A program made the position numbers and the translations under genes. A stretch of 64,000 nucleotides of DNA from a virus. The notes beneath the pieces were generated by a model. The model did not search any database. It was not told the origin of the DNA and worked only from the letters and a program-made list of their open reading frames with translations. The stretch is taken from IMG/VR virus record IMGVR_UViG_3300042874_000422, positions 1 through 64,000 of that record; one strand, given 5' to 3'. Shown here piece by piece: positions 1 through 64,000 of this stretch (positions within the stretch are counted from its first letter, which is position 1; each line of letters opens with the position of its first letter).

Positions 1-56
1 CTGTTGTAGAACCCTTCACACACGTTCCCTCTGATCAGAGAAAAAGGAAAAAGGAA

Positions 57-575
57 ATGGCGAATCAGCAGCAAGCGGTCGATTTCGAAGTACAGATCAA
101 CACCGAAGGCGTTCAGGAATTCGGTGGCGACGGTGGTGGGGGCGCACCCGAGGTAGAGCCCGGTGAGTACGTCCTCGACTGCGTCGACATCATCCAGGAC
201 ACGAGCAAGAACCAGAATTCGATGCTCGTCGTCACGTTCGAAGTCGTCGAAGGCGAAGCCGCCGGCAAGCAGCTCAAGGGCTGGTACACGCTGACCGACA
301 AGGCGCTCGGCCGCATCAAGAAGCTGCAGATCGCGTGCGGCGCTCGTCTCGATGCGATCCGCTCGTCGGAGATCCGTGGCGCGCGCATCCGCGCGACCGT
401 CGTGCATCAGGAAGGCGAGCAGCGCAACCGCCCGGACGGCACGCCGTTCCCGGTTCGCGTGTTCGCGAAGGTCGTCAACGAGCGCCCGCTCGAAGACGTC
501 CAGCCCGAGCCCGTGGCGCCCCCGCCGCCGGTCACTCGCGGCAACAACAAGGCCGCGACGACTCGTCGCGCCTAG
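57..575 (+). CDS. DUF669-like phage single-stranded DNA-binding protein
   Basis: PGEY..(C)VDI..DTSKNQNSMLVVTFEVVEGEAAGKQL pattern; strong AAGGA Shine-Dalgarno; upstream of the DNA polymerase. Confidence 0.65.
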   Translation: MANQQQAVDFEVQINTEGVQEFGGDGGGGAPEVEPGEYVLDCVDIIQDTSKNQNSMLVVTFEVVEGEAAGKQLKGWYTLTDKALGRIKKLQIACGARLDAIRSSEIRGARIRATVVHQEGEQRNRPDGTPFPVRVFAKVVNERPLEDVQPEPVAPPPPVTRGNNKAATTRRA

Positions 576-584
576 TTGGTTCTG

Positions 585-760
585 CAACCCGGGACAAGTC
601 GGATGTACCGACATCGAAGCGGGCGTACAGCCCAGGACGATGCCGACGCCGGTCGAGCGAAAGCTCTTTGTTGCTTCCGAGTGGAACCGGCTCCCACGTA
701 GGACGGAAGTGGGCTCTGTGAGAGACGTTAGCAGCGACGGACTGTGCTCACGTGCTGCAT
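585..760 (+). ncRNA. candidate structured RNA (3' UTR or ncRNA)
   Basis: Consecutive nested hairpins (GTCGG/CCGAC, CATCG/CGATG around GGGC/GCCC, GCCGG/CCGGC around GAGC-GAAA-GCTC, CCCAC/GTGGG, GCAGC/GCTGC); no credible ORF. Confidence 0.35.
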
Positions 761-761
761 T

Positions 762-795
762 GAAGAGCGACCCGCAAGGGTCGCTCTTCTCTTTT
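762..795 (+). terminator. intrinsic terminator
   Basis: GAAGAGCGACCC-GCAA-GGGTCGCTCTTC 12-bp stem followed by TCTTTT. Confidence 0.85.
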
Positions 796-966
796 CGGGG
801 GTTGTACGTACGTGCGATCCCGTACGCAGACCTGTCCGGAGCGATCTCACTCAGAAAATTCGTCGGAAAAAACTTGCGACGTTCGATCTCGCTCCGCTAG
901 AAGGGACGAGGCGCGCGATAGCGCGTCCAACACAAACACGAATGACACGCCAGGGGGCTGGCCTGC

Positions 967-1437
967 ATGAAGACCGCGAACGCGACACGGCTGTGCCGTG
1001 ACGAAAACTGCGAGCGTTTCGAGGTTCACTACGAGCACGAGTGCGGCGTGGTGGACGACTCCGAGCAAGACGACGACACCGTCGACGTTTCGCTCTCCTA
1101 CTGGCCGACCTGGGTGAAAGCGCGCGAAGCTGTCACACGTCGCGCCGAGGCACCGTGGCGCAAGAGCGCGCCCAAGGCGCTGGACCATTCGATCGCGAAG
1201 TCGATATCCCGCACGTACCCCAAGCCGTTCCACGTGATCCTGCGTGACGTCGAGGAAGATTACGGCGAGGTCAACCCGCGCACCGCACAGCGGCGCCTGA
1301 AGAAACTCGTCGAGCGCGGGCACTTCCTGCGCATCGATCTCGGTCGCCGGCTCTACGCATACTTGCGGCCTGGCTCGACGCTCGTGCATGACACCGATCT
1401 CATGCGCGAGCAGCTCGATGACCTGGTGATGCAGTAG
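967..1437 (+). CDS. hypothetical protein, possible winged-helix DNA-binding domain
   Basis: C-terminal NPRTAQRRLKKLVERGHFLRI pattern; coupled to the polymerase gene. Confidence 0.5.
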   Translation: MKTANATRLCRDENCERFEVHYEHECGVVDDSEQDDDTVDVSLSYWPTWVKAREAVTRRAEAPWRKSAPKALDHSIAKSISRTYPKPFHVILRDVEEDYGEVNPRTAQRRLKKLVERGHFLRIDLGRRLYAYLRPGSTLVHDTDLMREQLDDLVMQ

Positions 1438-4400
1438 TGCCGCTGCTCCGTGGATCTCTCCACGGGGCGAAGTGCGAAGACTGCCCGCTATCGATCAACG
1501 GTCGACCGCTTCGTCCCGTGTTCTCCGAGCACCCCGAGAAACCTCTGTGGGTTCTCATCGGGGAAGGGCCGGGCCGTACCGAAGTGCAGGTGCAGCGCCC
1601 GTTCCAGGGGAGTCAGCAGATCGTCGAGAAGATGCTGACCAAGATCGGTCGGCGTCGCGACGAGCTTGCGCTCACGACCGCCGTGCTGTGTGGCGCACCG
1701 GTCGGCACTGTCCCCGAGGCGCTGCGCGACAAAGCCGTCGCAGCGTGCAGCGGACGGCTCCAGGCCGAGCTGGCGCAATGGCCCGGCATCCCGGTGCTCA
1801 CGATGGGCGCGGTCGCGGCGCGGGCGGTGATTCCCAAGGCGACGCTCGACGCGATCGATCCGCCAGACGTTCCCAAGACGAAGAAGAAGAGCCAGAAGGA
1901 GAAGCAGAAGGCCGAGGCCAAACTGCTCGTGAAGACCGCGAAGAAGGAGGCTCGCGACATCGCTAAGATCGCAGCCGCCCGGCTCAAGCACAAGGTCGCG
2001 GTCCGAAAAAAGCAGCTCTACGACGAGGCGATGCGACCGCTGCCATCGGAGCCGTTTCGTCGACGGAAAAAGCCGTCCCGCGACCTCGTCGAGCGGTGGC
2101 TCGCATCCGACACCCCGAAGATGAAGGCGAGAGCCGACGCCGAGGCGATCCAGGAGTACGAGCTGGGCTTCAAGGAGCGCGAGCTGGCAGCGCAGTACGA
2201 GATCGCGCACCCCAAGCCGAAGAAGCCGGCGAAGTCCAAGCCGATCAAGATCACCGACATCGTATCGACGTGCTTCGACGTCGACATCGACGGCTCGGGA
2301 CCACGCCCGGTCATCCCGACGATCCATCCGGTGACGCTGCTCAAGGGTGGTGGCGCGACGATCGGCGGTACGCACACGCCCGACCTCGCGTTCATCAACC
2401 TCTACTACGACGCCGGCAAGGTCGACGCGCTCGCACGTGGCGTCGATATCCGGCTCAAGTTGAACGTCGAGACCGAGATCGCGAGCATCGATCGCACGGT
2501 CCAGCTGCTCCGCGAGATCGTCTTCACGGCGATCGAAGAGGGCGAGGCCGCGATCGACCTTGAGACCTACGTCGAGGATCCGGAACGACATCACGCCCTG
2601 ATGGCGTACATGGCGAAGATCCGGACCATCGGCATCGCGACCGAACACCGGTCGATCTCGCTGATGTGGGACCTGATCCCAGGGTGGGCGCAGAGCTACG
2701 TGCAGATGCTGCTCGGGCACCACAAGGTCATCAAGACGTTCCACAACGGGCTCTACGATCGCACCGTGTTCCTCGCGAACGGCTTCAACCTCGAAGGCCC
2801 GTGGGAGGACACGCTGCTCGCGCACCACGCCGCGTTCCCGGGCTGCGCGCACAAGCTGCAGGTCGTCACGAGCCAGTTCTTCGCGGTGTCGCCGTGGAAG
2901 AGCGAATTCCGCAACGCCGAGGAAACGCCCGAAGGGCTCACCACGTACAACGCGAAGGACACCGGTGCCACACGGGCGCTACGACCGGCGCTGACGGTCT
3001 GGGTCAAGCGGACCGGGACCGAGAAGATCTACGCGCTCGATCGCAAGATGTCCGAGATCGCCAGCAAGATGCACCTGGCGGGCATGCCGGTGGACCGAGG
3101 GGTCAACACCGAGCTGCTCAACACGTTTTCCAAGAACGTGAAGGAGTCGCGGCAAGCCGTCGATGACGTCGCTGCGGACCCGAAGATCCGGGAACAGATG
3201 TTCCATCACCTCGCGTTGCAGCAGGCGCAGAAGGCGAGGAAGAACGACCCGTCCGAGTACGTCACGCCCGAGGGTGTGACCGTCCGCGAACTAGAAGCAC
3301 GCTACTACAGGCGTCTCGACGAGATCAAATACAACAGCAAGTGGAAGTGGAAGGTCGGCTCGGGCAAGCACATTGCCGCGCTCTTGCTCGCGCTCGGCGT
3401 CGGGCTCCACCAGACGACCGCTAGCGGTCAGATCTCGACGAAGAAGGACATCCTCGAAACGCTCACGAACGTCCCGGTCGTTCGCGACATCCTGACGTTT
3501 CGCGAGAACGACAAGCTGCTCTCGACGTTCATCTGGCAGATCTTCGATCGCTTCGACCGCGACGGAAACCTGATCCAGTACGGCTACGCCGACGGCGACG
3601 ATCGCATCCACCCGATCTGGGTCGTCCACAAGATCACCGGTCGCTGGGCGTCGAGCGAGCCCGTCGTCTCCAACGTCCCGAAGGACAAATACCGCAAGCT
3701 CGCCGACGGCACCAAGCAGATCGTCCGGCCCAATCTCCGTCGACAGATCGTCGCTCCACCCGGGCGTATCTTCGTCGGCTTCGACTTCGCGCAGCTCGAA
3801 GCACGCATCATCGCGCTGATCTCGGGCGACCCGTTCCTGTGCGACGTGTTCGCTCGCGGCATGGACATCCATCGCGAGTGCGCTCGTGTGGTGTTCCCGC
3901 AGTTCGACACGCTGCCCAAGGACGATCAGAAGCAGGCACGCGATCTGGTGAAACCGCTGGAGTACGGCGCGTTCTACGGCGGCGCTGTCGAGACCTTGTG
4001 GAAGGACCTCCTCAAAGAAGGCCGGCAGATCTCGCTCGCGAACGTCGCCAAGGCGGTCGCGACGTTGATGGCGAAGATGGCCGGCGTCGTTCGCTGGCAG
4101 CAGGAGACGGTGCGCAAGGCGAGCTTGCCGCCGTTCATGATCAAGGAATTCCTCTACGGTCGCTGCCGCACGTTCCCGCTCGGCCAGGTCGAGGCAACGG
4201 AGGCGATGAACTTCGGCGTTCAGGCAGCCGGCGCGAGCATCATGAACACCGGCATGGCAATCGCAGACGACGGTTTATCAGCCTACAAGGAGGCGTTCGC
4301 CATCGCGCAAATCCATGACGCTGCGGTCTTCGAGTGTTGGGAAGACGACGCACCACGGCTCGCGGAAGACGTCGACCGGTGGTTCACGCAAAGCTACGAG

Positions 4401-4466
4401 AGCGGTGGCCGTTCGATCCCGTTCACGGTTGATGTGAAGATTGCGAAATCGTGGGCTGACGTATGA
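1437..4466 (+). CDS. polA: family A DNA polymerase with N-terminal uracil-DNA-glycosylase-like domain and 3'-5' exonuclease
   Basis: UDG4-like CEDCPL, GEGPGRTE, HP; Exo DLET, FHNGLYD, YNAKD; polymerase TGRWASS, DFAQLEAR, RDLVKPLEYGAFYG, QIHD. Confidence 0.93.
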   Translation: MPLLRGSLHGAKCEDCPLSINGRPLRPVFSEHPEKPLWVLIGEGPGRTEVQVQRPFQGSQQIVEKMLTKIGRRRDELALTTAVLCGAPVGTVPEALRDKAVAACSGRLQAELAQWPGIPVLTMGAVAARAVIPKATLDAIDPPDVPKTKKKSQKEKQKAEAKLLVKTAKKEARDIAKIAAARLKHKVAVRKKQLYDEAMRPLPSEPFRRRKKPSRDLVERWLASDTPKMKARADAEAIQEYELGFKERELAAQYEIAHPKPKKPAKSKPIKITDIVSTCFDVDIDGSGPRPVIPTIHPVTLLKGGGATIGGTHTPDLAFINLYYDAGKVDALARGVDIRLKLNVETEIASIDRTVQLLREIVFTAIEEGEAAIDLETYVEDPERHHALMAYMAKIRTIGIATEHRSISLMWDLIPGWAQSYVQMLLGHHKVIKTFHNGLYDRTVFLANGFNLEGPWEDTLLAHHAAFPGCAHKLQVVTSQFFAVSPWKSEFRNAEETPEGLTTYNAKDTGATRALRPALTVWVKRTGTEKIYALDRKMSEIASKMHLAGMPVDRGVNTELLNTFSKNVKESRQAVDDVAADPKIREQMFHHLALQQAQKARKNDPSEYVTPEGVTVRELEARYYRRLDEIKYNSKWKWKVGSGKHIAALLLALGVGLHQTTASGQISTKKDILETLTNVPVVRDILTFRENDKLLSTFIWQIFDRFDRDGNLIQYGYADGDDRIHPIWVVHKITGRWASSEPVVSNVPKDKYRKLADGTKQIVRPNLRRQIVAPPGRIFVGFDFAQLEARIIALISGDPFLCDVFARGMDIHRECARVVFPQFDTLPKDDQKQARDLVKPLEYGAFYGGAVETLWKDLLKEGRQISLANVAKAVATLMAKMAGVVRWQQETVRKASLPPFMIKEFLYGRCRTFPLGQVEATEAMNFGVQAAGASIMNTGMAIADDGLSAYKEAFAIAQIHDAAVFECWEDDAPRLAEDVDRWFTQSYESGGRSIPFTVDVKIAKSWADV

Positions 4467-4575
4467 CTGAGATAGAGCGCTTCTGGTCGAAAACAAAGCA
4501 AGACGGGGCGTGTGTCGTCTGGACCGATAGCCTGTCCGCGCACGGACTGTCGGACCCTCCTGGTAGAACGCTGGG
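4463..4575 (+). pseudogene. N-terminal remnant of an HNH homing endonuclease
   Basis: MTEIERFWSKTKQDGACVVWT is a typical HNH_3 N-terminus; similarity is then lost and no HNH motif follows. Confidence 0.6.
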
Positions 4576-4899
4576 ATGTTCGAAATTGGCTCCGACCGAT
4601 GGCCGGGCATCTCGAAGCTCGTCGAGGAATGCGGCGAAACGCTGCAGGTCGCCGGCAAGCTGATGGGCACCAAGGGCGAGATCAAACACTGGGACATGGC
4701 GAATCGTGCGACAGCGCCCAACGCGACGGAGAACCTCACCGAACGGCTGCAGAACGAGCTGGCTGATCTGCAGGCAGCGATCATCTTCGTCACGCGGCAC
4801 TGCAACCTCGATCTTCTCGCGATCAGTGAACGATCATCCCGCAAGCTGGAGCGTTTCGAGATGTGGCACCGACAACAGACCGCCGAATCGATTCGGTGA
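4576..4899 (+). CDS. MazG-like nucleotide pyrophosphohydrolase
   Basis: KLVEECGE...NELADL (EExxE/ExxD). Confidence 0.75.
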   Translation: MFEIGSDRWPGISKLVEECGETLQVAGKLMGTKGEIKHWDMANRATAPNATENLTERLQNELADLQAAIIFVTRHCNLDLLAISERSSRKLERFEMWHRQQTAESIR

Positions 4900-5153
4900 T
4901 GTCGGCCACCAACGGGCACAATAGCAACGGCCACAACGGCCACAACGACCATGATCTCGACGCACAGCTTGATCTCGATTTGCTAGAAGACGATCCCGAA
5001 GTCGTGCGGCCTTGCAGCGAGCGCCTTGGTTACGGTTCGTGGTGCTTCCTGCCGGACGGGCACGATGGCAATCACGAAGGCGTCCCGCCCGTGTACGGGC
5101 CGGTTGAAGAGCGCCCGAGGCTGTGGCGCGAGCACAAGGGTTATACCCGATGA
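4899..5153 (+). CDS. hypothetical protein with NGH repeats
   Basis: Coupled on both sides; C..WC....H.G.H motif. Confidence 0.55.
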   Translation: MSATNGHNSNGHNGHNDHDLDAQLDLDLLEDDPEVVRPCSERLGYGSWCFLPDGHDGNHEGVPPVYGPVEERPRLWREHKGYTR

Positions 5154-5707
5154 GCAAGAAACTCCTCGACCAGTTCGGCAACCCGTACTCCGACAGCTAC
5201 TGCACACCGCCGTGGCTCACGCAGCGGCTGCCGATGGTCGATCTCGATCCGTGCAGCAACCCGCGCTCGACCGTCCGCGCTCGTCGACGGTACTCGCTGG
5301 AAATGCGGCTCGACGGGCTCAAACTGCCGTGGGTCGGCTCGGTGTTCCTCAACTGGCCATACAGCGATCCGCTGCCGTGGGCGATCAAACTGCGCGAGGA
5401 GCTGGCGTCCGGTCGCTGCACGCAGGCGATCGTGCTGTGCAAGCACGATTCGTCGACGGAATGGTGGCGTGAGCTGGTGAAGGGCGCGACACCAGATCAG
5501 TGGCAGTTCTTCTCGCGCATCCAGTTCGACGAGCCCAAGGAGCTTGTCGCCGATCGCGTTGCGAAGTTCGTCGCCGAGGGCAAATCCGCCAAGTCCGGCG
5601 AGAAATCGTCGAACAACTTCTGCTCGACGATCATCCATCACCGAGGACAAAACGCGCAGCTCGTGCTCGAAGACTTCGCCGATCGGTGGGTCCGGATCGC
5701 CGCGTAA
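5150..5707 (+). CDS. phage DNA N6-adenine methyltransferase (Dam-like)
   Basis: TPPW, DLDPC, DGL..PW, FLNWPYS (NPPY variant), STEWW. Confidence 0.85.
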   Translation: MSKKLLDQFGNPYSDSYCTPPWLTQRLPMVDLDPCSNPRSTVRARRRYSLEMRLDGLKLPWVGSVFLNWPYSDPLPWAIKLREELASGRCTQAIVLCKHDSSTEWWRELVKGATPDQWQFFSRIQFDEPKELVADRVAKFVAEGKSAKSGEKSSNNFCSTIIHHRGQNAQLVLEDFADRWVRIAA

Positions 5708-5789
5708 CCGTCAGCGTTCGGGGCTACGGCCGGATCCGCCTGGCAGTCGGACGCTTGACGCTAGTTTTGACGTGTGGGAACGTCAGTGC

Positions 5790-5909
5790 ATGGCAAAGCG
5801 CAAGCGTAAGTCCCTGGCAGCGAAGCGTGCAGGCAAGAAGTGCAAGAACGGGTTCCGCAAGGGCTCGGCTCGTTGCCTGAAGCGTCCGCGCAAGCGCCGC
5901 AGCAAGTAA
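5790..5909 (+). CDS. 39-aa protamine-like basic protein
   Basis: MAKRKRKSLAAKRAGKKCKNGFRKGSARCLKRPRKRRSK. Confidence 0.65.
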   Translation: MAKRKRKSLAAKRAGKKCKNGFRKGSARCLKRPRKRRSK

Positions 5910-5966
5910 GACCGTCGTCGTCTTCTGATCTGACGTCGCGTTCTACGCGGTAACCTGGGAGGCACG

Positions 5967-6275
5967 ATGCACTTGCTCACGCAATGGGAGCAATCTCCCA
6001 CGTACGACCCGTACAACCCGAACCAGATCATCCGAGAGCCGAACAACATCGGCATCCCGGGCGGCGCGTACGGTTCGTTCTACTTCAACAAGCAGCCGAA
6101 CACCGTCAGTCAGGTGCTCGGCGGCTTCAGCTTCGGCGGGCTTCCCCCGTGGGGCCAGGCGTTGATCGTCGGCACGCTCGCGGCCGGCATCGGCTTCTAC
6201 GGCCTGAAGTATGTCGGTCCCAAGGTCGGGCTTCGCGGTCTGGCCGGCCCTCGTCGTCGGCGTAGGCGAACCTGA
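5967..6275 (+). CDS. putative virion membrane protein (single TM, LRGLAG + poly-Arg tail)
   Basis: GGAGG SD; TM ALIVGTLAAGIGFYGL. Confidence 0.75.
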   Translation: MHLLTQWEQSPTYDPYNPNQIIREPNNIGIPGGAYGSFYFNKQPNTVSQVLGGFSFGGLPPWGQALIVGTLAAGIGFYGLKYVGPKVGLRGLAGPRRRRRRT

Positions 6276-6535
6276 TGTCGAACCTCCCCGGGTCCCCGAC
6301 GTACCGGCTGCGCCTTCACACCGGTCCGGTGAAGGAGGCGCGGCGCTCGGTCGCGCGCCAGCTCAAGCGGGCGAAGATCAAGGTCGCCGTCAGCGGCACC
6401 GAGCACGTCTACGCCGACGTCAAGGCGAACAGCTGCGAGGACGCTCAGATGCGGCTCGCCAAGGCGCTCCAGAAGAAAGGTCTGCGTCGGCTGTCGACGC
6501 AGGCATTCTCGACGAGCTGCACGCGGAGGCGCTGA
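6275..6535 (+). CDS. small basic protein
   Basis: TGATG coupling; K/R-rich with Cys pair. Confidence 0.7.
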   Translation: MSNLPGSPTYRLRLHTGPVKEARRSVARQLKRAKIKVAVSGTEHVYADVKANSCEDAQMRLAKALQKKGLRRLSTQAFSTSCTRRR

Positions 6536-6759
6536 TGGCCAAAGCGAAGTGCCACGTTGAATTCGTCACCGGGCGCGGCGGTCCTGCCGCTGTCCTGATG
6601 GACGATCGCGGTCGGTCACTCAACGTGATCAACTATCCCCGCGATCACCACCTCACGCCGAAGGCGAAAACGGCGGCTCGCCGTCGTCTGATGCGCGGGT
6701 GCCAGGAGCTGTCGCGCTCGCTCGGCGGTGCCAAGCGCAAGCGGAGACGCTCTCGCTGA
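6535..6759 (+). CDS. small basic protein (SLGG-AKRKRRRSR tail)
   Basis: TGATG coupling; MAKAKCHVEF start. Confidence 0.7.
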   Translation: MAKAKCHVEFVTGRGGPAAVLMDDRGRSLNVINYPRDHHLTPKAKTAARRRLMRGCQELSRSLGGAKRKRRRSR

Positions 6760-6880
6760 TCATCAAGGGCCGGGCACGCTGCTCTACTACTCGGGCTCGT
6801 GCGTCCGCAGCGACTACAAGACCGGCGATCCGCGCAAGACCGGCAGCCTCGCCGGCAAGCGACGCAAGCGCCGTCGTTGA
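6758..6880 (+). pseudogene. 3' remnant of a basic-protein gene with no good start
   Basis: Frame reads PGTLLYYSGSCVRSDYKTGDPRKTGSLAGKRRKRRR-stop, the same tail type as its neighbours. Confidence 0.55.
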
Positions 6881-6912
6881 TTCGATCTTGACAGCCCTGT
6901 ACGCTCGGGTGC

Positions 6913-7254
6913 ATGGCCAAGCGGATCGACGATAGCCACCAGCCGTTCAAGCGCACGGGCGCGATCGGCCCTGGCCCCAAGAAGCGCCCCAAGCTCCACC
7001 AGGAGCGCGACTGGGAGTGCCAGAAGGGCAAGAACACCAAGACCCACTACGTGCAGGTCTGCACGTACGTCGGCGACAACCGCAAGCGGCGCGGCAAGAA
7101 GGTCAAGGTGCTCCGCTCGAAGAAGTCGAAGAAGAGCTACAACAAGCTCTGGCGGAAGTGGGCCAAGCGCAACGCGCGCATCCAGGCGCTGCAGAACAAG
7201 GGCGCCAAGACCGGCTACCGCTGCCGCAAGACGCCCGCGTCCAGGTGCCGCTAA
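6913..7254 (+). CDS. Lys/Arg-rich basic protein
   Basis: TACGCT-N7-ATG leaderless start; 4 Cys. Confidence 0.75.
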   Translation: MAKRIDDSHQPFKRTGAIGPGPKKRPKLHQERDWECQKGKNTKTHYVQVCTYVGDNRKRRGKKVKVLRSKKSKKSYNKLWRKWAKRNARIQALQNKGAKTGYRCRKTPASRCR

Positions 7255-7577
7255 TGCCGGCGATCATGGCGCTCGAAGGCCCGAAGAACCTCGGCGCGGT
7301 TCGCGTCACGCTCGGTCCGCGTGGTCGCAACGTCGCCACGTCGACGCTCGGGCCGGTCGCGGGCCCGCTCGGGCTCGTCATGCGCGGTCGCGGCGGCGCG
7401 ACGCACACGCTGATGGGCGTCACCGACACGATCAAGGCGCATCCGTGGGCGATCGTCGCCGGCATCCTGTTCGGCGCGTACGCGCTGACCAAAGGCTGGT
7501 CGCCCGGCATGATCTGGGGCGGGCACCAGGCGGCGCACGCTCGCAACAAGTCGCTGCACGGTCGGAGGCGGCGCTGA
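7254..7577 (+). CDS. putative virion membrane protein (TM, SLHG-RRRR tail)
   Basis: TAATG coupling; TM WAIVAGILFGAYAL; repeated LG. Confidence 0.7.
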   Translation: MPAIMALEGPKNLGAVRVTLGPRGRNVATSTLGPVAGPLGLVMRGRGGATHTLMGVTDTIKAHPWAIVAGILFGAYALTKGWSPGMIWGGHQAAHARNKSLHGRRRR

Positions 7578-7897
7578 TGGCGCGGCGCGGGGCTCCAGTC
7601 CGGGCCACGCTGCTCTGCGCGATCAAGTTCTGGTCGATCGACGACGGCAAGACCGCCACGCTGCGTTCGGGCGTGCGCAGCGTCGTGCGCAAGCAGGGAT
7701 TCACACCGGCCGCGATCGATCGCGCCGAGCGTGAGCTGGCTCGCGAAGGCAAGATTCAAGTCGGCGGCACGCGGAGCGGCAAGACGCTCAAGCTGCTCGA
7801 CGACGTCAACTGCTCGACGGTAAAACTCGCGCCGTGGACGGATGACGGTTACCCCGGCGCGTCGCTCTCCGGGCGCCGCCGCAAGCGGAGGCACTGA
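7577..7897 (+). CDS. small basic protein (SLSG-RRRKRRH tail)
   Basis: TGATG coupling. Confidence 0.7.
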   Translation: MARRGAPVRATLLCAIKFWSIDDGKTATLRSGVRSVVRKQGFTPAAIDRAERELAREGKIQVGGTRSGKTLKLLDDVNCSTVKLAPWTDDGYPGASLSGRRRKRRH

Positions 7898-8274
7898 TGG
7901 CTCGTCGTCGGAAAAGCAAAGGGCTCAGAGGGCTCGGGTATCACTCGATCCAGCGGTTCACGATTACCGGTTGTACGCCCAAGCGGGTTTACACCAGTGT
8001 CGTTGACGTCTTACTCGCGGCCAAGCACCGCTCGAAGCGGACGAGCAAGACCTGTAAAGTCTCGCACGGGCTCCCCGGCGCCGAGCGTGAGATCGCGTCG
8101 TGCGCCGACCGCAAGTGCCGCACGGTCAGCGGCAAGGCGATCAGCATGCGCAAGCTCTACGAGATGGAGCAGGGCGCCAAGCCCGAAGCCAGCGGTCACG
8201 GCAAGCGCGGCAAGGCGGTGCGGAACATCCGCGCCAAGGGCGCCCGCAGGGTCAAAGGCAAGCGGGTGTTCTGA
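7897..8274 (+). CDS. basic protein with N-terminal MARRRKSKG-LRGLG leader
   Basis: TGATG coupling; 4 Cys. Confidence 0.7.
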   Translation: MARRRKSKGLRGLGYHSIQRFTITGCTPKRVYTSVVDVLLAAKHRSKRTSKTCKVSHGLPGAEREIASCADRKCRTVSGKAISMRKLYEMEQGAKPEASGHGKRGKAVRNIRAKGARRVKGKRVF

Positions 8275-8489
8275 TGGCCAAACGTAAGCGCAAGCAGCTC
8301 GCCGGGCTCGTCGACGATGTCCGCCATGGCTGCCGCGTCACGATCGTCACGCCGCAAGGTCAGCAGCGCACCGGTCGCGCGGTGATGCGCGGCCCTGCCG
8401 GCTGGGTGCTCAACATGGGCGGCAAGCACGGCACGCCGGGCATCGCGAGCGACAAGAACATCATCCGTGTTCACTGCAAGAGAGGCTGA
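8274..8489 (+). CDS. basic protein with MAKRKRKQ-LAG leader
   Basis: TGATG coupling. Confidence 0.7.
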   Translation: MAKRKRKQLAGLVDDVRHGCRVTIVTPQGQQRTGRAVMRGPAGWVLNMGGKHGTPGIASDKNIIRVHCKRG

Positions 8490-8490
8490 C

Positions 8491-8751
8491 ATGGCGAAAG
8501 CGGTTTGTATCGAACACAAAGGCGGCAAGTGCGTACGATGGCGCATCGGTGGCGCCACGGTCACGCTCGCCGGTCTCGGCGGTCCCCGAGCGTCTCGGAG
8601 AGCGCAGTCATGTGTCTCTCGCGAGATCGCCAAGCACTGCCGGAAGAAACGTGGCAAGGGCTGCAAGATTCCGTCGGTGAGCAAGCAGGCGCAGGCCATC
8701 GCTTACAGCATCTGCCGCCGCAAGGGCTTCCGCTCGATCGCAGCTCGCTAG
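8491..8751 (+). CDS. Cys-rich basic protein (LAGLGG)
   Basis: GAGG SD; QAQAIAYSICRRKG. Confidence 0.7.
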   Translation: MAKAVCIEHKGGKCVRWRIGGATVTLAGLGGPRASRRAQSCVSREIAKHCRKKRGKGCKIPSVSKQAQAIAYSICRRKGFRSIAAR

Positions 8752-9248
8752 CGGTACTGCGGGTGTTCCTGTAGGAACTTGCGACGCGCTGCTTTGGCGC
8801 CCTCGGTGTCGTTGTCGTTCTCGACGAGCGCCGGGTACGACGCGATCCGCTTGCCGGAATCCTCGTCGTAGAAGTCGCGACCGTCCTGGTAGAACTGGCC
8901 GGTCCCGAGGAGCCCGCCCGCACGCTTGCGCCGCGTCTTGAAGACGTAGACGCCACCACCGATGACGATGAGCGCGAGTGCGAGCCACAGCCACGGGAAC
9001 GGCTTGGCGACGACGGGCGCAGTGCCGGTGACGTTGATGATCTCACCCGTGTTGAGGCTCGCTAGGAGCGTCTGCACGGTGTCTGGATCGCCGCCGATCG
9101 CGATGGCCTTGTCGGCGACCTGGTTCAGCTCGGTGCCGGTGTACTTCGCCATCTCGGCGTACGCCTCTTCCCATGAGCCGCGTGACAGGGCGTCGACGAT
9201 GATCTGGGCGGAAGCGTACGTCGGCGACACGGCGGCGAGGGAGAGCAT
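8748..9248 (-). CDS. single-pass membrane protein
   Basis: TM FPWLWLALALIVIGGGVYVF followed by KTRRKR-AGGLLG; TAGCAT-N6-ATG. Confidence 0.75.
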   Translation of the reverse strand: MLSLAAVSPTYASAQIIVDALSRGSWEEAYAEMAKYTGTELNQVADKAIAIGGDPDTVQTLLASLNTGEIINVTGTAPVVAKPFPWLWLALALIVIGGGVYVFKTRRKRAGGLLGTGQFYQDGRDFYDEDSGKRIASYPALVENDNDTEGAKAARRKFLQEHPQYR

Positions 9249-9284
9249 GCCGCGATGCTACCACGGCTGATGTATCGTCACGGA
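9249..9284. promoter_or_regulatory. back-to-back leaderless -10 promoters
   Basis: minus: TGG-TAGCAT-N6-ATG; plus: TATCGT-N6-ATG. Confidence 0.6.
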
Positions 9285-10112
9285 ATGTCGCTCGCTGACG
9301 CCCCACCGTGGACCCTGCGGTTCCTCACCGACAATTGGGACACGATCGAACGCGGTAGCATGACCGAATGGATGCCTCGCGAGGTCTCCGGGTCAACGGC
9401 CCGAAAGCGGCGCGCCGACGCCTTGGGATGCGGCCACTACGGCTGCGTGTTTCTCACCAACACCCCGGGGCTGGTGATGAAGATCAGCTCGGACGCCTCG
9501 GAGGCGACGTTCATCAACGCGGCGCTCAAGCTCGGCGAGTGGCCCAGCGGAATCGTTCAGTACAAGGCGATCCTCGATCTGCCCGGCGCGCATCGCGGGC
9601 GCCCCGTGTTCATCATCTGGCGGGAAGAAGCCTTCGACGTCGGTAAGCCTGACCGCGAGCACTACGCCTACAAGGAATTCGAGCGGTACCACGAGGCGTA
9701 CATGCACGCGGCGCGGGTGATCCGCGAATCGTCGACGAAGGCGACTTGGCGCAAGCAGCTTGCCGACGCGCACCAGTACGAAGAGTGGGCGTGGAACAAC
9801 GTCATCTGGGAAGACGGCGCGCCTGTGCGTAAGGGCTACGGCATGACGTCGACGCCGCCGTTCCTGCGCTTTCGCGGCGGGCAGCGGCTCGCGGCGGCGT
9901 TCCGCATCGTGCAGATCTGTTTCGAGATGATGGAGAACACGGCGTACGCGCATGAGGTTGGCGCGGCGCTGACGTTCTACCTGGAGCACGGCATCTTGCT
10001 CGCCGACGTCCACCTGAACAACATCGGCAAGGTCACGCGGCACGATCCCGACTACGGCGATCAGACGTACACGGTGATCACCGATCCTGGCCATGCTGTG
10101 TTCTTCAAGTAG
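9285..10112 (+). CDS. protein kinase-like protein
   Basis: Gly-loop LGCGHYGCVF, VMKIS, catalytic LADVHLNNIG, VITDPG. Confidence 0.75.
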   Translation: MSLADAPPWTLRFLTDNWDTIERGSMTEWMPREVSGSTARKRRADALGCGHYGCVFLTNTPGLVMKISSDASEATFINAALKLGEWPSGIVQYKAILDLPGAHRGRPVFIIWREEAFDVGKPDREHYAYKEFERYHEAYMHAARVIRESSTKATWRKQLADAHQYEEWAWNNVIWEDGAPVRKGYGMTSTPPFLRFRGGQRLAAAFRIVQICFEMMENTAYAHEVGAALTFYLEHGILLADVHLNNIGKVTRHDPDYGDQTYTVITDPGHAVFFK

Positions 10113-10233
10113 CTCGTGCTACACCGCCCTCGGAGCGTCGGGTCGTAGAGCTAGGGTTACCTTGATAACGTATACCCCTGGTTCGTTTTTCATCCGCCAA
10201 TCCCGTGTCTGACCCTCGTGGTATCCACCACTG

Positions 10234-10383
10234 ATGGGACTCTTCAATTGGAAGAACACCGTGCGCGAGGTCGTCGGCGATCTCGAAAACGAAGCACGCA
10301 AGGCCGATCTCGAAGGCGATCAAGCGGTCTCCAAGATGCTGCGCATCGTCGCGCGCATCGTCATCGTACGTTTTCTGAGCTAG
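10234..10383 (+). CDS. 49-aa hypothetical protein
   Basis: MGLFNWKNTVREVVGDL...; CGTGGTATCCA-N6-ATG upstream. Confidence 0.45.
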   Translation: MGLFNWKNTVREVVGDLENEARKADLEGDQAVSKMLRIVARIVIVRFLS

Positions 10384-10907
10384 CGGAGTCGCTTGAACGC
10401 CGCTGCGTGCTCGCGCTCTTCCTTGCGCGCATGCACGAGGGCTTTTTTCAGCTTCGCGCTCTCGGTCTTCGCGAGCCGCTTGGTGTACGTGCTGACTGCC
10501 TGGCGTTCTTCCTTGTACGAGCGCCTGGCCATCTCGCGATCGAGTCGGACTCCGTCGAGATCGTCCTCGTCTTCGTCCGGCTGAGCTACGAACCGTTCGT
10601 GGCGTGCTCGAGAGCCGTGTATGCGCGCGTTCCGCGCCGCGAGAATCAGCGCGTGCATTTTCTTGGGCGAGACCTTCTTGAATCGAGCGAGCTTGGTCAT
10701 CGGCGGCGGGCTCGATTCGCCGCTGGCCCACGCTTCGGCTCTCCTCGCGTACTCCTCGGGGGTCCGGCTCTCGGCTGCGATTACCTTGAGCATGTCGAAC
10801 GCGCCGAGTGGGCGCGTCTTGGCGGTCTTCCAGACGAGCAGTCCGAACACACCGATCCCGGCGCCGACGGCGATCTTGAACCACGGGATCTTGGTCGTGT
10901 CGATCAC
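10380..10907 (-). CDS. N-terminally anchored basic membrane protein
   Basis: TM WFKIAVGAGIGVFGLLVW then PLG; K/R-rich. Confidence 0.65.
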   Translation of the reverse strand: MIDTTKIPWFKIAVGAGIGVFGLLVWKTAKTRPLGAFDMLKVIAAESRTPEEYARRAEAWASGESSPPPMTKLARFKKVSPKKMHALILAARNARIHGSRARHERFVAQPDEDEDDLDGVRLDREMARRSYKEERQAVSTYTKRLAKTESAKLKKALVHARKEEREHAAAFKRLR

Positions 10908-10952
10908 AGCTCACATTATCACCATGCAGGCTCTTGATGTAGGATGGCGATC

Positions 10953-12197
10953 GTGCCTTACGCCGTGATCGACCCCGACGGAAACGTTCGCGATGTCGTC
11001 CCCGGTGTTGATGCTGCCGTGCAAGTTGCGTCGCAGTTCTCGCCGATCGTCCAGGTCGAGAACGGACCTGCGCCGCAATCGGGTATCGGTGGTGCGCTCG
11101 GGGCGCTCAACCTCGATCGCCCGGCGCACGCGCTGAAGATGTGCGGCGTCCCACGTACGGCGCTTCCCGACGACAACGTGATGACGTTGGAGCAGGCGCA
11201 CGCGCTCCTGTTCCCGTACTTCCCGACGAAGCGATTCAACCGCACACGTGGCGGCGTCGAGGTCAACGAGTGGATCCCGGTCACCGCGTACGACTCGCCC
11301 GAGAAGATGTCCGATCGCCTGCTCGGGCAGAACTACAAGACCGCGAAGAAAGACCTCGGCATCGAGGAGAACACCGACGTGCAAGGTCTCTCACTCCTGC
11401 CGGCGCGCTCGCTCGCGAAGGAGCCGGGCTTCCAGAAGATCAACGCCTGTGTCGGCGCCTCGGCCGCGTGCATCGCGTCGTGCCTCGTGTACTCGGGCCG
11501 CAACACGATCGACCCGTACAACTCGATCGTCAAAGCCGCGCGCTACAAAGCGCTCGTCGGTCAGCCGGTGGCGTTTTTGCGCATGCTCTCGGAGAACATC
11601 CGCCGCCACAGCCGCATCCGCAACGCAGAGCCCTACGTCCGGCTCAACGTGTTCTCGGATCTGCCGTGGGAGCTGATCTGCCCCGAGCTGTTCACCGCGC
11701 ACTCGGGTGTTTCGTTCTACGACTACACCAAGGTCGAGAATCGCGAGCTGCCTCCGCACTACGACCTGACGTTCAGCTTCTCGGGCGACAACAAGCCACA
11801 GGTCGCGCACGAGCTGGAGCGCGGTCGCCGCGTCGCGGTCGTGTTCATCCCGCCGACGCGGATCCACGCCGAGGGTCGCGCTCGCGGCGCCGGCATGCCC
11901 GACCAGCTCGATACCGACGACGTGTTCGGCACCAAGTTCGGCGAGCCGCTCGAAGTCATCGACGGCGACGTCTCGGACGTCCGGCCGCGCGATCCCGGCC
12001 GCTCGATCGTCGGCCTGCGCTGGAAGATCCCGATGGGCCGCCAGAAAGAAGCGTTCGCGCAGGCGCAGGAAGCGGCGTTCGCGGTCCCGGTCGAGGACTA
12101 CGACGGTATTCTGATCGCAGCGACCAGCGCCCGCAACGAGCCCATCTTCGATACCGACGACGATGCGTTCGACGAGTACGATGAGGGCGAGGAGTAG
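10953..12197 (+). CDS. GP88-like protein with N-terminal extension
   Basis: C.GAS.AC...CL..SGR, VRLNVFSDLPW, FYDYTK, YDLTFS, DGDVSDVR; TAGGAT-N7-GTG start. Confidence 0.75.
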   Translation: MPYAVIDPDGNVRDVVPGVDAAVQVASQFSPIVQVENGPAPQSGIGGALGALNLDRPAHALKMCGVPRTALPDDNVMTLEQAHALLFPYFPTKRFNRTRGGVEVNEWIPVTAYDSPEKMSDRLLGQNYKTAKKDLGIEENTDVQGLSLLPARSLAKEPGFQKINACVGASAACIASCLVYSGRNTIDPYNSIVKAARYKALVGQPVAFLRMLSENIRRHSRIRNAEPYVRLNVFSDLPWELICPELFTAHSGVSFYDYTKVENRELPPHYDLTFSFSGDNKPQVAHELERGRRVAVVFIPPTRIHAEGRARGAGMPDQLDTDDVFGTKFGEPLEVIDGDVSDVRPRDPGRSIVGLRWKIPMGRQKEAFAQAQEAAFAVPVEDYDGILIAATSARNEPIFDTDDDAFDEYDEGEE

Positions 12198-12200
12198 CGC

Positions 12201-12413
12201 ATGGCCACCTGTCGAAAGCTGACGCTCAAGGAGATGATCGCCACCCGTGAACGCGAGGCAGGCGTCAAGCTCCCCAAGAGCGCCAAGATCGGGTTGGAGC
12301 TGCTTCCTCCGCAGTACGTCTGCACCGGAGAGGGTGTGGGCGGCTTGCGCGGAACTACCGTCGCAAAACGGCGGCAACCACGCCGGCGCCGATCACCACG
12401 GCGCCGATCGTAG
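12201..12413 (+). CDS. small protein with GLRG + protamine-like RRQPRRRRSPRRRS tail
   Basis: GAGGAG SD; Arg-rich tail. Confidence 0.65.
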   Translation: MATCRKLTLKEMIATREREAGVKLPKSAKIGLELLPPQYVCTGEGVGGLRGTTVAKRRQPRRRRSPRRRS

Positions 12414-13050
12414 CCCACTTCATCCACCGCTTGCGTTCGTCTTGAACGCTCCACTGCGGCACGTGGATCTCGTCCTCGGGTGCGGGTGGCGCGGGCTGCA
12501 CCTGCATGCCCGGCGATGGGCCGGTGCCGTCGTCCGGCGCCGCGACGATCGGGCACAAGGACGGATCCCCCACGCGCGTACCATCCGCGCAGACGTACAT
12601 CGTCATGACACCCTGTTCGTGCTCTACCGTTTGATCCTGTTCGTGCTCTACCGTTTGATCGGGCTGTTGCTCGGGTTGCTGTTCGAACGCCGCTTTTTGG
12701 TCGAGTGGTTGCTGTTCGAACACCTGCATCGCCGCTTTTTGGTCGAGTGGTTGGTGTTCGAAGCCTTTGGGTACGGCTTGGCGCAGGCACCACATCTGAT
12801 CGTACTCGGTGCTGTACGGCGGGCAGACGTAGTAGCTGTTCATCGCGGAATAGTTGGGGCCCGGCACCTTGGGCGTGATGCAGCCGAATTCCGACATCGC
12901 GTCGCCGGGGAGACAGCCGCCTGTTGAAGCCGTGGCGACTTCCGCGCGCGACGTCACGCGACTCGCGACCTGCTTGAGCCGGTCCATCATCGTCGTTGGT
13001 TCCCTTTCGACGAGCGAGAAGTCTTGTCCGAGCGCGGTGAACGTGAGCAT
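12355..13050 (-). CDS. Cys-containing tail-anchored membrane protein with internal repeats
   Basis: TACACT-N6-ATG; C-terminal TM + RR. Confidence 0.7.
   Translation of the reverse strand: MLTFTALGQDFSLVEREPTTMMDRLKQVASRVTSRAEVATASTGGCLPGDAMSEFGCITPKVPGPNYSAMNSYYVCPPYSTEYDQMWCLRQAVPKGFEHQPLDQKAAMQVFEQQPLDQKAAFEQQPEQQPDQTVEHEQDQTVEHEQGVMTMYVCADGTRVGDPSLCPIVAAPDDGTGPSPGMQVQPAPPAPEDEIHVPQWSVQDERKRWMKWATIGAVVIGAGVVAAVLRR
12612..12762. repeat. two intragenic tandem duplications
   Basis: DQTVEHEQ x2 and FE[HQ]QPLDQKAA x2, nearly identical at DNA level. Confidence 0.85.
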
Positions 13051-13062
13051 GCGTCGAGTGTA

Positions 13063-14340
13063 CTACGACGTCGGCTTTTTCTGGCCCAGAAGCACGACAC
13101 CTGCGACGACCGCGACCCCGCCGATGACGAGCGCCCACGGGAACGGCAGCTTGTTCTGCGTCGGCGGTCCGGGCGTTCCTTGCGGCGTCGGGTTCGGGAT
13201 GGGGCACTTGCCATCCATCAGAAGCTCGGTCGCGGCGCCGGCAGCGGTGCCGTACGGACCCCCTGCGTTCGCCGCCACCGTGAGTGCGCCCGGCGTCGCC
13301 GTCAGCGCGCACAGCCCCTCGGACAGTGCCTCGGCCACGTCCCACACCGCTTCGTAGAATTCCGCGACGACCTCGCCGATGTTGTCGGTGATCCAGTCCC
13401 ACGCATCCGACCACCAACCGGAGTCCGGGATCGGCGCGACCTTGAACTGCAGCTGGTTTGAGACCGTCTGATCGAGCGGCGTCGTCGCTCCGGTGTCCCA
13501 GACCGTCGACGTTGCCGGGATTAGCGGACCGACAGGCTGGATACGAACCCACAGACCGTAGTCCTTGCCCGACTCGGGATGCTTGAACCGCGCGAACGGC
13601 ATGTACCGATCGCTGAACCCGAAGTAACGATCGTCGAAACCAGGGTCGCCTTTGACGAAGCCGATCTTGCGCATCCAGCCGAAGTTGGTGAGCCAGCAGC
13701 CTGGACCCCTGCCGGCGACGCACGCACCCCAGCCCGGTGCCGCTGCGGGCCACCTGTCCGTCGCGCGGATCTTGCCTTCGTTGGTGAAGCGGTAGCTCGT
13801 GCTGCCGGGTTCGGCTGCGAAGCCCGCGTAACGATCCCACTTCTCGTTGAGATTGATCCAATTCGAATCGCCACGCCCGCTGATCTTCTTCATCACCTGC
13901 GTTTTGATCTGCGCGCCTTGCTCGGGCGTGAGCTTGTTGTATTCGTCCAAGCCCCAGATGTACGAGGCACCCGATCGCACGACCGGGATCGTGAACAGAC
14001 CGACGCGCATCACCTTCGTCGGCGACACGGACACGCCGCCCTGCGGGACGTAGTTCTCTGCGCCCGCCCGGTGATCGCGCACTTTTGGGCCGCTGCTGCC
14101 CGGCACGATGTTCGCCGGATCGCAGCTTTGTCCGACGCGCAGACGCGACCAGTGGCCCGCCACGGTCGCGGTCGCGGCGACCCAGATGAACTTGCCGTCG
14201 GCGGTGCAGGCGCCGTTGTTGGGCTGCGGTGTCGTGACGTTCACGACGGCTTCCCTCGGGACGAACGCCGCCGTGATCCGGTTCAGATCGATGATCTTGA
14301 TGGGAAAACCGTCGACGCCCTTGAGGGAGAATTGCAGCAC
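13063..14340 (-). CDS. 425-aa tail-anchored putative virion protein
   Basis: TATCAT-N6-GTG; MLQFSLKG leader; C-terminal TM FPWALVIGGVAVVAGVVLL + KK. Confidence 0.75.
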   Translation of the reverse strand: MLQFSLKGVDGFPIKIIDLNRITAAFVPREAVVNVTTPQPNNGACTADGKFIWVAATATVAGHWSRLRVGQSCDPANIVPGSSGPKVRDHRAGAENYVPQGGVSVSPTKVMRVGLFTIPVVRSGASYIWGLDEYNKLTPEQGAQIKTQVMKKISGRGDSNWINLNEKWDRYAGFAAEPGSTSYRFTNEGKIRATDRWPAAAPGWGACVAGRGPGCWLTNFGWMRKIGFVKGDPGFDDRYFGFSDRYMPFARFKHPESGKDYGLWVRIQPVGPLIPATSTVWDTGATTPLDQTVSNQLQFKVAPIPDSGWWSDAWDWITDNIGEVVAEFYEAVWDVAEALSEGLCALTATPGALTVAANAGGPYGTAAGAATELLMDGKCPIPNPTPQGTPGPPTQNKLPFPWALVIGGVAVVAGVVLLGQKKPTS

Positions 14341-14341
14341 G

Positions 14342-14644
14342 TCAAGATGATACCGCGCTTATCGGCCGAATCTCCAGCTTCCAGCCCTTGCCGAAATCCT
14401 GAACCCATTCGTCGGAGAGCCGGCCCAGGTTCACTTCGATCCTCGACGTCGGCCACGCTTCGTCGCCCGCATCGATCGACCAACCAGCGGTGATCAGGAG
14501 CTTGCCGGTCTTCTCACCTGTCATCTTTACGACGACTTCGTTGGGCATCCAGGCCACGCCTTTGCCGCACCGTTTCGTCTTGGTGGCGTAGAGCAGACTC
14601 TTGGTGACCTTCGGCTTCTTCGCCTTCGTCTTGGGTTTGTTCAT
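14342..14644 (-). CDS. hypothetical protein
   Basis: Coupled minus-strand operon. Confidence 0.55.
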   Translation of the reverse strand: MNKPKTKAKKPKVTKSLLYATKTKRCGKGVAWMPNEVVVKMTGEKTGKLLITAGWSIDAGDEAWPTSRIEVNLGRLSDEWVQDFGKGWKLEIRPISAVSS

Positions 14645-14871
14645 TGGATATCTCCGACTGCGAACACGAGATCTTCACCGGGGAAGTAGCGACCGACCGT
14701 CCCGAATTGCTCCTGCGCGAGCCACAGCATCCCGGGCATTCCCGGGTATGCCGCCGACGTCAGCTCCAGAATGCAGCGCAGGTCACCGCTATCGACACAC
14801 CGCTCGCAGTTCTCGATCGAGTATTCCTCGTCGGTGTCGAACCAAAACTCGCCGCAAGTCGGACACTTCAT
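14641..14871 (-). CDS. small Zn-finger protein
   Basis: CPTC...CERC; ATGA overlap. Confidence 0.55.
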   Translation of the reverse strand: MKCPTCGEFWFDTDEEYSIENCERCVDSGDLRCILELTSAAYPGMPGMLWLAQEQFGTVGRYFPGEDLVFAVGDIQ

Positions 14872-15071
14872 TGGAGCCTCGCTACCTGCATCAGCAGCAT
14901 CGCAAGCAACCGCGCGGCGCGCTTGTCGTCGATAGGCGCCCACTCCTTGGCGTCTGCGCCTTCGAGGTAGTTGGCATCCTCCTTGGGCACGAACTCGCAG
15001 ATGCGGAACGCCAGACTGTTCAGGGCTGCGAGCAGATCGCGAGCGTCGTCTTCTTCAGTGCGTCGGCTCAC
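14868..15071 (-). CDS. hypothetical protein
   Basis: Coupled ORF. Confidence 0.5.
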   Translation of the reverse strand: MSRRTEEDDARDLLAALNSLAFRICEFVPKEDANYLEGADAKEWAPIDDKRAARLLAMLLMQVARLQ

Positions 15072-15114
15072 TTACGTGCTCCTTGGGTGGTAACCGGATA
15101 AGCATGGAATGCAC

Positions 15115-15396
15115 TCATCGTTTCCTCGCGAACCGCTGACCTGCGAGCAGCGCATGATGCCGCGCTTGCACGGCGCACGTGGTGCGATTCAGCTTGTGCG
15201 CGATCAACGCCCACAGCTTCAGACCGCTCAGCTCCGCGTGCTTGGTGACCAGGCGAAGCAGCCGACGATCTTCGGCCAGCTTCCACGGCTCGCCGTGCCA
15301 GACGAGCGACGTCGGCGTCAGGCCGTACTTCTGCGCGATCATCTGCTCGGTGGCTACGCGCCAGCTATCGCGCCACAACGGGGCTCGGCCTCTCAC
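15115..15396 (-). CDS. Myb/SANT-like DNA-binding protein
   Basis: PWKLAEDRRLL...WALIAHKLNRTTCAVQAR. Confidence 0.6.
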   Translation of the reverse strand: MRGRAPLWRDSWRVATEQMIAQKYGLTPTSLVWHGEPWKLAEDRRLLRLVTKHAELSGLKLWALIAHKLNRTTCAVQARHHALLAGQRFARKR

Positions 15397-15513
15397 GTCA
15401 GCGCGGCTCGACGGGCTAGCTCTGCGATCCGGCGGCTGATGCGTTGTCCGAGCCGCCGCCGGTTCCGGGCTCGTCAGGGAGCGTGAGAAGCGGGAGGTCT
15501 TTGAACCACTCGA

Positions 15514-16458
15514 TCACGGCATCACCAGCTTCGAGAGCCAGCCCGGCGTCGAGCGGCGCGCCTCTTCGCCGAGGCGCGCTGGATCGATATACACGCCCAT
15601 GCCGGCGAGCCCTGGCAGGTTCGCCATCTTGTGACCGGTGATCGCGGCGATCTGGTAGGGCGTCAACCCCGCGACCATCCGCCACGTCACGAACGTGTTG
15701 CGGAAGATGTGCGGGTGCATGTGCTCCAGCCCGCACTTCTCGGCACGACGCTCGACGATCTTGTAGATCGACACGAGCGAGAGCCCCTCGCCGACGTTGT
15801 AGTCGAGCCGCCCCGTGCCGCGCGCGATCTTGCGATGCAGCGATCGGAACACCGAGCCGGTGGTGACCTTCTGCTTGCGCAGCCAGGCTCGCCATGGCGC
15901 GAGCGCGGCGACGGCGGTGTCGGAGAGCGGAACCGGGTAGAGCGTGTCGCCCGAGCCCTTGATCGGGACGGGCGCGACAGGGTAACCTTCTCGGGCGTTC
16001 TTGATCGTTTCGAGGGTCATGCCTTGGAGCGACATCCGACGCATGCCGGTCTCTAGGCCGACGACGAACATCGCCCGATCGCGCAGGTCGATCGGCGAGC
16101 CGGCGGCACAGGTCGCGAGCAGCGTGATGGCTTCGTCGTGGGTCAGGGCGCGGCGCGGCGCTTTGTCGTCGTCGGGCGCAGTCTGCACGACGGCGAAGTG
16201 AAGCTCGGGCTGGTTCTCCTTCTTCGCCCACCACGAGCTGGCGTGCGCGAGCGCCGCCATGATGCGGTTCGCGCTCTGCGGCTTCATGCGCTCCAGCAAG
16301 TGGTTGTAGAATTCCTGGGCTCGGTAGCGCGTCCACCCCGCTGGGTTCGTGCCGGCGAAGTCGATCCACAGGTCGATGTCGCGCAGGTAGTCGGTGCGGG
16401 TCTTCTTCGACAGCCGCAAGCTCGTCTTGACGATCTGGTGCAGGATGGTGTCGGCCAT
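15514..16458 (-). CDS. int: tyrosine recombinase/integrase
   Basis: RDRAM...TGMR, IKG, HPHIFR, TGH, C-terminal Y. Confidence 0.9.
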   Translation of the reverse strand: MADTILHQIVKTSLRLSKKTRTDYLRDIDLWIDFAGTNPAGWTRYRAQEFYNHLLERMKPQSANRIMAALAHASSWWAKKENQPELHFAVVQTAPDDDKAPRRALTHDEAITLLATCAAGSPIDLRDRAMFVVGLETGMRRMSLQGMTLETIKNAREGYPVAPVPIKGSGDTLYPVPLSDTAVAALAPWRAWLRKQKVTTGSVFRSLHRKIARGTGRLDYNVGEGLSLVSIYKIVERRAEKCGLEHMHPHIFRNTFVTWRMVAGLTPYQIAAITGHKMANLPGLAGMGVYIDPARLGEEARRSTPGWLSKLVMP

Positions 16459-16462
16459 GGGG

Positions 16463-17002
16463 CTACTTCCCTTTGGGGGAATCATCTTTCTCGATCGTTT
16501 TCTTGAGCAGCCACTGCGCGGCTGTGTGGAAGATGACGATCCCCTCGGGCTTCATGAAGCCCGGTGCGGCGACGCTTCCACCTTCTTTGAGCTTGTTGAT
16601 GATGTCGCTCGCGTTGAGCTGATCAAATGGGCCTTGCCACAAGATCGGTACGACACCGCAGCACGCGGGCCGTGTTGTCGCATCTGACCAACGATGCGTG
16701 TTGAACAGCGAGAAGCGCTTCTCTTTGAGATCGTATCGGCGCTGAATGCCGGTGCCCCACCACTCACCGAAGTGGCTACCAGGCCCGAGCTTGAGCAGCT
16801 CCTCCTTGTGCTCGGCGACCCATCGAGCAAAGCCAAAGTTGTCGCCATCGGGTCCGATCCATTGTGATCGCGAGCCCGCGAACACTTCGGTCATCGTGTC
16901 ATTGACGTAGACCTGGCCGTTGGTGCCGTCGATCTTCTCGGTGACGACGACCTCGCGCGAGTAGCGCGCGATCTTGGGAAATTCAACGAATGGTGGAAGC
17001 AT
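16463..17002 (-). CDS. RNA ligase (Rnl2-like nucleotidyltransferase)
   Basis: TEKIDGTN, FGEWWG.GIQ, EGIVI. Confidence 0.85.
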   Translation of the reverse strand: MLPPFVEFPKIARYSREVVVTEKIDGTNGQVYVNDTMTEVFAGSRSQWIGPDGDNFGFARWVAEHKEELLKLGPGSHFGEWWGTGIQRRYDLKEKRFSLFNTHRWSDATTRPACCGVVPILWQGPFDQLNASDIINKLKEGGSVAAPGFMKPEGIVIFHTAAQWLLKKTIEKDDSPKGK

Positions 17003-17027
17003 AGAATCCTTTTACAACGAGGGTCCG

Positions 17028-17204
17028 TCACTTGCCGCGATAGCGGCGAGCGGGGCGTACCGGCACCGGCTCGTGTCCGAGCGCAGGCGCGACGATTTGC
17101 TCGATGATGCTCGCGATCGAGACGTTGCGCGCCTTGGCGTACGCTCGCAGGTGCTCGTACAGCGGGCCGGGGATGCTGATGTGGCAGCGGTTCTTGTCGC
17201 TCAT
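17028..17204 (-). CDS. ribbon-helix-helix DNA-binding protein
   Basis: HISIPGPLYEHLRAYAKARNVSIASII. Confidence 0.65.
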   Translation of the reverse strand: MSDKNRCHISIPGPLYEHLRAYAKARNVSIASIIEQIVAPALGHEPVPVRPARRYRGK

Positions 17205-17494
17205 GGCTTCGTTTCGCGCTCTTTTGCTTTGGCAGGCGGTATGCGTGGCGCTCGAATCTGATGCACGCCGCGAATGACGAATCGGATCGCGTAGTAAAGC
17301 AGAACGAATACCCATAGCGGCCATGTGACCGCGTAGACGATCGCCCAGACCGCACGCCCCTCGACAGGCAACCCCGCAGCTCGGCGTCTGTAGCTCTTGA
17401 TCGGCACGAGGTAGCTATCCGCTGCGAGCAGTGCGGTGAAACCGATCGTGAACAACACGTAGACAGCGATGGCCGGTGCCAATTCTCTAACCAC
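17201..17494 (-). CDS. two-TM membrane protein
   Basis: Two hydrophobic segments; WP motif. Confidence 0.5.
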   Translation of the reverse strand: MVRELAPAIAVYVLFTIGFTALLAADSYLVPIKSYRRRAAGLPVEGRAVWAIVYAVTWPLWVFVLLYYAIRFVIRGVHQIRAPRIPPAKAKERETKP

Positions 17495-17906
17495 GGGCAA
17501 CCTCACGCTTGTAGAGCGCTTCGAGCAGCTCGATCGCGTCAGCGAAGTCGACGCCTCGGTTGGTTCCGTGGTTCGGATCTGCCGCGATGCTGGAGTGGAT
17601 GTTTCGCGAGCGCGCGTAGAGCACGTCGATGCAATCAAGCACGCCCTTCTGCCAGCCGGGCCCGCCGATCAACGTCATGTTGGTTGGATCGAGGTTGATC
17701 TGCCGCTGGCGCCACGTGCGGCGCTCGCGCCACAGGTGCGCGCTGACGACGCCGATGCCGACACCGAGCACCATCGCGACGATCGTCGGCCACGGCTCCA
17801 GCAGAACGCGGTCAGCCACGTATGCGATGGCGATGACGCTCAGCCACAGCGCGAGCTGCGTGATCACGTAGCGCGTGCGGGTCTTCGCGAACCAGGTGGG
17901 CGTCAT
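17487..17906 (-). CDS. two-TM membrane protein
   Basis: ATGA overlap; two TMs. Confidence 0.55.
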   Translation of the reverse strand: MTPTWFAKTRTRYVITQLALWLSVIAIAYVADRVLLEPWPTIVAMVLGVGIGVVSAHLWRERRTWRQRQINLDPTNMTLIGGPGWQKGVLDCIDVLYARSRNIHSSIAADPNHGTNRGVDFADAIELLEALYKREVARG

Positions 17907-18487
17907 GGCGTGTAGTTCCGGTAGGTGAGAGAGATCCGCGTCGTCATCGGACGATCGCCTTTGGGGATGCGGTGTTGGTGAGTGCGCTGCATGCCTGGCG
18001 GCATGACGAAGATCGAGCCGTGCTCCAAGAGCTGACGCTGTTCGTGCGGGATGACGCCGGTCTGCTCCTTCTCGCGCCACCAGATCTCGCGAGGCTGCCC
18101 GAACGAGACCACCGCGATCGGGTGCTCGTGGTTCATGCCGGGCGAATCGTCGGAATGCCAGCCCAGCTGCATCGCTGCGTTGTCGTAGCGGTTCAGGAAG
18201 CAGACGTTGTACGCGAACACGTCGCGCATCGCGCCGTCGAGCCCACCGATGTCGTCGCGGTTGAGCTGGTGCTGGATGTCGGCGACGATTGGCGAGTACG
18301 GGACCGGCGTGTACGTGCGAACGCCGCGACCTTCGCCGTAGGTGTACGTCTCGGTGCTCGCCGACATGAAGCACTCCAGCCGTGCGTCGGTCACCTGGAT
18401 CCACGGCGTGCTCGCGAGCACGTCTTCGAGCTTGATGTCGCGAAACCCAGGGCGGTAGTAGATCGGTTTTCTGATCAGGTAGTTCAT
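17903..18487 (-). CDS. alkB: AlkB-family 2OG-Fe(II) dioxygenase
   Basis: N.CFLNRY, GWHSDD, VSFG, HQHRIPK, RISLTYR. Confidence 0.9.
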   Translation of the reverse strand: MNYLIRKPIYYRPGFRDIKLEDVLASTPWIQVTDARLECFMSASTETYTYGEGRGVRTYTPVPYSPIVADIQHQLNRDDIGGLDGAMRDVFAYNVCFLNRYDNAAMQLGWHSDDSPGMNHEHPIAVVSFGQPREIWWREKEQTGVIPHEQRQLLEHGSIFVMPPGMQRTHQHRIPKGDRPMTTRISLTYRNYTP

Positions 18488-18792
18488 CGTTTGGCCCTCG
18501 CGACGATCTCGGCGACCTCTGCGATCGTGTAGAGCCGCTCGTTCTCGTCGGGTTCTGGGATTCGGAACGGCTCGATGCTGTTCTTGCCGTTGAAATAGGT
18601 CCACTTTCCGTCGCTGCTCACGCTCGCGAGCCTCGTTGCGAATGTGGAGCCCTCTAGGATGAAGTAGTCACCTTCGCGGATCTCATGCGTGCCGCAGTAG
18701 AACTGCTCCGCGACCGCATCGAGGCGCACGCGCTCGGCGAGATCGTTCAGGCGGTCTCGTAGCTCGGCGATCTCTTCTTCCAGCTTCGTCAT
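18484..18792 (-). CDS. hypothetical protein
   Basis: ATGA-coupled on both sides. Confidence 0.55.
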   Translation of the reverse strand: MTKLEEEIAELRDRLNDLAERVRLDAVAEQFYCGTHEIREGDYFILEGSTFATRLASVSSDGKWTYFNGKNSIEPFRIPEPDENERLYTIAEVAEIVARAKR

Positions 18793-19167
18793 GGCTTCGT
18801 TCTTTCGAGCGCGAGGAGGATGCGCTCGGCTTCTTTGATCGCGAATTCGCGCTCGGCGATCTGCGATTCGATCTGCACGGCGCCCTCGCGAATGAGCTGC
18901 TCGATGTGGCCACCGCTGAGGACTTCCTGTCGGACGCTGCGCGGTGCTTGCAGAAGCGCGGTCGTCTCGGTGCCGTTGCGCTTGCTGAGGATCAGCGCCC
19001 ACTGACCGCGATGCTTGCCGAACACCAGCTGCGTCTCGTCGTTGAACGCCGTATGCACCCGTCGAGAAGTGCAGGCGCAGGCCCGCCTCGATTTTCGAGA
19101 TGAAGTCGGCGAGTTGATCGTCGAGCGCGTCGAGCCGCCGACTGGCTTCGGAGATCTCAGTCTTCAT
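18789..19167 (-). pseudogene. probably one frameshifted gene
   Basis: MKTEISE...LHFST continues sensibly only in another frame (VHTAFNDETQLVFGKH...) near 19060. Confidence 0.5.
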
Positions 19168-19435
19168 ATGTCAGCCGCTCGTCGATGAACGTGAAGCGCG
19201 GGACCGGCTTGAAGCTGTTGGCCGTGAAGCGCGGGACCGGCTTGAAGTTGGCCACGATCTCGTGAAACTCTTCCTCGTCGCGGATGTTGATCACACCGTG
19301 CGCCAGGCTGACGTAGACGACATGCGGGCGATCTTCCGTGGGCCCGTTGGTCGACATGCGAGCGACGAACAGCACGCGGTACAGCCCGCCCTTGTAGTGA
19401 CGGTAGACGCCGGGCTTGGTGGGGACGGTGATCAT
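19157..19435 (-). CDS. DUF1653 family protein
   Basis: GVYRHYKGGLYRV, VVY, PRF; C-terminal FKPVPRFT duplicated. Confidence 0.85.
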   Translation of the reverse strand: MITVPTKPGVYRHYKGGLYRVLFVARMSTNGPTEDRPHVVYVSLAHGVINIRDEEEFHEIVANFKPVPRFTANSFKPVPRFTFIDERLTYED

Positions 19436-19839
19436 GTGAGCGCCTTCACTAGCTCCGCGACGACGGCGTCGCGATCGATGTTGTCGTCGAGGCAGCGGGC
19501 TTCGTGCTGAACGAGCACGTCGTGGATCTTGTCGCGCAGCGTCTGCTCGGTCGCGTGCCGCTCGTCGTGCGTGAGCACGGCGCCGCCGAACAGCTCGGTG
19601 ATGATCACGCTCGCGAGGTTCCACAGCCGGTTCGCATCGAGCGCCACGGTCGCGTTGAACCCGCTCGGCGAGTCGACTTCGATCAGGTTGTCGTCGTTGT
19701 CGCGCTCGTGAACGGTGATGCAGCCGCCATCGTCGCTTTCGATGCGGATTTTCCGCGTCATCTCGCCCGCCTTGGCGAACTTCGTCGTGATGACGGCCCA
19801 GACCTCGTCGCCGGGATCCTTGCGACGGTCGTTGTTCAC
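19432..19839 (-). CDS. hypothetical protein
   Basis: GTGA/ATGA coupling. Confidence 0.55.
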   Translation of the reverse strand: MNNDRRKDPGDEVWAVITTKFAKAGEMTRKIRIESDDGGCITVHERDNDDNLIEVDSPSGFNATVALDANRLWNLASVIITELFGGAVLTHDERHATEQTLRDKIHDVLVQHEARCLDDNIDRDAVVAELVKALT

Positions 19840-20195
19840 AGCTTGACCGACCCGCTGACCTCGGTCAGCTGGCGAACGGTGTACTCGACGGTGGTCTTGC
19901 CGTTCGCGTCGGTGACGAGCGAGAACTTCGCCAGCTCGGGGAGCTTGGCGCGCAGCATCTTTGAGACGACCTCCAGCTGCTTGGCGAGGTAGCTCGTGGC
20001 GCTCGATGCCTTGGGGCTCTTGCGCTTCTGCTTGGGCTTGCTCGCCGCCTTGACGTGCCGGTGGTACCACGTCGACACGGTCTGGCTCGGGATGCCCAGC
20101 TCGTCGGCGATGGCGGTCTGCGTCTTGATGCCGGCCTTGAGCATCGCGATGGCGCGGGCCTTGAGCTTCGGGTCGTGTTTCGAGGGGAACGGCAT
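19836..20195 (-). CDS. helix-turn-helix DNA-binding protein
   Basis: TQTAIADELGIPSQTVSTW. Confidence 0.75.
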   Translation of the reverse strand: MPFPSKHDPKLKARAIAMLKAGIKTQTAIADELGIPSQTVSTWYHRHVKAASKPKQKRKSPKASSATSYLAKQLEVVSKMLRAKLPELAKFSLVTDANGKTTVEYTVRQLTEVSGSVKL

Positions 20196-20235
20196 GGCTA
20201 CCACCGGTCTTTCTTGCGCGAGTCGCGACGACTCG

Positions 20236-20400
20236 TGCGGCATTTGCGGACGTCGCGGGCGACTCGTGATCGATCACGATCACCGCACAGGGAAAGTGCG
20301 CGGGCTTCTGTGTCACCGTTGCAATACCGGACTCGGGAAGCTCGGAGATTCGGTCGCAGGGCTGGAACGGGCCCTGGAATACCTACGTCGCCCTTGGGCC
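20236..20400 (+). pseudogene. recombination endonuclease VII-like (His-Me) fragment
   Basis: CGIC..LVIDHDHRTGKVRGLLCHRCNTGLG.LGD....LERALEYL; no own start; antisense to the surrounding operon. Confidence 0.75.
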
Positions 20401-20696
20401 ATCCCAGTGCATCAGGGCGCCCGAACCGAACCCAGCCGTCCCAGGAGCCATCAACCGGGGACGTCGACGTTGCAGGGCCCCGTACCGCCGTGCCTGATTT
20501 CGAGTACAGGGAAATGTATCCGATCGACCCCGTGCTCGACCCCCGATCGGATGTTGGATGGGTGCCCTCGTCGTAAGACAACCGCAAACGTCTGTAATGA
20601 TTAGGTAATTGACAGGATCGCCGATGTTCGTGTATCACATAGTATACGCGCATATCGACAAACCTAGGTTGTTGATACAGAACGTCGACGTCGGTG

Positions 20697-20957
20697 TCAA
20701 GGTTTCTGCAGCTCGGGTGTCAGATCCCCGGTCTTCCGTGCGTCATCCGAGTCATCCGAGTCGATCTCCGTCGGTGACTCGGAAGACTCGGATCGATGAG
20801 GGCAGCGCTCCTGACACCGTTCGCATAGCGAATCGAGCTGTTCCCGCAGACTGGAGGCAAGCGTTGCGAGCTCTTCGATGTACGCCTCAACGCAGCCCCT
20901 GCAGTCGAAGAACCGGGCTTTGTGGCCACGATCGCAATAGACCTTCGGTGTCGTCAT
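20697..20957 (-). CDS. hypothetical Cys-containing protein
   Basis: Coupled ORF. Confidence 0.5.
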   Translation of the reverse strand: MTTPKVYCDRGHKARFFDCRGCVEAYIEELATLASSLREQLDSLCERCQERCPHRSESSESPTEIDSDDSDDARKTGDLTPELQKP

Positions 20958-21103
20958 CGTTGGGCCTTTCGTGGTGGGTTGCGTGCGAGCGAGCGGGCGA
21001 TCAGATCCGAGTCGTCGGCCTTCTGGGCGTCGAACAGTACGAACGGATTGCCGCAGGCTTCGAGGTACTTCTGCAGATCCGCGAGCGTGGTGTTCTCTTT
21101 CAT
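20954..21103 (-). CDS. small hypothetical protein
   Basis: MKENTTLADLQKYLEACG; ATGA overlap. Confidence 0.4.
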   Translation of the reverse strand: MKENTTLADLQKYLEACGNPFVLFDAQKADDSDLIARSLARNPPRKAQR

Positions 21104-21215
21104 CTTCACTTCACGATCGGTAAAGGTGGTGGCGGCGGCAGACAACCGACGCACGTCGGAATGGCCCACGTGGTGCGACCGCCGATGATCGGCACGCCGC
21201 ACGCACAGCGGATGA

Positions 21216-21644
21216 TCATGTCTTCCTCTTCGCGTACTCGACAGCGTCGGCCCAGCCGTCGCGGTTACCAGGGAACCGCGCAGCTGGCGACGGCGCTTCG
21301 ATGACGGGATGGTTGGCGTTCGGGCCACGGAAGTGCGGATCGATGCTCTTCCAGCGCAGCGCGGAGATTGCCGACACGTTGAGAAACACCATCGTCTTGA
21401 CGCCGTCGAATTCGCGGTGCTCGCAGTGCGGGTACTTCACCAGCATCACGAGATGCTCGCCGACCTGATCAGCGCGCTCGACGATGTAGTCAGTCGTGCT
21501 GCGCGATGCCGCGAGCTTCGCGGTCTCGGTCGCACGAGCGAGCGCCTCGGCTGCACGCTCCTTTTCGAGCCGACCGTAATACTCGGCGCTGTTGGCGTCC
21601 GCACGCGCTTGGTGCTCGGCTTGTGTGGCGCAGCGGCACGTCAC
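21216..21644 (-). CDS. conserved-looking phage hypothetical protein
   Basis: LVKYPHC...F.G.K..VF, IDPHF, SPAARFP. Confidence 0.6.
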   Translation of the reverse strand: MTCRCATQAEHQARADANSAEYYGRLEKERAAEALARATETAKLAASRSTTDYIVERADQVGEHLVMLVKYPHCEHREFDGVKTMVFLNVSAISALRWKSIDPHFRGPNANHPVIEAPSPAARFPGNRDGWADAVEYAKRKT

Positions 21645-22111
21645 CAGAGCACCCGTGTCACGTAGGAGAGGTTGACCATCTCGATGCCGCGCGACTGCAT
21701 CAGCTCGACGATGTTGATCGCACCCGAGCGGGCGCTGTCGTACTGCGCGCCGTAGACGATGCGCTTGACGCCGGCCTGTGCTGCCATCTTCGCGCAATCG
21801 TAGCAGCAGCTCGCGGTGGTGTAGAGCGTGGAGCCGTCGAGCCCGCCGCCGTGCCGCGCAGCGGTCACGATCGCGTTCTCCTCGGCGTGAACCGTGCGGA
21901 CGCAGCTCTGGCGCCCGTTGATGTCGACCAGCTCGTGGCCGATCTCGTCGCAGCTCGGCCAGCCGCTTGGTGCGCCACCGTAGCCGGTCGACAAGATGCG
22001 CCGGTCGGGCGAGACGATCACCGCACCGATGCGGGCGCGGTCGCATGACATGCGCAGCGACACCGCGTCGGCGATGATCATGAAGTAGAGATCCCAGCCG
22101 GGGCGCGTCAC
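21641..22111 (-). CDS. dCMP deaminase
   Basis: WD.YF, C.R...GAVIV, TGY.G, HAEEN, CCYDC. Confidence 0.9.
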   Translation of the reverse strand: MTRPGWDLYFMIIADAVSLRMSCDRARIGAVIVSPDRRILSTGYGGAPSGWPSCDEIGHELVDINGRQSCVRTVHAEENAIVTAARHGGGLDGSTLYTTASCCYDCAKMAAQAGVKRIVYGAQYDSARSGAINIVELMQSRGIEMVNLSYVTRVLW

Positions 22112-22344
22112 TTGCCCCTCCGGTCGCGATCGTTGAGGTACTTCTCGACGGACTGGTAGCCCATCGCCTTGGCGACCTCCGCGTCGGGCGGGCGCGAGAT
22201 CACCTTGCAGGTGACCTCGTTGCCGTTGACGTGCGGGTAGGCCGCTTGCACCATCTCGTCGGCGCGACGATCGGTGAGATCGAAGCCGTCCTCGACCCAC
22301 GTCTCGTCCATCGTGACGGTGAGGGTCCACGTGTATTTCTTCAT
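22108..22344 (-). CDS. hypothetical protein
   Basis: WVEDGFDLT; coupled. Confidence 0.6.
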   Translation of the reverse strand: MKKYTWTLTVTMDETWVEDGFDLTDRRADEMVQAAYPHVNGNEVTCKVISRPPDAEVAKAMGYQSVEKYLNDRDRRGK

Positions 22345-22835
22345 GGCAGCTCCAGCACGAGAACTTGAAGGATGTTGCGAGCGATGGATTCGATGACGTG
22401 ATCGGCGTCGGCACCGAGCACGAGCGCGTAGTCGCCGTAGCCCGACGACAACTTGCTCTCACTGACGAGCGCGATGCCGGCGGTTTGCAGCTGGATCTTG
22501 ATCGTCCGCTTCATCGCTTCGACGCGAGCGGTGATCGCGGCTTGCCCGGCGACCCGATCGGCGAGCTGGCGCGCGACGATCAGCGCGCACCGCTCGCGGT
22601 TGGTGGTGGGCGACGTCTCGACGCAGCTCGTGCGATCGTGGTCGGGCACGAGCATCAGCAGAAACTGCCGGACGTCGGGCGAGCGGTGGATCAGATCGCT
22701 GATCGCCTGGTTGCGCTCAGCCCGCGCTAGCCGGCGCAGCTCCTTGCGGTGGGCGAGGACAGCGAGCAGATCGCGGTCGGTCAGATCACCGACGGTCTTG
22801 GCTTCGTGCTCGTGGGTTTGATCGTTCTTGGTCAT
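22341..22835 (-). CDS. hypothetical protein
   Basis: Coupled ORF. Confidence 0.55.
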   Translation of the reverse strand: MTKNDQTHEHEAKTVGDLTDRDLLAVLAHRKELRRLARAERNQAISDLIHRSPDVRQFLLMLVPDHDRTSCVETSPTTNRERCALIVARQLADRVAGQAAITARVEAMKRTIKIQLQTAGIALVSESKLSSGYGDYALVLGADADHVIESIARNILQVLVLELP

Positions 22836-22969
22836 GGTCTTGGACCTGGCATCTTCAGGACGAGTAGGTCAGCTCTCGCCGACGACGGAAGGGTAGTCAC
22901 CGTTGCTCCCGTCGTTTCGCCGCGCACCGAGGGGACACACCCCTGCGTAACCCCGGTGCGAGCGACGAA

Positions 22970-24079
22970 CTAGCTGCGGCGGCGGCGCCGGACCTTGAGG
23001 ATTTTGGAGACGAGCGTGGCCTTGCCGCCGGCCATCTTCGAAGCTCCGACGATCTTGAGATGCGCCGAGGCGTACTTGCGCAGATCTTCGATCGGCTGCT
23101 CCATCAGCATGGCCGGCGACATGCGGGCGAACTTCGCAGCCTTCGGGGCGGCGGGCTTGCCGGCGGGCTTGCCGGCGACGATGCGGGGCGCAGCTTTGAC
23201 CTCGGTCTTGGTCTTCGCGGGCTCGGGCGTCGCACCGTTGCTGAGCGCGTCGTAGTCGACGGCGGGCGTGTTGTCGTGCTCGTCCTGGTCCTCGCCCTCG
23301 ACATCGCCGCCCCACTCTTCGTCGTCCGCGTCGGACGTATCGACGTCCACCGACATCGTGGTGCTCGGCATGTACTCGCTGTCGCCCGCGCCGGTCCAGT
23401 TGCCGACGACAAGGTACTCGCAGACGCGCATCTTTTGGAACAAGTGATCGTTGGGCACGCACACGACGTGCTCGGGATCGATGCGGCAGATGATCACGCG
23501 CTCGCTGAAGTTGTGAGCGTACTGCAGCGCGCCCACGTGCAGCCCCTGGTGACACGCGGTCGCCGGGTTGTCAGAGATCAGGTTGCGCGCCATCTTCACG
23601 ACGCGACCGGGGCTGTTGTCGATCGTCCCCGAGTGAGCGTCCATGTAGTCGTGCTTGACGCCCTTGTACGCGAGGAACGTGCCGTCCGGCTCGATCGGCA
23701 CACCGACGTGCTGCAGGAAAGCGTGCAGCTGCGTGCGCGACTGGAACGAGGGATTCTTGTGGAGCCGCTCGTAGAACTTGAACAGCGGCTCCGGGCTCTC
23801 GCCAGCCGCCGCCATCGTGAAGATGCGGCGCGACAGCGAGTCCGGCAGCGGGACGCTGTCGTACGAGATCGTGCGACCGTCGACGACGAACTTGTCGCCC
23901 AGCCACTGCTGCAGCGAGCCGCTGAGCGTGACGAGCTTTTCGATGTCGCCCCACTGCTCGTCGAAGATCGCTCGCCGCAGCGTGTGGTACTGCGGCGTGC
24001 CGGCATGCACGGTGTGCGACTTGCCGGTGAGGAGGACGGTGATGCTCTCGTTGGTCATGGTGAACGGGATCGTTGACAT
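22970..24079 (-). CDS. rIIB: rIIB-like protein
   Basis: NPS, DG.FLAYK.V, D.HSG, C..GLHV, VVCVP.D, K.RVC.Y; follows rIIA. Confidence 0.88.
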   Translation of the reverse strand: MSTIPFTMTNESITVLLTGKSHTVHAGTPQYHTLRRAIFDEQWGDIEKLVTLSGSLQQWLGDKFVVDGRTISYDSVPLPDSLSRRIFTMAAAGESPEPLFKFYERLHKNPSFQSRTQLHAFLQHVGVPIEPDGTFLAYKGVKHDYMDAHSGTIDNSPGRVVKMARNLISDNPATACHQGLHVGALQYAHNFSERVIICRIDPEHVVCVPNDHLFQKMRVCEYLVVGNWTGAGDSEYMPSTTMSVDVDTSDADDEEWGGDVEGEDQDEHDNTPAVDYDALSNGATPEPAKTKTEVKAAPRIVAGKPAGKPAAPKAAKFARMSPAMLMEQPIEDLRKYASAHLKIVGASKMAGGKATLVSKILKVRRRRRS

Positions 24080-24204
24080 GGGGCGTGTCCTTTCGTGTTT
24101 GCTGTGGTTGCTGTGCTCGCCGCAGATGCGGCAGCGTGTCGTGAGTAGCTCGTCGGGAATGAAAGCGTGGGACCTGTACCGGGCCATTGGTGATTCGTCG
24201 TCCA

Positions 24205-26286
24205 TTACGGCACGCTCTTGAACTGGACGACGTTGGCCGGGCTCGGCGCGAGCGCGCTGTCGAAGATCTCGATGTAGCGCGCCCACTCCTCGCGGACCTC
24301 GCGGGCCTCAGCGTTGTACGGGTCGCACCACAGCTCGGAGAAACCGGTGCGACGGAGCAGCGGGTACCGCTTCTTGATGTCAGCGTACGCGACCTTCGCG
24401 GCGCTCTTGTCCCACGTGTTGCCGCTGCGCTCGGCGAGCGTGCCGATGGCGCCCGAAATCTCGGACTTGATCGCCTTCTGAGCGTCGACCCAGCCGGTGA
24501 GCCATTCAACGATCGGGTGGTTCTCACCGAGCCGCTCGGTGACCCACTTGCAGGCCTTCGCGCCCGGCACCGACATGCCGCCGTAGTAGCTGTGGCGATC
24601 GTCGCGCGGGTTGGCTCGCCAGTGCAGCGCGATCAGCTCGATGTTCTCGGGCGTGAGCAGATCTTCGAGGAACGCCTCGCGCCACTTCTCGTACGTGACG
24701 CCTTCGAGCGTGGCCTTGTCGACGGGCTTCTTCTCCGTCGTCTTGTAGCCGTAGACCGCTGGCATCGTGACGCCGAACGCATTCGCCAGCTGGCGATCGG
24801 ACGTGTAGTGCCGGAAGAAATCGCTGTGGTGCGGCTTGAAGCCCTCGATGATCACCCAGACGTCGTCGGCCGTCGGGATCCGCGTGACCGCGTTCCAGTT
24901 GTCGCTCCACGGCGCGCAGAACGAGGATTGCGTCGTGTCGAGCACGAACATGCGTGCGCGGTGCTTGGGGTTGGTCTTGCGCTTGGGCTCGACGTACGGC
25001 GCGTTCCAGTGCCGCGTCGACAGCAGCTCGATCTTGACGCCGACGAGCCCGCTGGCGACGAGCGCCGCGTCGAGCGAAGCTCGCAGCTCCTCGGGCGTCT
25101 TGGTCTGCGAGCGCACGACGTAGTCGTCGTGACCGAACATGTAACCGCCGAGATCCTTGCCGGTGTCGTCGATCAGGAGGACCGTCGAGTCGGTGACGAG
25201 CAGGCGCGTGCAGGCCGACTTGTTGTGGATGATCGAAAAGTCATCGTAGGTGTACGTGACCTTCGCGAACCCCTCGGCGTACGGCTTCCACTTCTCGGGC
25301 AGCGGCAGATCCATCTTCGCCAGCACCTGCACGCGGAGCCGCGTTTCCCAGCCGGTGAACACGCCGGCCTCCAGCTGCTTGAGCGCATGCGTGACGAATT
25401 CGTCGACGAGCAGCGTGAACTTGCTCGCGAGCGCGGCCTTGGTCGCGGGGTTGTACTTCAGCTCCTCGCGGGACGCCGACATCGCGACCTCGCCGATCCC
25501 AAACTTCAGCTGGCCCGACACCGAACGGAGGCACGCGGGGATCGTGCGCGGGTCGAGCGCGTCGAGAGAGATGCGGTACGGGACGCAGCCCATGATCGCG
25601 ATCCAGTCGCCGCCGCCGGGCGTGATGACGCCGGCCTCCAGCACCGTCTGCTCGTCGGGCAGCGCCGGCAGCTCGATGTTGATCGCGGGGCGCGGCGTGA
25701 AGTGACGGAACAGCCGCTTGGCGGTCCGCTGGAATTCGTAGATGTCGCTGTGGCGCACAGCGATCTGGATCTCGACACCGGTCTCGGTGGGCTCGCACGC
25801 GGTCTCGTCGAGCAGGTTGATCGCACCCTTTTCGCTCTCGTCGAGCACCGCAACGTACGTGCGCCGCATGCCGCCGTGCCACGAGACGATCGTGAAGCTG
25901 TCGGCGTACGCGAAACCGGACTTGCTGCCGATTCCCAGCTGGCCCACGACCTCGTTGCTGTCGCGCTTGGTGCTCTTGCCGTACTGCGTGTAGACGGAGA
26001 ACACGTCCTCGTGCGAGAGCCCGGGACCGAAGTCACGGATCCGCAGCGTGGCGTCGTCGTCGTCCGGCAGCGTGACGCTGATCGGCAGCTCGGGCTTGCC
26101 GATCGAACGGTGGGCGTCCCAGGCGTTCGCGCTGTACTCGCGGAGCACCGCGAGCACCTTGTCGGTGTACAGCGTGTCGCGGAGGATGCCCATGATGTGG
26201 GCGCTATCCTCGACGGAGATTTCGAAGCTAGCGGTCGCTTGAGCGCCGCCGATCAGCGTGGCGCGATTGTTCTGGTGAGGGATCAT
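24205..26286 (-). CDS. rIIA: rIIA-like protein (GHKL/HSP90-type ATPase)
   Basis: LREYSANAWDAH, IRDFGPGL, YGKSTKRDSN, GQLGIGSKS. Confidence 0.9.
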   Translation of the reverse strand: MIPHQNNRATLIGGAQATASFEISVEDSAHIMGILRDTLYTDKVLAVLREYSANAWDAHRSIGKPELPISVTLPDDDDATLRIRDFGPGLSHEDVFSVYTQYGKSTKRDSNEVVGQLGIGSKSGFAYADSFTIVSWHGGMRRTYVAVLDESEKGAINLLDETACEPTETGVEIQIAVRHSDIYEFQRTAKRLFRHFTPRPAINIELPALPDEQTVLEAGVITPGGGDWIAIMGCVPYRISLDALDPRTIPACLRSVSGQLKFGIGEVAMSASREELKYNPATKAALASKFTLLVDEFVTHALKQLEAGVFTGWETRLRVQVLAKMDLPLPEKWKPYAEGFAKVTYTYDDFSIIHNKSACTRLLVTDSTVLLIDDTGKDLGGYMFGHDDYVVRSQTKTPEELRASLDAALVASGLVGVKIELLSTRHWNAPYVEPKRKTNPKHRARMFVLDTTQSSFCAPWSDNWNAVTRIPTADDVWVIIEGFKPHHSDFFRHYTSDRQLANAFGVTMPAVYGYKTTEKKPVDKATLEGVTYEKWREAFLEDLLTPENIELIALHWRANPRDDRHSYYGGMSVPGAKACKWVTERLGENHPIVEWLTGWVDAQKAIKSEISGAIGTLAERSGNTWDKSAAKVAYADIKKRYPLLRRTGFSELWCDPYNAEAREVREEWARYIEIFDSALAPSPANVVQFKSVP

Positions 26287-26304
26287 GGGGTGTGTCCTTC
26301 AGAG
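26284..26304 (-). promoter_or_regulatory. conserved early-gene leader GAAGGACACACCCC-ATG (one of 8 copies)
   Basis: Variants precede starts at 24079, 26286, 28185, 29139, 29453, 30343, 32210 and 32788. Confidence 0.8.
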
Positions 26305-26325
26305 CGTGAGTGGTTGTGGTGGGAG

Positions 26326-26508
26326 TTACTTGGGGAGGACTTCGTACGTGTGCCCGTTGGTCCGGAACTTGGTGCCGGGCTGCAACGTCTGCGAGAACGC
26401 ATGCGACGACGCGGCGCCAGGCGTGAGGTACTGGTGACCTCGTGCGCCCGAGTGCCGGTCGTACGTGAGCGTGGTCTCGACGCCGTCGATGAGGACGCGG
26501 TACGTCAC
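26326..26508 (-). CDS. small hypothetical protein
   Basis: GTGA overlap. Confidence 0.5.
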   Translation of the reverse strand: MTYRVLIDGVETTLTYDRHSGARGHQYLTPGAASSHAFSQTLQPGTKFRTNGHTYEVLPK

Positions 26509-26933
26509 GGCGTGTGGTTGACGAGCGCGTGCTCGCTCCAGAACTTGGTCGACGCCTCGACGTCCTTGCAGCCGGGATCGGCCGGCTCCTGCGGCGTCGG
26601 CGGGCCACCGAACGCGGTGTAGAGCACGCACGGCTGGCCGTCGTGCGGACCGGCGATCACCGTGACCTTGCGCGTGGTGCGGATGCCGTTGCGCTGCACG
26701 ATGCGCGAGAACCACGCTCGCGTGCCACGGACGCCGTACGTGACTTCGTCCTCGGTGACCGGCGCGTCGCCCATGACCGGACCGAACAGCGCGCACAGCA
26801 CGGCGCCCAGGCTCTCGGGCAGCTCGATCGTCTCGATGAAAAACCCGGTGCGCCCGACGAACAGGGCGAACACGTGTTCGACCTGCGCGGGCGTGAGCCC
26901 GTGGTCGAGGTGACTGTCCTTGTGCTTGATCAT
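26505..26933 (-). CDS. hypothetical protein
   Basis: SHLDH, LYTAFGGP..PQEP.D, FWSEHAL. Confidence 0.65.
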   Translation of the reverse strand: MIKHKDSHLDHGLTPAQVEHVFALFVGRTGFFIETIELPESLGAVLCALFGPVMGDAPVTEDEVTYGVRGTRAWFSRIVQRNGIRTTRKVTVIAGPHDGQPCVLYTAFGGPPTPQEPADPGCKDVEASTKFWSEHALVNHTP

Positions 26934-27346
26934 GGTTGCTTGCTCGCTAGACGCCAGATGGTTTCGTTGCCGCTCGCCCGCCACCACAATCGGAGTGCGT
27001 CCTTCGCAGCCATGCTGAGCGTGCGGAAGTTGTACGCGACGGGTACGACAGTGATGCCGGTGACCTCGGTGACAGCCGCCGCGAACGTCGACTGCCAGCG
27101 TTGATCGTGCGCCGCCTCGATCGTCGCGGCGTGCGCAAGCTCGTGGATCAACGTGCCCAGCTCGTCGACGAACGAGACGCCCCGGTAGATCACGAGCCGC
27201 TGCTGCAGCGGCCAGCACGTGCCGAGGCGATCGGCGTGCTGCTTGTCGCTGATCTCGATCTTGGTCTCCGAGAGATCCCGCCGCCACGCGCGGAGCGTGA
27301 CCCAGCGGGACGCCCACGTGCGGAGCCCTTGTTCACGGGTGATCAC
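26930..27346 (-). CDS. SprT-like zinc metalloprotease
   Basis: LGTC, TLIHELAH, H...W. Confidence 0.7.
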   Translation of the reverse strand: MITREQGLRTWASRWVTLRAWRRDLSETKIEISDKQHADRLGTCWPLQQRLVIYRGVSFVDELGTLIHELAHAATIEAAHDQRWQSTFAAAVTEVTGITVVPVAYNFRTLSMAAKDALRLWWRASGNETIWRLASKQP

Positions 27347-28185
27347 GACTTGCCGCCCTTCAGCCGGCCACGTCCGGCGGGGAGTCCTGCGCGCTTGCCA
27401 CCGAGCGACACGCGGCCACCGGCCTCGCGGCCCGCGTCGTAGCCCGAGCGGTTCGACACCTGCCCGACGGACGCCACGGTCCCCCAGCCCTTGCTGTAGG
27501 TGGCGTACTCGCGATCGACCTCCTCGCGGTCGCGCTCGACGATCGCGAGAGCTTTGCTGCGGTCCACCGAGCCGCCGTCGCCGCTGCTCGCGCTCGCGTC
27601 ACCGGCCGGCTCGCGCTCGTCGTTGACGTGCGTGTGAACGGGCGCCGCTTCGCGGGCCTGCCGTTCGGTCCAGATGCGCTCCGCGATCCGCTGCGAGCAG
27701 CCGACGCGGAAAGCGTTGCGGTACGCGCGGGCGGTCGCCCACTGCGGGGCGCTCTCGGCCTCGGCCAGCTCGTCGATCTGGCGCCACAGGTACTGGCACG
27801 TGTAGCGCCAGGTCTGGATCGCACTCTCGCGGCCGAACCCACGCACGTCGCTGTACTTGCGCCCGCTCTTGTTCCAGTCGCGAGCGTGCGTCCAGTGCAT
27901 GCGGACGCCGAGATCCTTGGCGACAGCGAGCGCGATGGTCTCGCGCCACGCCACACGCTTGCGACCGACGAGCGGTTGGTCGGGCTCCAGGCGCGCCGAC
28001 TTCTCGATGGGCTCGGGCGGAAGGTCGGGCTGATCGACGCGCAGCTGCGCCTCGGTCAGCTGGTACTCGGCGATCAGCGCGGTCGCGCGACCGGCGGCGG
28101 CGGCAGCTTCGTGCTCGCTGCCGGCACCTTCGGACAGCGCGAGCAGTTTGCGCACGCGGTCGATGATTTTCTCGATGTTCGACAT
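27343..28185 (-). CDS. DUF2786-domain protein
   Basis: IIDRVRKLLALS..EHEAAAA; C-terminal GY.AG..AG. Confidence 0.8.
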   Translation of the reverse strand: MSNIEKIIDRVRKLLALSEGAGSEHEAAAAAGRATALIAEYQLTEAQLRVDQPDLPPEPIEKSARLEPDQPLVGRKRVAWRETIALAVAKDLGVRMHWTHARDWNKSGRKYSDVRGFGRESAIQTWRYTCQYLWRQIDELAEAESAPQWATARAYRNAFRVGCSQRIAERIWTERQAREAAPVHTHVNDEREPAGDASASSGDGGSVDRSKALAIVERDREEVDREYATYSKGWGTVASVGQVSNRSGYDAGREAGGRVSLGGKRAGLPAGRGRLKGGKS

Positions 28186-28455
28186 GGGGGTGTGTCTCGG
28201 GGTGTTGGGTGTGTCGTGTCGGCGGTTCGCGGCGAACCACGCGATCGGCTGCACGGGTATCAACCGTGCGCAGCTGCAGACTGCAGAGCGCGTGGCGCGC
28301 CGCCAGCCGTCGTCGGCGACGGGGCGAGGGTTAGTCGAGTGCTGCGATGCCCCACGCTGTCGCGCGGTGGAGCGTGAATCCGAGGCGGGTGATCACGGCG
28401 CACGACTTGCGACCGTTGAGCACGGTGTGAACGTGTTTGAGGCGGGCCATGGATG

Positions 28456-29139
28456 TCACTTCGGGTTGATGGTCAGCGACAGCGAAGAGTTGTTGTAGGC
28501 GCACGGCAGGAGAGTACGAGCGCGCAGCTCGCTTGCGCTCGGGAACCGCTGACACGCGAACGCGGTCTGCCGTAGCTGCACGGGCGGGCCGTCGTCGTCC
28601 CAGACGTACAGGCGGTACTGCAGACCGGCTGCAGTCAGCGTGACCTCGATCGGACCGGGGAACGTCACGGCGAGCCCGGTCACCGTCGGTGTCAAGCGGA
28701 CGAAGTCGTTCTGGTTGCCGAGGTAGAGATCCGGCGCGCTGCTGTCGGGATCCCACATGGCGCCCTGGTTCGTCGTCGAGATCGACACCACGACGTCGGT
28801 GATCACGTACGTGCGGGGGAACGCCGCGACGCAGGCGCCGCCGACGCAGAGCGTGTCGCCCGTGCAGGTGTCGTTCGCGGCGGTGCAGGCCGGCGCCCCG
28901 CAGTCGCTCGCGCAGTTGGCGGGCGACTCCGAGCCTTCGCACGTGCCGTCGCCGCAGACCGGGCCACCCGGCACGCAGTCGACGCCGCACGTATCGGGCG
29001 TCTCGGCATCGGCGCACGCGCCGTCGCCGCAGACGCCGCCGTCGATCGCAGCGTCGGTGCCGCCGTCGACGGTGTCGTCGTCGCCCGTGTTCGTGCCGCC
29101 GCATGCGGCGATGACTGCCAGCAAAATGATCCGCTTCAT
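28456..29139 (-). CDS. lipoprotein with myxobacterial-type Cys-rich repeats
   Basis: Lipobox IAAC; CGDGxC..E....C..DC x2. Confidence 0.8.
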   Translation of the reverse strand: MKRIILLAVIAACGGTNTGDDDTVDGGTDAAIDGGVCGDGACADAETPDTCGVDCVPGGPVCGDGTCEGSESPANCASDCGAPACTAANDTCTGDTLCVGGACVAAFPRTYVITDVVVSISTTNQGAMWDPDSSAPDLYLGNQNDFVRLTPTVTGLAVTFPGPIEVTLTAAGLQYRLYVWDDDGPPVQLRQTAFACQRFPSASELRARTLLPCAYNNSSLSLTINPK

Positions 29140-29156
29140 GGTCGTGTCCCCGTCCC

Positions 29157-29453
29157 CTAGTTGGTGTTGGTGTTGTCGGTTTCGACGGCGGGCCTGCAGT
29201 TGCTGCAGTCGCACATCGCGGCGATCTCGGCGCCCACGTTGGGGCTGCTCGCCAGCGAGTCGATGATCGTGAACGCCTCGGCGAGCACGCGGGCGTGCGC
29301 CGCGACCTTCAGCGCACGGTCCTCACGGGTCTCGCCCGGTTCGAACGCGGTGTAGAGCAGGCGCTCGATCTCGGCGCTCGCGCGCCGTGCGTTGTCCGTG
29401 GCCTGGACGAAAAGCCCGCCGGGCGACAGATCGGTGATGATGACAGTCGGCAT
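29157..29453 (-). CDS. hypothetical protein
   Basis: Conserved leader motif upstream. Confidence 0.6.
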   Translation of the reverse strand: MPTVIITDLSPGGLFVQATDNARRASAEIERLLYTAFEPGETREDRALKVAAHARVLAEAFTIIDSLASSPNVGAEIAAMCDCSNCRPAVETDNTNTN

Positions 29454-29517
29454 CGTGGGGTGTGTCCTTTCAGAGTGACAGACGCAGAGTAGGGGCAGGG
29501 TTTGACAGACAATCGTC

Positions 29518-29994
29518 TCAGATCGGGCAGTCGCCGTCGGCGTCGGCGCTGGCGCGGTCGTACTCGATCGAGCCCGACTCCTCGGGGTGGATCTCGCCTT
29601 CCGGGGCGCCGCCGCTGCTGGCCAGGAACCGGTCGTAGCTGTCGTTACGGTCAGAGAGCGCCGTGGACACCGGCTGCGCGAAGATCGCCGCGTCCCGTGC
29701 CGCGAGTAGCTCCTGCACGTGGGCGGCGAGCGCCAGCCGCACCGACTCGCTCGTGGCGAGCACCGTGCGCAGCTGGGCGATCACCGCGTCCTGTTCGCCG
29801 ATCCGCTTGCGCAGTGCCTGCGCGTCGGCCTGTGCCGCGTTGCGCTCCTGCTCGCAGCGCGAGATCAGCTCGCCGGCCAGCGTCGCCGTCGATTGCGCCG
29901 CCGGCTGCGTACCTCGCGCGGGCTCTTTGGTGCGGTCTCGCTTGTCGTCGGCTGCGGGCGTATCGGTAGCGGGTTCTTTGCTCTTCTTACTCAC
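29518..29994 (-). CDS. coiled-coil hypothetical protein
   Basis: GAGGG SD; heptad pattern. Confidence 0.55.
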   Translation of the reverse strand: MSKKSKEPATDTPAADDKRDRTKEPARGTQPAAQSTATLAGELISRCEQERNAAQADAQALRKRIGEQDAVIAQLRTVLATSESVRLALAAHVQELLAARDAAIFAQPVSTALSDRNDSYDRFLASSGGAPEGEIHPEESGSIEYDRASADADGDCPI

Positions 29995-30343
29995 GGTTAA
30001 AGCCCTCAAATTCGAGTGTGTTGTAGATAAAGGATGAGAGTGTGCCGCAATCTAGTCGCCCGGTTTCGCCGTCAAGTAGTGTATGAATGGCTCGCCCTAC
30101 CGCTTGCCAGCCTTCACCCATAACGTGGTCATCACTTACGCGTGACTCGTAGCGTCGCTTATGCTCGTCGGCGTACCTAGCCCAGCCTTCTAACATCTCA
30201 ACGATTGAGCGTTCGAAATCGCGCGGTACCTTCAGCGCGGCAATGTGGCGAGTCTGCCACCCCGAATCGTTTGGCATGACGAGACCGTCAGCGGGGTTAA
30301 TGAACGTCGGATTACGCAATGCATGTGAGTAGCTAGTCGACAT
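29987..30343 (-). CDS. hypothetical protein with lower GC than its flanks
   Basis: Conserved leader; many A/T third positions. Confidence 0.65.
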   Translation of the reverse strand: MSTSYSHALRNPTFINPADGLVMPNDSGWQTRHIAALKVPRDFERSIVEMLEGWARYADEHKRRYESRVSDDHVMGEGWQAVGRAIHTLLDGETGRLDCGTLSSFIYNTLEFEGFNRE

Positions 30344-30413
30344 GGGGTGTGTCCTTCGGGTCGAGTGTGTGAAAGGGGAGGGGCTCGCAGCCCCGGTGGG
30401 TTGTTGTCGTCGG

Positions 30414-32210
30414 CTACGCCTTCGGGGCGAGGACGTCCAGCTCCAGCAGCGACGCCCGGAGATCGCCGTCGCTGCACAGGCCGCGCAGCGATTCCATGGC
30501 GACCGCGATACCGTCGCGGACCTTCGCGGCGTACGTGCCGCCGAGGACCTCGGCGTGCTTGCTGGCGCGGGCGCCCAGCTCGGACAGCTGCGCGAGGAAC
30601 GCCGCAGCGCGGGCGGGCGTCAGCTGCGAACGCTTGGGCGACGCCTTGAGACCGGCTTGGTGCTCGGTCTCGATGTCCGCGAGCACCGCGTTGACCTCGT
30701 CGGCCAGCGACTTGGTGAGACCGGCGCGGAGCGCGTCACACGTCACCATCGGCATGGGCACGCGCCAGCGTCCCCACTTGCGCTCGACGGCGTCGTACAG
30801 CCGCTGCGCGGCGGCGGCGTGCTTGGCGGGGATGTACCAGCCGTAGTGCTTGATCCCGTGCCACTGGCCCGTGATGATCTCCTGCAGCCACGCCGTGACC
30901 TGGCCCGCTTCGTAGACTTCCTCGTCGCGGCGGCGGTTGTACTCGGTCTCGACGCGAGCCCGGATGTTCTCGTCACCCTCGACGGTGATCGAGCCGTCCA
31001 CCCAGACCGTCGCCGTGGCGAGAATGGTGCCGGCGTGCTCGCCGACTTCACCGTGCGACGGCTGCTGAATCGTCCACCGCGACAGGTACGAGCGCGGCAT
31101 GCCGTCGATCATCACGACGCGGTGCTTGCGCTGGCCCTTGACCATACGCTCGGGCTTGGCGATCAGACCGTGGCGGTTTTCGCCGGTCACGACGAGCCCG
31201 GCGAGCGCCTTGGGCGACGTCGGCGCCTTGACCCACGCCTCGGGCAGCTTGGCCTCGGCGAGCACCGCGAGCATTTCGCTGCGCTTGAATTCGCCCAGAC
31301 CGTCCCAGGCGATGGCGACGCCCGACGACACCGCGCCAGCGACCGCCATGATCTCGCCGCTGCGCATCGCATCGCGGACGCTGCGCATCGTCTCGGTCTC
31401 GCCGCTGACGATCGGCTTGGCCCAGTGCGCCTTGACCTCGGCGGGCGTCATCTGGTCCACCGACTTGCCGCTGGTCACGCGGTGAACGATGCCGGGACCG
31501 ACCGGCAGCGCCGCTGCCTCGGGGATGACCGTGACGACGAGCGCGGCGATCTGCGCCTCGGTGTAGCCGTACGAGCCGCGCAGCGTGCTCTTGTAGCTGT
31601 CGGCGGTCGCTTGCTTGACGCCGTTTGCGAGCGCCGTGACGTAGCCGGCAGCCGTCGAGAAACCGACGCCGCGCAGCTGTCCACCGGCCATGCTGCCGGC
31701 GCCCTGCACTGCCGCGTTGCTGCTCGCCTCATGGCCGATGCCCTGCAGCGTGTCGACGAGCGCGTCACCCGTCGGTGCCGGTACCGTGGTGTCGACCGCG
31801 ACCGGCGCGAGCGCGGGGCGCCGCACGAGCGACGGGCGCTCCTCGATCGCGTCGGCCAGCGTCGCCCAGATGCGGACCCAGAGCAGCGCGAACATGGCGA
31901 CGAACGCCTGGCGCTGCAGATCGGCGCGGCGCGTCTTGAACACGTCGCGGAGTGCCACGCGCGTCGGGTGGTCCTTGTCGGCCAGACCGTTCGCGAGGCA
32001 GAGCGCGGCGACCTTCTGCGCCGCAGCGTCGAGCGCCTCGATCGTGGTCGCGGCGCGGAGCATGTCGGTGCCGGTCGCGAGCGGCGAGACCGGCGCCGGG
32101 CGCGGCGTCACGACGGGAGCCGCCGCCTTGGGCGCGGTGGCGGGCTTGGTGTTGGGGACCGAGTCAAGCTCGATCATGCTGAAGCGGTCAGCGGTGTCGT
32201 CGGTGGCCAT
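30414..32210 (-). CDS. 598-aa early protein, C-terminal domain resembling DUF6744/DUF3150 phage proteins
   Basis: Conserved leader; G...W......R..........LP..W...P and GWYIP patterns. Confidence 0.6.
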   Translation of the reverse strand: MATDDTADRFSMIELDSVPNTKPATAPKAAAPVVTPRPAPVSPLATGTDMLRAATTIEALDAAAQKVAALCLANGLADKDHPTRVALRDVFKTRRADLQRQAFVAMFALLWVRIWATLADAIEERPSLVRRPALAPVAVDTTVPAPTGDALVDTLQGIGHEASSNAAVQGAGSMAGGQLRGVGFSTAAGYVTALANGVKQATADSYKSTLRGSYGYTEAQIAALVVTVIPEAAALPVGPGIVHRVTSGKSVDQMTPAEVKAHWAKPIVSGETETMRSVRDAMRSGEIMAVAGAVSSGVAIAWDGLGEFKRSEMLAVLAEAKLPEAWVKAPTSPKALAGLVVTGENRHGLIAKPERMVKGQRKHRVVMIDGMPRSYLSRWTIQQPSHGEVGEHAGTILATATVWVDGSITVEGDENIRARVETEYNRRRDEEVYEAGQVTAWLQEIITGQWHGIKHYGWYIPAKHAAAAQRLYDAVERKWGRWRVPMPMVTCDALRAGLTKSLADEVNAVLADIETEHQAGLKASPKRSQLTPARAAAFLAQLSELGARASKHAEVLGGTYAAKVRDGIAVAMESLRGLCSDGDLRASLLELDVLAPKA

Positions 32211-32788
32211 GGGGTGTGTCCTTCCGGGTGAGGGATCTTGAGTGTGGGGTGGATGGTAGGGGTGGGGTCTGACGTCAGGCTGGCGCGCGGTGGCCCCGTC
32301 GCGAGCGCGACCAGCGCCGCGTACAGCCGGCGGGCCGCGCGACACGCGGGGCACGCGGGGAACGTGGGGGCCGGCGTGGGGCGTGCCGCCGGGCGGGCTG
32401 CGAGCGCGGCACGGACGACCGTGCGGACAACCGTGCGCAGCGTCGCGCGGACCGTCGCCGCGACCTTGCGCGCCGTGCGGGCGAGCGCCGCTGCAGCGCG
32501 GGCACGGACGAGCGCCGCCGCCCGAGCGAACGCCCGAGCGAACACGCGGCCGATTTCGGCCAGCGCGAGCATGCCCTGGCGGGCGCGGTTGCGGGGCGTG
32601 CGGGGCAGCGCCGCCACGGGCAGCGGGAGCCCTGCTTCGACCATGCGGAGCCGGTGCAGCGCGCGGCCCGACGCAGCGGCCAGGCGCCATGCCCGGGGCT
32701 CCGTGGCGGCGTTTTCCTCGGCGCGGATGGCTGCCGCGTACTCGCGGGCCAGGCGCCGCAGGAGCCGGCTGTGTTGTTTCTGGGTCAT
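32174..32788 (-). CDS. Ala/Arg-rich protein, first gene of the leftward arm
   Basis: Conserved leader; low complexity. Confidence 0.5.
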   Translation of the reverse strand: MTQKQHSRLLRRLAREYAAAIRAEENAATEPRAWRLAAASGRALHRLRMVEAGLPLPVAALPRTPRNRARQGMLALAEIGRVFARAFARAAALVRARAAAALARTARKVAATVRATLRTVVRTVVRAALAARPAARPTPAPTFPACPACRAARRLYAALVALATGPPRASLTSDPTPTIHPTLKIPHPEGHTPWPPTTPLTASA

Positions 32789-32799
32789 GGGGGTGTGTC

Positions 32800-33150
32800 C
32801 GTCCCGAGGGGTTGCCCCGGTGAAAACGGTTGTATCGCGATGCCCAGAATGCAGATACAAGTATTTCGTAAGTGCGTGATATTTCAGGCGAAAAACAGGG
32901 TATTTTTCCTGTTCTGGGGGGTCTAAAAACGTATTACAGGGGCCCCGAAAAACGGCCGATCCCCGGGGATCTGACTCGGATCCCTATCCGAGTCGACTCG
33001 AATGAATCCAAGTAGTTAGCCCAACCCCTTCACTGAAGGCCGAAATCCGACCGGTTCCGATCGGATCCGACCCGCCGTGCGGGCCGGTTCCGAGCAGGTT
33101 CCGAGCGGGCGCGCGGGCGGGGGGCCGCAAGCTCGCAAAGCTTGAAAGGA
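32800..33150. promoter_or_regulatory. divergence region, AT-rich, candidate origin or control region
   Basis: TTGTATC..GATACAA inverted repeat, A/T tracts, GGTTCCGA x3, ATCCGA repeats. Confidence 0.45.
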
Positions 33151-33159
33151 CGTCCACGA

Positions 33160-33447
33160 ATGGCAGGTCCACTGTGTTTTCGACTACCCGCTGATCTCCA
33201 CGCTGCCGTCGAAGATCTCGCGCAACAGGCCGGCATCAGCACGTCGGAGTGGGTCCGTGATGTGCTGTTCCGGATCGTCTACGGCGAGCCGCCGGGGATC
33301 GATCAAGGCTACATGACCGGTCGCCAGCTGGGCTTCCGGATGATGCAGCTCGCATTCAAAGACGCCTGGGACATGACGCCGATGACCGCCGAGGAGGCGA
33401 CGGAGCGGCTCGGCGTGGGTAATCCCGGGAAAGGCTCCGGGGGCTAG
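33160..33447 (+). CDS. CopG/RHH-like transcriptional regulator
   Basis: LCFRLPADLHAAVEDLAQQAGISTSEWVR; GAAAGGA SD. Confidence 0.75.
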   Translation: MAGPLCFRLPADLHAAVEDLAQQAGISTSEWVRDVLFRIVYGEPPGIDQGYMTGRQLGFRMMQLAFKDAWDMTPMTAEEATERLGVGNPGKGSGG

Positions 33448-33449
33448 GC

Positions 33450-33836
33450 TTATGCGTTGTAGACGTCGGCTTCGCCGGGTCCGATCGCCGTCGCCGGGTT
33501 CCAGAACAGGATGTTGACGACGAGTCCGGCGAGCCCAGCGTTGTTGATCGTCACGAACACGGTGCCGGTGGCGGTGTTGAACCACGGCTCGCCGTGCGTG
33601 ATCGGCGTGGTCACCCAGATGTCGGTCGGCGCCAGCGGGATCACCATGACGCGCGACGGAGGCTCGGTGCCATCAGCGGGGGCCGCAGCACCCGCGATAC
33701 CGAGGTTCGGCTCGGCGACAGAGCTGAGTGCGAAGCCTTGGTTCACCTGCGTGAGCCCGGTGTTGATGCTGTTCGCGCCTGCCGCCAGCGTGATGCGCTG
33801 ACGATTCCAAAGAAGCTGCCCTGCGTTCGTGCTCAT
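33450..33836 (-). CDS. putative virion protein, MSTNAG family copy 1
   Basis: Paralog of 34355 and 50647; GGAGG SD. Confidence 0.75.
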   Translation of the reverse strand: MSTNAGQLLWNRQRITLAAGANSINTGLTQVNQGFALSSVAEPNLGIAGAAAPADGTEPPSRVMVIPLAPTDIWVTTPITHGEPWFNTATGTVFVTINNAGLAGLVVNILFWNPATAIGPGEADVYNA

Positions 33837-33890
33837 GTGGCCTCCAGGTCCGAAGATACGGGAACATCGGAGACCACGTCAAACACGGAG

Positions 33891-34358
33891 CTAGCGAGCT
33901 TCGAACGCGATCGTCACACGCGGCGAGCCACCGAAGCATGGCTCGACGTAATGCGGAACCTTCGACGGCGAGATCACGAGCAGCCCGACCTCGGGTGTGA
34001 CGCGCTCGATCCGGTCGGGGAATTCGAACACCGTGTCGCCTGAGCCTGACGTCACGTAGTAGATCCCGGTCCAGTCGCCGCTGTGCTTGTGGCGCTCGTG
34101 GTGACTGCCGTTGCGATTGACGATCGCCCACGCTTGCCACTTCTTGCGGCTGGTGTTCGCGATCTCGTCGAACGCGGCGCGCACGCGATCATGGAGCTGG
34201 CCGATCGCCGGCACGGGCCACATGAGCAAATCTTCGTCGGAGCGCCAGCCTCCCCGGTTGTAGCTCGGGTGGCTGGGCTCGTATTGAGCACGCAACAAAA
34301 TCGCGTCGTACAGCTCAAGATCGAGATGCGCGGTCGCGAGACGACGGCGATAGATCAC
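33891..34358 (-). CDS. 2OG-Fe(II) oxygenase (TIGR02466-like)
   Basis: GGW.S, WA.VN..G..H..H.H, GIYYV, HYV.P, RVTIAF. Confidence 0.8.
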   Translation of the reverse strand: MIYRRRLATAHLDLELYDAILLRAQYEPSHPSYNRGGWRSDEDLLMWPVPAIGQLHDRVRAAFDEIANTSRKKWQAWAIVNRNGSHHERHKHSGDWTGIYYVTSGSGDTVFEFPDRIERVTPEVGLLVISPSKVPHYVEPCFGGSPRVTIAFEAR

Positions 34359-34735
34359 GCGATCGGATGATACGTCTCGGCTTCGCCGGGGCCAATCGCC
34401 GTGTGCGGGTCCCAGAACAGGACGTTGATGGTCTCGCCACCACCGCCGGTGAACGTGACGAACACGGTGCCGGTCGCCGTGTTCACCCACGGCTCGCTGT
34501 GGTCCACGTTGGTCCACTGCGAGAGGGGCGCCATCGGGATCACCTGCACGCGCGAGGCGGGCAGCGTGCCGTCGCCCGGCGCCGCGATGCCCGGAATGCC
34601 GAGGTTCGGCTCGCCGACGCTGTTCGCCGCGAAGTTCTGGTTCACTTGGCGGATGCCGGTGTCGACGAGGGTGTCACCCGCTGCGAGGGTGATGCGCTGA
34701 CGGTTCCAGAGAAGCTGACCTGCGTTGGTGCTCAT
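34355..34735 (-). CDS. putative virion protein, MSTNAG family copy 2
   Basis: First 20 aa identical to copy 1. Confidence 0.75.
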   Translation of the reverse strand: MSTNAGQLLWNRQRITLAAGDTLVDTGIRQVNQNFAANSVGEPNLGIPGIAAPGDGTLPASRVQVIPMAPLSQWTNVDHSEPWVNTATGTVFVTFTGGGGETINVLFWDPHTAIGPGEAETYHPIA

Positions 34736-34785
34736 GGCCTCAGAAGATACCAGACGTGTCGGACCCTTGTGTTACGCACGTCAAC

Positions 34786-34995
34786 GTGGACGTGATTGTC
34801 AGGCCCAAAGCTCCTCCTGCGGCGCAGGTCGCCAACCCTCCAATCGCCCGAACCTTCGTGCTGATGTGCGCCGGAAAGTGCCGATCGCCGACGTCACACG
34901 GCTACGTCATTACACGTCGCGCGGGCATGATCGGCTTCGAGCACGTCTACGCTTGCTCGTGCTGTAAGACCGAACGGCGCTTCGGGCTCGTATAG
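34786..34995 (+). CDS. small Zn-ribbon protein
   Basis: CAGKC...H...YACSCC.TERR.G. Confidence 0.5.
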   Translation: MDVIVRPKAPPAAQVANPPIARTFVLMCAGKCRSPTSHGYVITRRAGMIGFEHVYACSCCKTERRFGLV

Positions 34996-35007
34996 TAGCA
35001 TCGGTGG

Positions 35008-35907
35008 ATGCAGCTCGGAATCGACTACGCATCCGTCGACGACAACGCCCCGCCGAACTGGGCCCTCGCGAAGCAGCCGAGCGCCGACGGCTCTCGCCTG
35101 ACGTTCGCGATCGTTCGCGGCGCGTACGGAAACTGGTCGGATACGACGTGCATCCGCGATTGGTCCGGGATCAAAGCCGCCGGGCTCGTGCGCGGTTCGT
35201 ATCTCTACCCACGCTACAAGAACGGCCAAGGCGAGCTGATGCCGATCATGTCGCAGGTCGCGGCGCTGCAACACGCGATCAAAGCGGGCGGCGGGCTCGA
35301 CGCCTACAAGGATTTGCCGCCCGCGATCGACATCGAATCAGGTGGCAGCCCGACGTCATTTGGTTGCACCGCTGAGCAGGCGCTCGTGTGGTACCGCGAG
35401 ATCTGGAACGAGATGCAGCTCGCGTTCGGTGTGCGCCCGCTCATCTACACGAGCGGTCGCGTGTGGCTGGAAGATCTCGACAACCAGATGGCGCCAGATC
35501 TTGCGACGAGCGCAGCGTGGCTCGCAAAGCCGTGGCCCTGGAAAGCCAAGACCACTGCGCATCGCGACATCACCAAGCCGTTTTCGAATGGCGCGTACGA
35601 TCCGCAGGTGCCGATCCCGTGGGGCGGCGGGAACTGGTGGATTCATCAGTACCAAGGCGACGCGGTGAACTTCCCGGGCTTCACGCACACCGTCGACATC
35701 AATCGCTTCAACTTGATGCGCATCGGCGAGAAAGGCGCTCGCGTGTCGTGGGTGCAACGCCGCGTCGGTACGAAGCCTGATGGCGACTTCGGCCCGAAGA
35801 CGGAGACAGCGGTCAAGACGTTCCAGAGCCAGCACAAGCTCACCGCTGATGGTGTGATCGGTCCGCTCACGTTCGCGCCACTCTGCTGGACGCCGCCGGT
35901 CTACTAG
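35008..35907 (+). CDS. endolysin: GH25 muramidase + peptidoglycan-binding domain
   Basis: GID, DIE, PLIYT, HQY, VD.N; DG.FGPKT..AVKTFQ..H.L.ADGVIGP.T. Confidence 0.9.
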   Translation: MQLGIDYASVDDNAPPNWALAKQPSADGSRLTFAIVRGAYGNWSDTTCIRDWSGIKAAGLVRGSYLYPRYKNGQGELMPIMSQVAALQHAIKAGGGLDAYKDLPPAIDIESGGSPTSFGCTAEQALVWYREIWNEMQLAFGVRPLIYTSGRVWLEDLDNQMAPDLATSAAWLAKPWPWKAKTTAHRDITKPFSNGAYDPQVPIPWGGGNWWIHQYQGDAVNFPGFTHTVDINRFNLMRIGEKGARVSWVQRRVGTKPDGDFGPKTETAVKTFQSQHKLTADGVIGPLTFAPLCWTPPVY

Positions 35908-35927
35908 CGCGTGTTACCCTTCGCGGC

Positions 35928-36302
35928 ATGAAGCTCATCGCCGCGCTCTTGCTTCTCGTGGGTCTCAACGTCGGCTGTCCGGGCACCGGCCCCGTGCCGG
36001 CCGTCACCGCGATCGTCGATTGCACGATCCAGAACAAGGATCAGCTCGGTGCGCTCGTCGCCGAGTTTCGGACAATCCTCTCCGGGCAAGCACCGGATTG
36101 GTCGGCGGTCTACCAGCGCGCGAAGAACGCCGGCAAGGCGATCGGCGGCTGCGCGCTCGCGACGATCGTGCAGGAGTACCTCGGCAACCGCGCCGCGCCG
36201 CCCGCGCAGGCGGATGGCTGGGCCGCGTACAACACGTTGGAGCGGTTCCGTCGCGAGGAAGCCGCCAACGCGACCTTCCGGACTGCAGCCGGGGATCTCT
36301 AG
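35928..36302 (+). CDS. lipoprotein next to the endolysin (spanin-like role possible)
   Basis: Signal peptide with NVGC lipobox; TACCCT-N7-ATG. Confidence 0.6.
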   Translation: MKLIAALLLLVGLNVGCPGTGPVPAVTAIVDCTIQNKDQLGALVAEFRTILSGQAPDWSAVYQRAKNAGKAIGGCALATIVQEYLGNRAAPPAQADGWAAYNTLERFRREEAANATFRTAAGDL

Positions 36303-37066
36303 TGGAGCACGGCAGGCTCGGGCGCTCTGCGCCCTCACGCCGCGACCTGCGCACGCTGTGGTTTTCTAGGTACGCGGCAGGGCCCGGCTTCTCGGCGCCG
36401 CCGCCGATGGACGACTGGACCGGACCGCAGACCGACTACACGTGGCTCGGCAACGATCGCGTCGGCTGCTGCACGCGCACCTGTTACGGCCACATCGTGC
36501 AACAACGGTGTGCGCTGATCGGCGCTCGTTGCGAGCTGACCGCCGACGACGTCCTGAAATCGTACAAGGACGGCACGAGCTGGGACGGTGTGCCGGGATC
36601 TGCGTCCGATCGCGGAGATCAGATCCTCAACGCGCTCGTGCAGATGCGCAACGTCGGGATCGGTCCGTACAAGATCGCCGCGTTCGGCCGCGTGAACCAC
36701 AACGACACGCTGGAAATGCGCGCCGCGTTGCACCTGTTCGGGTCGCTCATTGTCGGCGCGAGCTTGCCCAAGGCGATCTTCCGTCAGGGCGTCGACTGGG
36801 ACGTCAGCGAGCCCGGCCACCGGCAACCGGATGAAGCGGTGGGCTCTGCCGGTGGGCACGCCTTCATCCTGACCGGTCACCAGCGCGGCCGGTGGACGGG
36901 CATGCCGTGGGTCCGCAAGGCGACGATGACGTACGCCTGGGACGATCTCTACATCGACGAGGCGTGGTTCGTGATCGACGGGCTATGGGCTCATCAGAAC
37001 CGAGCGGCCCCCAACGGCTTCGACCTCGCGCGCCTCGAAGCGGAGGCTGCTGCGATCACGGCGTAG
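36302..37066 (+). CDS. papain-fold cysteine peptidase-like protein
   Basis: LGND.VGCC, D.G, GGHA, W, YIDEAW. Confidence 0.65.
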   Translation: MEHGRLGRSAPSRRDLRTLWFSRYAAGPGFSAPPPMDDWTGPQTDYTWLGNDRVGCCTRTCYGHIVQQRCALIGARCELTADDVLKSYKDGTSWDGVPGSASDRGDQILNALVQMRNVGIGPYKIAAFGRVNHNDTLEMRAALHLFGSLIVGASLPKAIFRQGVDWDVSEPGHRQPDEAVGSAGGHAFILTGHQRGRWTGMPWVRKATMTYAWDDLYIDEAWFVIDGLWAHQNRAAPNGFDLARLEAEAAAITA

Positions 37067-37313
37067 GCGGTGCGGGCGGGATCAGAGCAGGCGGAACTTC
37101 CGCCGGCTTGGCGGCAGCGCCCTTGGTGGCGATCAGCGCGACCGACGTCGTCACGGTCTTGCCGCCGACGAAGATGCCGAAGATCGTCATCGAGAAGTCC
37201 TGCCACTGCGTCACCGTCATCAGGCTCAGCGCCGCGAGCACGGTCGCGGCGATGACGAGGACGATCGCGAACAGGCCACGCTCACTTGCGAACAGGTCTT
37301 TGATGGCTCCCAT
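37056..37313 (-). CDS. holin-like two-TM protein
   Basis: Two TMs in the lysis cluster; TAGTGT-N6-ATG. Confidence 0.6.
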   Translation of the reverse strand: MGAIKDLFASERGLFAIVLVIAATVLAALSLMTVTQWQDFSMTIFGIFVGGKTVTTSVALIATKGAAAKPAEVPPALIPPAPPTP

Positions 37314-37322
37314 CCGTCCACA

Positions 37323-37358
37323 CTATCACGAGGGTTCGCTGACACGCCCTCGTGATAG
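37323..37358. promoter_or_regulatory. 12-bp inverted repeat forming two divergent leaderless promoters
   Basis: CTATCACGAGGG-N12-CCCTCGTGATAG; each arm gives TGA-TAGNGT-N6-ATG. Confidence 0.75.
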
Positions 37359-37367
37359 GGTCAGGCC

Positions 37368-37937
37368 ATGGCCGAGGATCGGCGGTACGAAGGGTTCAGC
37401 TTGCTTGCCGGATTCGTGATCGGCTCGCTCACGATCGGTTTGCTGGCGTACCTCCTCGCCAAAACCTTCGCGGCTCTGCGCGGTACATCCGGTGGTCAAC
37501 TCGGTAACGGTAGCCCGCCAATCAACATCTACAACAATCACGGTCACGTGTTACCGCAGCCTGTTCCGACGACGGAGTGGGGCACGCGCGATCGGACCGA
37601 CGCGATGGCGCTGCCCGATGGCATCTCGCTCGCGTCGAAGATGGAGACGTACACGCTGAGCCCGTTGCGATCGGCGCGGGTGTTCACCGCACCACGCAAG
37701 GGTCCGATGTGGCGCGTCCGCATTCAAGTGGTCGGCCCGGCTGGCGGCTTCGGTGTGTTCGCGATCGATTCGCCGATCTCGGACACCACACCGATCGGCT
37801 CGCCACAGGGCATCGTCGTACCGTCGAACGGCTTCAGCGAGATTCGCCTTGGGCCTCGTCAGATCCTCTACGGTCGCGCCGCCGGTACCGAGGAAGACGT
37901 ACAGGTGAGCATCACGGCGTCGGCTGAGATCGTCTAG
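37368..37937 (+). CDS. membrane-anchored beta-sandwich protein
   Basis: N-terminal TM, LRG/QLG, C-terminal domain resembling 52140..52463. Confidence 0.65.
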   Translation: MAEDRRYEGFSLLAGFVIGSLTIGLLAYLLAKTFAALRGTSGGQLGNGSPPINIYNNHGHVLPQPVPTTEWGTRDRTDAMALPDGISLASKMETYTLSPLRSARVFTAPRKGPMWRVRIQVVGPAGGFGVFAIDSPISDTTPIGSPQGIVVPSNGFSEIRLGPRQILYGRAAGTEEDVQVSITASAEIV

Positions 37938-37939
37938 CA

Positions 37940-38341
37940 ATGGCGAAGAAAGGCCCCATCACTGGGGCGGCGGTTCGCGACGACCCGCCGGACCTCGATG
38001 ATTGGGGGCTTGTCGTACGCCCGATCTTCGCCGGTCCGGTCATCGTCATCGCGACGATCGCGGGTCCTACCGTCGGCGTCACGACGACGATCGCAGCGTC
38101 TGTGGTGCCAGCGGTGTATCTTGCCGTGAACGCTGCGCGACTCGGCGCGACGATCAACAACGACTCGGCAGGCCGCTTTCTCTACATCAAGCTCGGCGCG
38201 GGCGTGAGCGGTGTCAGCTACTCGGTTCGTCTGGGGCCACACAGCTATTACGAGCTGCCGTTCCCCGCGTACACGGGCGTGATCGAAGGTGTCTGGACCG
38301 CAGGCGTCGGCGGCTTCGCGACCGTGACCGAATTGACGTAG
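37940..38341 (+). CDS. beta-rich spike/vertex-like protein A1
   Basis: SYYELPFPAYTGVIEG, paralogous to 39615. Confidence 0.7.
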   Translation: MAKKGPITGAAVRDDPPDLDDWGLVVRPIFAGPVIVIATIAGPTVGVTTTIAASVVPAVYLAVNAARLGATINNDSAGRFLYIKLGAGVSGVSYSVRLGPHSYYELPFPAYTGVIEGVWTAGVGGFATVTELT

Positions 38342-38350
38342 GATGGGCGC

Positions 38351-38626
38351 ATGCCCGCTCAAGCGTTGATTCGTAACCTGAACCGTCAGCAGGTCGAAAA
38401 GGCCATCGCCGACTCCAAGCAGAAACTGTCGATTCATGACAGCAACGGGCAGATGCTCGTTGTCGTCGACGGATCGGCCGAAGGCACGGACCCGGTCGCG
38501 CTCAAGGCGTTGCAGGGCATCGCGGACGCCGACTCCGCGATCACGCTGAAGAACCAGGCTGACGCGAAAACGAAGGCAAAGACAGAAGCCGATGCTGCGA
38601 AGGCGAAAGCAGCGGCGAAGCCCTAA
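38351..38626 (+). CDS. hypothetical protein with Ala/Lys tail
   Basis: TAGGAT-N6-ATG. Confidence 0.65.
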   Translation: MPAQALIRNLNRQQVEKAIADSKQKLSIHDSNGQMLVVVDGSAEGTDPVALKALQGIADADSAITLKNQADAKTKAKTEADAAKAKAAAKP

Positions 38627-39528
38627 CGACGCTTCGCCTTCGTCACCGAGCGCACGGGCTTACCCTTGCGCTTGGCTGCCGCGACTTTCTTGATGAGGCT
38701 CGACGGGTTCTCAGGCAGCGGCGCGGGCGGCGGTGGCGGATTCGCATTGTACCGTGCGAGTGCGATGATCTGCTGCACCGTCACGATCAGCGGCTTGGGT
38801 GGGTGCTCAGCGTCGTACCAGTCCACGCTCTCCCACATCGGATCGAGCGGTACCGGCACGCCCTCGATGTACTGCACCGACATCACCAGCGAGATGAAAT
38901 GCTGTCCGGCTTTCTCGACGAACGTCGAGACGTAAGGTGCGTGCTTGGACACTGAGACCGCGCCGACGTCGAGGCCGGTCGAGATCTTCACCGCGCGGCG
39001 GATCGCACTCTCGTTCGACTCGCCGACTTCTAGCTCGCCTTCGGGGAGCACGTAGTGCCCACTCTTCTTGAGCTTGCCGAGGAGGACTTTGCCTTGGTGC
39101 AAAATCAGCGCGGCGACCGCGACGCGGACGACGGGCTTGTCGGTCGCATCGATCTCGCCGATCTTGTAGTGCGGCGAGACAGCGCCCGGATCAGCGGGAT
39201 CCGTCGGCCACTTTGTGATGGAGTAGTGCTCGGCGTCTGAGCGATAGAAAAACGTCGCGACCGGCTCCTGGCTCTCGGGCGGTGAAAACACACCGTGAAC
39301 GCGGCGACCGCCGATTGCCAGCTCGGGCGGTTTCGAGCCTATCGTGATGTAGACAGGCTTTCCATCCCCGCCTTTGCCGAGCACGAGCAGCGCGTCATCG
39401 CCTAGTTCTGCGCGGCGTTGCGCATAGGCTTCCGACAGCATGTTGATCGCGAGCGATGGTAGTTTTTCCTGGGCGATTCGCTCAGGTGTGTCGACAGCGT
39501 GCGGGCTGATGCGAATGATCGTCTTCAC
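38623..39528 (-). CDS. Nudix-domain protein
   Basis: LPEGELEVGES.ESAIRRAVKISTGL, a Nudix box with the catalytic Glu residues replaced. Confidence 0.7.
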   Translation of the reverse strand: MKTIIRISPHAVDTPERIAQEKLPSLAINMLSEAYAQRRAELGDDALLVLGKGGDGKPVYITIGSKPPELAIGGRRVHGVFSPPESQEPVATFFYRSDAEHYSITKWPTDPADPGAVSPHYKIGEIDATDKPVVRVAVAALILHQGKVLLGKLKKSGHYVLPEGELEVGESNESAIRRAVKISTGLDVGAVSVSKHAPYVSTFVEKAGQHFISLVMSVQYIEGVPVPLDPMWESVDWYDAEHPPKPLIVTVQQIIALARYNANPPPPPAPLPENPSSLIKKVAAAKRKGKPVRSVTKAKRR

Positions 39529-39614
39529 CGGTCGGCACGCTAACACGCACGTCCGACAGCGGTTGGAGTAGACTCGGTGGGACGATCGCAGTTCGCGGTC
39601 GCTAGGGAGCACAG

Positions 39615-40166
39615 ATGTCGCTGACGAACGCCTACACGGTCCTCTACGATTCTGCTGACGTCGAAGTCGGTACCGCCACCAACCCGCTCCGCGTGGATCC
39701 CACCGGTACGACGCCGCAGCCGGTCACCGGTACGGTCACGGCGAATCAAGGCACAGCGGCAGTCGTCGCGAGCGCGTGGCCGATCCTCGTCACCGACGGC
39801 GTTGATACCGCTGAGATCGTGAACGCCGCACCGGGCGCGGGCGCGTTCGGTCTCGTCGTTCGTATCGCAGGCACCATCTCGACCACGATCGCGCAGCCAG
39901 CCACGTCGACCGTCACTTCGGTTGTTGTGGCAGTTGCGACGACGGTGATCCTCGCTGCCAACGCGAACCGCCTGGGCGCGATGCTCTACAACGTCGACGG
40001 CACGACGTACGTCAAGCTCGCGACCGCCGCATCAAACACGAGTTTTACGGTTCGCCTCACGGCCAACTCGTACTACGAGCTGCCGTTCCCGGTGTACACG
40101 GGCGTGATCGAGGGTTCGGCCGGCGCGGGCACCAACACCGTTCTCGCCACCGAGCTGACGCCGTAA
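39615..40166 (+). CDS. beta-rich spike/vertex-like protein A2
   Basis: SYYELPFPVYTGVIEG; Thr/Ala/Val-rich shaft. Confidence 0.75.
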   Translation: MSLTNAYTVLYDSADVEVGTATNPLRVDPTGTTPQPVTGTVTANQGTAAVVASAWPILVTDGVDTAEIVNAAPGAGAFGLVVRIAGTISTTIAQPATSTVTSVVVAVATTVILAANANRLGAMLYNVDGTTYVKLATAASNTSFTVRLTANSYYELPFPVYTGVIEGSAGAGTNTVLATELTP

Positions 40167-40180
40167 GCTAAGCTCGGCGC

Positions 40181-41404
40181 GTGCCGGTCGACCTCAACGA
40201 AGAACATGTACTGCTCTTCGACTCCGCTGGAGTCGAGATGGCAGTACAGAACGGCGTTGCGATCCCGGTCAGCACGCGCGGGTATCTAGCGGCGGGATCC
40301 GACGGCGCCAACGCGCGCTTTCTGATCACGGACACGACCGGTCGGCAGATCGCCGTCGGCGCCGCAGCAGCGGGTGCCGCTCCGACGGGCAACCCGCTGC
40401 TGGTCTCCGGATCCGACGGCGCCGCTGTTCGTGCGCTGCTGACTGACGTCGGCGGGCGCCAGATCGCCGTCGGTGCCGCTGCTGCGGCGGCGGCGCCCAT
40501 CGGCAACCCCGTGCTTGTCGGCGGCTCCGACGGTGTGGCGGTGCGCACGCGACTGCTCGACACGTCGGGGCGTGGCATCGCCGTCGGTGCCGGCGCAACG
40601 GGTGCAGCGGTGACGGGCAACCCCGTCTTGATGGCCGGCAGCGACGGCGCGAACGCGCGCACGTTGCTCACCGACGCGTTCGGGCGGCTGGCTATTACAA
40701 CAACGGCTGGGACACCGGACAGCATCATGGGCGAAGTCAGTACCAACGCGCAGACGCGCACCGCGATCAACGCGACCGTGTACACAAACCAGAGCACGAA
40801 CGCACAGCGGTCGGTATCGAGCACGAGTGCAAACGACACCGCAGCAGGTACAGGCGCACGGACGATTCGGATCACGTACTACTCGATCGCGGCCGGTGTC
40901 GTTACGGGACCGTTCACCGAGACGATCACGATGAACGGCGTCGCCGCCGTGAACACAGTCTCAACGACGATCGCGTTCGTCGAGAAGATCGAGGTCATGA
41001 CTGCCGGCTCGGGCGGCGTCCCGGCCGGCGTGATTTCAATCTTCGTCACAACCGGTGGCGGCGGTGGTGCGTTCGGGACGCTGGGCTCTGGTAGTAACGT
41101 CACGCGATGGTCACAGCACTGGGTTCCGTCGGGCAAGACCTGTTCGATCTACAGCGTGTACACCCAGAATACGGCGGCGTCGGGCAACAACCCTCGAATT
41201 ACCATCGACGTGTTCGATGTCGCGACAGTAAACGCCGCCGAACGTACGATCGCAACGTACCGCATCGATGGCCGAACCAACATGGCGCTCGGCGCAACCA
41301 CGCCCATCAACGTCGTCGGTCCAGCGCGTATCCGTGCGTATGTGACACCTGCGAACAACCCCGTGCAGATCACGACCTTCGAGGCGCGGTACATCGAGGC
41401 CTGA
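40181..41404 (+). CDS. fibre/spike protein with 38-aa repeats and head domain B1
   Basis: GSDG..TD..GR.IAVG..GNP repeats; SANDTAAGTGARTIRI. Confidence 0.75.
   Translation: MPVDLNEEHVLLFDSAGVEMAVQNGVAIPVSTRGYLAAGSDGANARFLITDTTGRQIAVGAAAAGAAPTGNPLLVSGSDGAAVRALLTDVGGRQIAVGAAAAAAAPIGNPVLVGGSDGVAVRTRLLDTSGRGIAVGAGATGAAVTGNPVLMAGSDGANARTLLTDAFGRLAITTTAGTPDSIMGEVSTNAQTRTAINATVYTNQSTNAQRSVSSTSANDTAAGTGARTIRITYYSIAAGVVTGPFTETITMNGVAAVNTVSTTIAFVEKIEVMTAGSGGVPAGVISIFVTTGGGGGAFGTLGSGSNVTRWSQHWVPSGKTCSIYSVYTQNTAASGNNPRITIDVFDVATVNAAERTIATYRIDGRTNMALGATTPINVVGPARIRAYVTPANNPVQITTFEARYIEA
40295..40690 (+). repeat. about 3.5 copies of a 114-bp (38-aa) tandem repeat
   Basis: GSDGANARFLITDTTGRQIAVGAAAAGAAPTGNPLLVS unit. 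Confidence 0.9.
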
Positions 41405-41405
41405 C

Positions 41406-42104
41406 ATGACGCTGCAATCATCGATCAATCGATCCGGCTACGTCGGCACGTCGAATCAGGTTACGACGGCGATCCGCGCGTCCGATTACACAGAGCAAAG
41501 CGCGAACGCGCAGCGGTCGATCGCGTCGGCGAGTGCGAACGACAGTGCAGCAGGAACCGGTGCCCGCAAGGTACGCATCCGTTATCTCGACAGCACGTTG
41601 ACGGCGCTCAAGGAAGAAGTCGTCACGCTCAACGGCGCGACACCTGTGAACACCGTCGCTACTGATATCTGTTTCATCGAGAGCATGGTCATCGAAGACG
41701 TCGGCGCGGTCGGCGGTAACGTTGGCAACATCACGCTGTTCGTCGGGCTCGCAGGCGCAGGCGGTGCGATCGGTGTGATCCTCGCAGGCGACAACCAAAC
41801 CAACTGGTGTCAGCACTACGTCGCGCAGGGCTACACGGCTTACGTGACAGTGATCCAGGCGGACACCAAGGGCGCGAGCAGCGGGCTCGTGTCGATCCGT
41901 GCGACGCCGCTCACGGCGCCTGCGAAAGCGGAGCTGACGATCGCGGTGCAACTCCGTGTCCCTGCCGGGGACGAGTCAGCACTCGGGTTCAGCGACGTTC
42001 CGCTTGCGGTGGTGGGTCCGGCCCGCATCACGCTCTACGTGAAACAAGATGCGCCTGGCGGCGTCAACACTTGGTATGCCGGCTTCGGCTACTACGAGAA
42101 CTGA
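41406..42104 (+). CDS. spike head paralog B2
   Basis: QSANAQRSIASASANDSAAGTGARKVRI, VGPARI. Confidence 0.75.
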   Translation: MTLQSSINRSGYVGTSNQVTTAIRASDYTEQSANAQRSIASASANDSAAGTGARKVRIRYLDSTLTALKEEVVTLNGATPVNTVATDICFIESMVIEDVGAVGGNVGNITLFVGLAGAGGAIGVILAGDNQTNWCQHYVAQGYTAYVTVIQADTKGASSGLVSIRATPLTAPAKAELTIAVQLRVPAGDESALGFSDVPLAVVGPARITLYVKQDAPGGVNTWYAGFGYYEN

Positions 42105-42106
42105 TC

Positions 42107-42898
42107 ATGCTGACCAACCGTCCTGCGCGTAACGCAGTCAGTTTCAATCCAGGCTTGCTGATCAACGCAGGGCTCGACGAGGGCGCCGCAGGGCACGTAG
42201 TCGCGTACGCCGCTGCAACCGCTGCTCCGACGACCGTCGTCCGCGCGACAGCATACGTCGAGCCTGCCGCAGCCGCGCAGCTCGAAGTCGTGTCGAGCAA
42301 CGCCAACGACGATGGCGCCCCGGCAGGTACCGGAACGCGGACTGTTCGTATCGTCTACTACGATGGCAGTTGCAACGGTCCGTTCACGACGGATGTCGTG
42401 ATGAACGGTGTGACGGCTGTGCCGACGACACCGACGGACCTACGCTTCATCGAAAGCATCTGCAGTCTCACCGTCGGCAGCAACGGGACCAACGTTGGGA
42501 CGATCACCCTTCGTGGGCTCGGCGGCGGTGCACTGGTCGGGACGATCGCAGCAAGTGACGGTCGAACGTACTGGGGCCACCACTACATTGCGACGGGCCG
42601 CATCGGGCAAATCCTCGACGTGAACGGCGCGTTCACGCTCGCCAAAGGATCGCTCTTTCTACGATCGATCGATGTCCTGACCGCCAACGCTTTCGAGCTG
42701 CAAATCACGCCGCAGCTTCGACTCACCCCCGGCGCGGTTGGTGCGGCAGCGAACCCTGCACCGTTTCAGCCAACGTTGGTGTTCCCGTTCGGGGGCTTGT
42801 ACGTCGCCGGCCCCGCGCGCGTGACTGCATACGTAGACCCGGACACAGCCGTCGCGAACAATGTCGCGTTCGTGGGGTTCAGCTACCTTGATGTTTGA
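42107..42898 (+). CDS. spike head paralog B3
   Basis: SSNAND..AGTGTRTVRI, AGPARV. Confidence 0.75.
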   Translation: MLTNRPARNAVSFNPGLLINAGLDEGAAGHVVAYAAATAAPTTVVRATAYVEPAAAAQLEVVSSNANDDGAPAGTGTRTVRIVYYDGSCNGPFTTDVVMNGVTAVPTTPTDLRFIESICSLTVGSNGTNVGTITLRGLGGGALVGTIAASDGRTYWGHHYIATGRIGQILDVNGAFTLAKGSLFLRSIDVLTANAFELQITPQLRLTPGAVGAAANPAPFQPTLVFPFGGLYVAGPARVTAYVDPDTAVANNVAFVGFSYLDV

Positions 42899-42919
42899 AA
42901 AACTCTGCCGTTTTTTCAA

Positions 42920-43138
42920 TCAGGCAGCCTCGATGAGTTCCGGTCCGGCGGGACCGACGTACGTGAGCTGTTCAACCTGATCGTCGATGCCGTCGTCTTC
43001 GAGCTGATCCCAGGCGAGGTCTCGCAGTTTTCGTGTGTTCTTGAAGGTCACGCCGGGCGGTACCTCGACGAATAGATCGGCCGCGCCGCCTTCGGTAAAG
43101 ACAGCCACGAACCGTACGTAGCGCTTCCGTCGAGACAT
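42920..43138 (-). CDS. hypothetical protein
   Basis: MSRRKRYVRF start. Confidence 0.55.
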   Translation of the reverse strand: MSRRKRYVRFVAVFTEGGAADLFVEVPPGVTFKNTRKLRDLAWDQLEDDGIDDQVEQLTYVGPAGPELIEAA

Positions 43139-43140
43139 CG

Positions 43141-43353
43141 TTACACCCTGCAGCGGTGCTGACGCAGCACCTTGGTGGTATCCCGAATTTGCTTCTCGGC
43201 GAGGTGGCGCCTGACCTTGCTGCGGACGCGCTTCAGATCCTTCTGGGCGCGTTCCAGATAGACCTCGGCTTCGATGCAATTCCCCGCACGCGCCTCACGC
43301 CGCGCATGATGAGTGAACTGCGCGATGTAGCTGAGCATCGACCGACGCGGCAT
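43141..43353 (-). CDS. small basic protein
   Basis: GGAG SD; Arg-rich with 2 Cys. Confidence 0.55.
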   Translation of the reverse strand: MPRRSMLSYIAQFTHHARREARAGNCIEAEVYLERAQKDLKRVRSKVRRHLAEKQIRDTTKVLRQHRCRV

Positions 43354-43355
43354 GA

Positions 43356-43487
43356 CTAGATCTCCTCGAAGTCTTCATCGAAGATCGCCGTCACTTCACC
43401 GTTCACCTGGTTAGCGACCTGTTGAGCTGCTGCTTCGGCCTGTGCCAGCGTGCCGTGGAAGTCGAAACGGACTTTGGGTGTCGGCAT
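43356..43487 (-). CDS. 43-aa hypothetical protein
   Basis: MPTPKVRFDFHGTLAQAEAAAQQVANQVNGEVTAIFDEDFEEI; GAGG SD. Confidence 0.5.
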   Translation of the reverse strand: MPTPKVRFDFHGTLAQAEAAAQQVANQVNGEVTAIFDEDFEEI

Positions 43488-43495
43488 CCTGAACC

Positions 43496-44122
43496 TCACC
43501 GAGAAGTTATCACGAAACCGGCAATAATTTTGCCACGATCCAGCGCCCGCTCGATGCTGCCGTAGGTGTCGAAAAGGACCAAGCGGCCGGACCCGTCAGC
43601 GTACGGCTTGGTGTTCTGGCCCGAGGGCACGACGAACTGGCGCATCTTATCGCGCTCTGCTAGGATTTCTTCGTTCACGGGTTGCTCCGTGAAACCGGCG
43701 GGCCCGTGGCTGGGCGCCGCCGGATTTCTTAGCGAGCGATGCGCTTCTTGGCCATCGGTCAGCACGGCGCCGACATAGGTGTCGGTCGGATTCGCGACCT
43801 CGACCCCGTAGTGATGCAGCAGGCACTGCGTGTCGAACGCGAGGTTGTGGCCGATCTTCGACGACGGCCCTTCGAGGATCGCGCGCAGCGCATCCGGCAT
43901 GCAACCGAGCTGGCCGAGATCGAAGATGGTCGCGGCCTCGGCGGTCCCGAGCTGCAGGAGACGCACCTTGTTGCGAAATGGATCGAGCGCAGCCTTGCCG
44001 TCGGTATTCGGGCCTGCCGCGAACGTCTCGATGTCGAGCCCGAGGTGAGGCCGTTCCGCGAGGGCGCTGCAGGCGGCCACCGCTTGGTCGAGAGTCACGG
44101 CGACCTTGTACGCAGGCGTCAT
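43496..44122 (-). pseudogene. truncated PolA-type 3'-5' exonuclease fused to an unrelated C-terminus
   Basis: GLDIET, LDP...VRLLQLG, KIGHNLAFD, DT; ExoIII absent. Confidence 0.7.
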
Positions 44123-44404
44123 CGCGACCCCGCCCGTGATCGTCGGGCCCGGTTGCTCTGGTGGGCTTGGTGGGCAAGCATCGGATCGCGCAGAGGCGGG
44201 ATCCGAGACTCGAATCGCTGACCTCGTATGGGGTAGAGGGTGGAGACCCACCAGACCCACCAGACCCACCGGGCTCGTGGCGACCCGGCTTGCATTGCTC
44301 GACACGCCACCTCGCCACGCCCGCTCGACCCGGCTGGATCGCGAGGACCCTCTCAGCGGACACGCGCATCAGCGCCGCAGAACGTCGGCTATCCCGTTAC
44401 TGCG

Positions 44405-44581
44405 CTACTGCCGCGTCCGGATCGCGTTGCAGATTGATGGCTCGTTCCAAACGCCGGCTCGCTGCGCATCCTCTTCGGTGAGCGTGTGCAAGAGACGGAT
44501 GTCGAGCGTCTCGACGCGCAGGAACAGGCCCGCGCGCTCGCGCGGCATCGGCTCGAAACGTTCGATCATCCGTTCGGGCAC
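44405..44581 (-). pseudogene. fragment of an ASCH-like phage protein
   Basis: MPRERAGLFLRVETLDIRLLHTLTEEDAQRAG, then an early stop. Confidence 0.45.
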
Positions 44582-44583
44582 GG

Positions 44584-45045
44584 CTAACCTCGCTTCTTTC
44601 GGCCACGGATCAAGAGGAACATGCTCAGCACGAACGCCGCGCCGCCTCCGTAGACGGCCCAGTTCGGTAGCCCGAGCCCGAGCAGCCCGGCGCCGATCGC
44701 GTTCTGGTTCTTGAGGATGTTGACCGGGTTGAGCGAGGCGCCTGGCTTTGGCGTGACCGTGATCGCCACCGTTGGCGGGGGCAGCGCGCCTTCGTCGGCG
44801 GCTTGCCCGAGGAACACCGCGAGCCCGGCGGCGCCTGATTTGATCGCCGCGATGTCGATCGCGCCGCTGTCCGTGACGAGCGCGACCGAGAGGCCTGACG
44901 CCGTGTCCGAGCCGATCGCCGCGAGCGCCTTGAACAGCGCCGCTGCCGTGGCCGATCCGATGTTGCCGTCGACGCCGATCGACGTGAAGCCAGCGGACGC
45001 TGCGAAGCGATTGATCGTGGCCTGCAGATCAGTGGCGGCTGACAT
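44584..45045 (-). CDS. peptidoglycan-binding-like protein with C-terminal TM
   Basis: LQATIN...VDGNIGSAT..A; TM + RGRKKRG; TAGCGT-N6-ATG. Confidence 0.7.
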   Translation of the reverse strand: MSAATDLQATINRFAASAGFTSIGVDGNIGSATAAALFKALAAIGSDTASGLSVALVTDSGAIDIAAIKSGAAGLAVFLGQAADEGALPPPTVAITVTPKPGASLNPVNILKNQNAIGAGLLGLGLPNWAVYGGGAAFVLSMFLLIRGRKKRG

Positions 45046-45091
45046 GACCTGACGCTATCACGGGGCCCCAAGGCTGCGGTAATCTGCCCAT

Positions 45092-45754
45092 ATGGCCTTC
45101 AGCCCGTCCGTCGAGAAATGGCGCCCGCTCGCGGAGCTATTCATCGCGGACGCGCCGACGAACTACCTGCTCGATTGGATTCGCGGCGAGTCTGGCGGCA
45201 ACCGCTGCAACGTGACGACGAGCGCCGGCTTCCCCGAGATCGGCCTGTTCCAGCTCGACCCTGGCAACGCACGGCTCGGCGGCATCGAGCAGGATGCTCT
45301 ACGTGTCGGCTGTTCTGGTTCGTCCGAAATCGACGACTCGCCCGCGTTGCAGCTGCTCGCGATGTCGAGCGGTGTCGAGTACATCAAGGCGCTAAAGACG
45401 CTCGCCCACAAGCGACTGCAAGCCGTCGGCACGGATTGGTCGGAGACCGACCCCGGATTCTGGGCGTTCGTGCGCTACCACTTCTCGGCGGGCTCGGGCG
45501 CGGCGCAGTCCGCACTATCGCGCGCGACGACCGCGCTCGGTCGTGCGCCGACGAGCTGGGGCGAGATCGTCGCGAACGGATCACCGTCGCAGCACTGGGC
45601 CGAGGTCTCGACCGCGAACGGGCTGTACGCGCTCGGCTGGGCGCCGGGTGGTGGGACGCTGTCGCGAGGCGAGTGGGCTCTGATGGCGCTCGCTGGGATC
45701 CTGGGTGTCGCCGCTGCGATGCGGTTCGATCAGTGGCTGGCCAAGCCCGTGTAA
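45092..45754 (+). CDS. lytic transglycosylase/lysozyme-like protein with C-terminal TM
   Basis: V.KWRPL, I.GESGGN, GLFQL; TAATCT-N6-ATG. Confidence 0.75.
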   Translation: MAFSPSVEKWRPLAELFIADAPTNYLLDWIRGESGGNRCNVTTSAGFPEIGLFQLDPGNARLGGIEQDALRVGCSGSSEIDDSPALQLLAMSSGVEYIKALKTLAHKRLQAVGTDWSETDPGFWAFVRYHFSAGSGAAQSALSRATTALGRAPTSWGEIVANGSPSQHWAEVSTANGLYALGWAPGGGTLSRGEWALMALAGILGVAAAMRFDQWLAKPV

Positions 45755-46003
45755 GGGCTTTGTCGTCGACGGGAGCCCCAGTCCCCGGTGTGTCGCCATC
45801 TGCCGAGGTCACCTGAAGCAGAAGGGCCGTAAGAGCGCACAAGCTCCGCAAGAGCACTGGTCCTTCGGGCTGTGATACCGTAGGCAGCATCATGAACGTC
45901 AACGTACAGAAGCCCAAGCAGGCACCGGCCAGCGCCGGTTGCTGCACGCGCCCCGTTCGTCCCATCAAGCCGATCAAGCCGATCAAGCGCTAGGATTACG
46001 ACC

Positions 46004-46264
46004 ATGGCCAAAGCAAAGACCGCATCGTCCACGAAGTCCGCGAAGAAGAAGGCCGGCTGCCGTGGCGCGACGATTTCGTTCAAGACCAAGCGCGGCAAGA
46101 CGATCGAATTCAAGGGCCGCGCCGGCAAGGCGTGCGGTCCTCGTCGCAAGCCGACGCCGCCGCCCAAGCACTTCCGCACCGAGTTTGCCCGTCAGGCGAA
46201 AGCCTGCAAGGGCGGAACGCGCGGCGTGTTCCTGAAGTGCATGAAGCGCCTGCAGTACAGCTAG
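46004..46264 (+). CDS. Lys-rich basic protein
   Basis: TAGGAT-N7-ATG; 4 Cys. Confidence 0.7.
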   Translation: MAKAKTASSTKSAKKKAGCRGATISFKTKRGKTIEFKGRAGKACGPRRKPTPPPKHFRTEFARQAKACKGGTRGVFLKCMKRLQYS

Positions 46265-46271
46265 CCCTGCG

Positions 46272-46826
46272 ATGGCGCGCTGGCCGACCGCCCCGTACAC
46301 GACGCATCGCACCGGTTGCTATCGATGCCGTCGGATGACGTCGGCCGACGGCGGGTGCGGTGTGAAGGGCTACCCCTGCACGCACTGGGGTGTCGACACA
46401 TTCACGATCGACGGCAGCCGCGATGTGTGGGCGCCAGAGGCCGGCACCGTCGTCGCGGTCGCCAACGGCAGCTCGCCACCATTTTCAGGCTACGGCCCCG
46501 GTATCGTGCTGATGCTGGGCGCGAGCGGCGTCTACCATCTGCTTGCGCATCTCGACTACTCGACGATCGACGTTCGCGAAGGTCAGCAGCTCGCCGAAGG
46601 TGAGCCGATCGCGATGTTCAGCGAGGCATACGGCCACTGCCACTACGAGATTCGTCTGGCGCCGACGGGCCCGTCCGACGTGAACACAGTCGACCCGGTC
46701 GCGTGGCACGCGGGAGCCACCGGCATCACCACCGGCGAGATCGCGCTCATGTTCGTCGCGGGCGTCGTCGGGCTCGCGGGTGCGATCATGCTCGACCGCT
46801 GGCTTGCTGGCGAGCCCGTTGGTTGA
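46272..46826 (+). CDS. M23 peptidase with C-terminal TM
   Basis: HWGVD, AP..G.V, AHL, V..GQ, HCHYE. Confidence 0.85.
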   Translation: MARWPTAPYTTHRTGCYRCRRMTSADGGCGVKGYPCTHWGVDTFTIDGSRDVWAPEAGTVVAVANGSSPPFSGYGPGIVLMLGASGVYHLLAHLDYSTIDVREGQQLAEGEPIAMFSEAYGHCHYEIRLAPTGPSDVNTVDPVAWHAGATGITTGEIALMFVAGVVGLAGAIMLDRWLAGEPVG

Positions 46827-47109
46827 TCGCGACGAGATCGCCGAACACCTTCGACTCGCGGATCCGACGCAGATGCCCGACGAACGTACGGGCGTCGCAC
46901 TCGATCGCGCCGGCCGCGACCGCGAGCGCCCGCTTGCCCTTCGCGATGTCGTAGTGCCAGAAGCTCGCCTTGGGTGGGACCTGATACCAACGACGAGCGA
47001 CGCCAATGCGATCGGCCATCGCGTGTAACTCGTCCGGCGTGTCCGCGATCATGTGGCACATCACCATCTGACCGAGCGGATGGATCGAGCTGTCGACGTA
47101 CACGCTCAT
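46786..47109 (-). CDS. DUF4031 family protein
   Basis: VYVD, CHMIADT.DELHAMA..IG, HYDI. Confidence 0.85.
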   Translation of the reverse strand: MSVYVDSSIHPLGQMVMCHMIADTPDELHAMADRIGVARRWYQVPPKASFWHYDIAKGKRALAVAAGAIECDARTFVGHLRRIRESKVFGDLVAINQRARQQASGRA

Positions 47110-47438
47110 TTCGAGGCGTTCTCGATCGCTCGGTTCAGGTACCACGCGGCTTTTTTGAGGTCTTCGACGAGCTTCGCGGGATCCTTCTTGCCGGCGCGAC
47201 TGATGTACTTCACCGCGTTGCCGAGCGCGAAATCGAGCTGCCACGCTTCGATCACCTTGATCGCTTCGTAGGTCGTGTCGCCACCGTAGTGGTTCGGGTG
47301 ATTCACCGCCTCGGGTTTGGCATCGGGATGCGGACGACACGGACCCTCATGTTGATCAGGCAACGTGCATTTTCGGCCGGACTTGCACCACGGCAGCCCG
47401 CTGATAACCGACTCACCGATTTCACTTCCCGCTGGCAT
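47106..47438 (-). CDS. DUF3310 family protein
   Basis: VNHPNHY, EAI..IE, F.LGNAVKYISRAGKK, DLKKAAWYL. Confidence 0.9.
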   Translation of the reverse strand: MPAGSEIGESVISGLPWCKSGRKCTLPDQHEGPCRPHPDAKPEAVNHPNHYGGDTTYEAIKVIEAWQLDFALGNAVKYISRAGKKDPAKLVEDLKKAAWYLNRAIENASK

Positions 47439-48108
47439 TGGCTTTCTCCCAGCTGGCGATGATGGTCGGATAAATCGGTCGGAGCAGAGCCAGCATCGCG
47501 TCGGCATACACCCGGACCTCGTATTGCGCGTGCGGATCGCGCCGCAGGCTCAGCAGGTGAAGCGTATTGTGGAGGTCGCACTGCCAATACCACTCCGTGT
47601 ACGTCCCGACGGGAAGAACGGAGCGGGCTAGCTCGGGCGCGAGGCCCATTTCGAGTAGCTGCTCGTAAGCGTCAAACGCCTTGTGGCCGATGTCGACCAT
47701 GATGCGGTTGCACGCAAGCGGATCGTCGACGATCTCAGAAGAGCTGCCCTGCTTGTTCGTCTCGGCCTTGCGCTGCATCCGGTCGCCCGTCGGGACGTAG
47801 AATTCACGAGCGGCTTTGACGTAGCGGTAACTGACTTCGTTGATGCTCGCGGTTCGATGGCGAACGAGCTGCCGCGCGACGAAGATCGGCATCTTCATGT
47901 AGAAGAGCACCTGACAGAATTCGAGCGGCGTCGTGTGACGATTGCGCACGAGGTAGTCGGTCAGCTTCGCGTCTTCGTCGGGCGTCCGCTCCTTGCGGTT
48001 ACGGAAGCTGGTGCGCGCGGTCGATGCTGGCGTGCGATCGGTGCCCATCGTGTCGACGAGCGCGACGAAGCCATGATCGAGGAGCAGAACTTCGTTGAGT
48101 CGTTCCAT
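47422..48108 (-). CDS. thyX: FAD-dependent thymidylate synthase
   Basis: H.TPLE, PIFVARQLVRHRTASINEVSYRY, ELARSVLP, HAQYE.R. Confidence 0.95.
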   Translation of the reverse strand: MERLNEVLLLDHGFVALVDTMGTDRTPASTARTSFRNRKERTPDEDAKLTDYLVRNRHTTPLEFCQVLFYMKMPIFVARQLVRHRTASINEVSYRYVKAAREFYVPTGDRMQRKAETNKQGSSSEIVDDPLACNRIMVDIGHKAFDAYEQLLEMGLAPELARSVLPVGTYTEWYWQCDLHNTLHLLSLRRDPHAQYEVRVYADAMLALLRPIYPTIIASWEKANASGK

Positions 48109-48145
48109 TCGTATGCTTTGTCGGTACCACGAGGGTCCGACAGCT

Positions 48146-48349
48146 CTACGGATCGCGACGTCCTGCATGAAGCCCGGCACGTCGACGTTCTTTCGCCGCT
48201 TCGATCTTCTTCTGCGATCGGAGCTGGCTCGCGGCGGTGAGCTTAGGTCCGCGTTTATTTCGCGGCGCCATCCTCTTCCCGTTCGCCCGTCGCGAGCCGA
48301 CCTTCATCACGTCACCGTTGATGACCCACCACGACGAGCGAATTTCCAT
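48146..48349 (-). CDS. small basic hypothetical protein
   Basis: K/R-rich ORF within the operon. Confidence 0.45.
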   Translation of the reverse strand: MEIRSSWWVINGDVMKVGSRRANGKRMAPRNKRGPKLTAASQLRSQKKIEAAKERRRAGLHAGRRDP

Positions 48350-48371
48350 TCAGACGATCCTACATCGAGGG

Positions 48372-48656
48372 TCAGACACCCGGCAGCGGGGCCCTTGGTG
48401 GCCAGCTCCACGTGCCGGGGTGCTTGTTCTCGTAGGCGCGTTCGCTGATGCCGAGCCGGTAATTGTCGAACAAGGCGCAGCTGGTGCCCAAGCCGTGCTC
48501 TGCGTCGGTGGGTTCGAAGAACACGTGCAGGTTCACCCGGCCATCGACGAGGATCGACGTGATCAGCGCGGGGCGCGACACGATCGGCTGCGTCGGATCA
48601 GAGACGAAGTGATACAGGACGAGGCGGCAGGGCGAGGGCAACATCTGCACGAGCAT
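48372..48656 (-). CDS. hypothetical phage protein
   Basis: PS..R.V.Y, PALIT, VNLHVF, GTWSWPPR. Confidence 0.7.
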   Translation of the reverse strand: MLVQMLPSPCRLVLYHFVSDPTQPIVSRPALITSILVDGRVNLHVFFEPTDAEHGLGTSCALFDNYRLGISERAYENKHPGTWSWPPRAPLPGV

Positions 48657-48673
48657 AGCCCGCCCCTCTGACG

Positions 48674-48940
48674 TTACCGCTTGGTACCTGCGCGAGCGGG
48701 CGCCGTACGAACGGGCGCCGACGCGATCACACGCTCGACCGCGATCACCATCGAGTCCTCTTCGCTCAGCTCTGTCGTCGGGATGCCGTGCGGCGAAGTG
48801 ACCTCGTCCAGCTCTTCAGAGAGTCGCGTCGCGACGCGACGAAGGCGTGTGTACGATTCGAGGGCGCGAGCGCCGGCTGCTTGTACACGTGGGTTCAACG
48901 TGGTGATCGAACCGCCAGGTGTCATCGTGGGCTTGATCAT
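48674..48940 (-). CDS. hypothetical protein
   Basis: ORF within the operon. Confidence 0.5.
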   Translation of the reverse strand: MIKPTMTPGGSITTLNPRVQAAGARALESYTRLRRVATRLSEELDEVTSPHGIPTTELSEEDSMVIAVERVIASAPVRTAPARAGTKR

Positions 48941-48961
48941 ACTCGTACGAGGGTGCAAGAA

Positions 48962-49387
48962 CTAGCGCCGCCTCGGGCCGACCAGGCGATCGTAGAACTT
49001 CTGGAGCATGTCGACGAGCGCTGCCGACGACTTGCTCGCCTCCGACGAGACTTGCTCCATCAGCTCCGCGAATTCTTTGCGGACGAGGTCTTCGTGCGTG
49101 CGGTTTTCTGCGCGCTCGTCCCGCGCAATGCGCGCGTACGTCTCAGCAAGTTGCAGGTGCTTGTGCTCGTAGTCGGCGCGGATCGACTCTCGCTCGGTCG
49201 CCCAGCTCTCCCGCTCCACCGCCCAGTCGGAGCGCTCCTTTTCGCGAGCAGCGTCGGACGCCCGGATGCTCGCTTGATCGGCCCTAAGAGCCTTGAACAA
49301 ATGAATAATCGCATACCCGAAAACGAGCGCGACAACGCCTAGAACGCCGTACTGCCAGGCGGTAGGTGCGATGGAGCTTGATTCCAC
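48962..49387 (-). CDS. TM + coiled-coil protein (holin-like possible)
   Basis: QYGVLGVVALVFGYAI; TAATAT-N6-GTG. Confidence 0.6.
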   Translation of the reverse strand: MESSSIAPTAWQYGVLGVVALVFGYAIIHLFKALRADQASIRASDAAREKERSDWAVERESWATERESIRADYEHKHLQLAETYARIARDERAENRTHEDLVRKEFAELMEQVSSEASKSSAALVDMLQKFYDRLVGPRRR

Positions 49388-49444
49388 CCTGCAATATTAC
49401 ATGGAGGCTCTGACGCCAGACTGCCGCAAAATGTTGCGATTGGC

Positions 49445-49801
49445 CTATTGGTTGGCGTTTAGGGCATCCACGAGCAGTTTGTCGATGTCGCCCGGCGGGA
49501 TCGCACCCTCGACCTTCGTCGTGCCGCGCTTGGTCATGACGCACGTGGTTGGCGTGGCCGTGACGCCGAGCTTGTCGGCGAATGCCTGCAGCTCTTCGTT
49601 CTCGGCGGCGGCGTCGTAGAACATCACCGGGATCTGGCCGGGCTCCAGTACGTCACCGGGCTGGTAGATGTGAAGCGGCGCTCCACGCTTCTTGAGGGCG
49701 TTCACCCGCTTGGTGAATTCCGGCAGGTACTGATCGCACGCGCCGCAGCCGGGCATGGCCCAGACGACGATGAGCACGCTCGTGTTGCGAAGATCGACCA
49801 T
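49445..49801 (-). CDS. thioredoxin-fold protein
   Basis: WAMPGCGAC, GV.ATPT, EG. Confidence 0.8.
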   Translation of the reverse strand: MVDLRNTSVLIVVWAMPGCGACDQYLPEFTKRVNALKKRGAPLHIYQPGDVLEPGQIPVMFYDAAAENEELQAFADKLGVTATPTTCVMTKRGTTKVEGAIPPGDIDKLLVDALNANQ

Positions 49802-49916
49802 CAGTCAGGAAGCTGCCACGCCTCGGGTAGCTTTGGAAGAAACGAGCCGCGCTCGACCTTGCGTAATCCGGGACGCCTGCTCGTTCATGTCGGCCATGAG
49901 GGTTACTGTACCTCTG

Positions 49917-49936
49917 CTTGCAACTGAGCTTCAACT
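49917..49936 (-). promoter_or_regulatory. duplicated promoter element (second copy at 51035-51054)
   Basis: CTTGCAAC[T/C]GAGCTTCAACT, 19 of 20 identical; on the minus strand TTGAAG-N17/18-TANAGT-N7-ATG. Confidence 0.7.
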
Positions 49937-49952
49937 TCGGACCGTCTACGTA

Positions 49953-50717
49953 ATGTACCCCCGAGCCATCGGCTTACTCGCGACGAGGAACCGCCACGAA
50001 CTGGCGCACCAGGCCGCGCACGCCTTTTTGGACCAGCAGTACGCGGGCGATAAGACGTTGCTCATCTATGACGACAGCCAAACGCCATTCGCCCTCTGCG
50101 ACGAATTGCGACAGTTCGATGTCGTCGTGAAGAACATCGCGCCTACGAGGCTTCCGGTGAAACGGAACCAAATGATGCGATTGGCCATCGAGCGCGATCC
50201 CGAAGCGATCTACTTCGTCTGGGATGACGACGATTACATCAGCCCGCATCGCGTGCGGCGCCAGATCGAAGCGCTGCTCGCCAACCCAAACGCCGACGGT
50301 TGCATCCTGTGCCCGTACCTGACGTACGACGTCACTACGCGAGAGGTCGCGCAGCTCGGCAAGGCGAACATCACCGGGCTACGGCTTCGCGTGTTCGCCG
50401 ACGCCACGCTCGCGTTCCGACGACGATTGTGGGAACGGCTGCCGTGGGACGAGACCCGCGATCCGAACGCTTGTTGGCGCTGGATGCGTGAACCCGTCGA
50501 CCGCATCGTCGACATCCCAGGCGATGACGACTACATCGTGATCCGTCACCCGACGAATCACACGGTAGGCATGCTCCCCAAGACGTTTCACCCTCAGCTA
50601 CGCACGCTGGACGTCCGGCTCTCGGCCGACGACGTCGAGCGGCGAATCACGGCGCGTTGTACGTGTCCGCGTCGCCAGGGCCCGCCAGCGTGTGGGGATC
50701 CCAGAACAGCACGTTGA
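49953..50717 (+). CDS. glycosyltransferase family 2
   Basis: TRNR, Q.Y, LIYDD, KRN, VWDDDDY.SP.R. Confidence 0.8.
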   Translation: MYPRAIGLLATRNRHELAHQAAHAFLDQQYAGDKTLLIYDDSQTPFALCDELRQFDVVVKNIAPTRLPVKRNQMMRLAIERDPEAIYFVWDDDDYISPHRVRRQIEALLANPNADGCILCPYLTYDVTTREVAQLGKANITGLRLRVFADATLAFRRRLWERLPWDETRDPNACWRWMREPVDRIVDIPGDDDYIVIRHPTNHTVGMLPKTFHPQLRTLDVRLSADDVERRITARCTCPRRQGPPACGDPRTAR

Positions 50718-51015
50718 TCTCGGCGTCAGCGGCGTTGTCGTTGCTGAAGATGACGTGGATGGTGTTCGTCACGGCGCTGAGCGTGGGCTCGCCGTGCGTG
50801 ATGAACGTCCACGCCGAGATCGGCGACATCGGCATCACCTGGACGCGCGACGGGTCCGTGAAACCCGGCTCGGCGACCGAGTTAGCGACGAAGTTCTGAT
50901 TCACCTGACGAAGTCCGGTGTCGATGTCTAGGACGCCAGGGGCGCCGCCGTTGACGCCTGCCGGAATCGTGGCCCGGATACGGTTCCAAAGGAGATTGCC
51001 CGCGTTGGTGCTCAT
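50647..51015 (-). CDS. putative virion protein, MSTNAG family copy 3
   Basis: MSTNAGNLLWNR, NVLFWDPHT..GPG.A.TY. Confidence 0.75.
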   Translation of the reverse strand: MSTNAGNLLWNRIRATIPAGVNGGAPGVLDIDTGLRQVNQNFVANSVAEPGFTDPSRVQVMPMSPISAWTFITHGEPTLSAVTNTIHVIFSNDNAADAEINVLFWDPHTLAGPGDADTYNAP

Positions 51016-51137
51016 GACCCACACTCTACCCCCGCTTGCAACCGAGCTTCAACTCGTGCGATACGGGCCGGATCGTGGGGTGGACAGACGACGAGAGGAT
51101 CGAGCGAGCCCTGTGCGAGCTAGCCGACCACTGGTGG

Positions 51138-52127
51138 CTAATCTTCGGCGACGATCGTCCACGCGCCGCCGGCGGGGCCGACGTTGCCGTTGGTGATGTG
51201 GACCGAGAGATAGTCCGCACACGGGTTGGTGAGCTGAACGTTGACGGGAACGTCTGCGGGGGCGGCGAGCTGTTCGAACGCCTTGACCTCGAAGACAGGC
51301 GTGAACGAACCAACTGGATGCTCGTTGATGTTGCGAATGAGGCCAACGCGGTAATCAACGATCTGCGCCGGAATACCGTCGAAATTGTGCGAGAGGAGCG
51401 AGATGCCGATGCTCTTACGTCCGTAGATCGGAATCATCGCGAAGTAACCCGAGTTACCAGCGCCGAGCCCCCAAAGCCCCTCGCGCGCCATCGCAGCACG
51501 CTTGGTGGGTGGCGAGAACGCGGGCAGCTTGGCGTAGAACTGGAGATGTAAAAACGGCGCTTCTGTCGGCGTGAACGCACCCGTTACGCCGAACATGTTC
51601 GTGAACTGCTGACCTGCGTAGTAGCCGGTCGTCGTTCCGAACTGACCGCCGTGCCCATTCGCACCGACACCCTGGGCCAGATCGTTGTTGGACGGCTTGG
51701 GGCCCCACGGAAACACGTAGGCGGTCCCGGCCTGCATCGCGTCCCACCACGACTGGTTCGCGGTGCCCAGCGTGGGCTCCTTCTGCGTCGCTTGCGAGAA
51801 CAGCAGCGGCGCTTCGCGCGTGATGATGCGCGGGAGACTGACGACCAGCTCGGGGAGCATGACATCAGCCGGCGGGATGTTGAGCGTCTTCAGCCGATCC
51901 CACGTGTACCAGCAACGATCGATCGTGCTGCGCGGGCCGATCGCGACCGCCGCCACCGACGACGGCACTGGACGGCTGCCGGGCGGTGGCCACTGCAGGT
52001 TGATCTCGGGTGTGACAGCGCCCGGCGTATCTGACCGAACGCCCCAGTCCGTGAATTCAAGCTCGAAGACGTCGTTGCTACGCGCGAGCGCGTCTTCGAA
52101 CGGGAAGCTGTGCAGGGATTGAGGCAT
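51138..52127 (-). CDS. putative minor capsid/vertex protein
   Basis: Beta-rich C-terminus; downstream of the capsid candidates; GGAGAG SD. Confidence 0.55.
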   Translation of the reverse strand: MPQSLHSFPFEDALARSNDVFELEFTDWGVRSDTPGAVTPEINLQWPPPGSRPVPSSVAAVAIGPRSTIDRCWYTWDRLKTLNIPPADVMLPELVVSLPRIITREAPLLFSQATQKEPTLGTANQSWWDAMQAGTAYVFPWGPKPSNNDLAQGVGANGHGGQFGTTTGYYAGQQFTNMFGVTGAFTPTEAPFLHLQFYAKLPAFSPPTKRAAMAREGLWGLGAGNSGYFAMIPIYGRKSIGISLLSHNFDGIPAQIVDYRVGLIRNINEHPVGSFTPVFEVKAFEQLAAPADVPVNVQLTNPCADYLSVHITNGNVGPAGGAWTIVAED

Positions 52128-52139
52128 GGTCTCTCCGCG

Positions 52140-52463
52140 TTAAACGACGTCGCTGTTGGGCTTGACCGGGATTGCCTCGGACGCAGCCACCGAAATGATG
52201 ACGCCGGTGCCGATGCCGACGGCGTAGAGCGCCTGACCCGGCGCGAGGACGAACGTGTCCTCTTTGTTGATCGGAATGATCCAGGCGTTCGCGAACACAG
52301 GGATGTTCGACAGCGTGCCGACGTCATGCGCGAGCAGCGCATTGTTCGGTCCGAAGTTGCGAACGACCACACGAAGCGGCACGCCAGCGGCCTTCATCAA
52401 GGTCGCAGGATTCTGCGTGCCCTGAATCGGGAGAACGAGGCTGTTCAGCTGTGAAGGCTGCAT
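52140..52463 (-). CDS. small beta-sandwich (penton-like) protein
   Basis: GGAGG SD; VVVRN.G, FVLAPGQALYA. Confidence 0.55.
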   Translation of the reverse strand: MQPSQLNSLVLPIQGTQNPATLMKAAGVPLRVVVRNFGPNNALLAHDVGTLSNIPVFANAWIIPINKEDTFVLAPGQALYAVGIGTGVIISVAASEAIPVKPNSDVV

Positions 52464-52483
52464 GTCGGACCCTCCGAGTAGAA

Positions 52484-53014
52484 CTAGCGCGTGTTCGACG
52501 GCGGTGCGACTTGCAGGAGAAACCCTTGAAAGCCCACTTCGATGCGGAGCGAGACGAGCGGATCGACGGGAACCGCCGTCGGGATCTGCGCGCCATCCCA
52601 CGTCGGCAGCGCGAGCGTGTCAACCACGACCTGGAAGCCCTCGGAGCGGATCAGGTAGTACGGCTCGGCCCACTCCCACGTCCGCTCGCTGCTGCCCTTG
52701 GTGAGCAGGTTTATCAGCGTCGGATTCTTCGTCATGATGACGTTCTTGCCGAAGTCGTTGATGCGCAGGCGCACCAATTCAGCAAGCATGTCTTGCGACG
52801 GCTGGTTCGGCAGCACGCCGTTCGCGTCGTCGAGCGCGGTGATGCGCGGGATCATGCGGTGGCACTCGAAGGGCATGTCGATGTTGTTGGTGAACACCGC
52901 GTCGGGGAACTGCGTGCCCGACTGACTGCCCTGCATGATGATTTCACCTGGCATCTCGTACGGGATGCGCATGGTGATTTCGCGATTGGCCCACGTGCTC
53001 GGAAGACGACCCAT
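52484..53014 (-). CDS. candidate small single jelly-roll major capsid protein (176 aa)
   Basis: AAGGAG SD; alternating beta pattern PFECHRMI, VRLRIND, PYYL, FQVVV, IEVGFQG. Confidence 0.5.
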   Translation of the reverse strand: MGRLPSTWANREITMRIPYEMPGEIIMQGSQSGTQFPDAVFTNNIDMPFECHRMIPRITALDDANGVLPNQPSQDMLAELVRLRINDFGKNVIMTKNPTLINLLTKGSSERTWEWAEPYYLIRSEGFQVVVDTLALPTWDGAQIPTAVPVDPLVSLRIEVGFQGFLLQVAPPSNTR

Positions 53015-53087
53015 GTCAGCAGCTCCTTGTCGACGTTTTAACTTGATGTCGACGTCCAAACCCTATCACGGTGCCGACCCGTTGGTC

Positions 53088-53399
53088 ATGTTCAAGGCTC
53101 CGACCATCGGTCCGCACATGTACCTGGTCGTGGCGACGATCTCGACGTGGCCCGAGGCGTTCGACCGTAAGACCGCCGACAAGGCGCTCGCGGCGTTCGT
53201 CGAACCACTCGATATGGACACGATACTGTCGACGTTCGACACGAACGTTCAGCTCGAAGAGCGAGCCCTCAACTGGGCCGACGTCATCGGTTTCCTCGCT
53301 CGCATCACCCAGCGAACGAATGACCTGGTACCGACGAACGTCGGCGTCGCGTTCTGGGCGCACTACCTACTTTGGGAAAACCAACAAGGAACGAATTGA
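53088..53399 (+). CDS. hypothetical protein
   Basis: ORF 1 bp upstream of the next gene. Confidence 0.5.
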   Translation: MFKAPTIGPHMYLVVATISTWPEAFDRKTADKALAAFVEPLDMDTILSTFDTNVQLEERALNWADVIGFLARITQRTNDLVPTNVGVAFWAHYLLWENQQGTN

Positions 53400-53400
53400 G

Positions 53401-53919
53401 ATGAAGATTTACGTCGCAGCGGCATCCAGCGAGATCGAGCGCGCAGAGAAGCGCATGGCGCAGCTTAAGGAGATCGGCTTCGACGTCGTCTCGACGTGGC
53501 CAGAGGTCATCCGCAAGGTCGGCTCCGCGAACCCAATAGAGGCGTCGCGCGAGGACCGCGCGACGTGGGCTGCCGAGGATCTATCCCAAGTCGCGACGGC
53601 GGAAGTGCTCTGGTACCTGATCCCCGAGAGCGCGCCGACGGACGGCGCTAACGTCGAATTCGGCTACGCCTTGATGCTCGGCGTGATGTCGCAGGAAGCC
53701 CGCGCCGCCGGGATCAACGCCCCCGTCTATCGCTTGCTCACGTCGGGCAAAGAGCGGTCGATCTTCACGGCGCTCGCGATCCATTACAAGACCGACGAAG
53801 AGGCGCTCACGGCGCTCAGGGTTCAGCTTGGCTTCCACCAGATGCTGGCCGGAAAAACGAAAAGCCCCGGAGCTTCCTCCGGGGCCGGACTCGACGGGCC
53901 GTCGAGCGAAGGTGGTTAG
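53401..53919 (+). CDS. nucleoside 2-deoxyribosyltransferase-like protein
   Basis: MKIYVAA, V.STW, DL..V, G..VEFGYA. Confidence 0.7.
   Translation: MKIYVAAASSEIERAEKRMAQLKEIGFDVVSTWPEVIRKVGSANPIEASREDRATWAAEDLSQVATAEVLWYLIPESAPTDGANVEFGYALMLGVMSQEARAAGINAPVYRLLTSGKERSIFTALAIHYKTDEEALTALRVQLGFHQMLAGKTKSPGASSGAGLDGPSSEGG
53853..53885 (-). terminator. intrinsic terminator (minus strand)
   Basis: GCCCCGGAG-GAAG-CTCCGGGGC then TTTTCGTTTTT. Confidence 0.7.
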
Positions 53920-54225
53920 GGCGTCCAGCGAGTGCGATCTCGGCACGGCCCAAACCCGGGCGGCGTGCCCAGCGCCTCACCAATCTCCCAGCCGTAACGC
54001 TGGACCCGACGAGCAACCAATTCGTAGCGGACGTTAGCCAGCTCAGCCCATTCGCTGATGGTCCGCGATTGGCCGTTCAGCTCGTACCGGCGCGTAGTGC
54101 GTTGGTTCCGGTTCTGCTCGGTGGGTGTCGCCCACCTGATGTTGCCGGGCTCGTAATGCCCGTCATTATCGATGCGATCCAACGAGAACAATCGCTCCGA
54201 TCCGTGGTCACGCGGCGGCCTCGAT
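53916..54225 (-). pseudogene. C-terminal half of an HNH homing endonuclease
   Basis: SLDRIDNDGHYEPGNIRWAT..EQNRN, NG...TISEWAE. Confidence 0.85.
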
Positions 54226-54247
54226 GCGAACGAGGGCCGCCGCAAAC

Positions 54248-54463
54248 TTATCGAGGGTTGCGGCGACGACCGCCGCCACCGGCTGTGTCGAGCGCATCTA
54301 CATCTGCGACGTCGACGGTGGTCCTCCCGTACACGCGGCGCGTGTGTAGGTCACCGCGAGCAATGGCTCGCCAAATGGTCGACGCGCTGACACCACGTCG
54401 AGCGGCAGCGGCTTCGATCGTGACCTGCCGGGCCAGATCGACGATGCGAGAGAGTGATTTCAT
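54248..54463 (-). CDS. small excisionase-like HTH protein
   Basis: TIEAAAARRGVSASTIWRAIARGDL. Confidence 0.7.
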   Translation of the reverse strand: MKSLSRIVDLARQVTIEAAAARRGVSASTIWRAIARGDLHTRRVYGRTTVDVADVDALDTAGGGGRRRNPR

Positions 54464-54536
54464 GTGAGTCATGCGATGCTTTCTGTCGCATGCCTCGCCG
54501 TGGTCCATGGCGAGCATTACTAGTGACACCGATGTC

Positions 54537-54779
54537 ATGCCTGGCCCTCGTCGAACGAGACCCAAGAAAGCGCCTCGCACCGCCAAGAAGCTGGCGAAGC
54601 GCAAGCGCAAGCGCACGACCGCGCGGAAGCCGCGTGACGTGGAGGTCACCCGCCGTTCACTAGCGATCGCGTCCTGTGACAATGCGACCCGCGCTCGATG
54701 CGCGGGAGGGACACGGCGTGCCCGCCTTGGCAGGATGTGTCCACCCGACACGTGTGGGCGCACACTGCGTGCATTGTGA
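54537..54779 (+). CDS. small basic Cys-containing protein
   Basis: MPGPRRTRPKKAPRTAKKLAKRKRKR... Confidence 0.5.
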   Translation: MPGPRRTRPKKAPRTAKKLAKRKRKRTTARKPRDVEVTRRSLAIASCDNATRARCAGGTRRARLGRMCPPDTCGRTLRAL

Positions 54780-54963
54780 TGCCGCGACCGCCGTAGTCCG
54801 GGTACGGCTCGCTGCGCTTGTTGAAGCACCGCGTCTTGATGCTCGACCAGGCACGGTAGAGGGCGTTCACGGTTGTGCCGGTGGCGCGCGTGCCTCTGGC
54901 CGCACCGTGCTTGGCGCTAGCGATATTCCGCGCGACGAGATCTGGTCGAGGTCCAACACCCAT
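54770..54963 (-). pseudogene. N-terminal half of the same HNH endonuclease
   Basis: KHG..LYRAWSSIKTRCFN....YPDYGGRGITM. Confidence 0.85.
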
Positions 54964-54994
54964 GACCGACCGTCGCACGCAGGTCAGACAAACG

Positions 54995-55020
54995 AAAAGC
55001 CGCCCACGTTGGGCGGCTTT
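54995..55020 (-). terminator. intrinsic terminator after the capsid candidate
   Basis: AAAGCCGCCC-AACGT-GGGCGGCTTTT. Confidence 0.85.
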
Positions 55021-55059
55021 GGTTGCCGAAGCAGCTACGCCTAAATAGGCGTAATTGCT

Positions 55060-55770
55060 TTAGACAACGCTCCTCTTGATGAGGCCGTAGAGGTACGTCT
55101 TGACGTCCGCGAACGTCAGAGCCGCACCGTTGTCAGCAGCCGCCTGGCTGATGACGATCGGCGCCTCGGGCTGGAACGACATCTTGAAGCCGAGGTTCTC
55201 GCGGAGGTCGATCGGCAGGACCATCGCGTTGCGATCACGGGGCGACGGGACGCCGTTCTGCGCCAGCTCGAATGAGCTGGTCGTGGCGAACACGTAGTAG
55301 CCGTGACCCTGCGGGTAGTCCTGCATCACGCCGTACGTGTAGACCTTCCCGTTGTACGAGAATTCCAGGTACGTCACGCGATCGAACTGGAACAGCGTGT
55401 TGAGGATCGGCGGGGCCGAGAGCGCGCCCGAGCCGTCCGCGAGGACAGGCTGCGTCGGGTTCGCCGTCGGGCCGCGCATGACGCGGACCATCTTCACGCC
55501 GATGCCGTACACGTACATCTCCCACGACTGCGGCAGACCGGAGTCGCCGTTACGGGGGACGTTGGTGTCGACGCGCGTCGAGGCGCGCGTGCCGCCCGGG
55601 ATGGGCTGCGAGCGGCCAGCCGTGAACGCCTCGACCGGCGAGGTCTGGGTGTTCGTGATCTGGACGGTGCTGTAGAGCTTGTCGTCGATCCAGTCGCTGA
55701 TCGCGACCGTCTGCCCGTTGGGCAGGGTGAGGGTCGTGGTTCCGGGTGCTACGCCAACAGTTCCAGCCAT
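55060..55770 (-). CDS. candidate large single jelly-roll major capsid protein (236 aa)
   Basis: AGGAG SD, own terminator, strong codon bias, all-beta pattern (LYST, DTN, GLP, MYVYGIGV, LEFSYNGK, P.G.G, NGVP, LPI.L, YLYG..R.V). Confidence 0.6.
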   Translation of the reverse strand: MAGTVGVAPGTTTLTLPNGQTVAISDWIDDKLYSTVQITNTQTSPVEAFTAGRSQPIPGGTRASTRVDTNVPRNGDSGLPQSWEMYVYGIGVKMVRVMRGPTANPTQPVLADGSGALSAPPILNTLFQFDRVTYLEFSYNGKVYTYGVMQDYPQGHGYYVFATTSSFELAQNGVPSPRDRNAMVLPIDLRENLGFKMSFQPEAPIVISQAAADNGAALTFADVKTYLYGLIKRSVV

Positions 55771-55779
55771 GTCACGTTC

Positions 55780-55975
55780 TCCTGAGAAGAGGGTCTAGGA
55801 AGCCCGAACGTCGGGGGACGTCCCCCTGGGTTCGGTAGGCCGCGAAACACGCGGCTTGGCCGGCTTAAACGGGGTCGAACCGTCTCCTCCCTCGGGCCTT
55901 GAACCTTCGGGTGCTCTCACCGGAGAGCTTGTCAGCCGTCGACACGGGTTGCCCCGTGCGAGCGAGTTGTCAGGG
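55780..55975 (-). ncRNA. structured intergenic leader of the capsid gene
   Basis: Stems CACGGG-GCAA-CCCGTG, GCTCTC/GAGAGC, ACGG-TTCGACC-CCGT, GCCGCG/CGCGGC, GGGGG-ACGT-CCCCC. Confidence 0.5.
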
Positions 55976-55977
55976 AA

Positions 55978-56670
55978 CTAGCGGCTGCCGCCGAGCAAGG
56001 TCGCGCCGTACGCAGCCGACAGACCGTGGATCTGCGGACCGCCGAGGAGCGAGACCTGGCTCGACCGCGAGCTGGGCTGGCCGAGCAAGCTCACGGGAGC
56101 CGAGCGACCGAGTGACGTACCGGCGAAGCCGGGACCCGCAACGCCCGGGATCGTGCCGACCGACTGCGGCTGTGGCGCGATCGACGGGATGCCAAGGCCA
56201 TTCAGGTAATTCATCTTCGGGATGCCGAGACCGTTCAGGTACGTCCCATCAGCCTGACGACGCATACCGAGGCCGTTGAGCGCGTTCACCTGCGCGATAC
56301 CGAGGCCGGCCATCGCGCCCGGCTCCTTCTCGACGGCGGTCTGCACGGCGGCACTCGCCACCGCGACCGGGAACAGGAGCTTCTCGATGTACGAGAGGCC
56401 CGCTGCGAGGAACGAACCAACGACGGAGCCGAGCGCCATCGGGCGCGTCGAGCGCATCGCTGCGAGGAGACCGGAGGTGCCGAGGCCCGCGAGCAGGCCG
56501 TACAGCTCGCGGTTCTTCGCGTTCTTGCCGCCCTGGACGTGAGCGAGCGCCATCGACGTCACGCCTGCGACGCCACCGCCGATGAGCGTGCCGTAAAAGC
56601 TCAGCGGACCAGCGCTGAGACCGAGGCCGAGCAGGTTGACTTCTCCGAGTAGCTTCGCGCGACGGGCCAT
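55978..56670 (-). CDS. multi-TM protein with repeated [LM]xGLG motifs
   Basis: AAGGAG SD; 3 hydrophobic segments; MAGLG, LNGLG x3, LLG x4. Confidence 0.8.
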   Translation of the reverse strand: MARRAKLLGEVNLLGLGLSAGPLSFYGTLIGGGVAGVTSMALAHVQGGKNAKNRELYGLLAGLGTSGLLAAMRSTRPMALGSVVGSFLAAGLSYIEKLLFPVAVASAAVQTAVEKEPGAMAGLGIAQVNALNGLGMRRQADGTYLNGLGIPKMNYLNGLGIPSIAPQPQSVGTIPGVAGPGFAGTSLGRSAPVSLLGQPSSRSSQVSLLGGPQIHGLSAAYGATLLGGSR

Positions 56671-56684
56671 TGACGTTCTCCTTG

Positions 56685-56867
56685 TTATCGAGTCGGGTTG
56701 GAGCAGCTACCGGTGAACACCAGCCCGCTGCGATGCTTCTTGCTCTTGGGGACTCTGCAGATCTCGACGCCGCGCTTCGTTCGCTTGTTGAACACGCAGC
56801 GACAGTCGGTGCGCTGAACCGGACGTTCCCCGACGCCGGCCAACGTCATGACGTGATTCTTCGCCAC
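56685..56867 (-). CDS. small basic Cys-rich protein (LAGVG leader)
   Basis: TAGTG overlap; 4 Cys. Confidence 0.6.
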   Translation of the reverse strand: MAKNHVMTLAGVGERPVQRTDCRCVFNKRTKRGVEICRVPKSKKHRSGLVFTGSCSNPTR

Positions 56868-57352
56868 TAACCGTTCCACCAACGGTTGGTCCACTGGTGC
56901 CAGCTCGTCTCGGCCTGCGAGCGAGCGTAAGCGTTCGGCAGACCACCACCCTTGAGGAGATGGGCGACCATCTGCTCCTTGGCGATCATCTGCGGCGCGA
57001 TCTCCTCGCCGACCTGCGGGTAGCCCGCGCCCCAGCCGGGCTGGATCATGCCGCCGGCGCCGATCGCGTGCATCCGCTCCATCGGAAGCGCCTGGAGGAC
57101 CTGCTTCTTCGCCTGCTTCTTCGCGCGCCACGCGGCGAATTGCAGACGAATGCGATCGATGACGCCGACACCGCGAAGACCGCCGAGACCGTTGGTCTGG
57201 AGATCCATCGGGTACTGCGTGAACGACGCCGCCACCGACTGGACGTCGGCATTCGGGTCGTAGCCGATCGCCGGCTGGAGGACGCTCGTGCGGTAGACCC
57301 TATCGGGCCTGACGTAGTGCGAGGTGCCCCCATGCCGCGTGATGATCTGCAT
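56867..57352 (-). CDS. putative virion protein (NGLGGLRGVG)
   Basis: TACACA-N6-ATG; first gene of the capsid operon. Confidence 0.7.
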   Translation of the reverse strand: MQIITRHGGTSHYVRPDRVYRTSVLQPAIGYDPNADVQSVAASFTQYPMDLQTNGLGGLRGVGVIDRIRLQFAAWRAKKQAKKQVLQALPMERMHAIGAGGMIQPGWGAGYPQVGEEIAPQMIAKEQMVAHLLKGGGLPNAYARSQAETSWHQWTNRWWNG

Positions 57353-57514
57353 GGTTCATGTGTACCGACGTAGACGTAACTAAGCAATATTGTTAAAGAA
57401 CTTAGAACAGCAGATCACATGAGGCTTCATAACACCCTGAAAGATCGTTCCAAGCGCCCGCGCTTGATCAATTCTTTGATCTGTCGTTCGGAAGGTGCGA
57501 CAGAACGTAGACAC

Positions 57515-58054
57515 GTGCGAACCGTGTATTTCCTGTCGAACAGCGATCTCTCGCGCGTGAAGATCGGCAAAGCGACACGAACTTCGACACGGGTTCGCGC
57601 CGTTCAGGCTGGGTCTGCCGAGCAACTCTTACTCGTGGCCGAGGTCGACGGCTACACACACGTCGAACGCTGGTTTCACGATCGCTTCGCGACACGCCGA
57701 ATCCACAACGAGTGGTTCGTAGTCGACGACGAGCTTGGAAAAACAATCGCAGAGATCCAGCGCGCAGGGCGCGGCGCGAGCAGACATCTTTGCCCTGATG
57801 CTTTTGCGAAAGATCTGCCGCCACAGATCAACGCGCACACGAAACTGACACCCGAGATCGTCGAAGAAGCACGCTGTCGCTACGATCGCGGAGAATCGAT
57901 CACGGCGCTGATTCACCGCTTCTCGGCGATCAAGCCGCTCGATCTCAGTCGGGCGGTGTTCGGGCTCACCTGGCAACAACTGGCGCCGACGACGCGAAAA
58001 CCACCTGACGATCTGCGTCGGTTGCTTCAGGGCAAGTATCGTAGAGTCTCGTAG
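57515..58054 (+). CDS. GIY-YIG (T5orf172-like) nuclease with C-terminal HTH
   Basis: VYF, VKIG, R...Q.GS, E..FH.RF, EWF; start uncertain. Confidence 0.8.
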   Translation: MRTVYFLSNSDLSRVKIGKATRTSTRVRAVQAGSAEQLLLVAEVDGYTHVERWFHDRFATRRIHNEWFVVDDELGKTIAEIQRAGRGASRHLCPDAFAKDLPPQINAHTKLTPEIVEEARCRYDRGESITALIHRFSAIKPLDLSRAVFGLTWQQLAPTTRKPPDDLRRLLQGKYRRVS

Positions 58055-58056
58055 CC

Positions 58057-58593
58057 ATGATGATCCTCAATCCGACGACCGCTGCTGCCGTGGTGCTGCA
58101 CGCGAGCGATGGGGTGTGGATCATGTTCCTGCAGTCGACGGCGCCCTGTGATCCGTACGGCCCAATCATGATCGAGAGCACGATGCGGGAACGGCTCGCG
58201 GCTCGTTTGACAGATCTCAACGAGGACAACGCCTACGGTCTCCGATTGATCGGTCTGATGCCGGTGAACGACCCCAAGAATGTCGACACCGTCTTGGAGG
58301 CGTTCGACGCCTACCGGCTGCACGATGCGTGGTTCGCACCGAACGCCGAGCTTTTGGCGTTCATCGCCGAGAACGCCCAAGACGCGATCTCGTTGCTCCT
58401 GGCGCAAACGCGGCCCGGCGCGCTCCCTGACGCACCGATCATGATCAACGAAATGGCTGACATCCTCGGGGTCTCGGTACCGACGGTGCGGCGCATGATC
58501 AAGCTGGAGGAGATCCCGTTCCTGAAGTTCGGCCGAGTCTACCGTTTCATCGCCGCCGATGTTCTCGCGAGCCTAGAACGACGCCAGCGGTAA
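58057..58593 (+). CDS. degenerate T5orf172-like domain fused to an excisionase-type HTH
   Basis: F...RL..AWF; EMADILGVSVPTVRRMI..EIP..KFGR.YRF. Confidence 0.7.
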   Translation: MMILNPTTAAAVVLHASDGVWIMFLQSTAPCDPYGPIMIESTMRERLAARLTDLNEDNAYGLRLIGLMPVNDPKNVDTVLEAFDAYRLHDAWFAPNAELLAFIAENAQDAISLLLAQTRPGALPDAPIMINEMADILGVSVPTVRRMIKLEEIPFLKFGRVYRFIAADVLASLERRQR

Positions 58594-58619
58594 CCGCACT
58601 GCCGCGCTGCCGGATCCTA

Positions 58620-58892
58620 CTACTTCAGAATCGCCGCGAGCCCGCCGAGAACGCCGAGACCGAGCGCGGCCACGGTGCCGACGACAATCCACTTGCGATT
58701 CTTCCACCACCATGAATCGAACATCGCGTTAGCGGCGTCGATCGGGGCGTCCATTGTACCGCCGAGGTAAGGGCCGACCGGCTGCGCCGTCGACTGCGTC
58801 ATGCCCGGCGGGAACCGCATGTCGGTGACCTGCGGATTCATCGCGGGATCCATGTTGAACTGCCACGCTGGGATGAACCCGAGGTTGTTCAT
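58620..58892 (-). CDS. tail-anchored membrane protein
   Basis: TAAGCT-N6-ATG; MNNLGFIPA; C-terminal TM. Confidence 0.7.
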   Translation of the reverse strand: MNNLGFIPAWQFNMDPAMNPQVTDMRFPPGMTQSTAQPVGPYLGGTMDAPIDAANAMFDSWWWKNRKWIVVGTVAALGLGVLGGLAAILK

Positions 58893-58906
58893 GGCGTCAG
58901 CTTACA

Positions 58907-59221
58907 TCACTTCGGTTTCGCGAAGCCGGGCTTGCGAGCGATGGCCACGATCGGCGTGAACACCGGGAAGAGCCCACCCATGAGGAACCACCACACACCC
59001 CAGCCAATGCTGCCGTGGTTGCGCTTGATCCCGTGGTAACCACTCGCGCCTGCTGACGCGAGCGCAAGGAGCCCCCAGATCGTGTTCTTTGTGATCTTCG
59101 ACGAGTCGACGATCGGCGGTGCGTCGGTGACGACAGGTTCAGCACTGAGGTGACCGAGCCCGTTCAGCCCGTACAGCCCATGTACACCGGTCATCCCGCG
59201 CAACGCTTGCAGATTCAACAT
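58907..59221 (-). CDS. membrane protein with an xxG-repeat leader
   Basis: LRGMTGVHGLYGLNGLG; YHG.KRN.GS.GW. Confidence 0.75.
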   Translation of the reverse strand: MLNLQALRGMTGVHGLYGLNGLGHLSAEPVVTDAPPIVDSSKITKNTIWGLLALASAGASGYHGIKRNHGSIGWGVWWFLMGGLFPVFTPIVAIARKPGFAKPK

Positions 59222-59239
59222 GCGTCGATGATGCCGCTG

Positions 59240-59932
59240 CTACGCGGGGAAGTCGAGAGCCTCGGCGTAAGGGACCTCGACCGCGTACTTGTTGCGGCCG
59301 GGTAGCGTCGTGTCGAGCGCGACCCACTTCGACGGGCCGTTCTTCGGCAACCCTGCGAGCGGGAAGATGTGCGACCAGTCGTCGCTCTTGCTCTCTTTCA
59401 TCACGCGAAGGCGCGGCGTGATGCCATTGAGCGCGAGCAAGGTCGCGATCAGCACGCTCTGGTCGTCGCAATCACCGCCGCCGAATTCCAGCGTGCGCCG
59501 CGCGCTCTGATAAAGGTCGATACCCTCGACGTCGCCGTTCGGGAACTTGATCGGCGCGACATCGCCCGTGTACCGGACGTTGTCCTTGACGAAGTTGTAC
59601 ACCGCACGCGCCTCGCACTCACCATCGCGCTCGGGGCACTGCGACGTGATCTTGAGTGCGAGCTTGCGCATCTCCGGATCTTGCACCGACTTGTGGACGA
59701 GTTTCTGGATCGACGCGAGGCGCTCTTCGATCGGCATTCCTTCGCTGGCGCGAAGCGTCGTTCGCATGTTGCCGTCGGAGTAGCCGTCGATCGCCGGCGC
59801 CTCTTCGTACCGCTTCGACATGAAACGTACACGTCCGAGGCTCGCCGTCTTGCGCTGACGGTAAATGAAGTACCCGCCAAGGAGAGCGACACCGAGACCA
59901 ACGAGGCCCCATTGCTTGCGTGACAGCGCCAT
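59240..59932 (-). CDS. membrane-anchored transglutaminase-like cysteine protease
   Basis: VYNFVK.NVRY..D, GDCDD, SHIF, W.ALDTT (Cys-His-Asp); N-terminal TM. Confidence 0.85.
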   Translation of the reverse strand: MALSRKQWGLVGLGVALLGGYFIYRQRKTASLGRVRFMSKRYEEAPAIDGYSDGNMRTTLRASEGMPIEERLASIQKLVHKSVQDPEMRKLALKITSQCPERDGECEARAVYNFVKDNVRYTGDVAPIKFPNGDVEGIDLYQSARRTLEFGGGDCDDQSVLIATLLALNGITPRLRVMKESKSDDWSHIFPLAGLPKNGPSKWVALDTTLPGRNKYAVEVPYAEALDFPA

Positions 59933-59971
59933 TGGTCCTGACGGTATCACGCTCTATGTTAGGCTCGCGAT

Positions 59972-60370
59972 ATGCTCCAGTTCTCCCCTCTTGGCTCCGT
60001 GTCCGATGACTACGTGGATTGCTTGGCCGAGGGTGGAGATGCGGACGTCTGCCGAGAGCTGCATCCGCCGACACCTGGCGCGCCCACGACCTCGCCGATC
60101 ATGACGGCGGAAGAACAGCAGATCGCTTCGAGCCATGCGTGCGACGTCTGCGACCCGAACACGCAGTGGTGTGACGGCACGACGTGTATCCCGTTTACCG
60201 TCGAAGAACAGGCTAAGTGGGCTGCTGTCGGAAAGCCGCCCGAGCAGATCGTCGTTCGGGCGAGCCCGACCCGATCGCTCATCCCCGGTGTTTCCAACAC
60301 GACGCTCGCGATCGGCGCGGCCTTGCTCGGGCTGGGTGTCATCGCCTACAAGCGCACGCGCCGAGCGTGA
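59972..60370 (+). CDS. Cys-rich tail-anchored membrane protein
   Basis: TAGGCT-N6-ATG; MLQFSPLG leader; TM + KRTRR. Confidence 0.75.
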   Translation: MLQFSPLGSVSDDYVDCLAEGGDADVCRELHPPTPGAPTTSPIMTAEEQQIASSHACDVCDPNTQWCDGTTCIPFTVEEQAKWAAVGKPPEQIVVRASPTRSLIPGVSNTTLAIGAALLGLGVIAYKRTRRA

Positions 60371-60401
60371 TAGCCTACGTTCCAAGGAAGGTGAAGAAGA
60401 C

Positions 60402-60764
60402 ATGATTACGATGAACGGACTCGGAGCAGGCGGCGATAACTGCGACCCAGCAACGTCGTGGTACCAGTCCGACCCGAACATGGCGTACTACGGGAGCTGC
60501 ATCCCGTTCGCCGGCCTTCCCGGCTCAAGCTCGACCGGCCCCGCGCCGACGACGCAGACGACGGCAGCGTCTCCGTGGTGGGGCTCGCTCCTCACCAGCC
60601 TCACGTCGGGCGTGGTCAAGGGCATCGTCGGCAACGACGGTCAGCCCGCGACTCCGACGATGCCGCCGCCCAGGATGCCGCCCACGCCGTGGTACGCAAC
60701 GCCGACCGGCATGATCGGCATCGGTGTCGGTGCGGTCGCGCTGATCTTCCTGCTGAGGAAGTAA
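60402..60764 (+). CDS. tail-anchored membrane protein (MNGLG leader)
   Basis: TM + RK. Confidence 0.7.
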   Translation: MITMNGLGAGGDNCDPATSWYQSDPNMAYYGSCIPFAGLPGSSSTGPAPTTQTTAASPWWGSLLTSLTSGVVKGIVGNDGQPATPTMPPPRMPPTPWYATPTGMIGIGVGAVALIFLLRK

Positions 60765-61018
60765 TGCTGGCGGTCTCACCAGCAAAGCAACCGCTCGCCG
60801 GGATTCTCGATAACTTCATCGACTCAGTCACCGGTAGAGCCGTCTCCAGCGCGACCACCGCCGCACAACCGCTGCTCGACGACGTCGAGCGACGAGTCAA
60901 GGCGCTCATTCTGCCTGTGGTCTTCTTCACCGCCGGTAGCTTCTTGATCGGGCTACTCACGTACCGCGAAGTGGCCAAGCGATCGAAACCGGTCGCGGGA
61001 CTCCGAGGGCGCCGATGA
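60764..61018 (+). CDS. membrane protein (LAG; VAGLRGRR tail)
   Basis: TAATG coupling; TM. Confidence 0.7.
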   Translation: MLAVSPAKQPLAGILDNFIDSVTGRAVSSATTAAQPLLDDVERRVKALILPVVFFTAGSFLIGLLTYREVAKRSKPVAGLRGRR

Positions 61019-61314
61019 TTCTCCTGAACCCGAACGTTGGCGTTGCGCCAGGCACCACGACCATGCAGCTCGGCGAAGCGTGCGCGCCGGATCCGATCGA
61101 GCCCGAGTCGCCGTTCACGCAGATGGTCACGACGTACGCGCCGTCGTCGACGACACTCGACACCGGCGTGGAGCTGTGGATCCCGTACCAAGACACCGTT
61201 CGCTTACGTGGGCTCGGTGAGATTGCGCCGCCGCGCTGGGGGCTCGTGCTGCTCGCCGGACTCACCGCGTTCGGCATCGTGCTCGGATTGCGACGTTGGC
61301 GCGCCAAGCGTTGA
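61015..61314 (+). CDS. tail-anchored membrane protein (LRGLG before the TM)
   Basis: ATGA overlap; VGVAPGTTT shared with the capsid candidate. Confidence 0.75.
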   Translation: MILLNPNVGVAPGTTTMQLGEACAPDPIEPESPFTQMVTTYAPSSTTLDTGVELWIPYQDTVRLRGLGEIAPPRWGLVLLAGLTAFGIVLGLRRWRAKR

Positions 61315-61332
61315 GCGTGATACCGTAGCCGC

Positions 61333-61776
61333 ATGCTCGGTTTCATTCCCGCGCCGATGGGCCAGAAGGTCCCCGGGCAGTACCCGAATCAGATCCAGTA
61401 CAGCTACGGCGGCGACGGTCACTACCTCTGTCCCCCGGATCCGCGGTTCAACCAGCACGGCGAGATCGGGATGTACTACGACACGCCGCTCGGTGGCCCA
61501 CAGATCCCGACGGACGCAGAGCTGGCGACCGTCTACGGCCGGACACCGGTCGCGAGCGCGTGGATCACCGCCAAGGAAGGCTACTTCCCGTCGCCGTGGC
61601 GACCGCCGGGCGGCTGGAACCCCGCTGGCGCATGGGGCCCGCAGCCGAGCTTGGGCGCTGCGCCCATGATCTTCTACAAGTTCGGCATGTCGCCGCTACT
61701 GTGGGGGCTCGTCGCGGGCGCGGGCGGGCTCCTCTGGTGGATGACGCACAAGACCAAGCCGCGTCGGAGGCGTTAG
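61333..61776 (+). CDS. Pro/Gly/Tyr-rich tail-anchored membrane protein
   Basis: TACCGT-N6-ATG; SLG before the TM; RRRR tail. Confidence 0.75.
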   Translation: MLGFIPAPMGQKVPGQYPNQIQYSYGGDGHYLCPPDPRFNQHGEIGMYYDTPLGGPQIPTDAELATVYGRTPVASAWITAKEGYFPSPWRPPGGWNPAGAWGPQPSLGAAPMIFYKFGMSPLLWGLVAGAGGLLWWMTHKTKPRRRR

Positions 61777-62016
61777 ATGCTGACGCTCGGGCTCGGTGAT
61801 CCCGTCGATCTGACGTTGCCAGAAACGGCGACGGCGACCGAGACACAGGCTGTGATCGCCGCGCTCAACGCGCACAACGATCGTGTTTTCAAGGTCACGC
61901 TGATCTCGACGATCGTTGTCGGGCTCGCAGCGGCGCTCAACACGCTGCGCACGTTCCGCACCCTTCAGCGCGAGGAAGCGCGCGAGATGGCTCTCTTAAA
62001 AAGGCTCAAGAAATAA
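61777..62016 (+). CDS. membrane protein (MLTLGLG leader)
   Basis: Single TM. Confidence 0.7.
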   Translation: MLTLGLGDPVDLTLPETATATETQAVIAALNAHNDRVFKVTLISTIVVGLAAALNTLRTFRTLQREEAREMALLKRLKK

Positions 62017-62330
62017 TGGCGAAGCAAGCGGCTCTCCCGACGTACCGCACTGCCGCTCGCGTTCTTGAGGGCGAAAAGGGTTCGGGCATTCGCCTCGCCG
62101 GCTGGACAGTCGCCCGCACGCTCATGATCGCACCGCCGATGATGATCGTCGGTGTTCCGATCCGGCAGGCGTTCACAGGCGCGGCGCTCTCGTCAGCGCT
62201 GATCAGTCTGTTCACGGTGATCCGCCTCTTCGATGCACGGCAGACCGGCATGGCCGGGCTCGACTATGGCAAGCAGATGGCCGGGCTCACTCGTCGACGG
62301 CCGGTTCGCCGGCGCTCTTACGCAAGGTAA
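62016..62330 (+). CDS. membrane protein (MAGL x2 + Arg-rich tail)
   Basis: TAATG coupling. Confidence 0.7.
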   Translation: MAKQAALPTYRTAARVLEGEKGSGIRLAGWTVARTLMIAPPMMIVGVPIRQAFTGAALSSALISLFTVIRLFDARQTGMAGLDYGKQMAGLTRRRPVRRRSYAR

Positions 62331-62574
62331 GAATCAGCGGGATCGACGGCCAGATCACGCCGAACACGATCGACGAGCCCGTGATCAGGAGCAGCTCTTG
62401 GATGTCGAGCGGTTCGTCGATCACGTGACGCCGGGCCGCTTCGTAGAGCAGCACGACACTGGTCATCGTCACAAGGATCGCGACGGCGACGTACGTTGGC
62501 CCGACGAATACCGCGACAGCGCCCGAGATGAACAGCGCGAAGACAATCTGACCAAGTGCGGTGAGGAACTGCAC
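62287..62574 (-). CDS. three-TM membrane protein
   Basis: Three hydrophobic segments. Confidence 0.55.
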   Translation of the reverse strand: MQFLTALGQIVFALFISGAVAVFVGPTYVAVAILVTMTSVVLLYEAARRHVIDEPLDIQELLLITGSSIVFGVIWPSIPLILTLRKSAGEPAVDE

Positions 62575-62614
62575 CCCCTCTATCTACACGAGGGGTACGT
62601 CATCGCGCGAAATT

Positions 62615-64000
62615 TCACGCTCGCGCGCGCCCGTTCGCGGGCTTGGCGGGCTTGACAGGCGGCTGAACCTCGACTGCGTTGTCGTCACCGGTCTCGTCAC
62701 CTTCGTCTTCCTCGTCCTCATCTTCGTCGTCATCGGTGTTGCCCGACAGCTCGTTGAGAACGATCTGTGCGGCCTCGTCGCGGAACTGCTGCGAAGCATC
62801 CGGCAGGAGGACGTCCATGAAGTCGGCGACACGACCCTGACCGAGCAGCTCGGTCATCGCGAGGATTTGGATCTGCTGCTGCATCACGATCATCGCGGCC
62901 TGCAAGATCACACTCGCCGCCTGTTCTGGCTCGACACCGTCGACGGTGCTGTCCTTCTTGAGACGCGGCGGCGACATCTTCAGCGACTCGTGGAAATGCG
63001 CGACACCGACACGAAGCTCTTCGACCTTCGGCAGAATCGGACCGAACCATTCAAGATCGGTGCGCCCATGGATACGCCTGACCTGTGCGCCCTCGACGAC
63101 AGCGGGAACCGGGCCCGTCGTCCATTGTGCGTTCGGATCCTTGCCGTTGCCGTTCGAGGCTCGCACCGACGACGTCTGCGAGACTTGCGTGTCACCGGCG
63201 GGGCCCGCGCTCGCGGGAACCTGTGGGCCGTTCAGACCGCCAGCTTGCTGACGCGCCTGCATCTGCGCCTGCACCGTCATCGCCTGCGCCTGTGCCTGCA
63301 TCGCGGCGGCGTTCGCCTGCGCGAGTGACGCCTGCGATTGCTGTGTCGCTACGGCTTCCTTGGTCTTGCCGCCGAGATACCGCTCGGCCATCGACGACGC
63401 GCGCTCCAGTCCCTTCTCGATCAGCTGGATGGTCTCGCTACCACCGCCGCTGTTGAGCTGCAGGATTTGCTCGACGGCGTTGCGCTGCATTTCGAGGATC
63501 GACTGGTACGTCGACGTGATCGAGCGCGTCGCCTGATCGAGCCCGTTGCTTGACTCCTTGGCCATCGCCATCACGTCGCGCGGGTTCATCATGTACGACT
63601 GCATCTGCGCCATCTGTGCGGTCTGGTTGCGGGCTTGCTCCTTCACCGCTTCGACCTGCTGGCGTGCGTTCTCCTGTAGGAACATCAGCATCGGGTCCGG
63701 GCCCTTGTTCGCTGACGCTGCGGCGAGCGCAGCGGTCTGTGCCGCAGCTTGCTGTTGTGCCACGACCGACGCCTGCATCGCTTCCATCTGGCGACGGCTC
63801 TCCTCGGCCTGACGCTGGATCATCTCCTTCATCTCGCGCTCGCGGCGTTCAGCTTCGCGCTCGCGGCGCTCATCGGCGGCTTGCTGCGCGAGCACGCGGT
63901 TCTGTTCCTTCAACGCCTCGATCGCGGGGTCGGTCGTCGGGCGCTGCGTCGCCGCCGTGGCGAGGGCCGCGATCATCTGCTCCAGCTTCGAGAACTTCTC
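62615..64000 (-). CDS. large Gln/Ala/Met-rich coiled-coil protein (5' end outside the window)
   Basis: Frame open to the window edge; acidic C-terminus. Confidence 0.75.
   Translation of the reverse strand, partial: EKFSKLEQMIAALATAATQRPTTDPAIEALKEQNRVLAQQAADERREREAERREREMKEMIQRQAEESRRQMEAMQASVVAQQQAAAQTAALAAASANKGPDPMLMFLQENARQQVEAVKEQARNQTAQMAQMQSYMMNPRDVMAMAKESSNGLDQATRSITSTYQSILEMQRNAVEQILQLNSGGGSETIQLIEKGLERASSMAERYLGGKTKEAVATQQSQASLAQANAAAMQAQAQAMTVQAQMQARQQAGGLNGPQVPASAGPAGDTQVSQTSSVRASNGNGKDPNAQWTTGPVPAVVEGAQVRRIHGRTDLEWFGPILPKVEELRVGVAHFHESLKMSPPRLKKDSTVDGVEPEQAASVILQAAMIVMQQQIQILAMTELLGQGRVADFMDVLLPDASQQFRDEAAQIVLNELSGNTDDDEDEDEEDEGDETGDDNAVEVQPPVKPAKPANGRARA

What the first reader, a model, noticed from the sequence alone, without database searches (positions are those of the whole stretch)
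52140..62330. Candidate large tail-less, membrane-containing virus with two single jelly-roll capsid proteins
Seen: a 236-aa and a 176-aa beta-patterned protein with strong RBSs (the larger with its own terminator), a small penton-like protein, roughly 20 small single-TM proteins with basic tails, and TM-anchored wall hydrolases. No terminase, portal, HK97 capsid, tape measure or tail genes appear in 64 kb that include lysis and structural modules. Known: paired single jelly-roll capsid proteins plus an internal membrane define Halopanivirales-type viruses (Thermus P23-77 VP16/VP17, haloarchaeal SH1), whose genomes are far smaller than this window. Inference: this is a much larger lineage of that type with its own polymerase, probably in a new host phylum.
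Basis: partly seen in the sequence, partly recalled or inferred. Interest (0 to 1): 0.92.

Follow-up and report, generated by a model that had tools for sequence, protein, structure and literature searches.

The report
Large tailless jelly-roll bacterial virus
This block is most likely the particle-building module of a complete 77-kb uncultured bacterial virus that has no head, portal, terminase or tail genes of ordinary phages; it instead carries two small jelly-roll shell proteins and many membrane proteins, a build known only from viruses several times smaller.

Summary

The 236-aa protein is the most conserved gene of a widespread uncultured lineage of 77-221 kb genomes. No terminase, portal or HK97 capsid was found in this genome or in four relatives, in any frame.

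The "Halopanivirales-type" label is not supported. There is no FtsK/HerA (A32-like) packaging ATPase. The only unexplained P-loop protein looks like an SF3 replicative helicase. There is no sequence kinship to P23-77 or SH1 proteins.

The only sequence links to a cultured virus go to Salisaeta phage SSIP-1, a tailless, membrane-containing phage of 44 kb. The transglutaminase-like membrane protein matches virion protein gp34. A small beta-protein family outside the finding matches virion protein gp48.

No particle, lipid or host has been seen. This scan has reported the same lineage several times on other DNA with the same reading, so this is a further member rather than a first sighting. I found no paper that describes it.

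The parts
55060..55770 (-). 236-aa jelly-roll protein, candidate major capsid protein
54996..55020 (-). Intrinsic-terminator-like hairpin just after the 236-aa gene
   Evidence: 11-pair stem with 7 GC pairs, followed by a T-run (sequence).
53060..55059 (.). Variable spacer between the two jelly-roll genes, holding fragments of an HNH-type homing endonuclease (54646-54978 and 53916-54245, minus strand) and a second terminator (53886-53863)
   Evidence: Motifs read from the translations, with no Pfam hit. In relatives the two genes lie 0.7-2.9 kb apart, and 14 kb apart in the 221-kb genome. Terminator.
52484..53014 (-). 176-aa jelly-roll protein, candidate second capsid protein
52140..52463 (-). 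107-aa small beta protein; vertex (penton) role is inferred only
   Evidence: Conserved and syntenic in 12 loci. Its profile also finds the C-terminal domain of the membrane-anchored 37368-37937 protein. Not folded.
51138..52127 (-). 329-aa conserved protein of unknown fold, last gene of the syntenic 236-176-107-329 run
   Evidence: 25-30% identity in 7 loci. No Pfam, PHROG or PDB match. The Atlas model is unusable, pLDDT 0.38.
50647..51024 (-). 125-aa protein, one of three paralogues (with 33450-33836 and 34355-34735)
   Evidence: Shared N-terminus MSTNAG(N/Q)LLWNR.... Homologues in the 221-kb relative.
55978..56670 (-). 230-aa Gly/Ala-rich membrane protein with repeated LNGLG
   Evidence: Conserved at 40-48% identity directly upstream of the capsid gene in 12 loci. 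No family hit.
56867..57352 (-). 161-aa conserved protein (N-terminal 60 aa conserved)
   Evidence: No family hit.
58057..58593 (+). 178-aa protein with a C-terminal HTH_17 DNA-binding domain
   Evidence: Pfam HTH_17, E 1.7e-11. Conserved in 12 loci.
58620..59221 (-). Two tail-anchored membrane proteins (90 and 104 aa)
   Evidence: Hydropathy. The 104-aa protein is conserved in all three complete genomes.
59240..59950 (-). Transglutaminase-like Cys enzyme with an N-terminal membrane anchor; homologue of SSIP-1 virion protein gp34
   Evidence: Pfam Transglut_core, E 7.5e-7. Its only hit among 50,697 phage records is SSIP-1 gp34, annotated 'structural protein' (E 3e-9; pairwise 5e-16; gp34 is also Transglut_core). 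Found in 15 of 15 loci.
59972..62574 (.). Run of small single-pass membrane proteins, most with K/R tails (59972-60370, 61015-61314, 61333-61776, 61777-62016 and 62016-62330 on +; 62287-62574 on -)
   Evidence: Hydropathy and tails. Several are conserved in relatives.
62615..64000 (-). 699-aa Q/A/E/R-rich coiled-coil protein with an acidic tail (runs on to 64714 of the contig); candidate scaffold or size ruler (inferred)
   Evidence: Sequence. No Pfam or PHROG hit. The N-terminal part is conserved in all three complete genomes.
37368..42104 (+). Outside the finding: beta-rich proteins (189, 133, 183, 407 and 232 aa), probably further virion or spike proteins. The 133- and 183-aa family is homologous to SSIP-1 virion protein gp48
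   Evidence: Profiles built without SSIP-1 sequences hit gp48 at E 1.9e-7 and 6e-6, and gp44 at about 1e-3, against the 57 SSIP-1 proteins. Conserved in relatives.
46004..46826 (+). Outside the finding: core 86-aa protein with 30% K+R (candidate DNA-condensing protein), followed by a tail-anchored M23 peptidase
   Evidence: Composition. Peptidase_M23, E 3.5e-9. Both are present in all three complete genomes.

Best explanation
The block 50.6-64.7 kb is the virion module of a complete, circular or circularly permuted 77.4-kb genome. The genome belongs to an uncultured bacterial virus from a widespread lineage with genomes of 77-221 kb.

Shown here:
- The genome is complete.
- It encodes two sequence-unrelated jelly-roll proteins with capsid-like fold matches.
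- It encodes about 25 membrane proteins, mostly tail-anchored.
- It encodes a membrane-anchored transglutaminase-like enzyme and a small beta-protein family that are homologous to virion proteins gp34 and gp48 of the cultured tailless, membrane-containing phage SSIP-1.
- It has bacterial-type lysis enzymes.
- It has no terminase, portal, HK97 capsid or FtsK/HerA ATPase detectable by these searches.

Inferred:
- The highly expressed 236-aa protein forms the bulk of an icosahedral shell of upright jelly rolls, with the 176-aa protein as a second shell component.
- The 107-aa protein and its membrane-anchored paralogue sit at or under the vertices.
- The shell lies over a lipid membrane studded with the tail-anchored proteins.
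- The membrane-anchored M23 peptidase and the transglutaminase-like enzyme travel in the particle and act at entry or in maturation.
- The 699-aa coiled-coil protein acts as scaffold or size ruler.
- With no packaging motor found, the DNA is probably condensed by the small K/R-rich proteins and enclosed during assembly, as in archaeal SPV1, rather than pumped in.
For: Completeness: 127-bp terminal overlap; IMG/VR classes the record as DTR.

Folds: pLDDT 83 and 88.7. The top matches are capsid jelly rolls of SPV1, HHIV-2, SH1 and HCIV-1 and the second barrels of DJR capsid proteins.

Conservation and expression signals: 472+ homologues; highest identity in the module; GC3 0.90; a Shine-Dalgarno site and its own terminator. 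Conserved gene order 161-230-236-176-107-329 in 12-15 loci.

No Caudoviricetes hallmarks: every real ORF of 400 aa or more, and about 50 proteins in all, were scanned against Pfam and/or PHROGs (ORF list). Six-frame searches for Terminase_6N, TerL_ATPase, Phage_capsid and Phage_portal found nothing in this genome or in relatives of 121, 138 (DTR), 196 and 221 kb, while the control genomes did score.

SSIP-1 links: gp34 and gp48. SSIP-1 is described as a membrane-containing phage with PRD1-adenovirus-type architecture and two MCP types (PMC6356626).

Bacterial host: Shine-Dalgarno sites, an M23 peptidase, and a match to PHROG endolysin families at 35008-35907.
Against: - No particle, lipid or host has been observed.
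- Foldseek also lists jelly-roll cement proteins of tailed phages.
- Profiles of the 236-aa and 176-aa families find no solved capsid protein by sequence.
- Their match to SSIP-1 gp45/gp46 is only borderline: E 0.008 and 0.034 with a profile of distant family members, and hhalign finds nothing.
- Upright orientation, shell position and membrane are all inferred.
- No packaging ATPase was found, so the packaging step has no identified actor.
- Replication genes (rIIA/rIIB-like, Sak4, GP88, PolA) are of kinds common in tailed phages.
Confidence: 0.68

Rival explanations
1. It is a tailed phage (Caudoviricetes) whose terminase, portal, HK97 capsid and tail genes have diverged beyond HMM detection. 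The two jelly-roll proteins would then be capsid cement or decoration proteins, or fibre or baseplate domains.
For: - Foldseek and VIA list jelly-roll cement proteins of Pam1 and KHP30/40, a tail fibre of phage 7-7-1 and a baseplate protein among the matches.
- Automatic taxon labels of neighbouring Atlas clusters say Uroviricota.
- rIIA/rIIB-like, Sak4, GP88 and SNF2 genes are typical of tailed phages.
Against: - No P-loop protein other than SNF2, Sak4 and the SF3-like helicase exists in any frame, and terminases need one.
- All ORFs of 400 aa or more were scanned without a hit.
- Five genomes, including two DTR-complete ones, give nothing for four hallmark families in six frames.
- The structural region is dominated by tail-anchored membrane proteins.
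- Two virion-protein homologies point to a tailless phage.
Confidence: 0.12
2. It is a true member of Halopanivirales: two upright single jelly-roll capsid proteins plus an A32-like packaging ATPase that was simply missed.
For: - Protein sizes of 236 and 176 aa resemble the large and small capsid proteins of SH1/HHIV-2, whose chains are 225-229 and 167-175 residues.
- HHIV-2, SH1, HCIV-1 and P23-77 chains rank high for both models.
Against: - Pox_A32 and FtsK_SpoIIIE searches in six frames find nothing in five genomes. The one sub-threshold hit (E 0.012) is the Walker A loop of the SF3-like helicase.
- There is no sequence similarity to any solved Halopanivirales protein, even with profiles.
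- The genome is 2.5-13 times larger than the 16-31 kb of that order (PMC12642351 and PMC12643093, abstracts).
- SPV1 is the better fold match for the 236-aa protein.
Confidence: 0.07
3. It is a non-viral mobile element (a plasmid or similar). Its jelly-roll and membrane proteins would serve a cell-surface or compartment role rather than a capsid.
For: - Circular map, an integrase, many membrane proteins, no packaging machinery.
- Jelly rolls occur in many non-viral proteins.
Against: - No conjugation ATPases or relaxase: only three P-loop protein classes are present.
- An endolysin module is present.
- Phage-type replication and recombination genes are present.
- There is homology to two proteins annotated as virion structural proteins of SSIP-1.
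- The extreme conservation and expression signals of the 236-aa gene fit a capsid protein.
Confidence: 0.05

Closest known systems
[quoted passage not shown]
   Same: It is the only cultured virus with sequence links.
- The transglutaminase-like protein matches virion protein gp34 (E 3e-9 against all phage records; both are Transglut_core).
- The 133/183-aa beta-protein family matches virion protein gp48 (profile E 1.9e-7), and more weakly gp44.
- Both have a circular genome map, a bacterial host and many small membrane proteins.
- SSIP-1 is described as having two MCP types and PRD1-type architecture (PMC6356626).
   Different: - Only two or three shared proteins were detected.
- Homology of the 236/176-aa proteins to the presumed SSIP-1 capsid pair gp45/gp46 is unproven (E 0.008 and 0.034; hhalign negative).
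- SSIP-1 carries a virion AAA_25/KaiC-like ATPase (gp40) with no counterpart here.
- This genome is 1.8 times larger, and its relatives up to 5 times larger.
- This genome has its own PolA, SF3 helicase, SNF2 and recombination module.
Portogloboviridae (Sulfolobus polyhedral virus 1; capsid proteins VP4 and VP10, PDB 6OJ0; PMC8459092)
   Same: - Small single jelly-roll shell proteins over a lipid layer with many membrane and subcapsomer proteins.
- Circular dsDNA.
- Condensed nucleoprotein core.
- SPV1's nine ORFs with assigned functions include no ATPase (PMC8459092), which parallels the absence of a motor here and the K/R-rich small proteins.
   Different: - SPV1 has an archaeal hyperthermophile host, a 20-kb genome and no replication genes.
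- There is no sequence similarity.
- The resemblance is one of fold and design, not shown kinship.
Halopanivirales (realm Singelaviria: SH1, HHIV-2, HCIV-1, SNJ1, Thermus P23-77 and IN93)
   Same: - Two separate small jelly-roll capsid-like proteins of similar sizes.
- Inferred internal membrane and tailless build.
   Different: - The defining A32-like packaging ATPase is absent.
- No sequence homology.
- Genomes of that order are 16-31 kb.
- The gene order ATPase-MCP-MCP is not present.
Tectiliviricetes / double jelly-roll phages (PRD1, PM2, FLiP)
   Same: - Membrane-anchored lytic enzymes recall PRD1's virion transglycosylase (from my own knowledge).
   Different: - The barrels here are two separate genes, up to 14 kb apart in a relative, not one fused double jelly roll.
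- No FtsK/HerA ATPase.
- Genomes here are 5-20 times larger.

Membership tests
Caudoviricetes (tailed phages) | Large terminase subunit | tested here: not met
   No Pfam or PHROG terminase hit for any ORF of 400 aa or more. PF03237 and PF03354 in six frames gave 0 of 5 genomes, with positive controls. The only P-loop proteins are SNF2, Sak4 and the SF3-like helicase.
Caudoviricetes (tailed phages) | Portal protein and HK97-fold major capsid protein | tested here: not met
   PF04860 and PF05065 in six frames gave 0 of 5 genomes. No PHROG head, tail or portal hit among about 50 proteins. This is sequence-level only; a very divergent HK97 fold was not excluded by structure.
Halopanivirales (Singelaviria) | Two major capsid proteins with single jelly-roll folds | tested here: met
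   Both models are jelly rolls with HHIV-2, SH1, HCIV-1 and P23-77 chains among the top matches. Upright orientation in a shell cannot be tested with these tools.
Halopanivirales (Singelaviria) | FtsK/HerA-superfamily (A32-like) genome-packaging ATPase next to the capsid genes | tested here: not met
   PF04665 gave 0 of 5 genomes. PF01580 gave only a sub-threshold Walker A hit inside the SF3-like helicase. No other P-loop ORF exists in any frame.
Halopanivirales (Singelaviria) | Detectable sequence kinship of the capsid proteins to VP4/VP7 or VP16/VP17 | tested here: not met
   Profile searches of both families against all PDB sequences, which include those proteins, found nothing relevant.
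Portogloboviridae (SPV1-like) | VP4/VP10-type single jelly-roll shell proteins | tested here: inconclusive
   [not shown]
Portogloboviridae (SPV1-like) | Nucleoprotein core condensed by a dedicated basic protein; no packaging motor | not testable with these tools
   Consistent only: small proteins with 23-33% K+R, one of them core to the lineage, and no packaging ATPase found.
SSIP-1-like tailless membrane phages | Homologues of SSIP-1 virion proteins | tested here: met
   gp34: tblastn E 3e-9 as the only phage hit, pairwise 5e-16, same Pfam domain. gp48: profiles built without SSIP-1 sequences give E 1.9e-7 and 6e-6.
SSIP-1-like tailless membrane phages | Homology of the capsid-protein pair (presumed gp45/gp46) | tested here: inconclusive
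   gp45 and gp46 are the two top SSIP-1 hits of a profile of distant 236-aa family members, but only at E 0.008 and 0.034. A1, A2 and hhalign are negative. The SSIP-1 proteins could not be folded with the tools.
SSIP-1-like tailless membrane phages | Virion AAA_25/KaiC-like ATPase (gp40) | tested here: not met
   No homologue by phmmer. The Sak4-like protein does not align with gp40.
Tectiliviricetes (double jelly-roll phages) | One capsid protein with two fused jelly rolls, plus an FtsK/HerA ATPase | tested here: not met
   The barrels are separate genes with no mutual sequence similarity. No ATPase was found.

The most novel reading that the evidence does not exclude
These genomes would represent a realm-level lineage of large (77-221 kb) bacterial viruses that build a membrane-lined shell from separate single jelly-roll proteins and enclose their DNA without any NTP-driven packaging motor. 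They would condense a circular genome with protamine-like proteins and assemble membrane and shell around it, as the 20-kb archaeal virus SPV1 does. That would make them the largest known viruses to do so, and a bacterial bridge between SSIP-1, Portogloboviridae and the double jelly-roll viruses.
Probability: 0.3. Interest if true: 0.9.

Novelty: new variant of a known kind. Interest (0 to 1): 0.8.

Why it matters
Tailless, membrane-containing phages with jelly-roll shells are known only with genomes of about 10-44 kb, and they are thought to be size-limited. A widespread soil, sediment and cave lineage that reaches 77-221 kb with its own replication machinery would change that picture in three ways.

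- It would show that this architecture scales to jumbo size in bacteria.
- It would give the orphan phage SSIP-1 a large family.
- It would pose a concrete question about how 80-220 kb of DNA is enclosed without a terminase or an A32-like ATPase.

It also shows that marker-based virus classifiers, which label these contigs as tailed phages, misfile a whole group.

Tried and rejected
- Complex prediction of the 236-aa with the 176-aa protein gave no verdict (score 0.00, controls not run). It counts neither for nor against binding.
- Profile-profile comparison of the two jelly-roll families showed no sequence relation.
- Profile searches of the 236-, 176-, 107- and 329-aa families against PDB sequences found nothing relevant.
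- BFVD Foldseek gave only weak jelly-roll hits, with SPV1 VP4 among them.
- The Atlas search gave leads only: PRD1 P2/P3 clusters at 0.76-0.78, and nothing usable for the 329-aa protein.
- The 534-aa P-loop protein (71837-73441 of the contig) was considered as the packaging ATPase and rejected.
  - Its Walker A, Walker B and motif C (ASKN), followed by arginines, fit an SF3 D5/VapE-type helicase.
  - Its relatives give weak RNA_helicase (16 of 30) and VapE (4 of 30) hits.
  - It lies in the replication block next to SNF2, the exonuclease and Sak4.
- The Sak4-like protein does not match SSIP-1 gp40.
- Only SSIP-1 itself was found in IMG/VR with gp46, so no SSIP-side profile could be built.
- Integration in a Gemmatimonadota 'chromosome' is not shown. 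Viral blocks lie 1.4 Mb apart, and the fetched regions around them contain runs of N.
- The sequencing-run search listed no RNA holder.
- The 207-nt leader upstream of the capsid gene folds at z -1.6 with no Rfam family.
- No tRNA genes in the window.
- Four literature searches found no description of this lineage. The primary SSIP-1 paper is not held.

Full report
**What is there**

The window is the first 64 kb of a single 77,539-bp contig whose ends repeat over 127 bp. IMG/VR classes the record as having direct terminal repeats. A 127-bp overlap is what an assembler with k=127 leaves on a circular path (my own knowledge). The genome is therefore complete, about 77.4 kb, and circular or circularly permuted. 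GC is 64%. Genes were called by third-position GC.

All genes named in the finding exist on the minus strand.
- 55060-55770 (236 aa) has GC3 0.90, AGGAG 9 nt upstream, and an 11-bp GC-rich hairpin with a T-run right after the stop.
- 52484-53014 (176 aa), 52140-52463 (107 aa) and 51138-52127 (329 aa) follow, each with a Shine-Dalgarno site.
- A hydropathy scan finds about 25 plausible membrane proteins in the genome. Fifteen are C-terminal tail anchors, mostly followed by K/R tails.

**The two candidate capsid proteins**

The 236-aa protein has no Pfam, PHROG or cultured-phage match. It does have more than 472 metagenomic homologues and 131 clusters at 50% identity. With a 53-sequence alignment, AlphaFold2 gives an all-beta model (pLDDT 83).
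- Foldseek finds only weak hits, nearly all viral jelly-roll capsid proteins.

The 176-aa protein has 175+ homologues and folds at pLDDT 88.7. Its best matches are:
- PBCV-1 (7.3), vaccinia D13 (7.4) and PRD1 P3 (7.1);
- SPV1 (7.0), HCIV-1 (6.9), HHIV-2 (6.8) and SH1 (6.6).

- the ranking of the fold matches;
- the extreme conservation of the 236-aa gene (58-80% identity in 15 of 15 related loci, the highest in the module);
- its expression signals;
- the conserved gene order 161-230-236-176-107-329.

The two families show no sequence relation to each other. A complex prediction gave no verdict.

**What is absent**

Every real ORF of 400 aa or more was scanned against Pfam and PHROGs without a terminase, portal, capsid or tail hit (ORF list). 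About 50 proteins in all were scanned against one or both libraries. Their annotations were:

| Length | Annotation |
|---|---|
| 1009 aa | PolA with UDG |
| 693 aa | rIIA-like |
| 438 aa | rIIB-like |
| 417 aa | GP88 |
| 520 aa | SNF2 |
| 534, 758, 699, 425, 407 aa | unassigned |

Six-frame family searches covered this genome and relatives of 121, 138 (DTR), 196 and 221 kb.
- Terminase_6N, TerL_ATPase, Phage_capsid and Phage_portal gave nothing, while the control genomes did score.
- Pox_A32 gave nothing. FtsK_SpoIIIE gave only a sub-threshold hit on a Walker A loop.

Only three P-loop protein classes exist in any frame: SNF2, a Sak4-like protein and the 534-aa protein. The 534-aa protein is strongly conserved and carries inteins in some relatives. 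It is best read as an SF3 (D5/VapE-type) replicative helicase, for three reasons:
- its motifs (my reading);
- weak RNA_helicase and VapE hits across its relatives;
- its place in the replication block.

The packaging ATPase that defines Halopanivirales and the double jelly-roll viruses was therefore not found.

**Links to a cultured virus**

- The membrane-anchored transglutaminase-like protein (59240-59950; Transglut_core) has exactly one hit among 50,697 phage records: SSIP-1 gp34, annotated as a structural protein (E 3e-9; annotation; pairwise E 5e-16). gp34 has the same Pfam domain.
- Profiles of the 133/183-aa beta-protein family (37940-38341 and 39615-40166) were built without any SSIP-1 sequence. 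They hit SSIP-1 structural protein gp48 at E 1.9e-7 and 6e-6, and gp44 at about 1e-3, against the 57 SSIP-1 proteins.
- A profile of distant members of the 236-aa family ranks the paralogous SSIP-1 pair gp45/gp46 first, but only at E 0.008 and 0.034, and hhalign is negative. That link stays open.
- SSIP-1's virion ATPase gp40 (AAA_25/KaiC-like) has no counterpart here.

A review describes SSIP-1 as a membrane-containing phage with PRD1-adenovirus-type architecture and two MCP types (PMC6356626).

**The lineage**

I compared the genome with the full 138-kb and 221-kb relatives. The shared core is:
- replication and recombination: PolA, SF3 helicase, SNF2, exonuclease, Sak4;
- the 236-, 176- and 107-aa proteins;
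- the transglutaminase-like protein, a tail-anchored 104-aa protein and the gp48-like family;
- the anchored M23 peptidase, an 86-aa protein with 30% K+R and a thioredoxin;
- the N-terminus of the 699-aa coiled-coil protein and three genes next to it.

The host is bacterial, judged from Shine-Dalgarno sites, the M23 peptidase and the match to PHROG endolysin families at 35008-35907, but it is unnamed. MAG bins disagree. The Gemmatimonadota 'chromosome' hit is a gapped scaffold with viral blocks 1.4 Mb apart. The one run that holds the whole stretch, probably the source sample, is a cave metagenome.

**Most likely mechanism**

The points above are shown. The mechanism below is inferred.
- The 236-aa protein makes the bulk of an icosahedral shell of upright jelly rolls, and the 176-aa protein is a second shell component.
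- The 107-aa protein has a membrane-anchored paralogue. It and the small paralogous beta proteins sit at or under the vertices.
- The tail-anchored proteins populate an inner membrane.
- The anchored M23 peptidase and the transglutaminase-like enzyme ride in the particle and act at entry or in maturation.
- The coiled-coil protein acts as scaffold or ruler.
- With no motor found, and with several K/R-rich small proteins (one of them core), the genome is probably condensed and enclosed during assembly, as in SPV1 (PMC8459092).

**Comparison and verdict**

The design resembles SPV1 and the Halopanivirales in fold, and SSIP-1 in sequence. It is not a member of Halopanivirales (ATPase and sequence tests not met) and not a tailed phage by any test run here. 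Four literature searches found no description of the lineage. Within this scan the same lineage has already been reported several times on other genomes, with the same conclusion. This report adds a further complete member and an independent test of the SSIP-1 link.

Confidence that this is a tailless jelly-roll-capsid virus is about 0.7. Confidence in the membrane and in motor-less packaging is lower.

Noticed in passing
window 53060-55059: Two ORF fragments (54646-54978 and 53916-54245, minus strand) read like the N- and C-terminal halves of one HNH-type homing endonuclease that is now broken. They sit between the two capsid-candidate genes and have their own terminator at 53886-53863. The spacing of the two capsid genes varies from 0.7 to 2.9 kb in relatives, and is 14 kb in the 221-kb genome, so this looks like an insertion hot spot.
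   Followed up: partly
contig 71837-73441 (L001:11837-13441, minus strand): The 534-aa SF3-like helicase is among the most conserved genes of the lineage (48-76% identity). Several relatives carry intein or homing-endonuclease domains inside it (Pfam PF14890, PF05203, PF05204, PF14528).
   Followed up: partly
window 10380-10907 (minus strand): A 175-aa protein joins an N-terminal membrane anchor to an encapsulated-ferritin-like domain (EncFtn-like, E 7.8e-10). This is an unusual pairing for a virus.
   Followed up: no
window 33450-33836, 34355-34735, 50647-51024 (minus strand): Three paralogous 125-128-aa proteins share the N-terminus MSTNAG(N/Q)LLWNR. They have homologues in the 221-kb relative. 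One copy lies next to the capsid block and two flank a 2OG-Fe(II) oxygenase gene.
   Followed up: no
window 40181-42104 (plus strand): The 407-aa protein has four tandem repeats of about 33 aa, followed by a C-terminal domain shared with the neighbouring 232-aa protein (SANDxAAGTGAR...). It may be a spike or fibre.
   Followed up: no
window 1437-4466 (plus strand): A family A DNA polymerase is fused to an N-terminal uracil-DNA-glycosylase-superfamily domain. A second, free-standing 3'-5' exonuclease lies at 43496-44305.
   Followed up: no
window 5967-8274, 12201-12413, 43141-43353, 46004-46264: Small proteins with 23-33% Lys+Arg, each with 2 or 4 Cys. The 86-aa protein at 46004-46264 is conserved in all three complete genomes. 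They are candidate DNA-condensing proteins.
   Followed up: partly
window 55771-55977 (minus strand): The 207-nt untranslated leader before the capsid-candidate gene is long for this compact genome. It folds only slightly better than shuffles (z -1.6) and matches no Rfam family.
   Followed up: partly
L042-L053 (CP070815, 2.229-2.266 Mb and 3.674-3.719 Mb): A Gemmatimonadota MAG filed as a 'chromosome' holds the replication half and the structural half of a related virus 1.4 Mb apart, and the fetched regions around them contain runs of N. It looks like viral contigs scaffolded into the bin rather than a provirus.
   Followed up: partly
window 22970-26286 (minus strand): A gene pair was read by other first-stage notes as rIIA-like (693 aa; weak HATPase_c hit) and rIIB-like (438 aa). 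It is conserved in the 138-kb relative.
   Followed up: no
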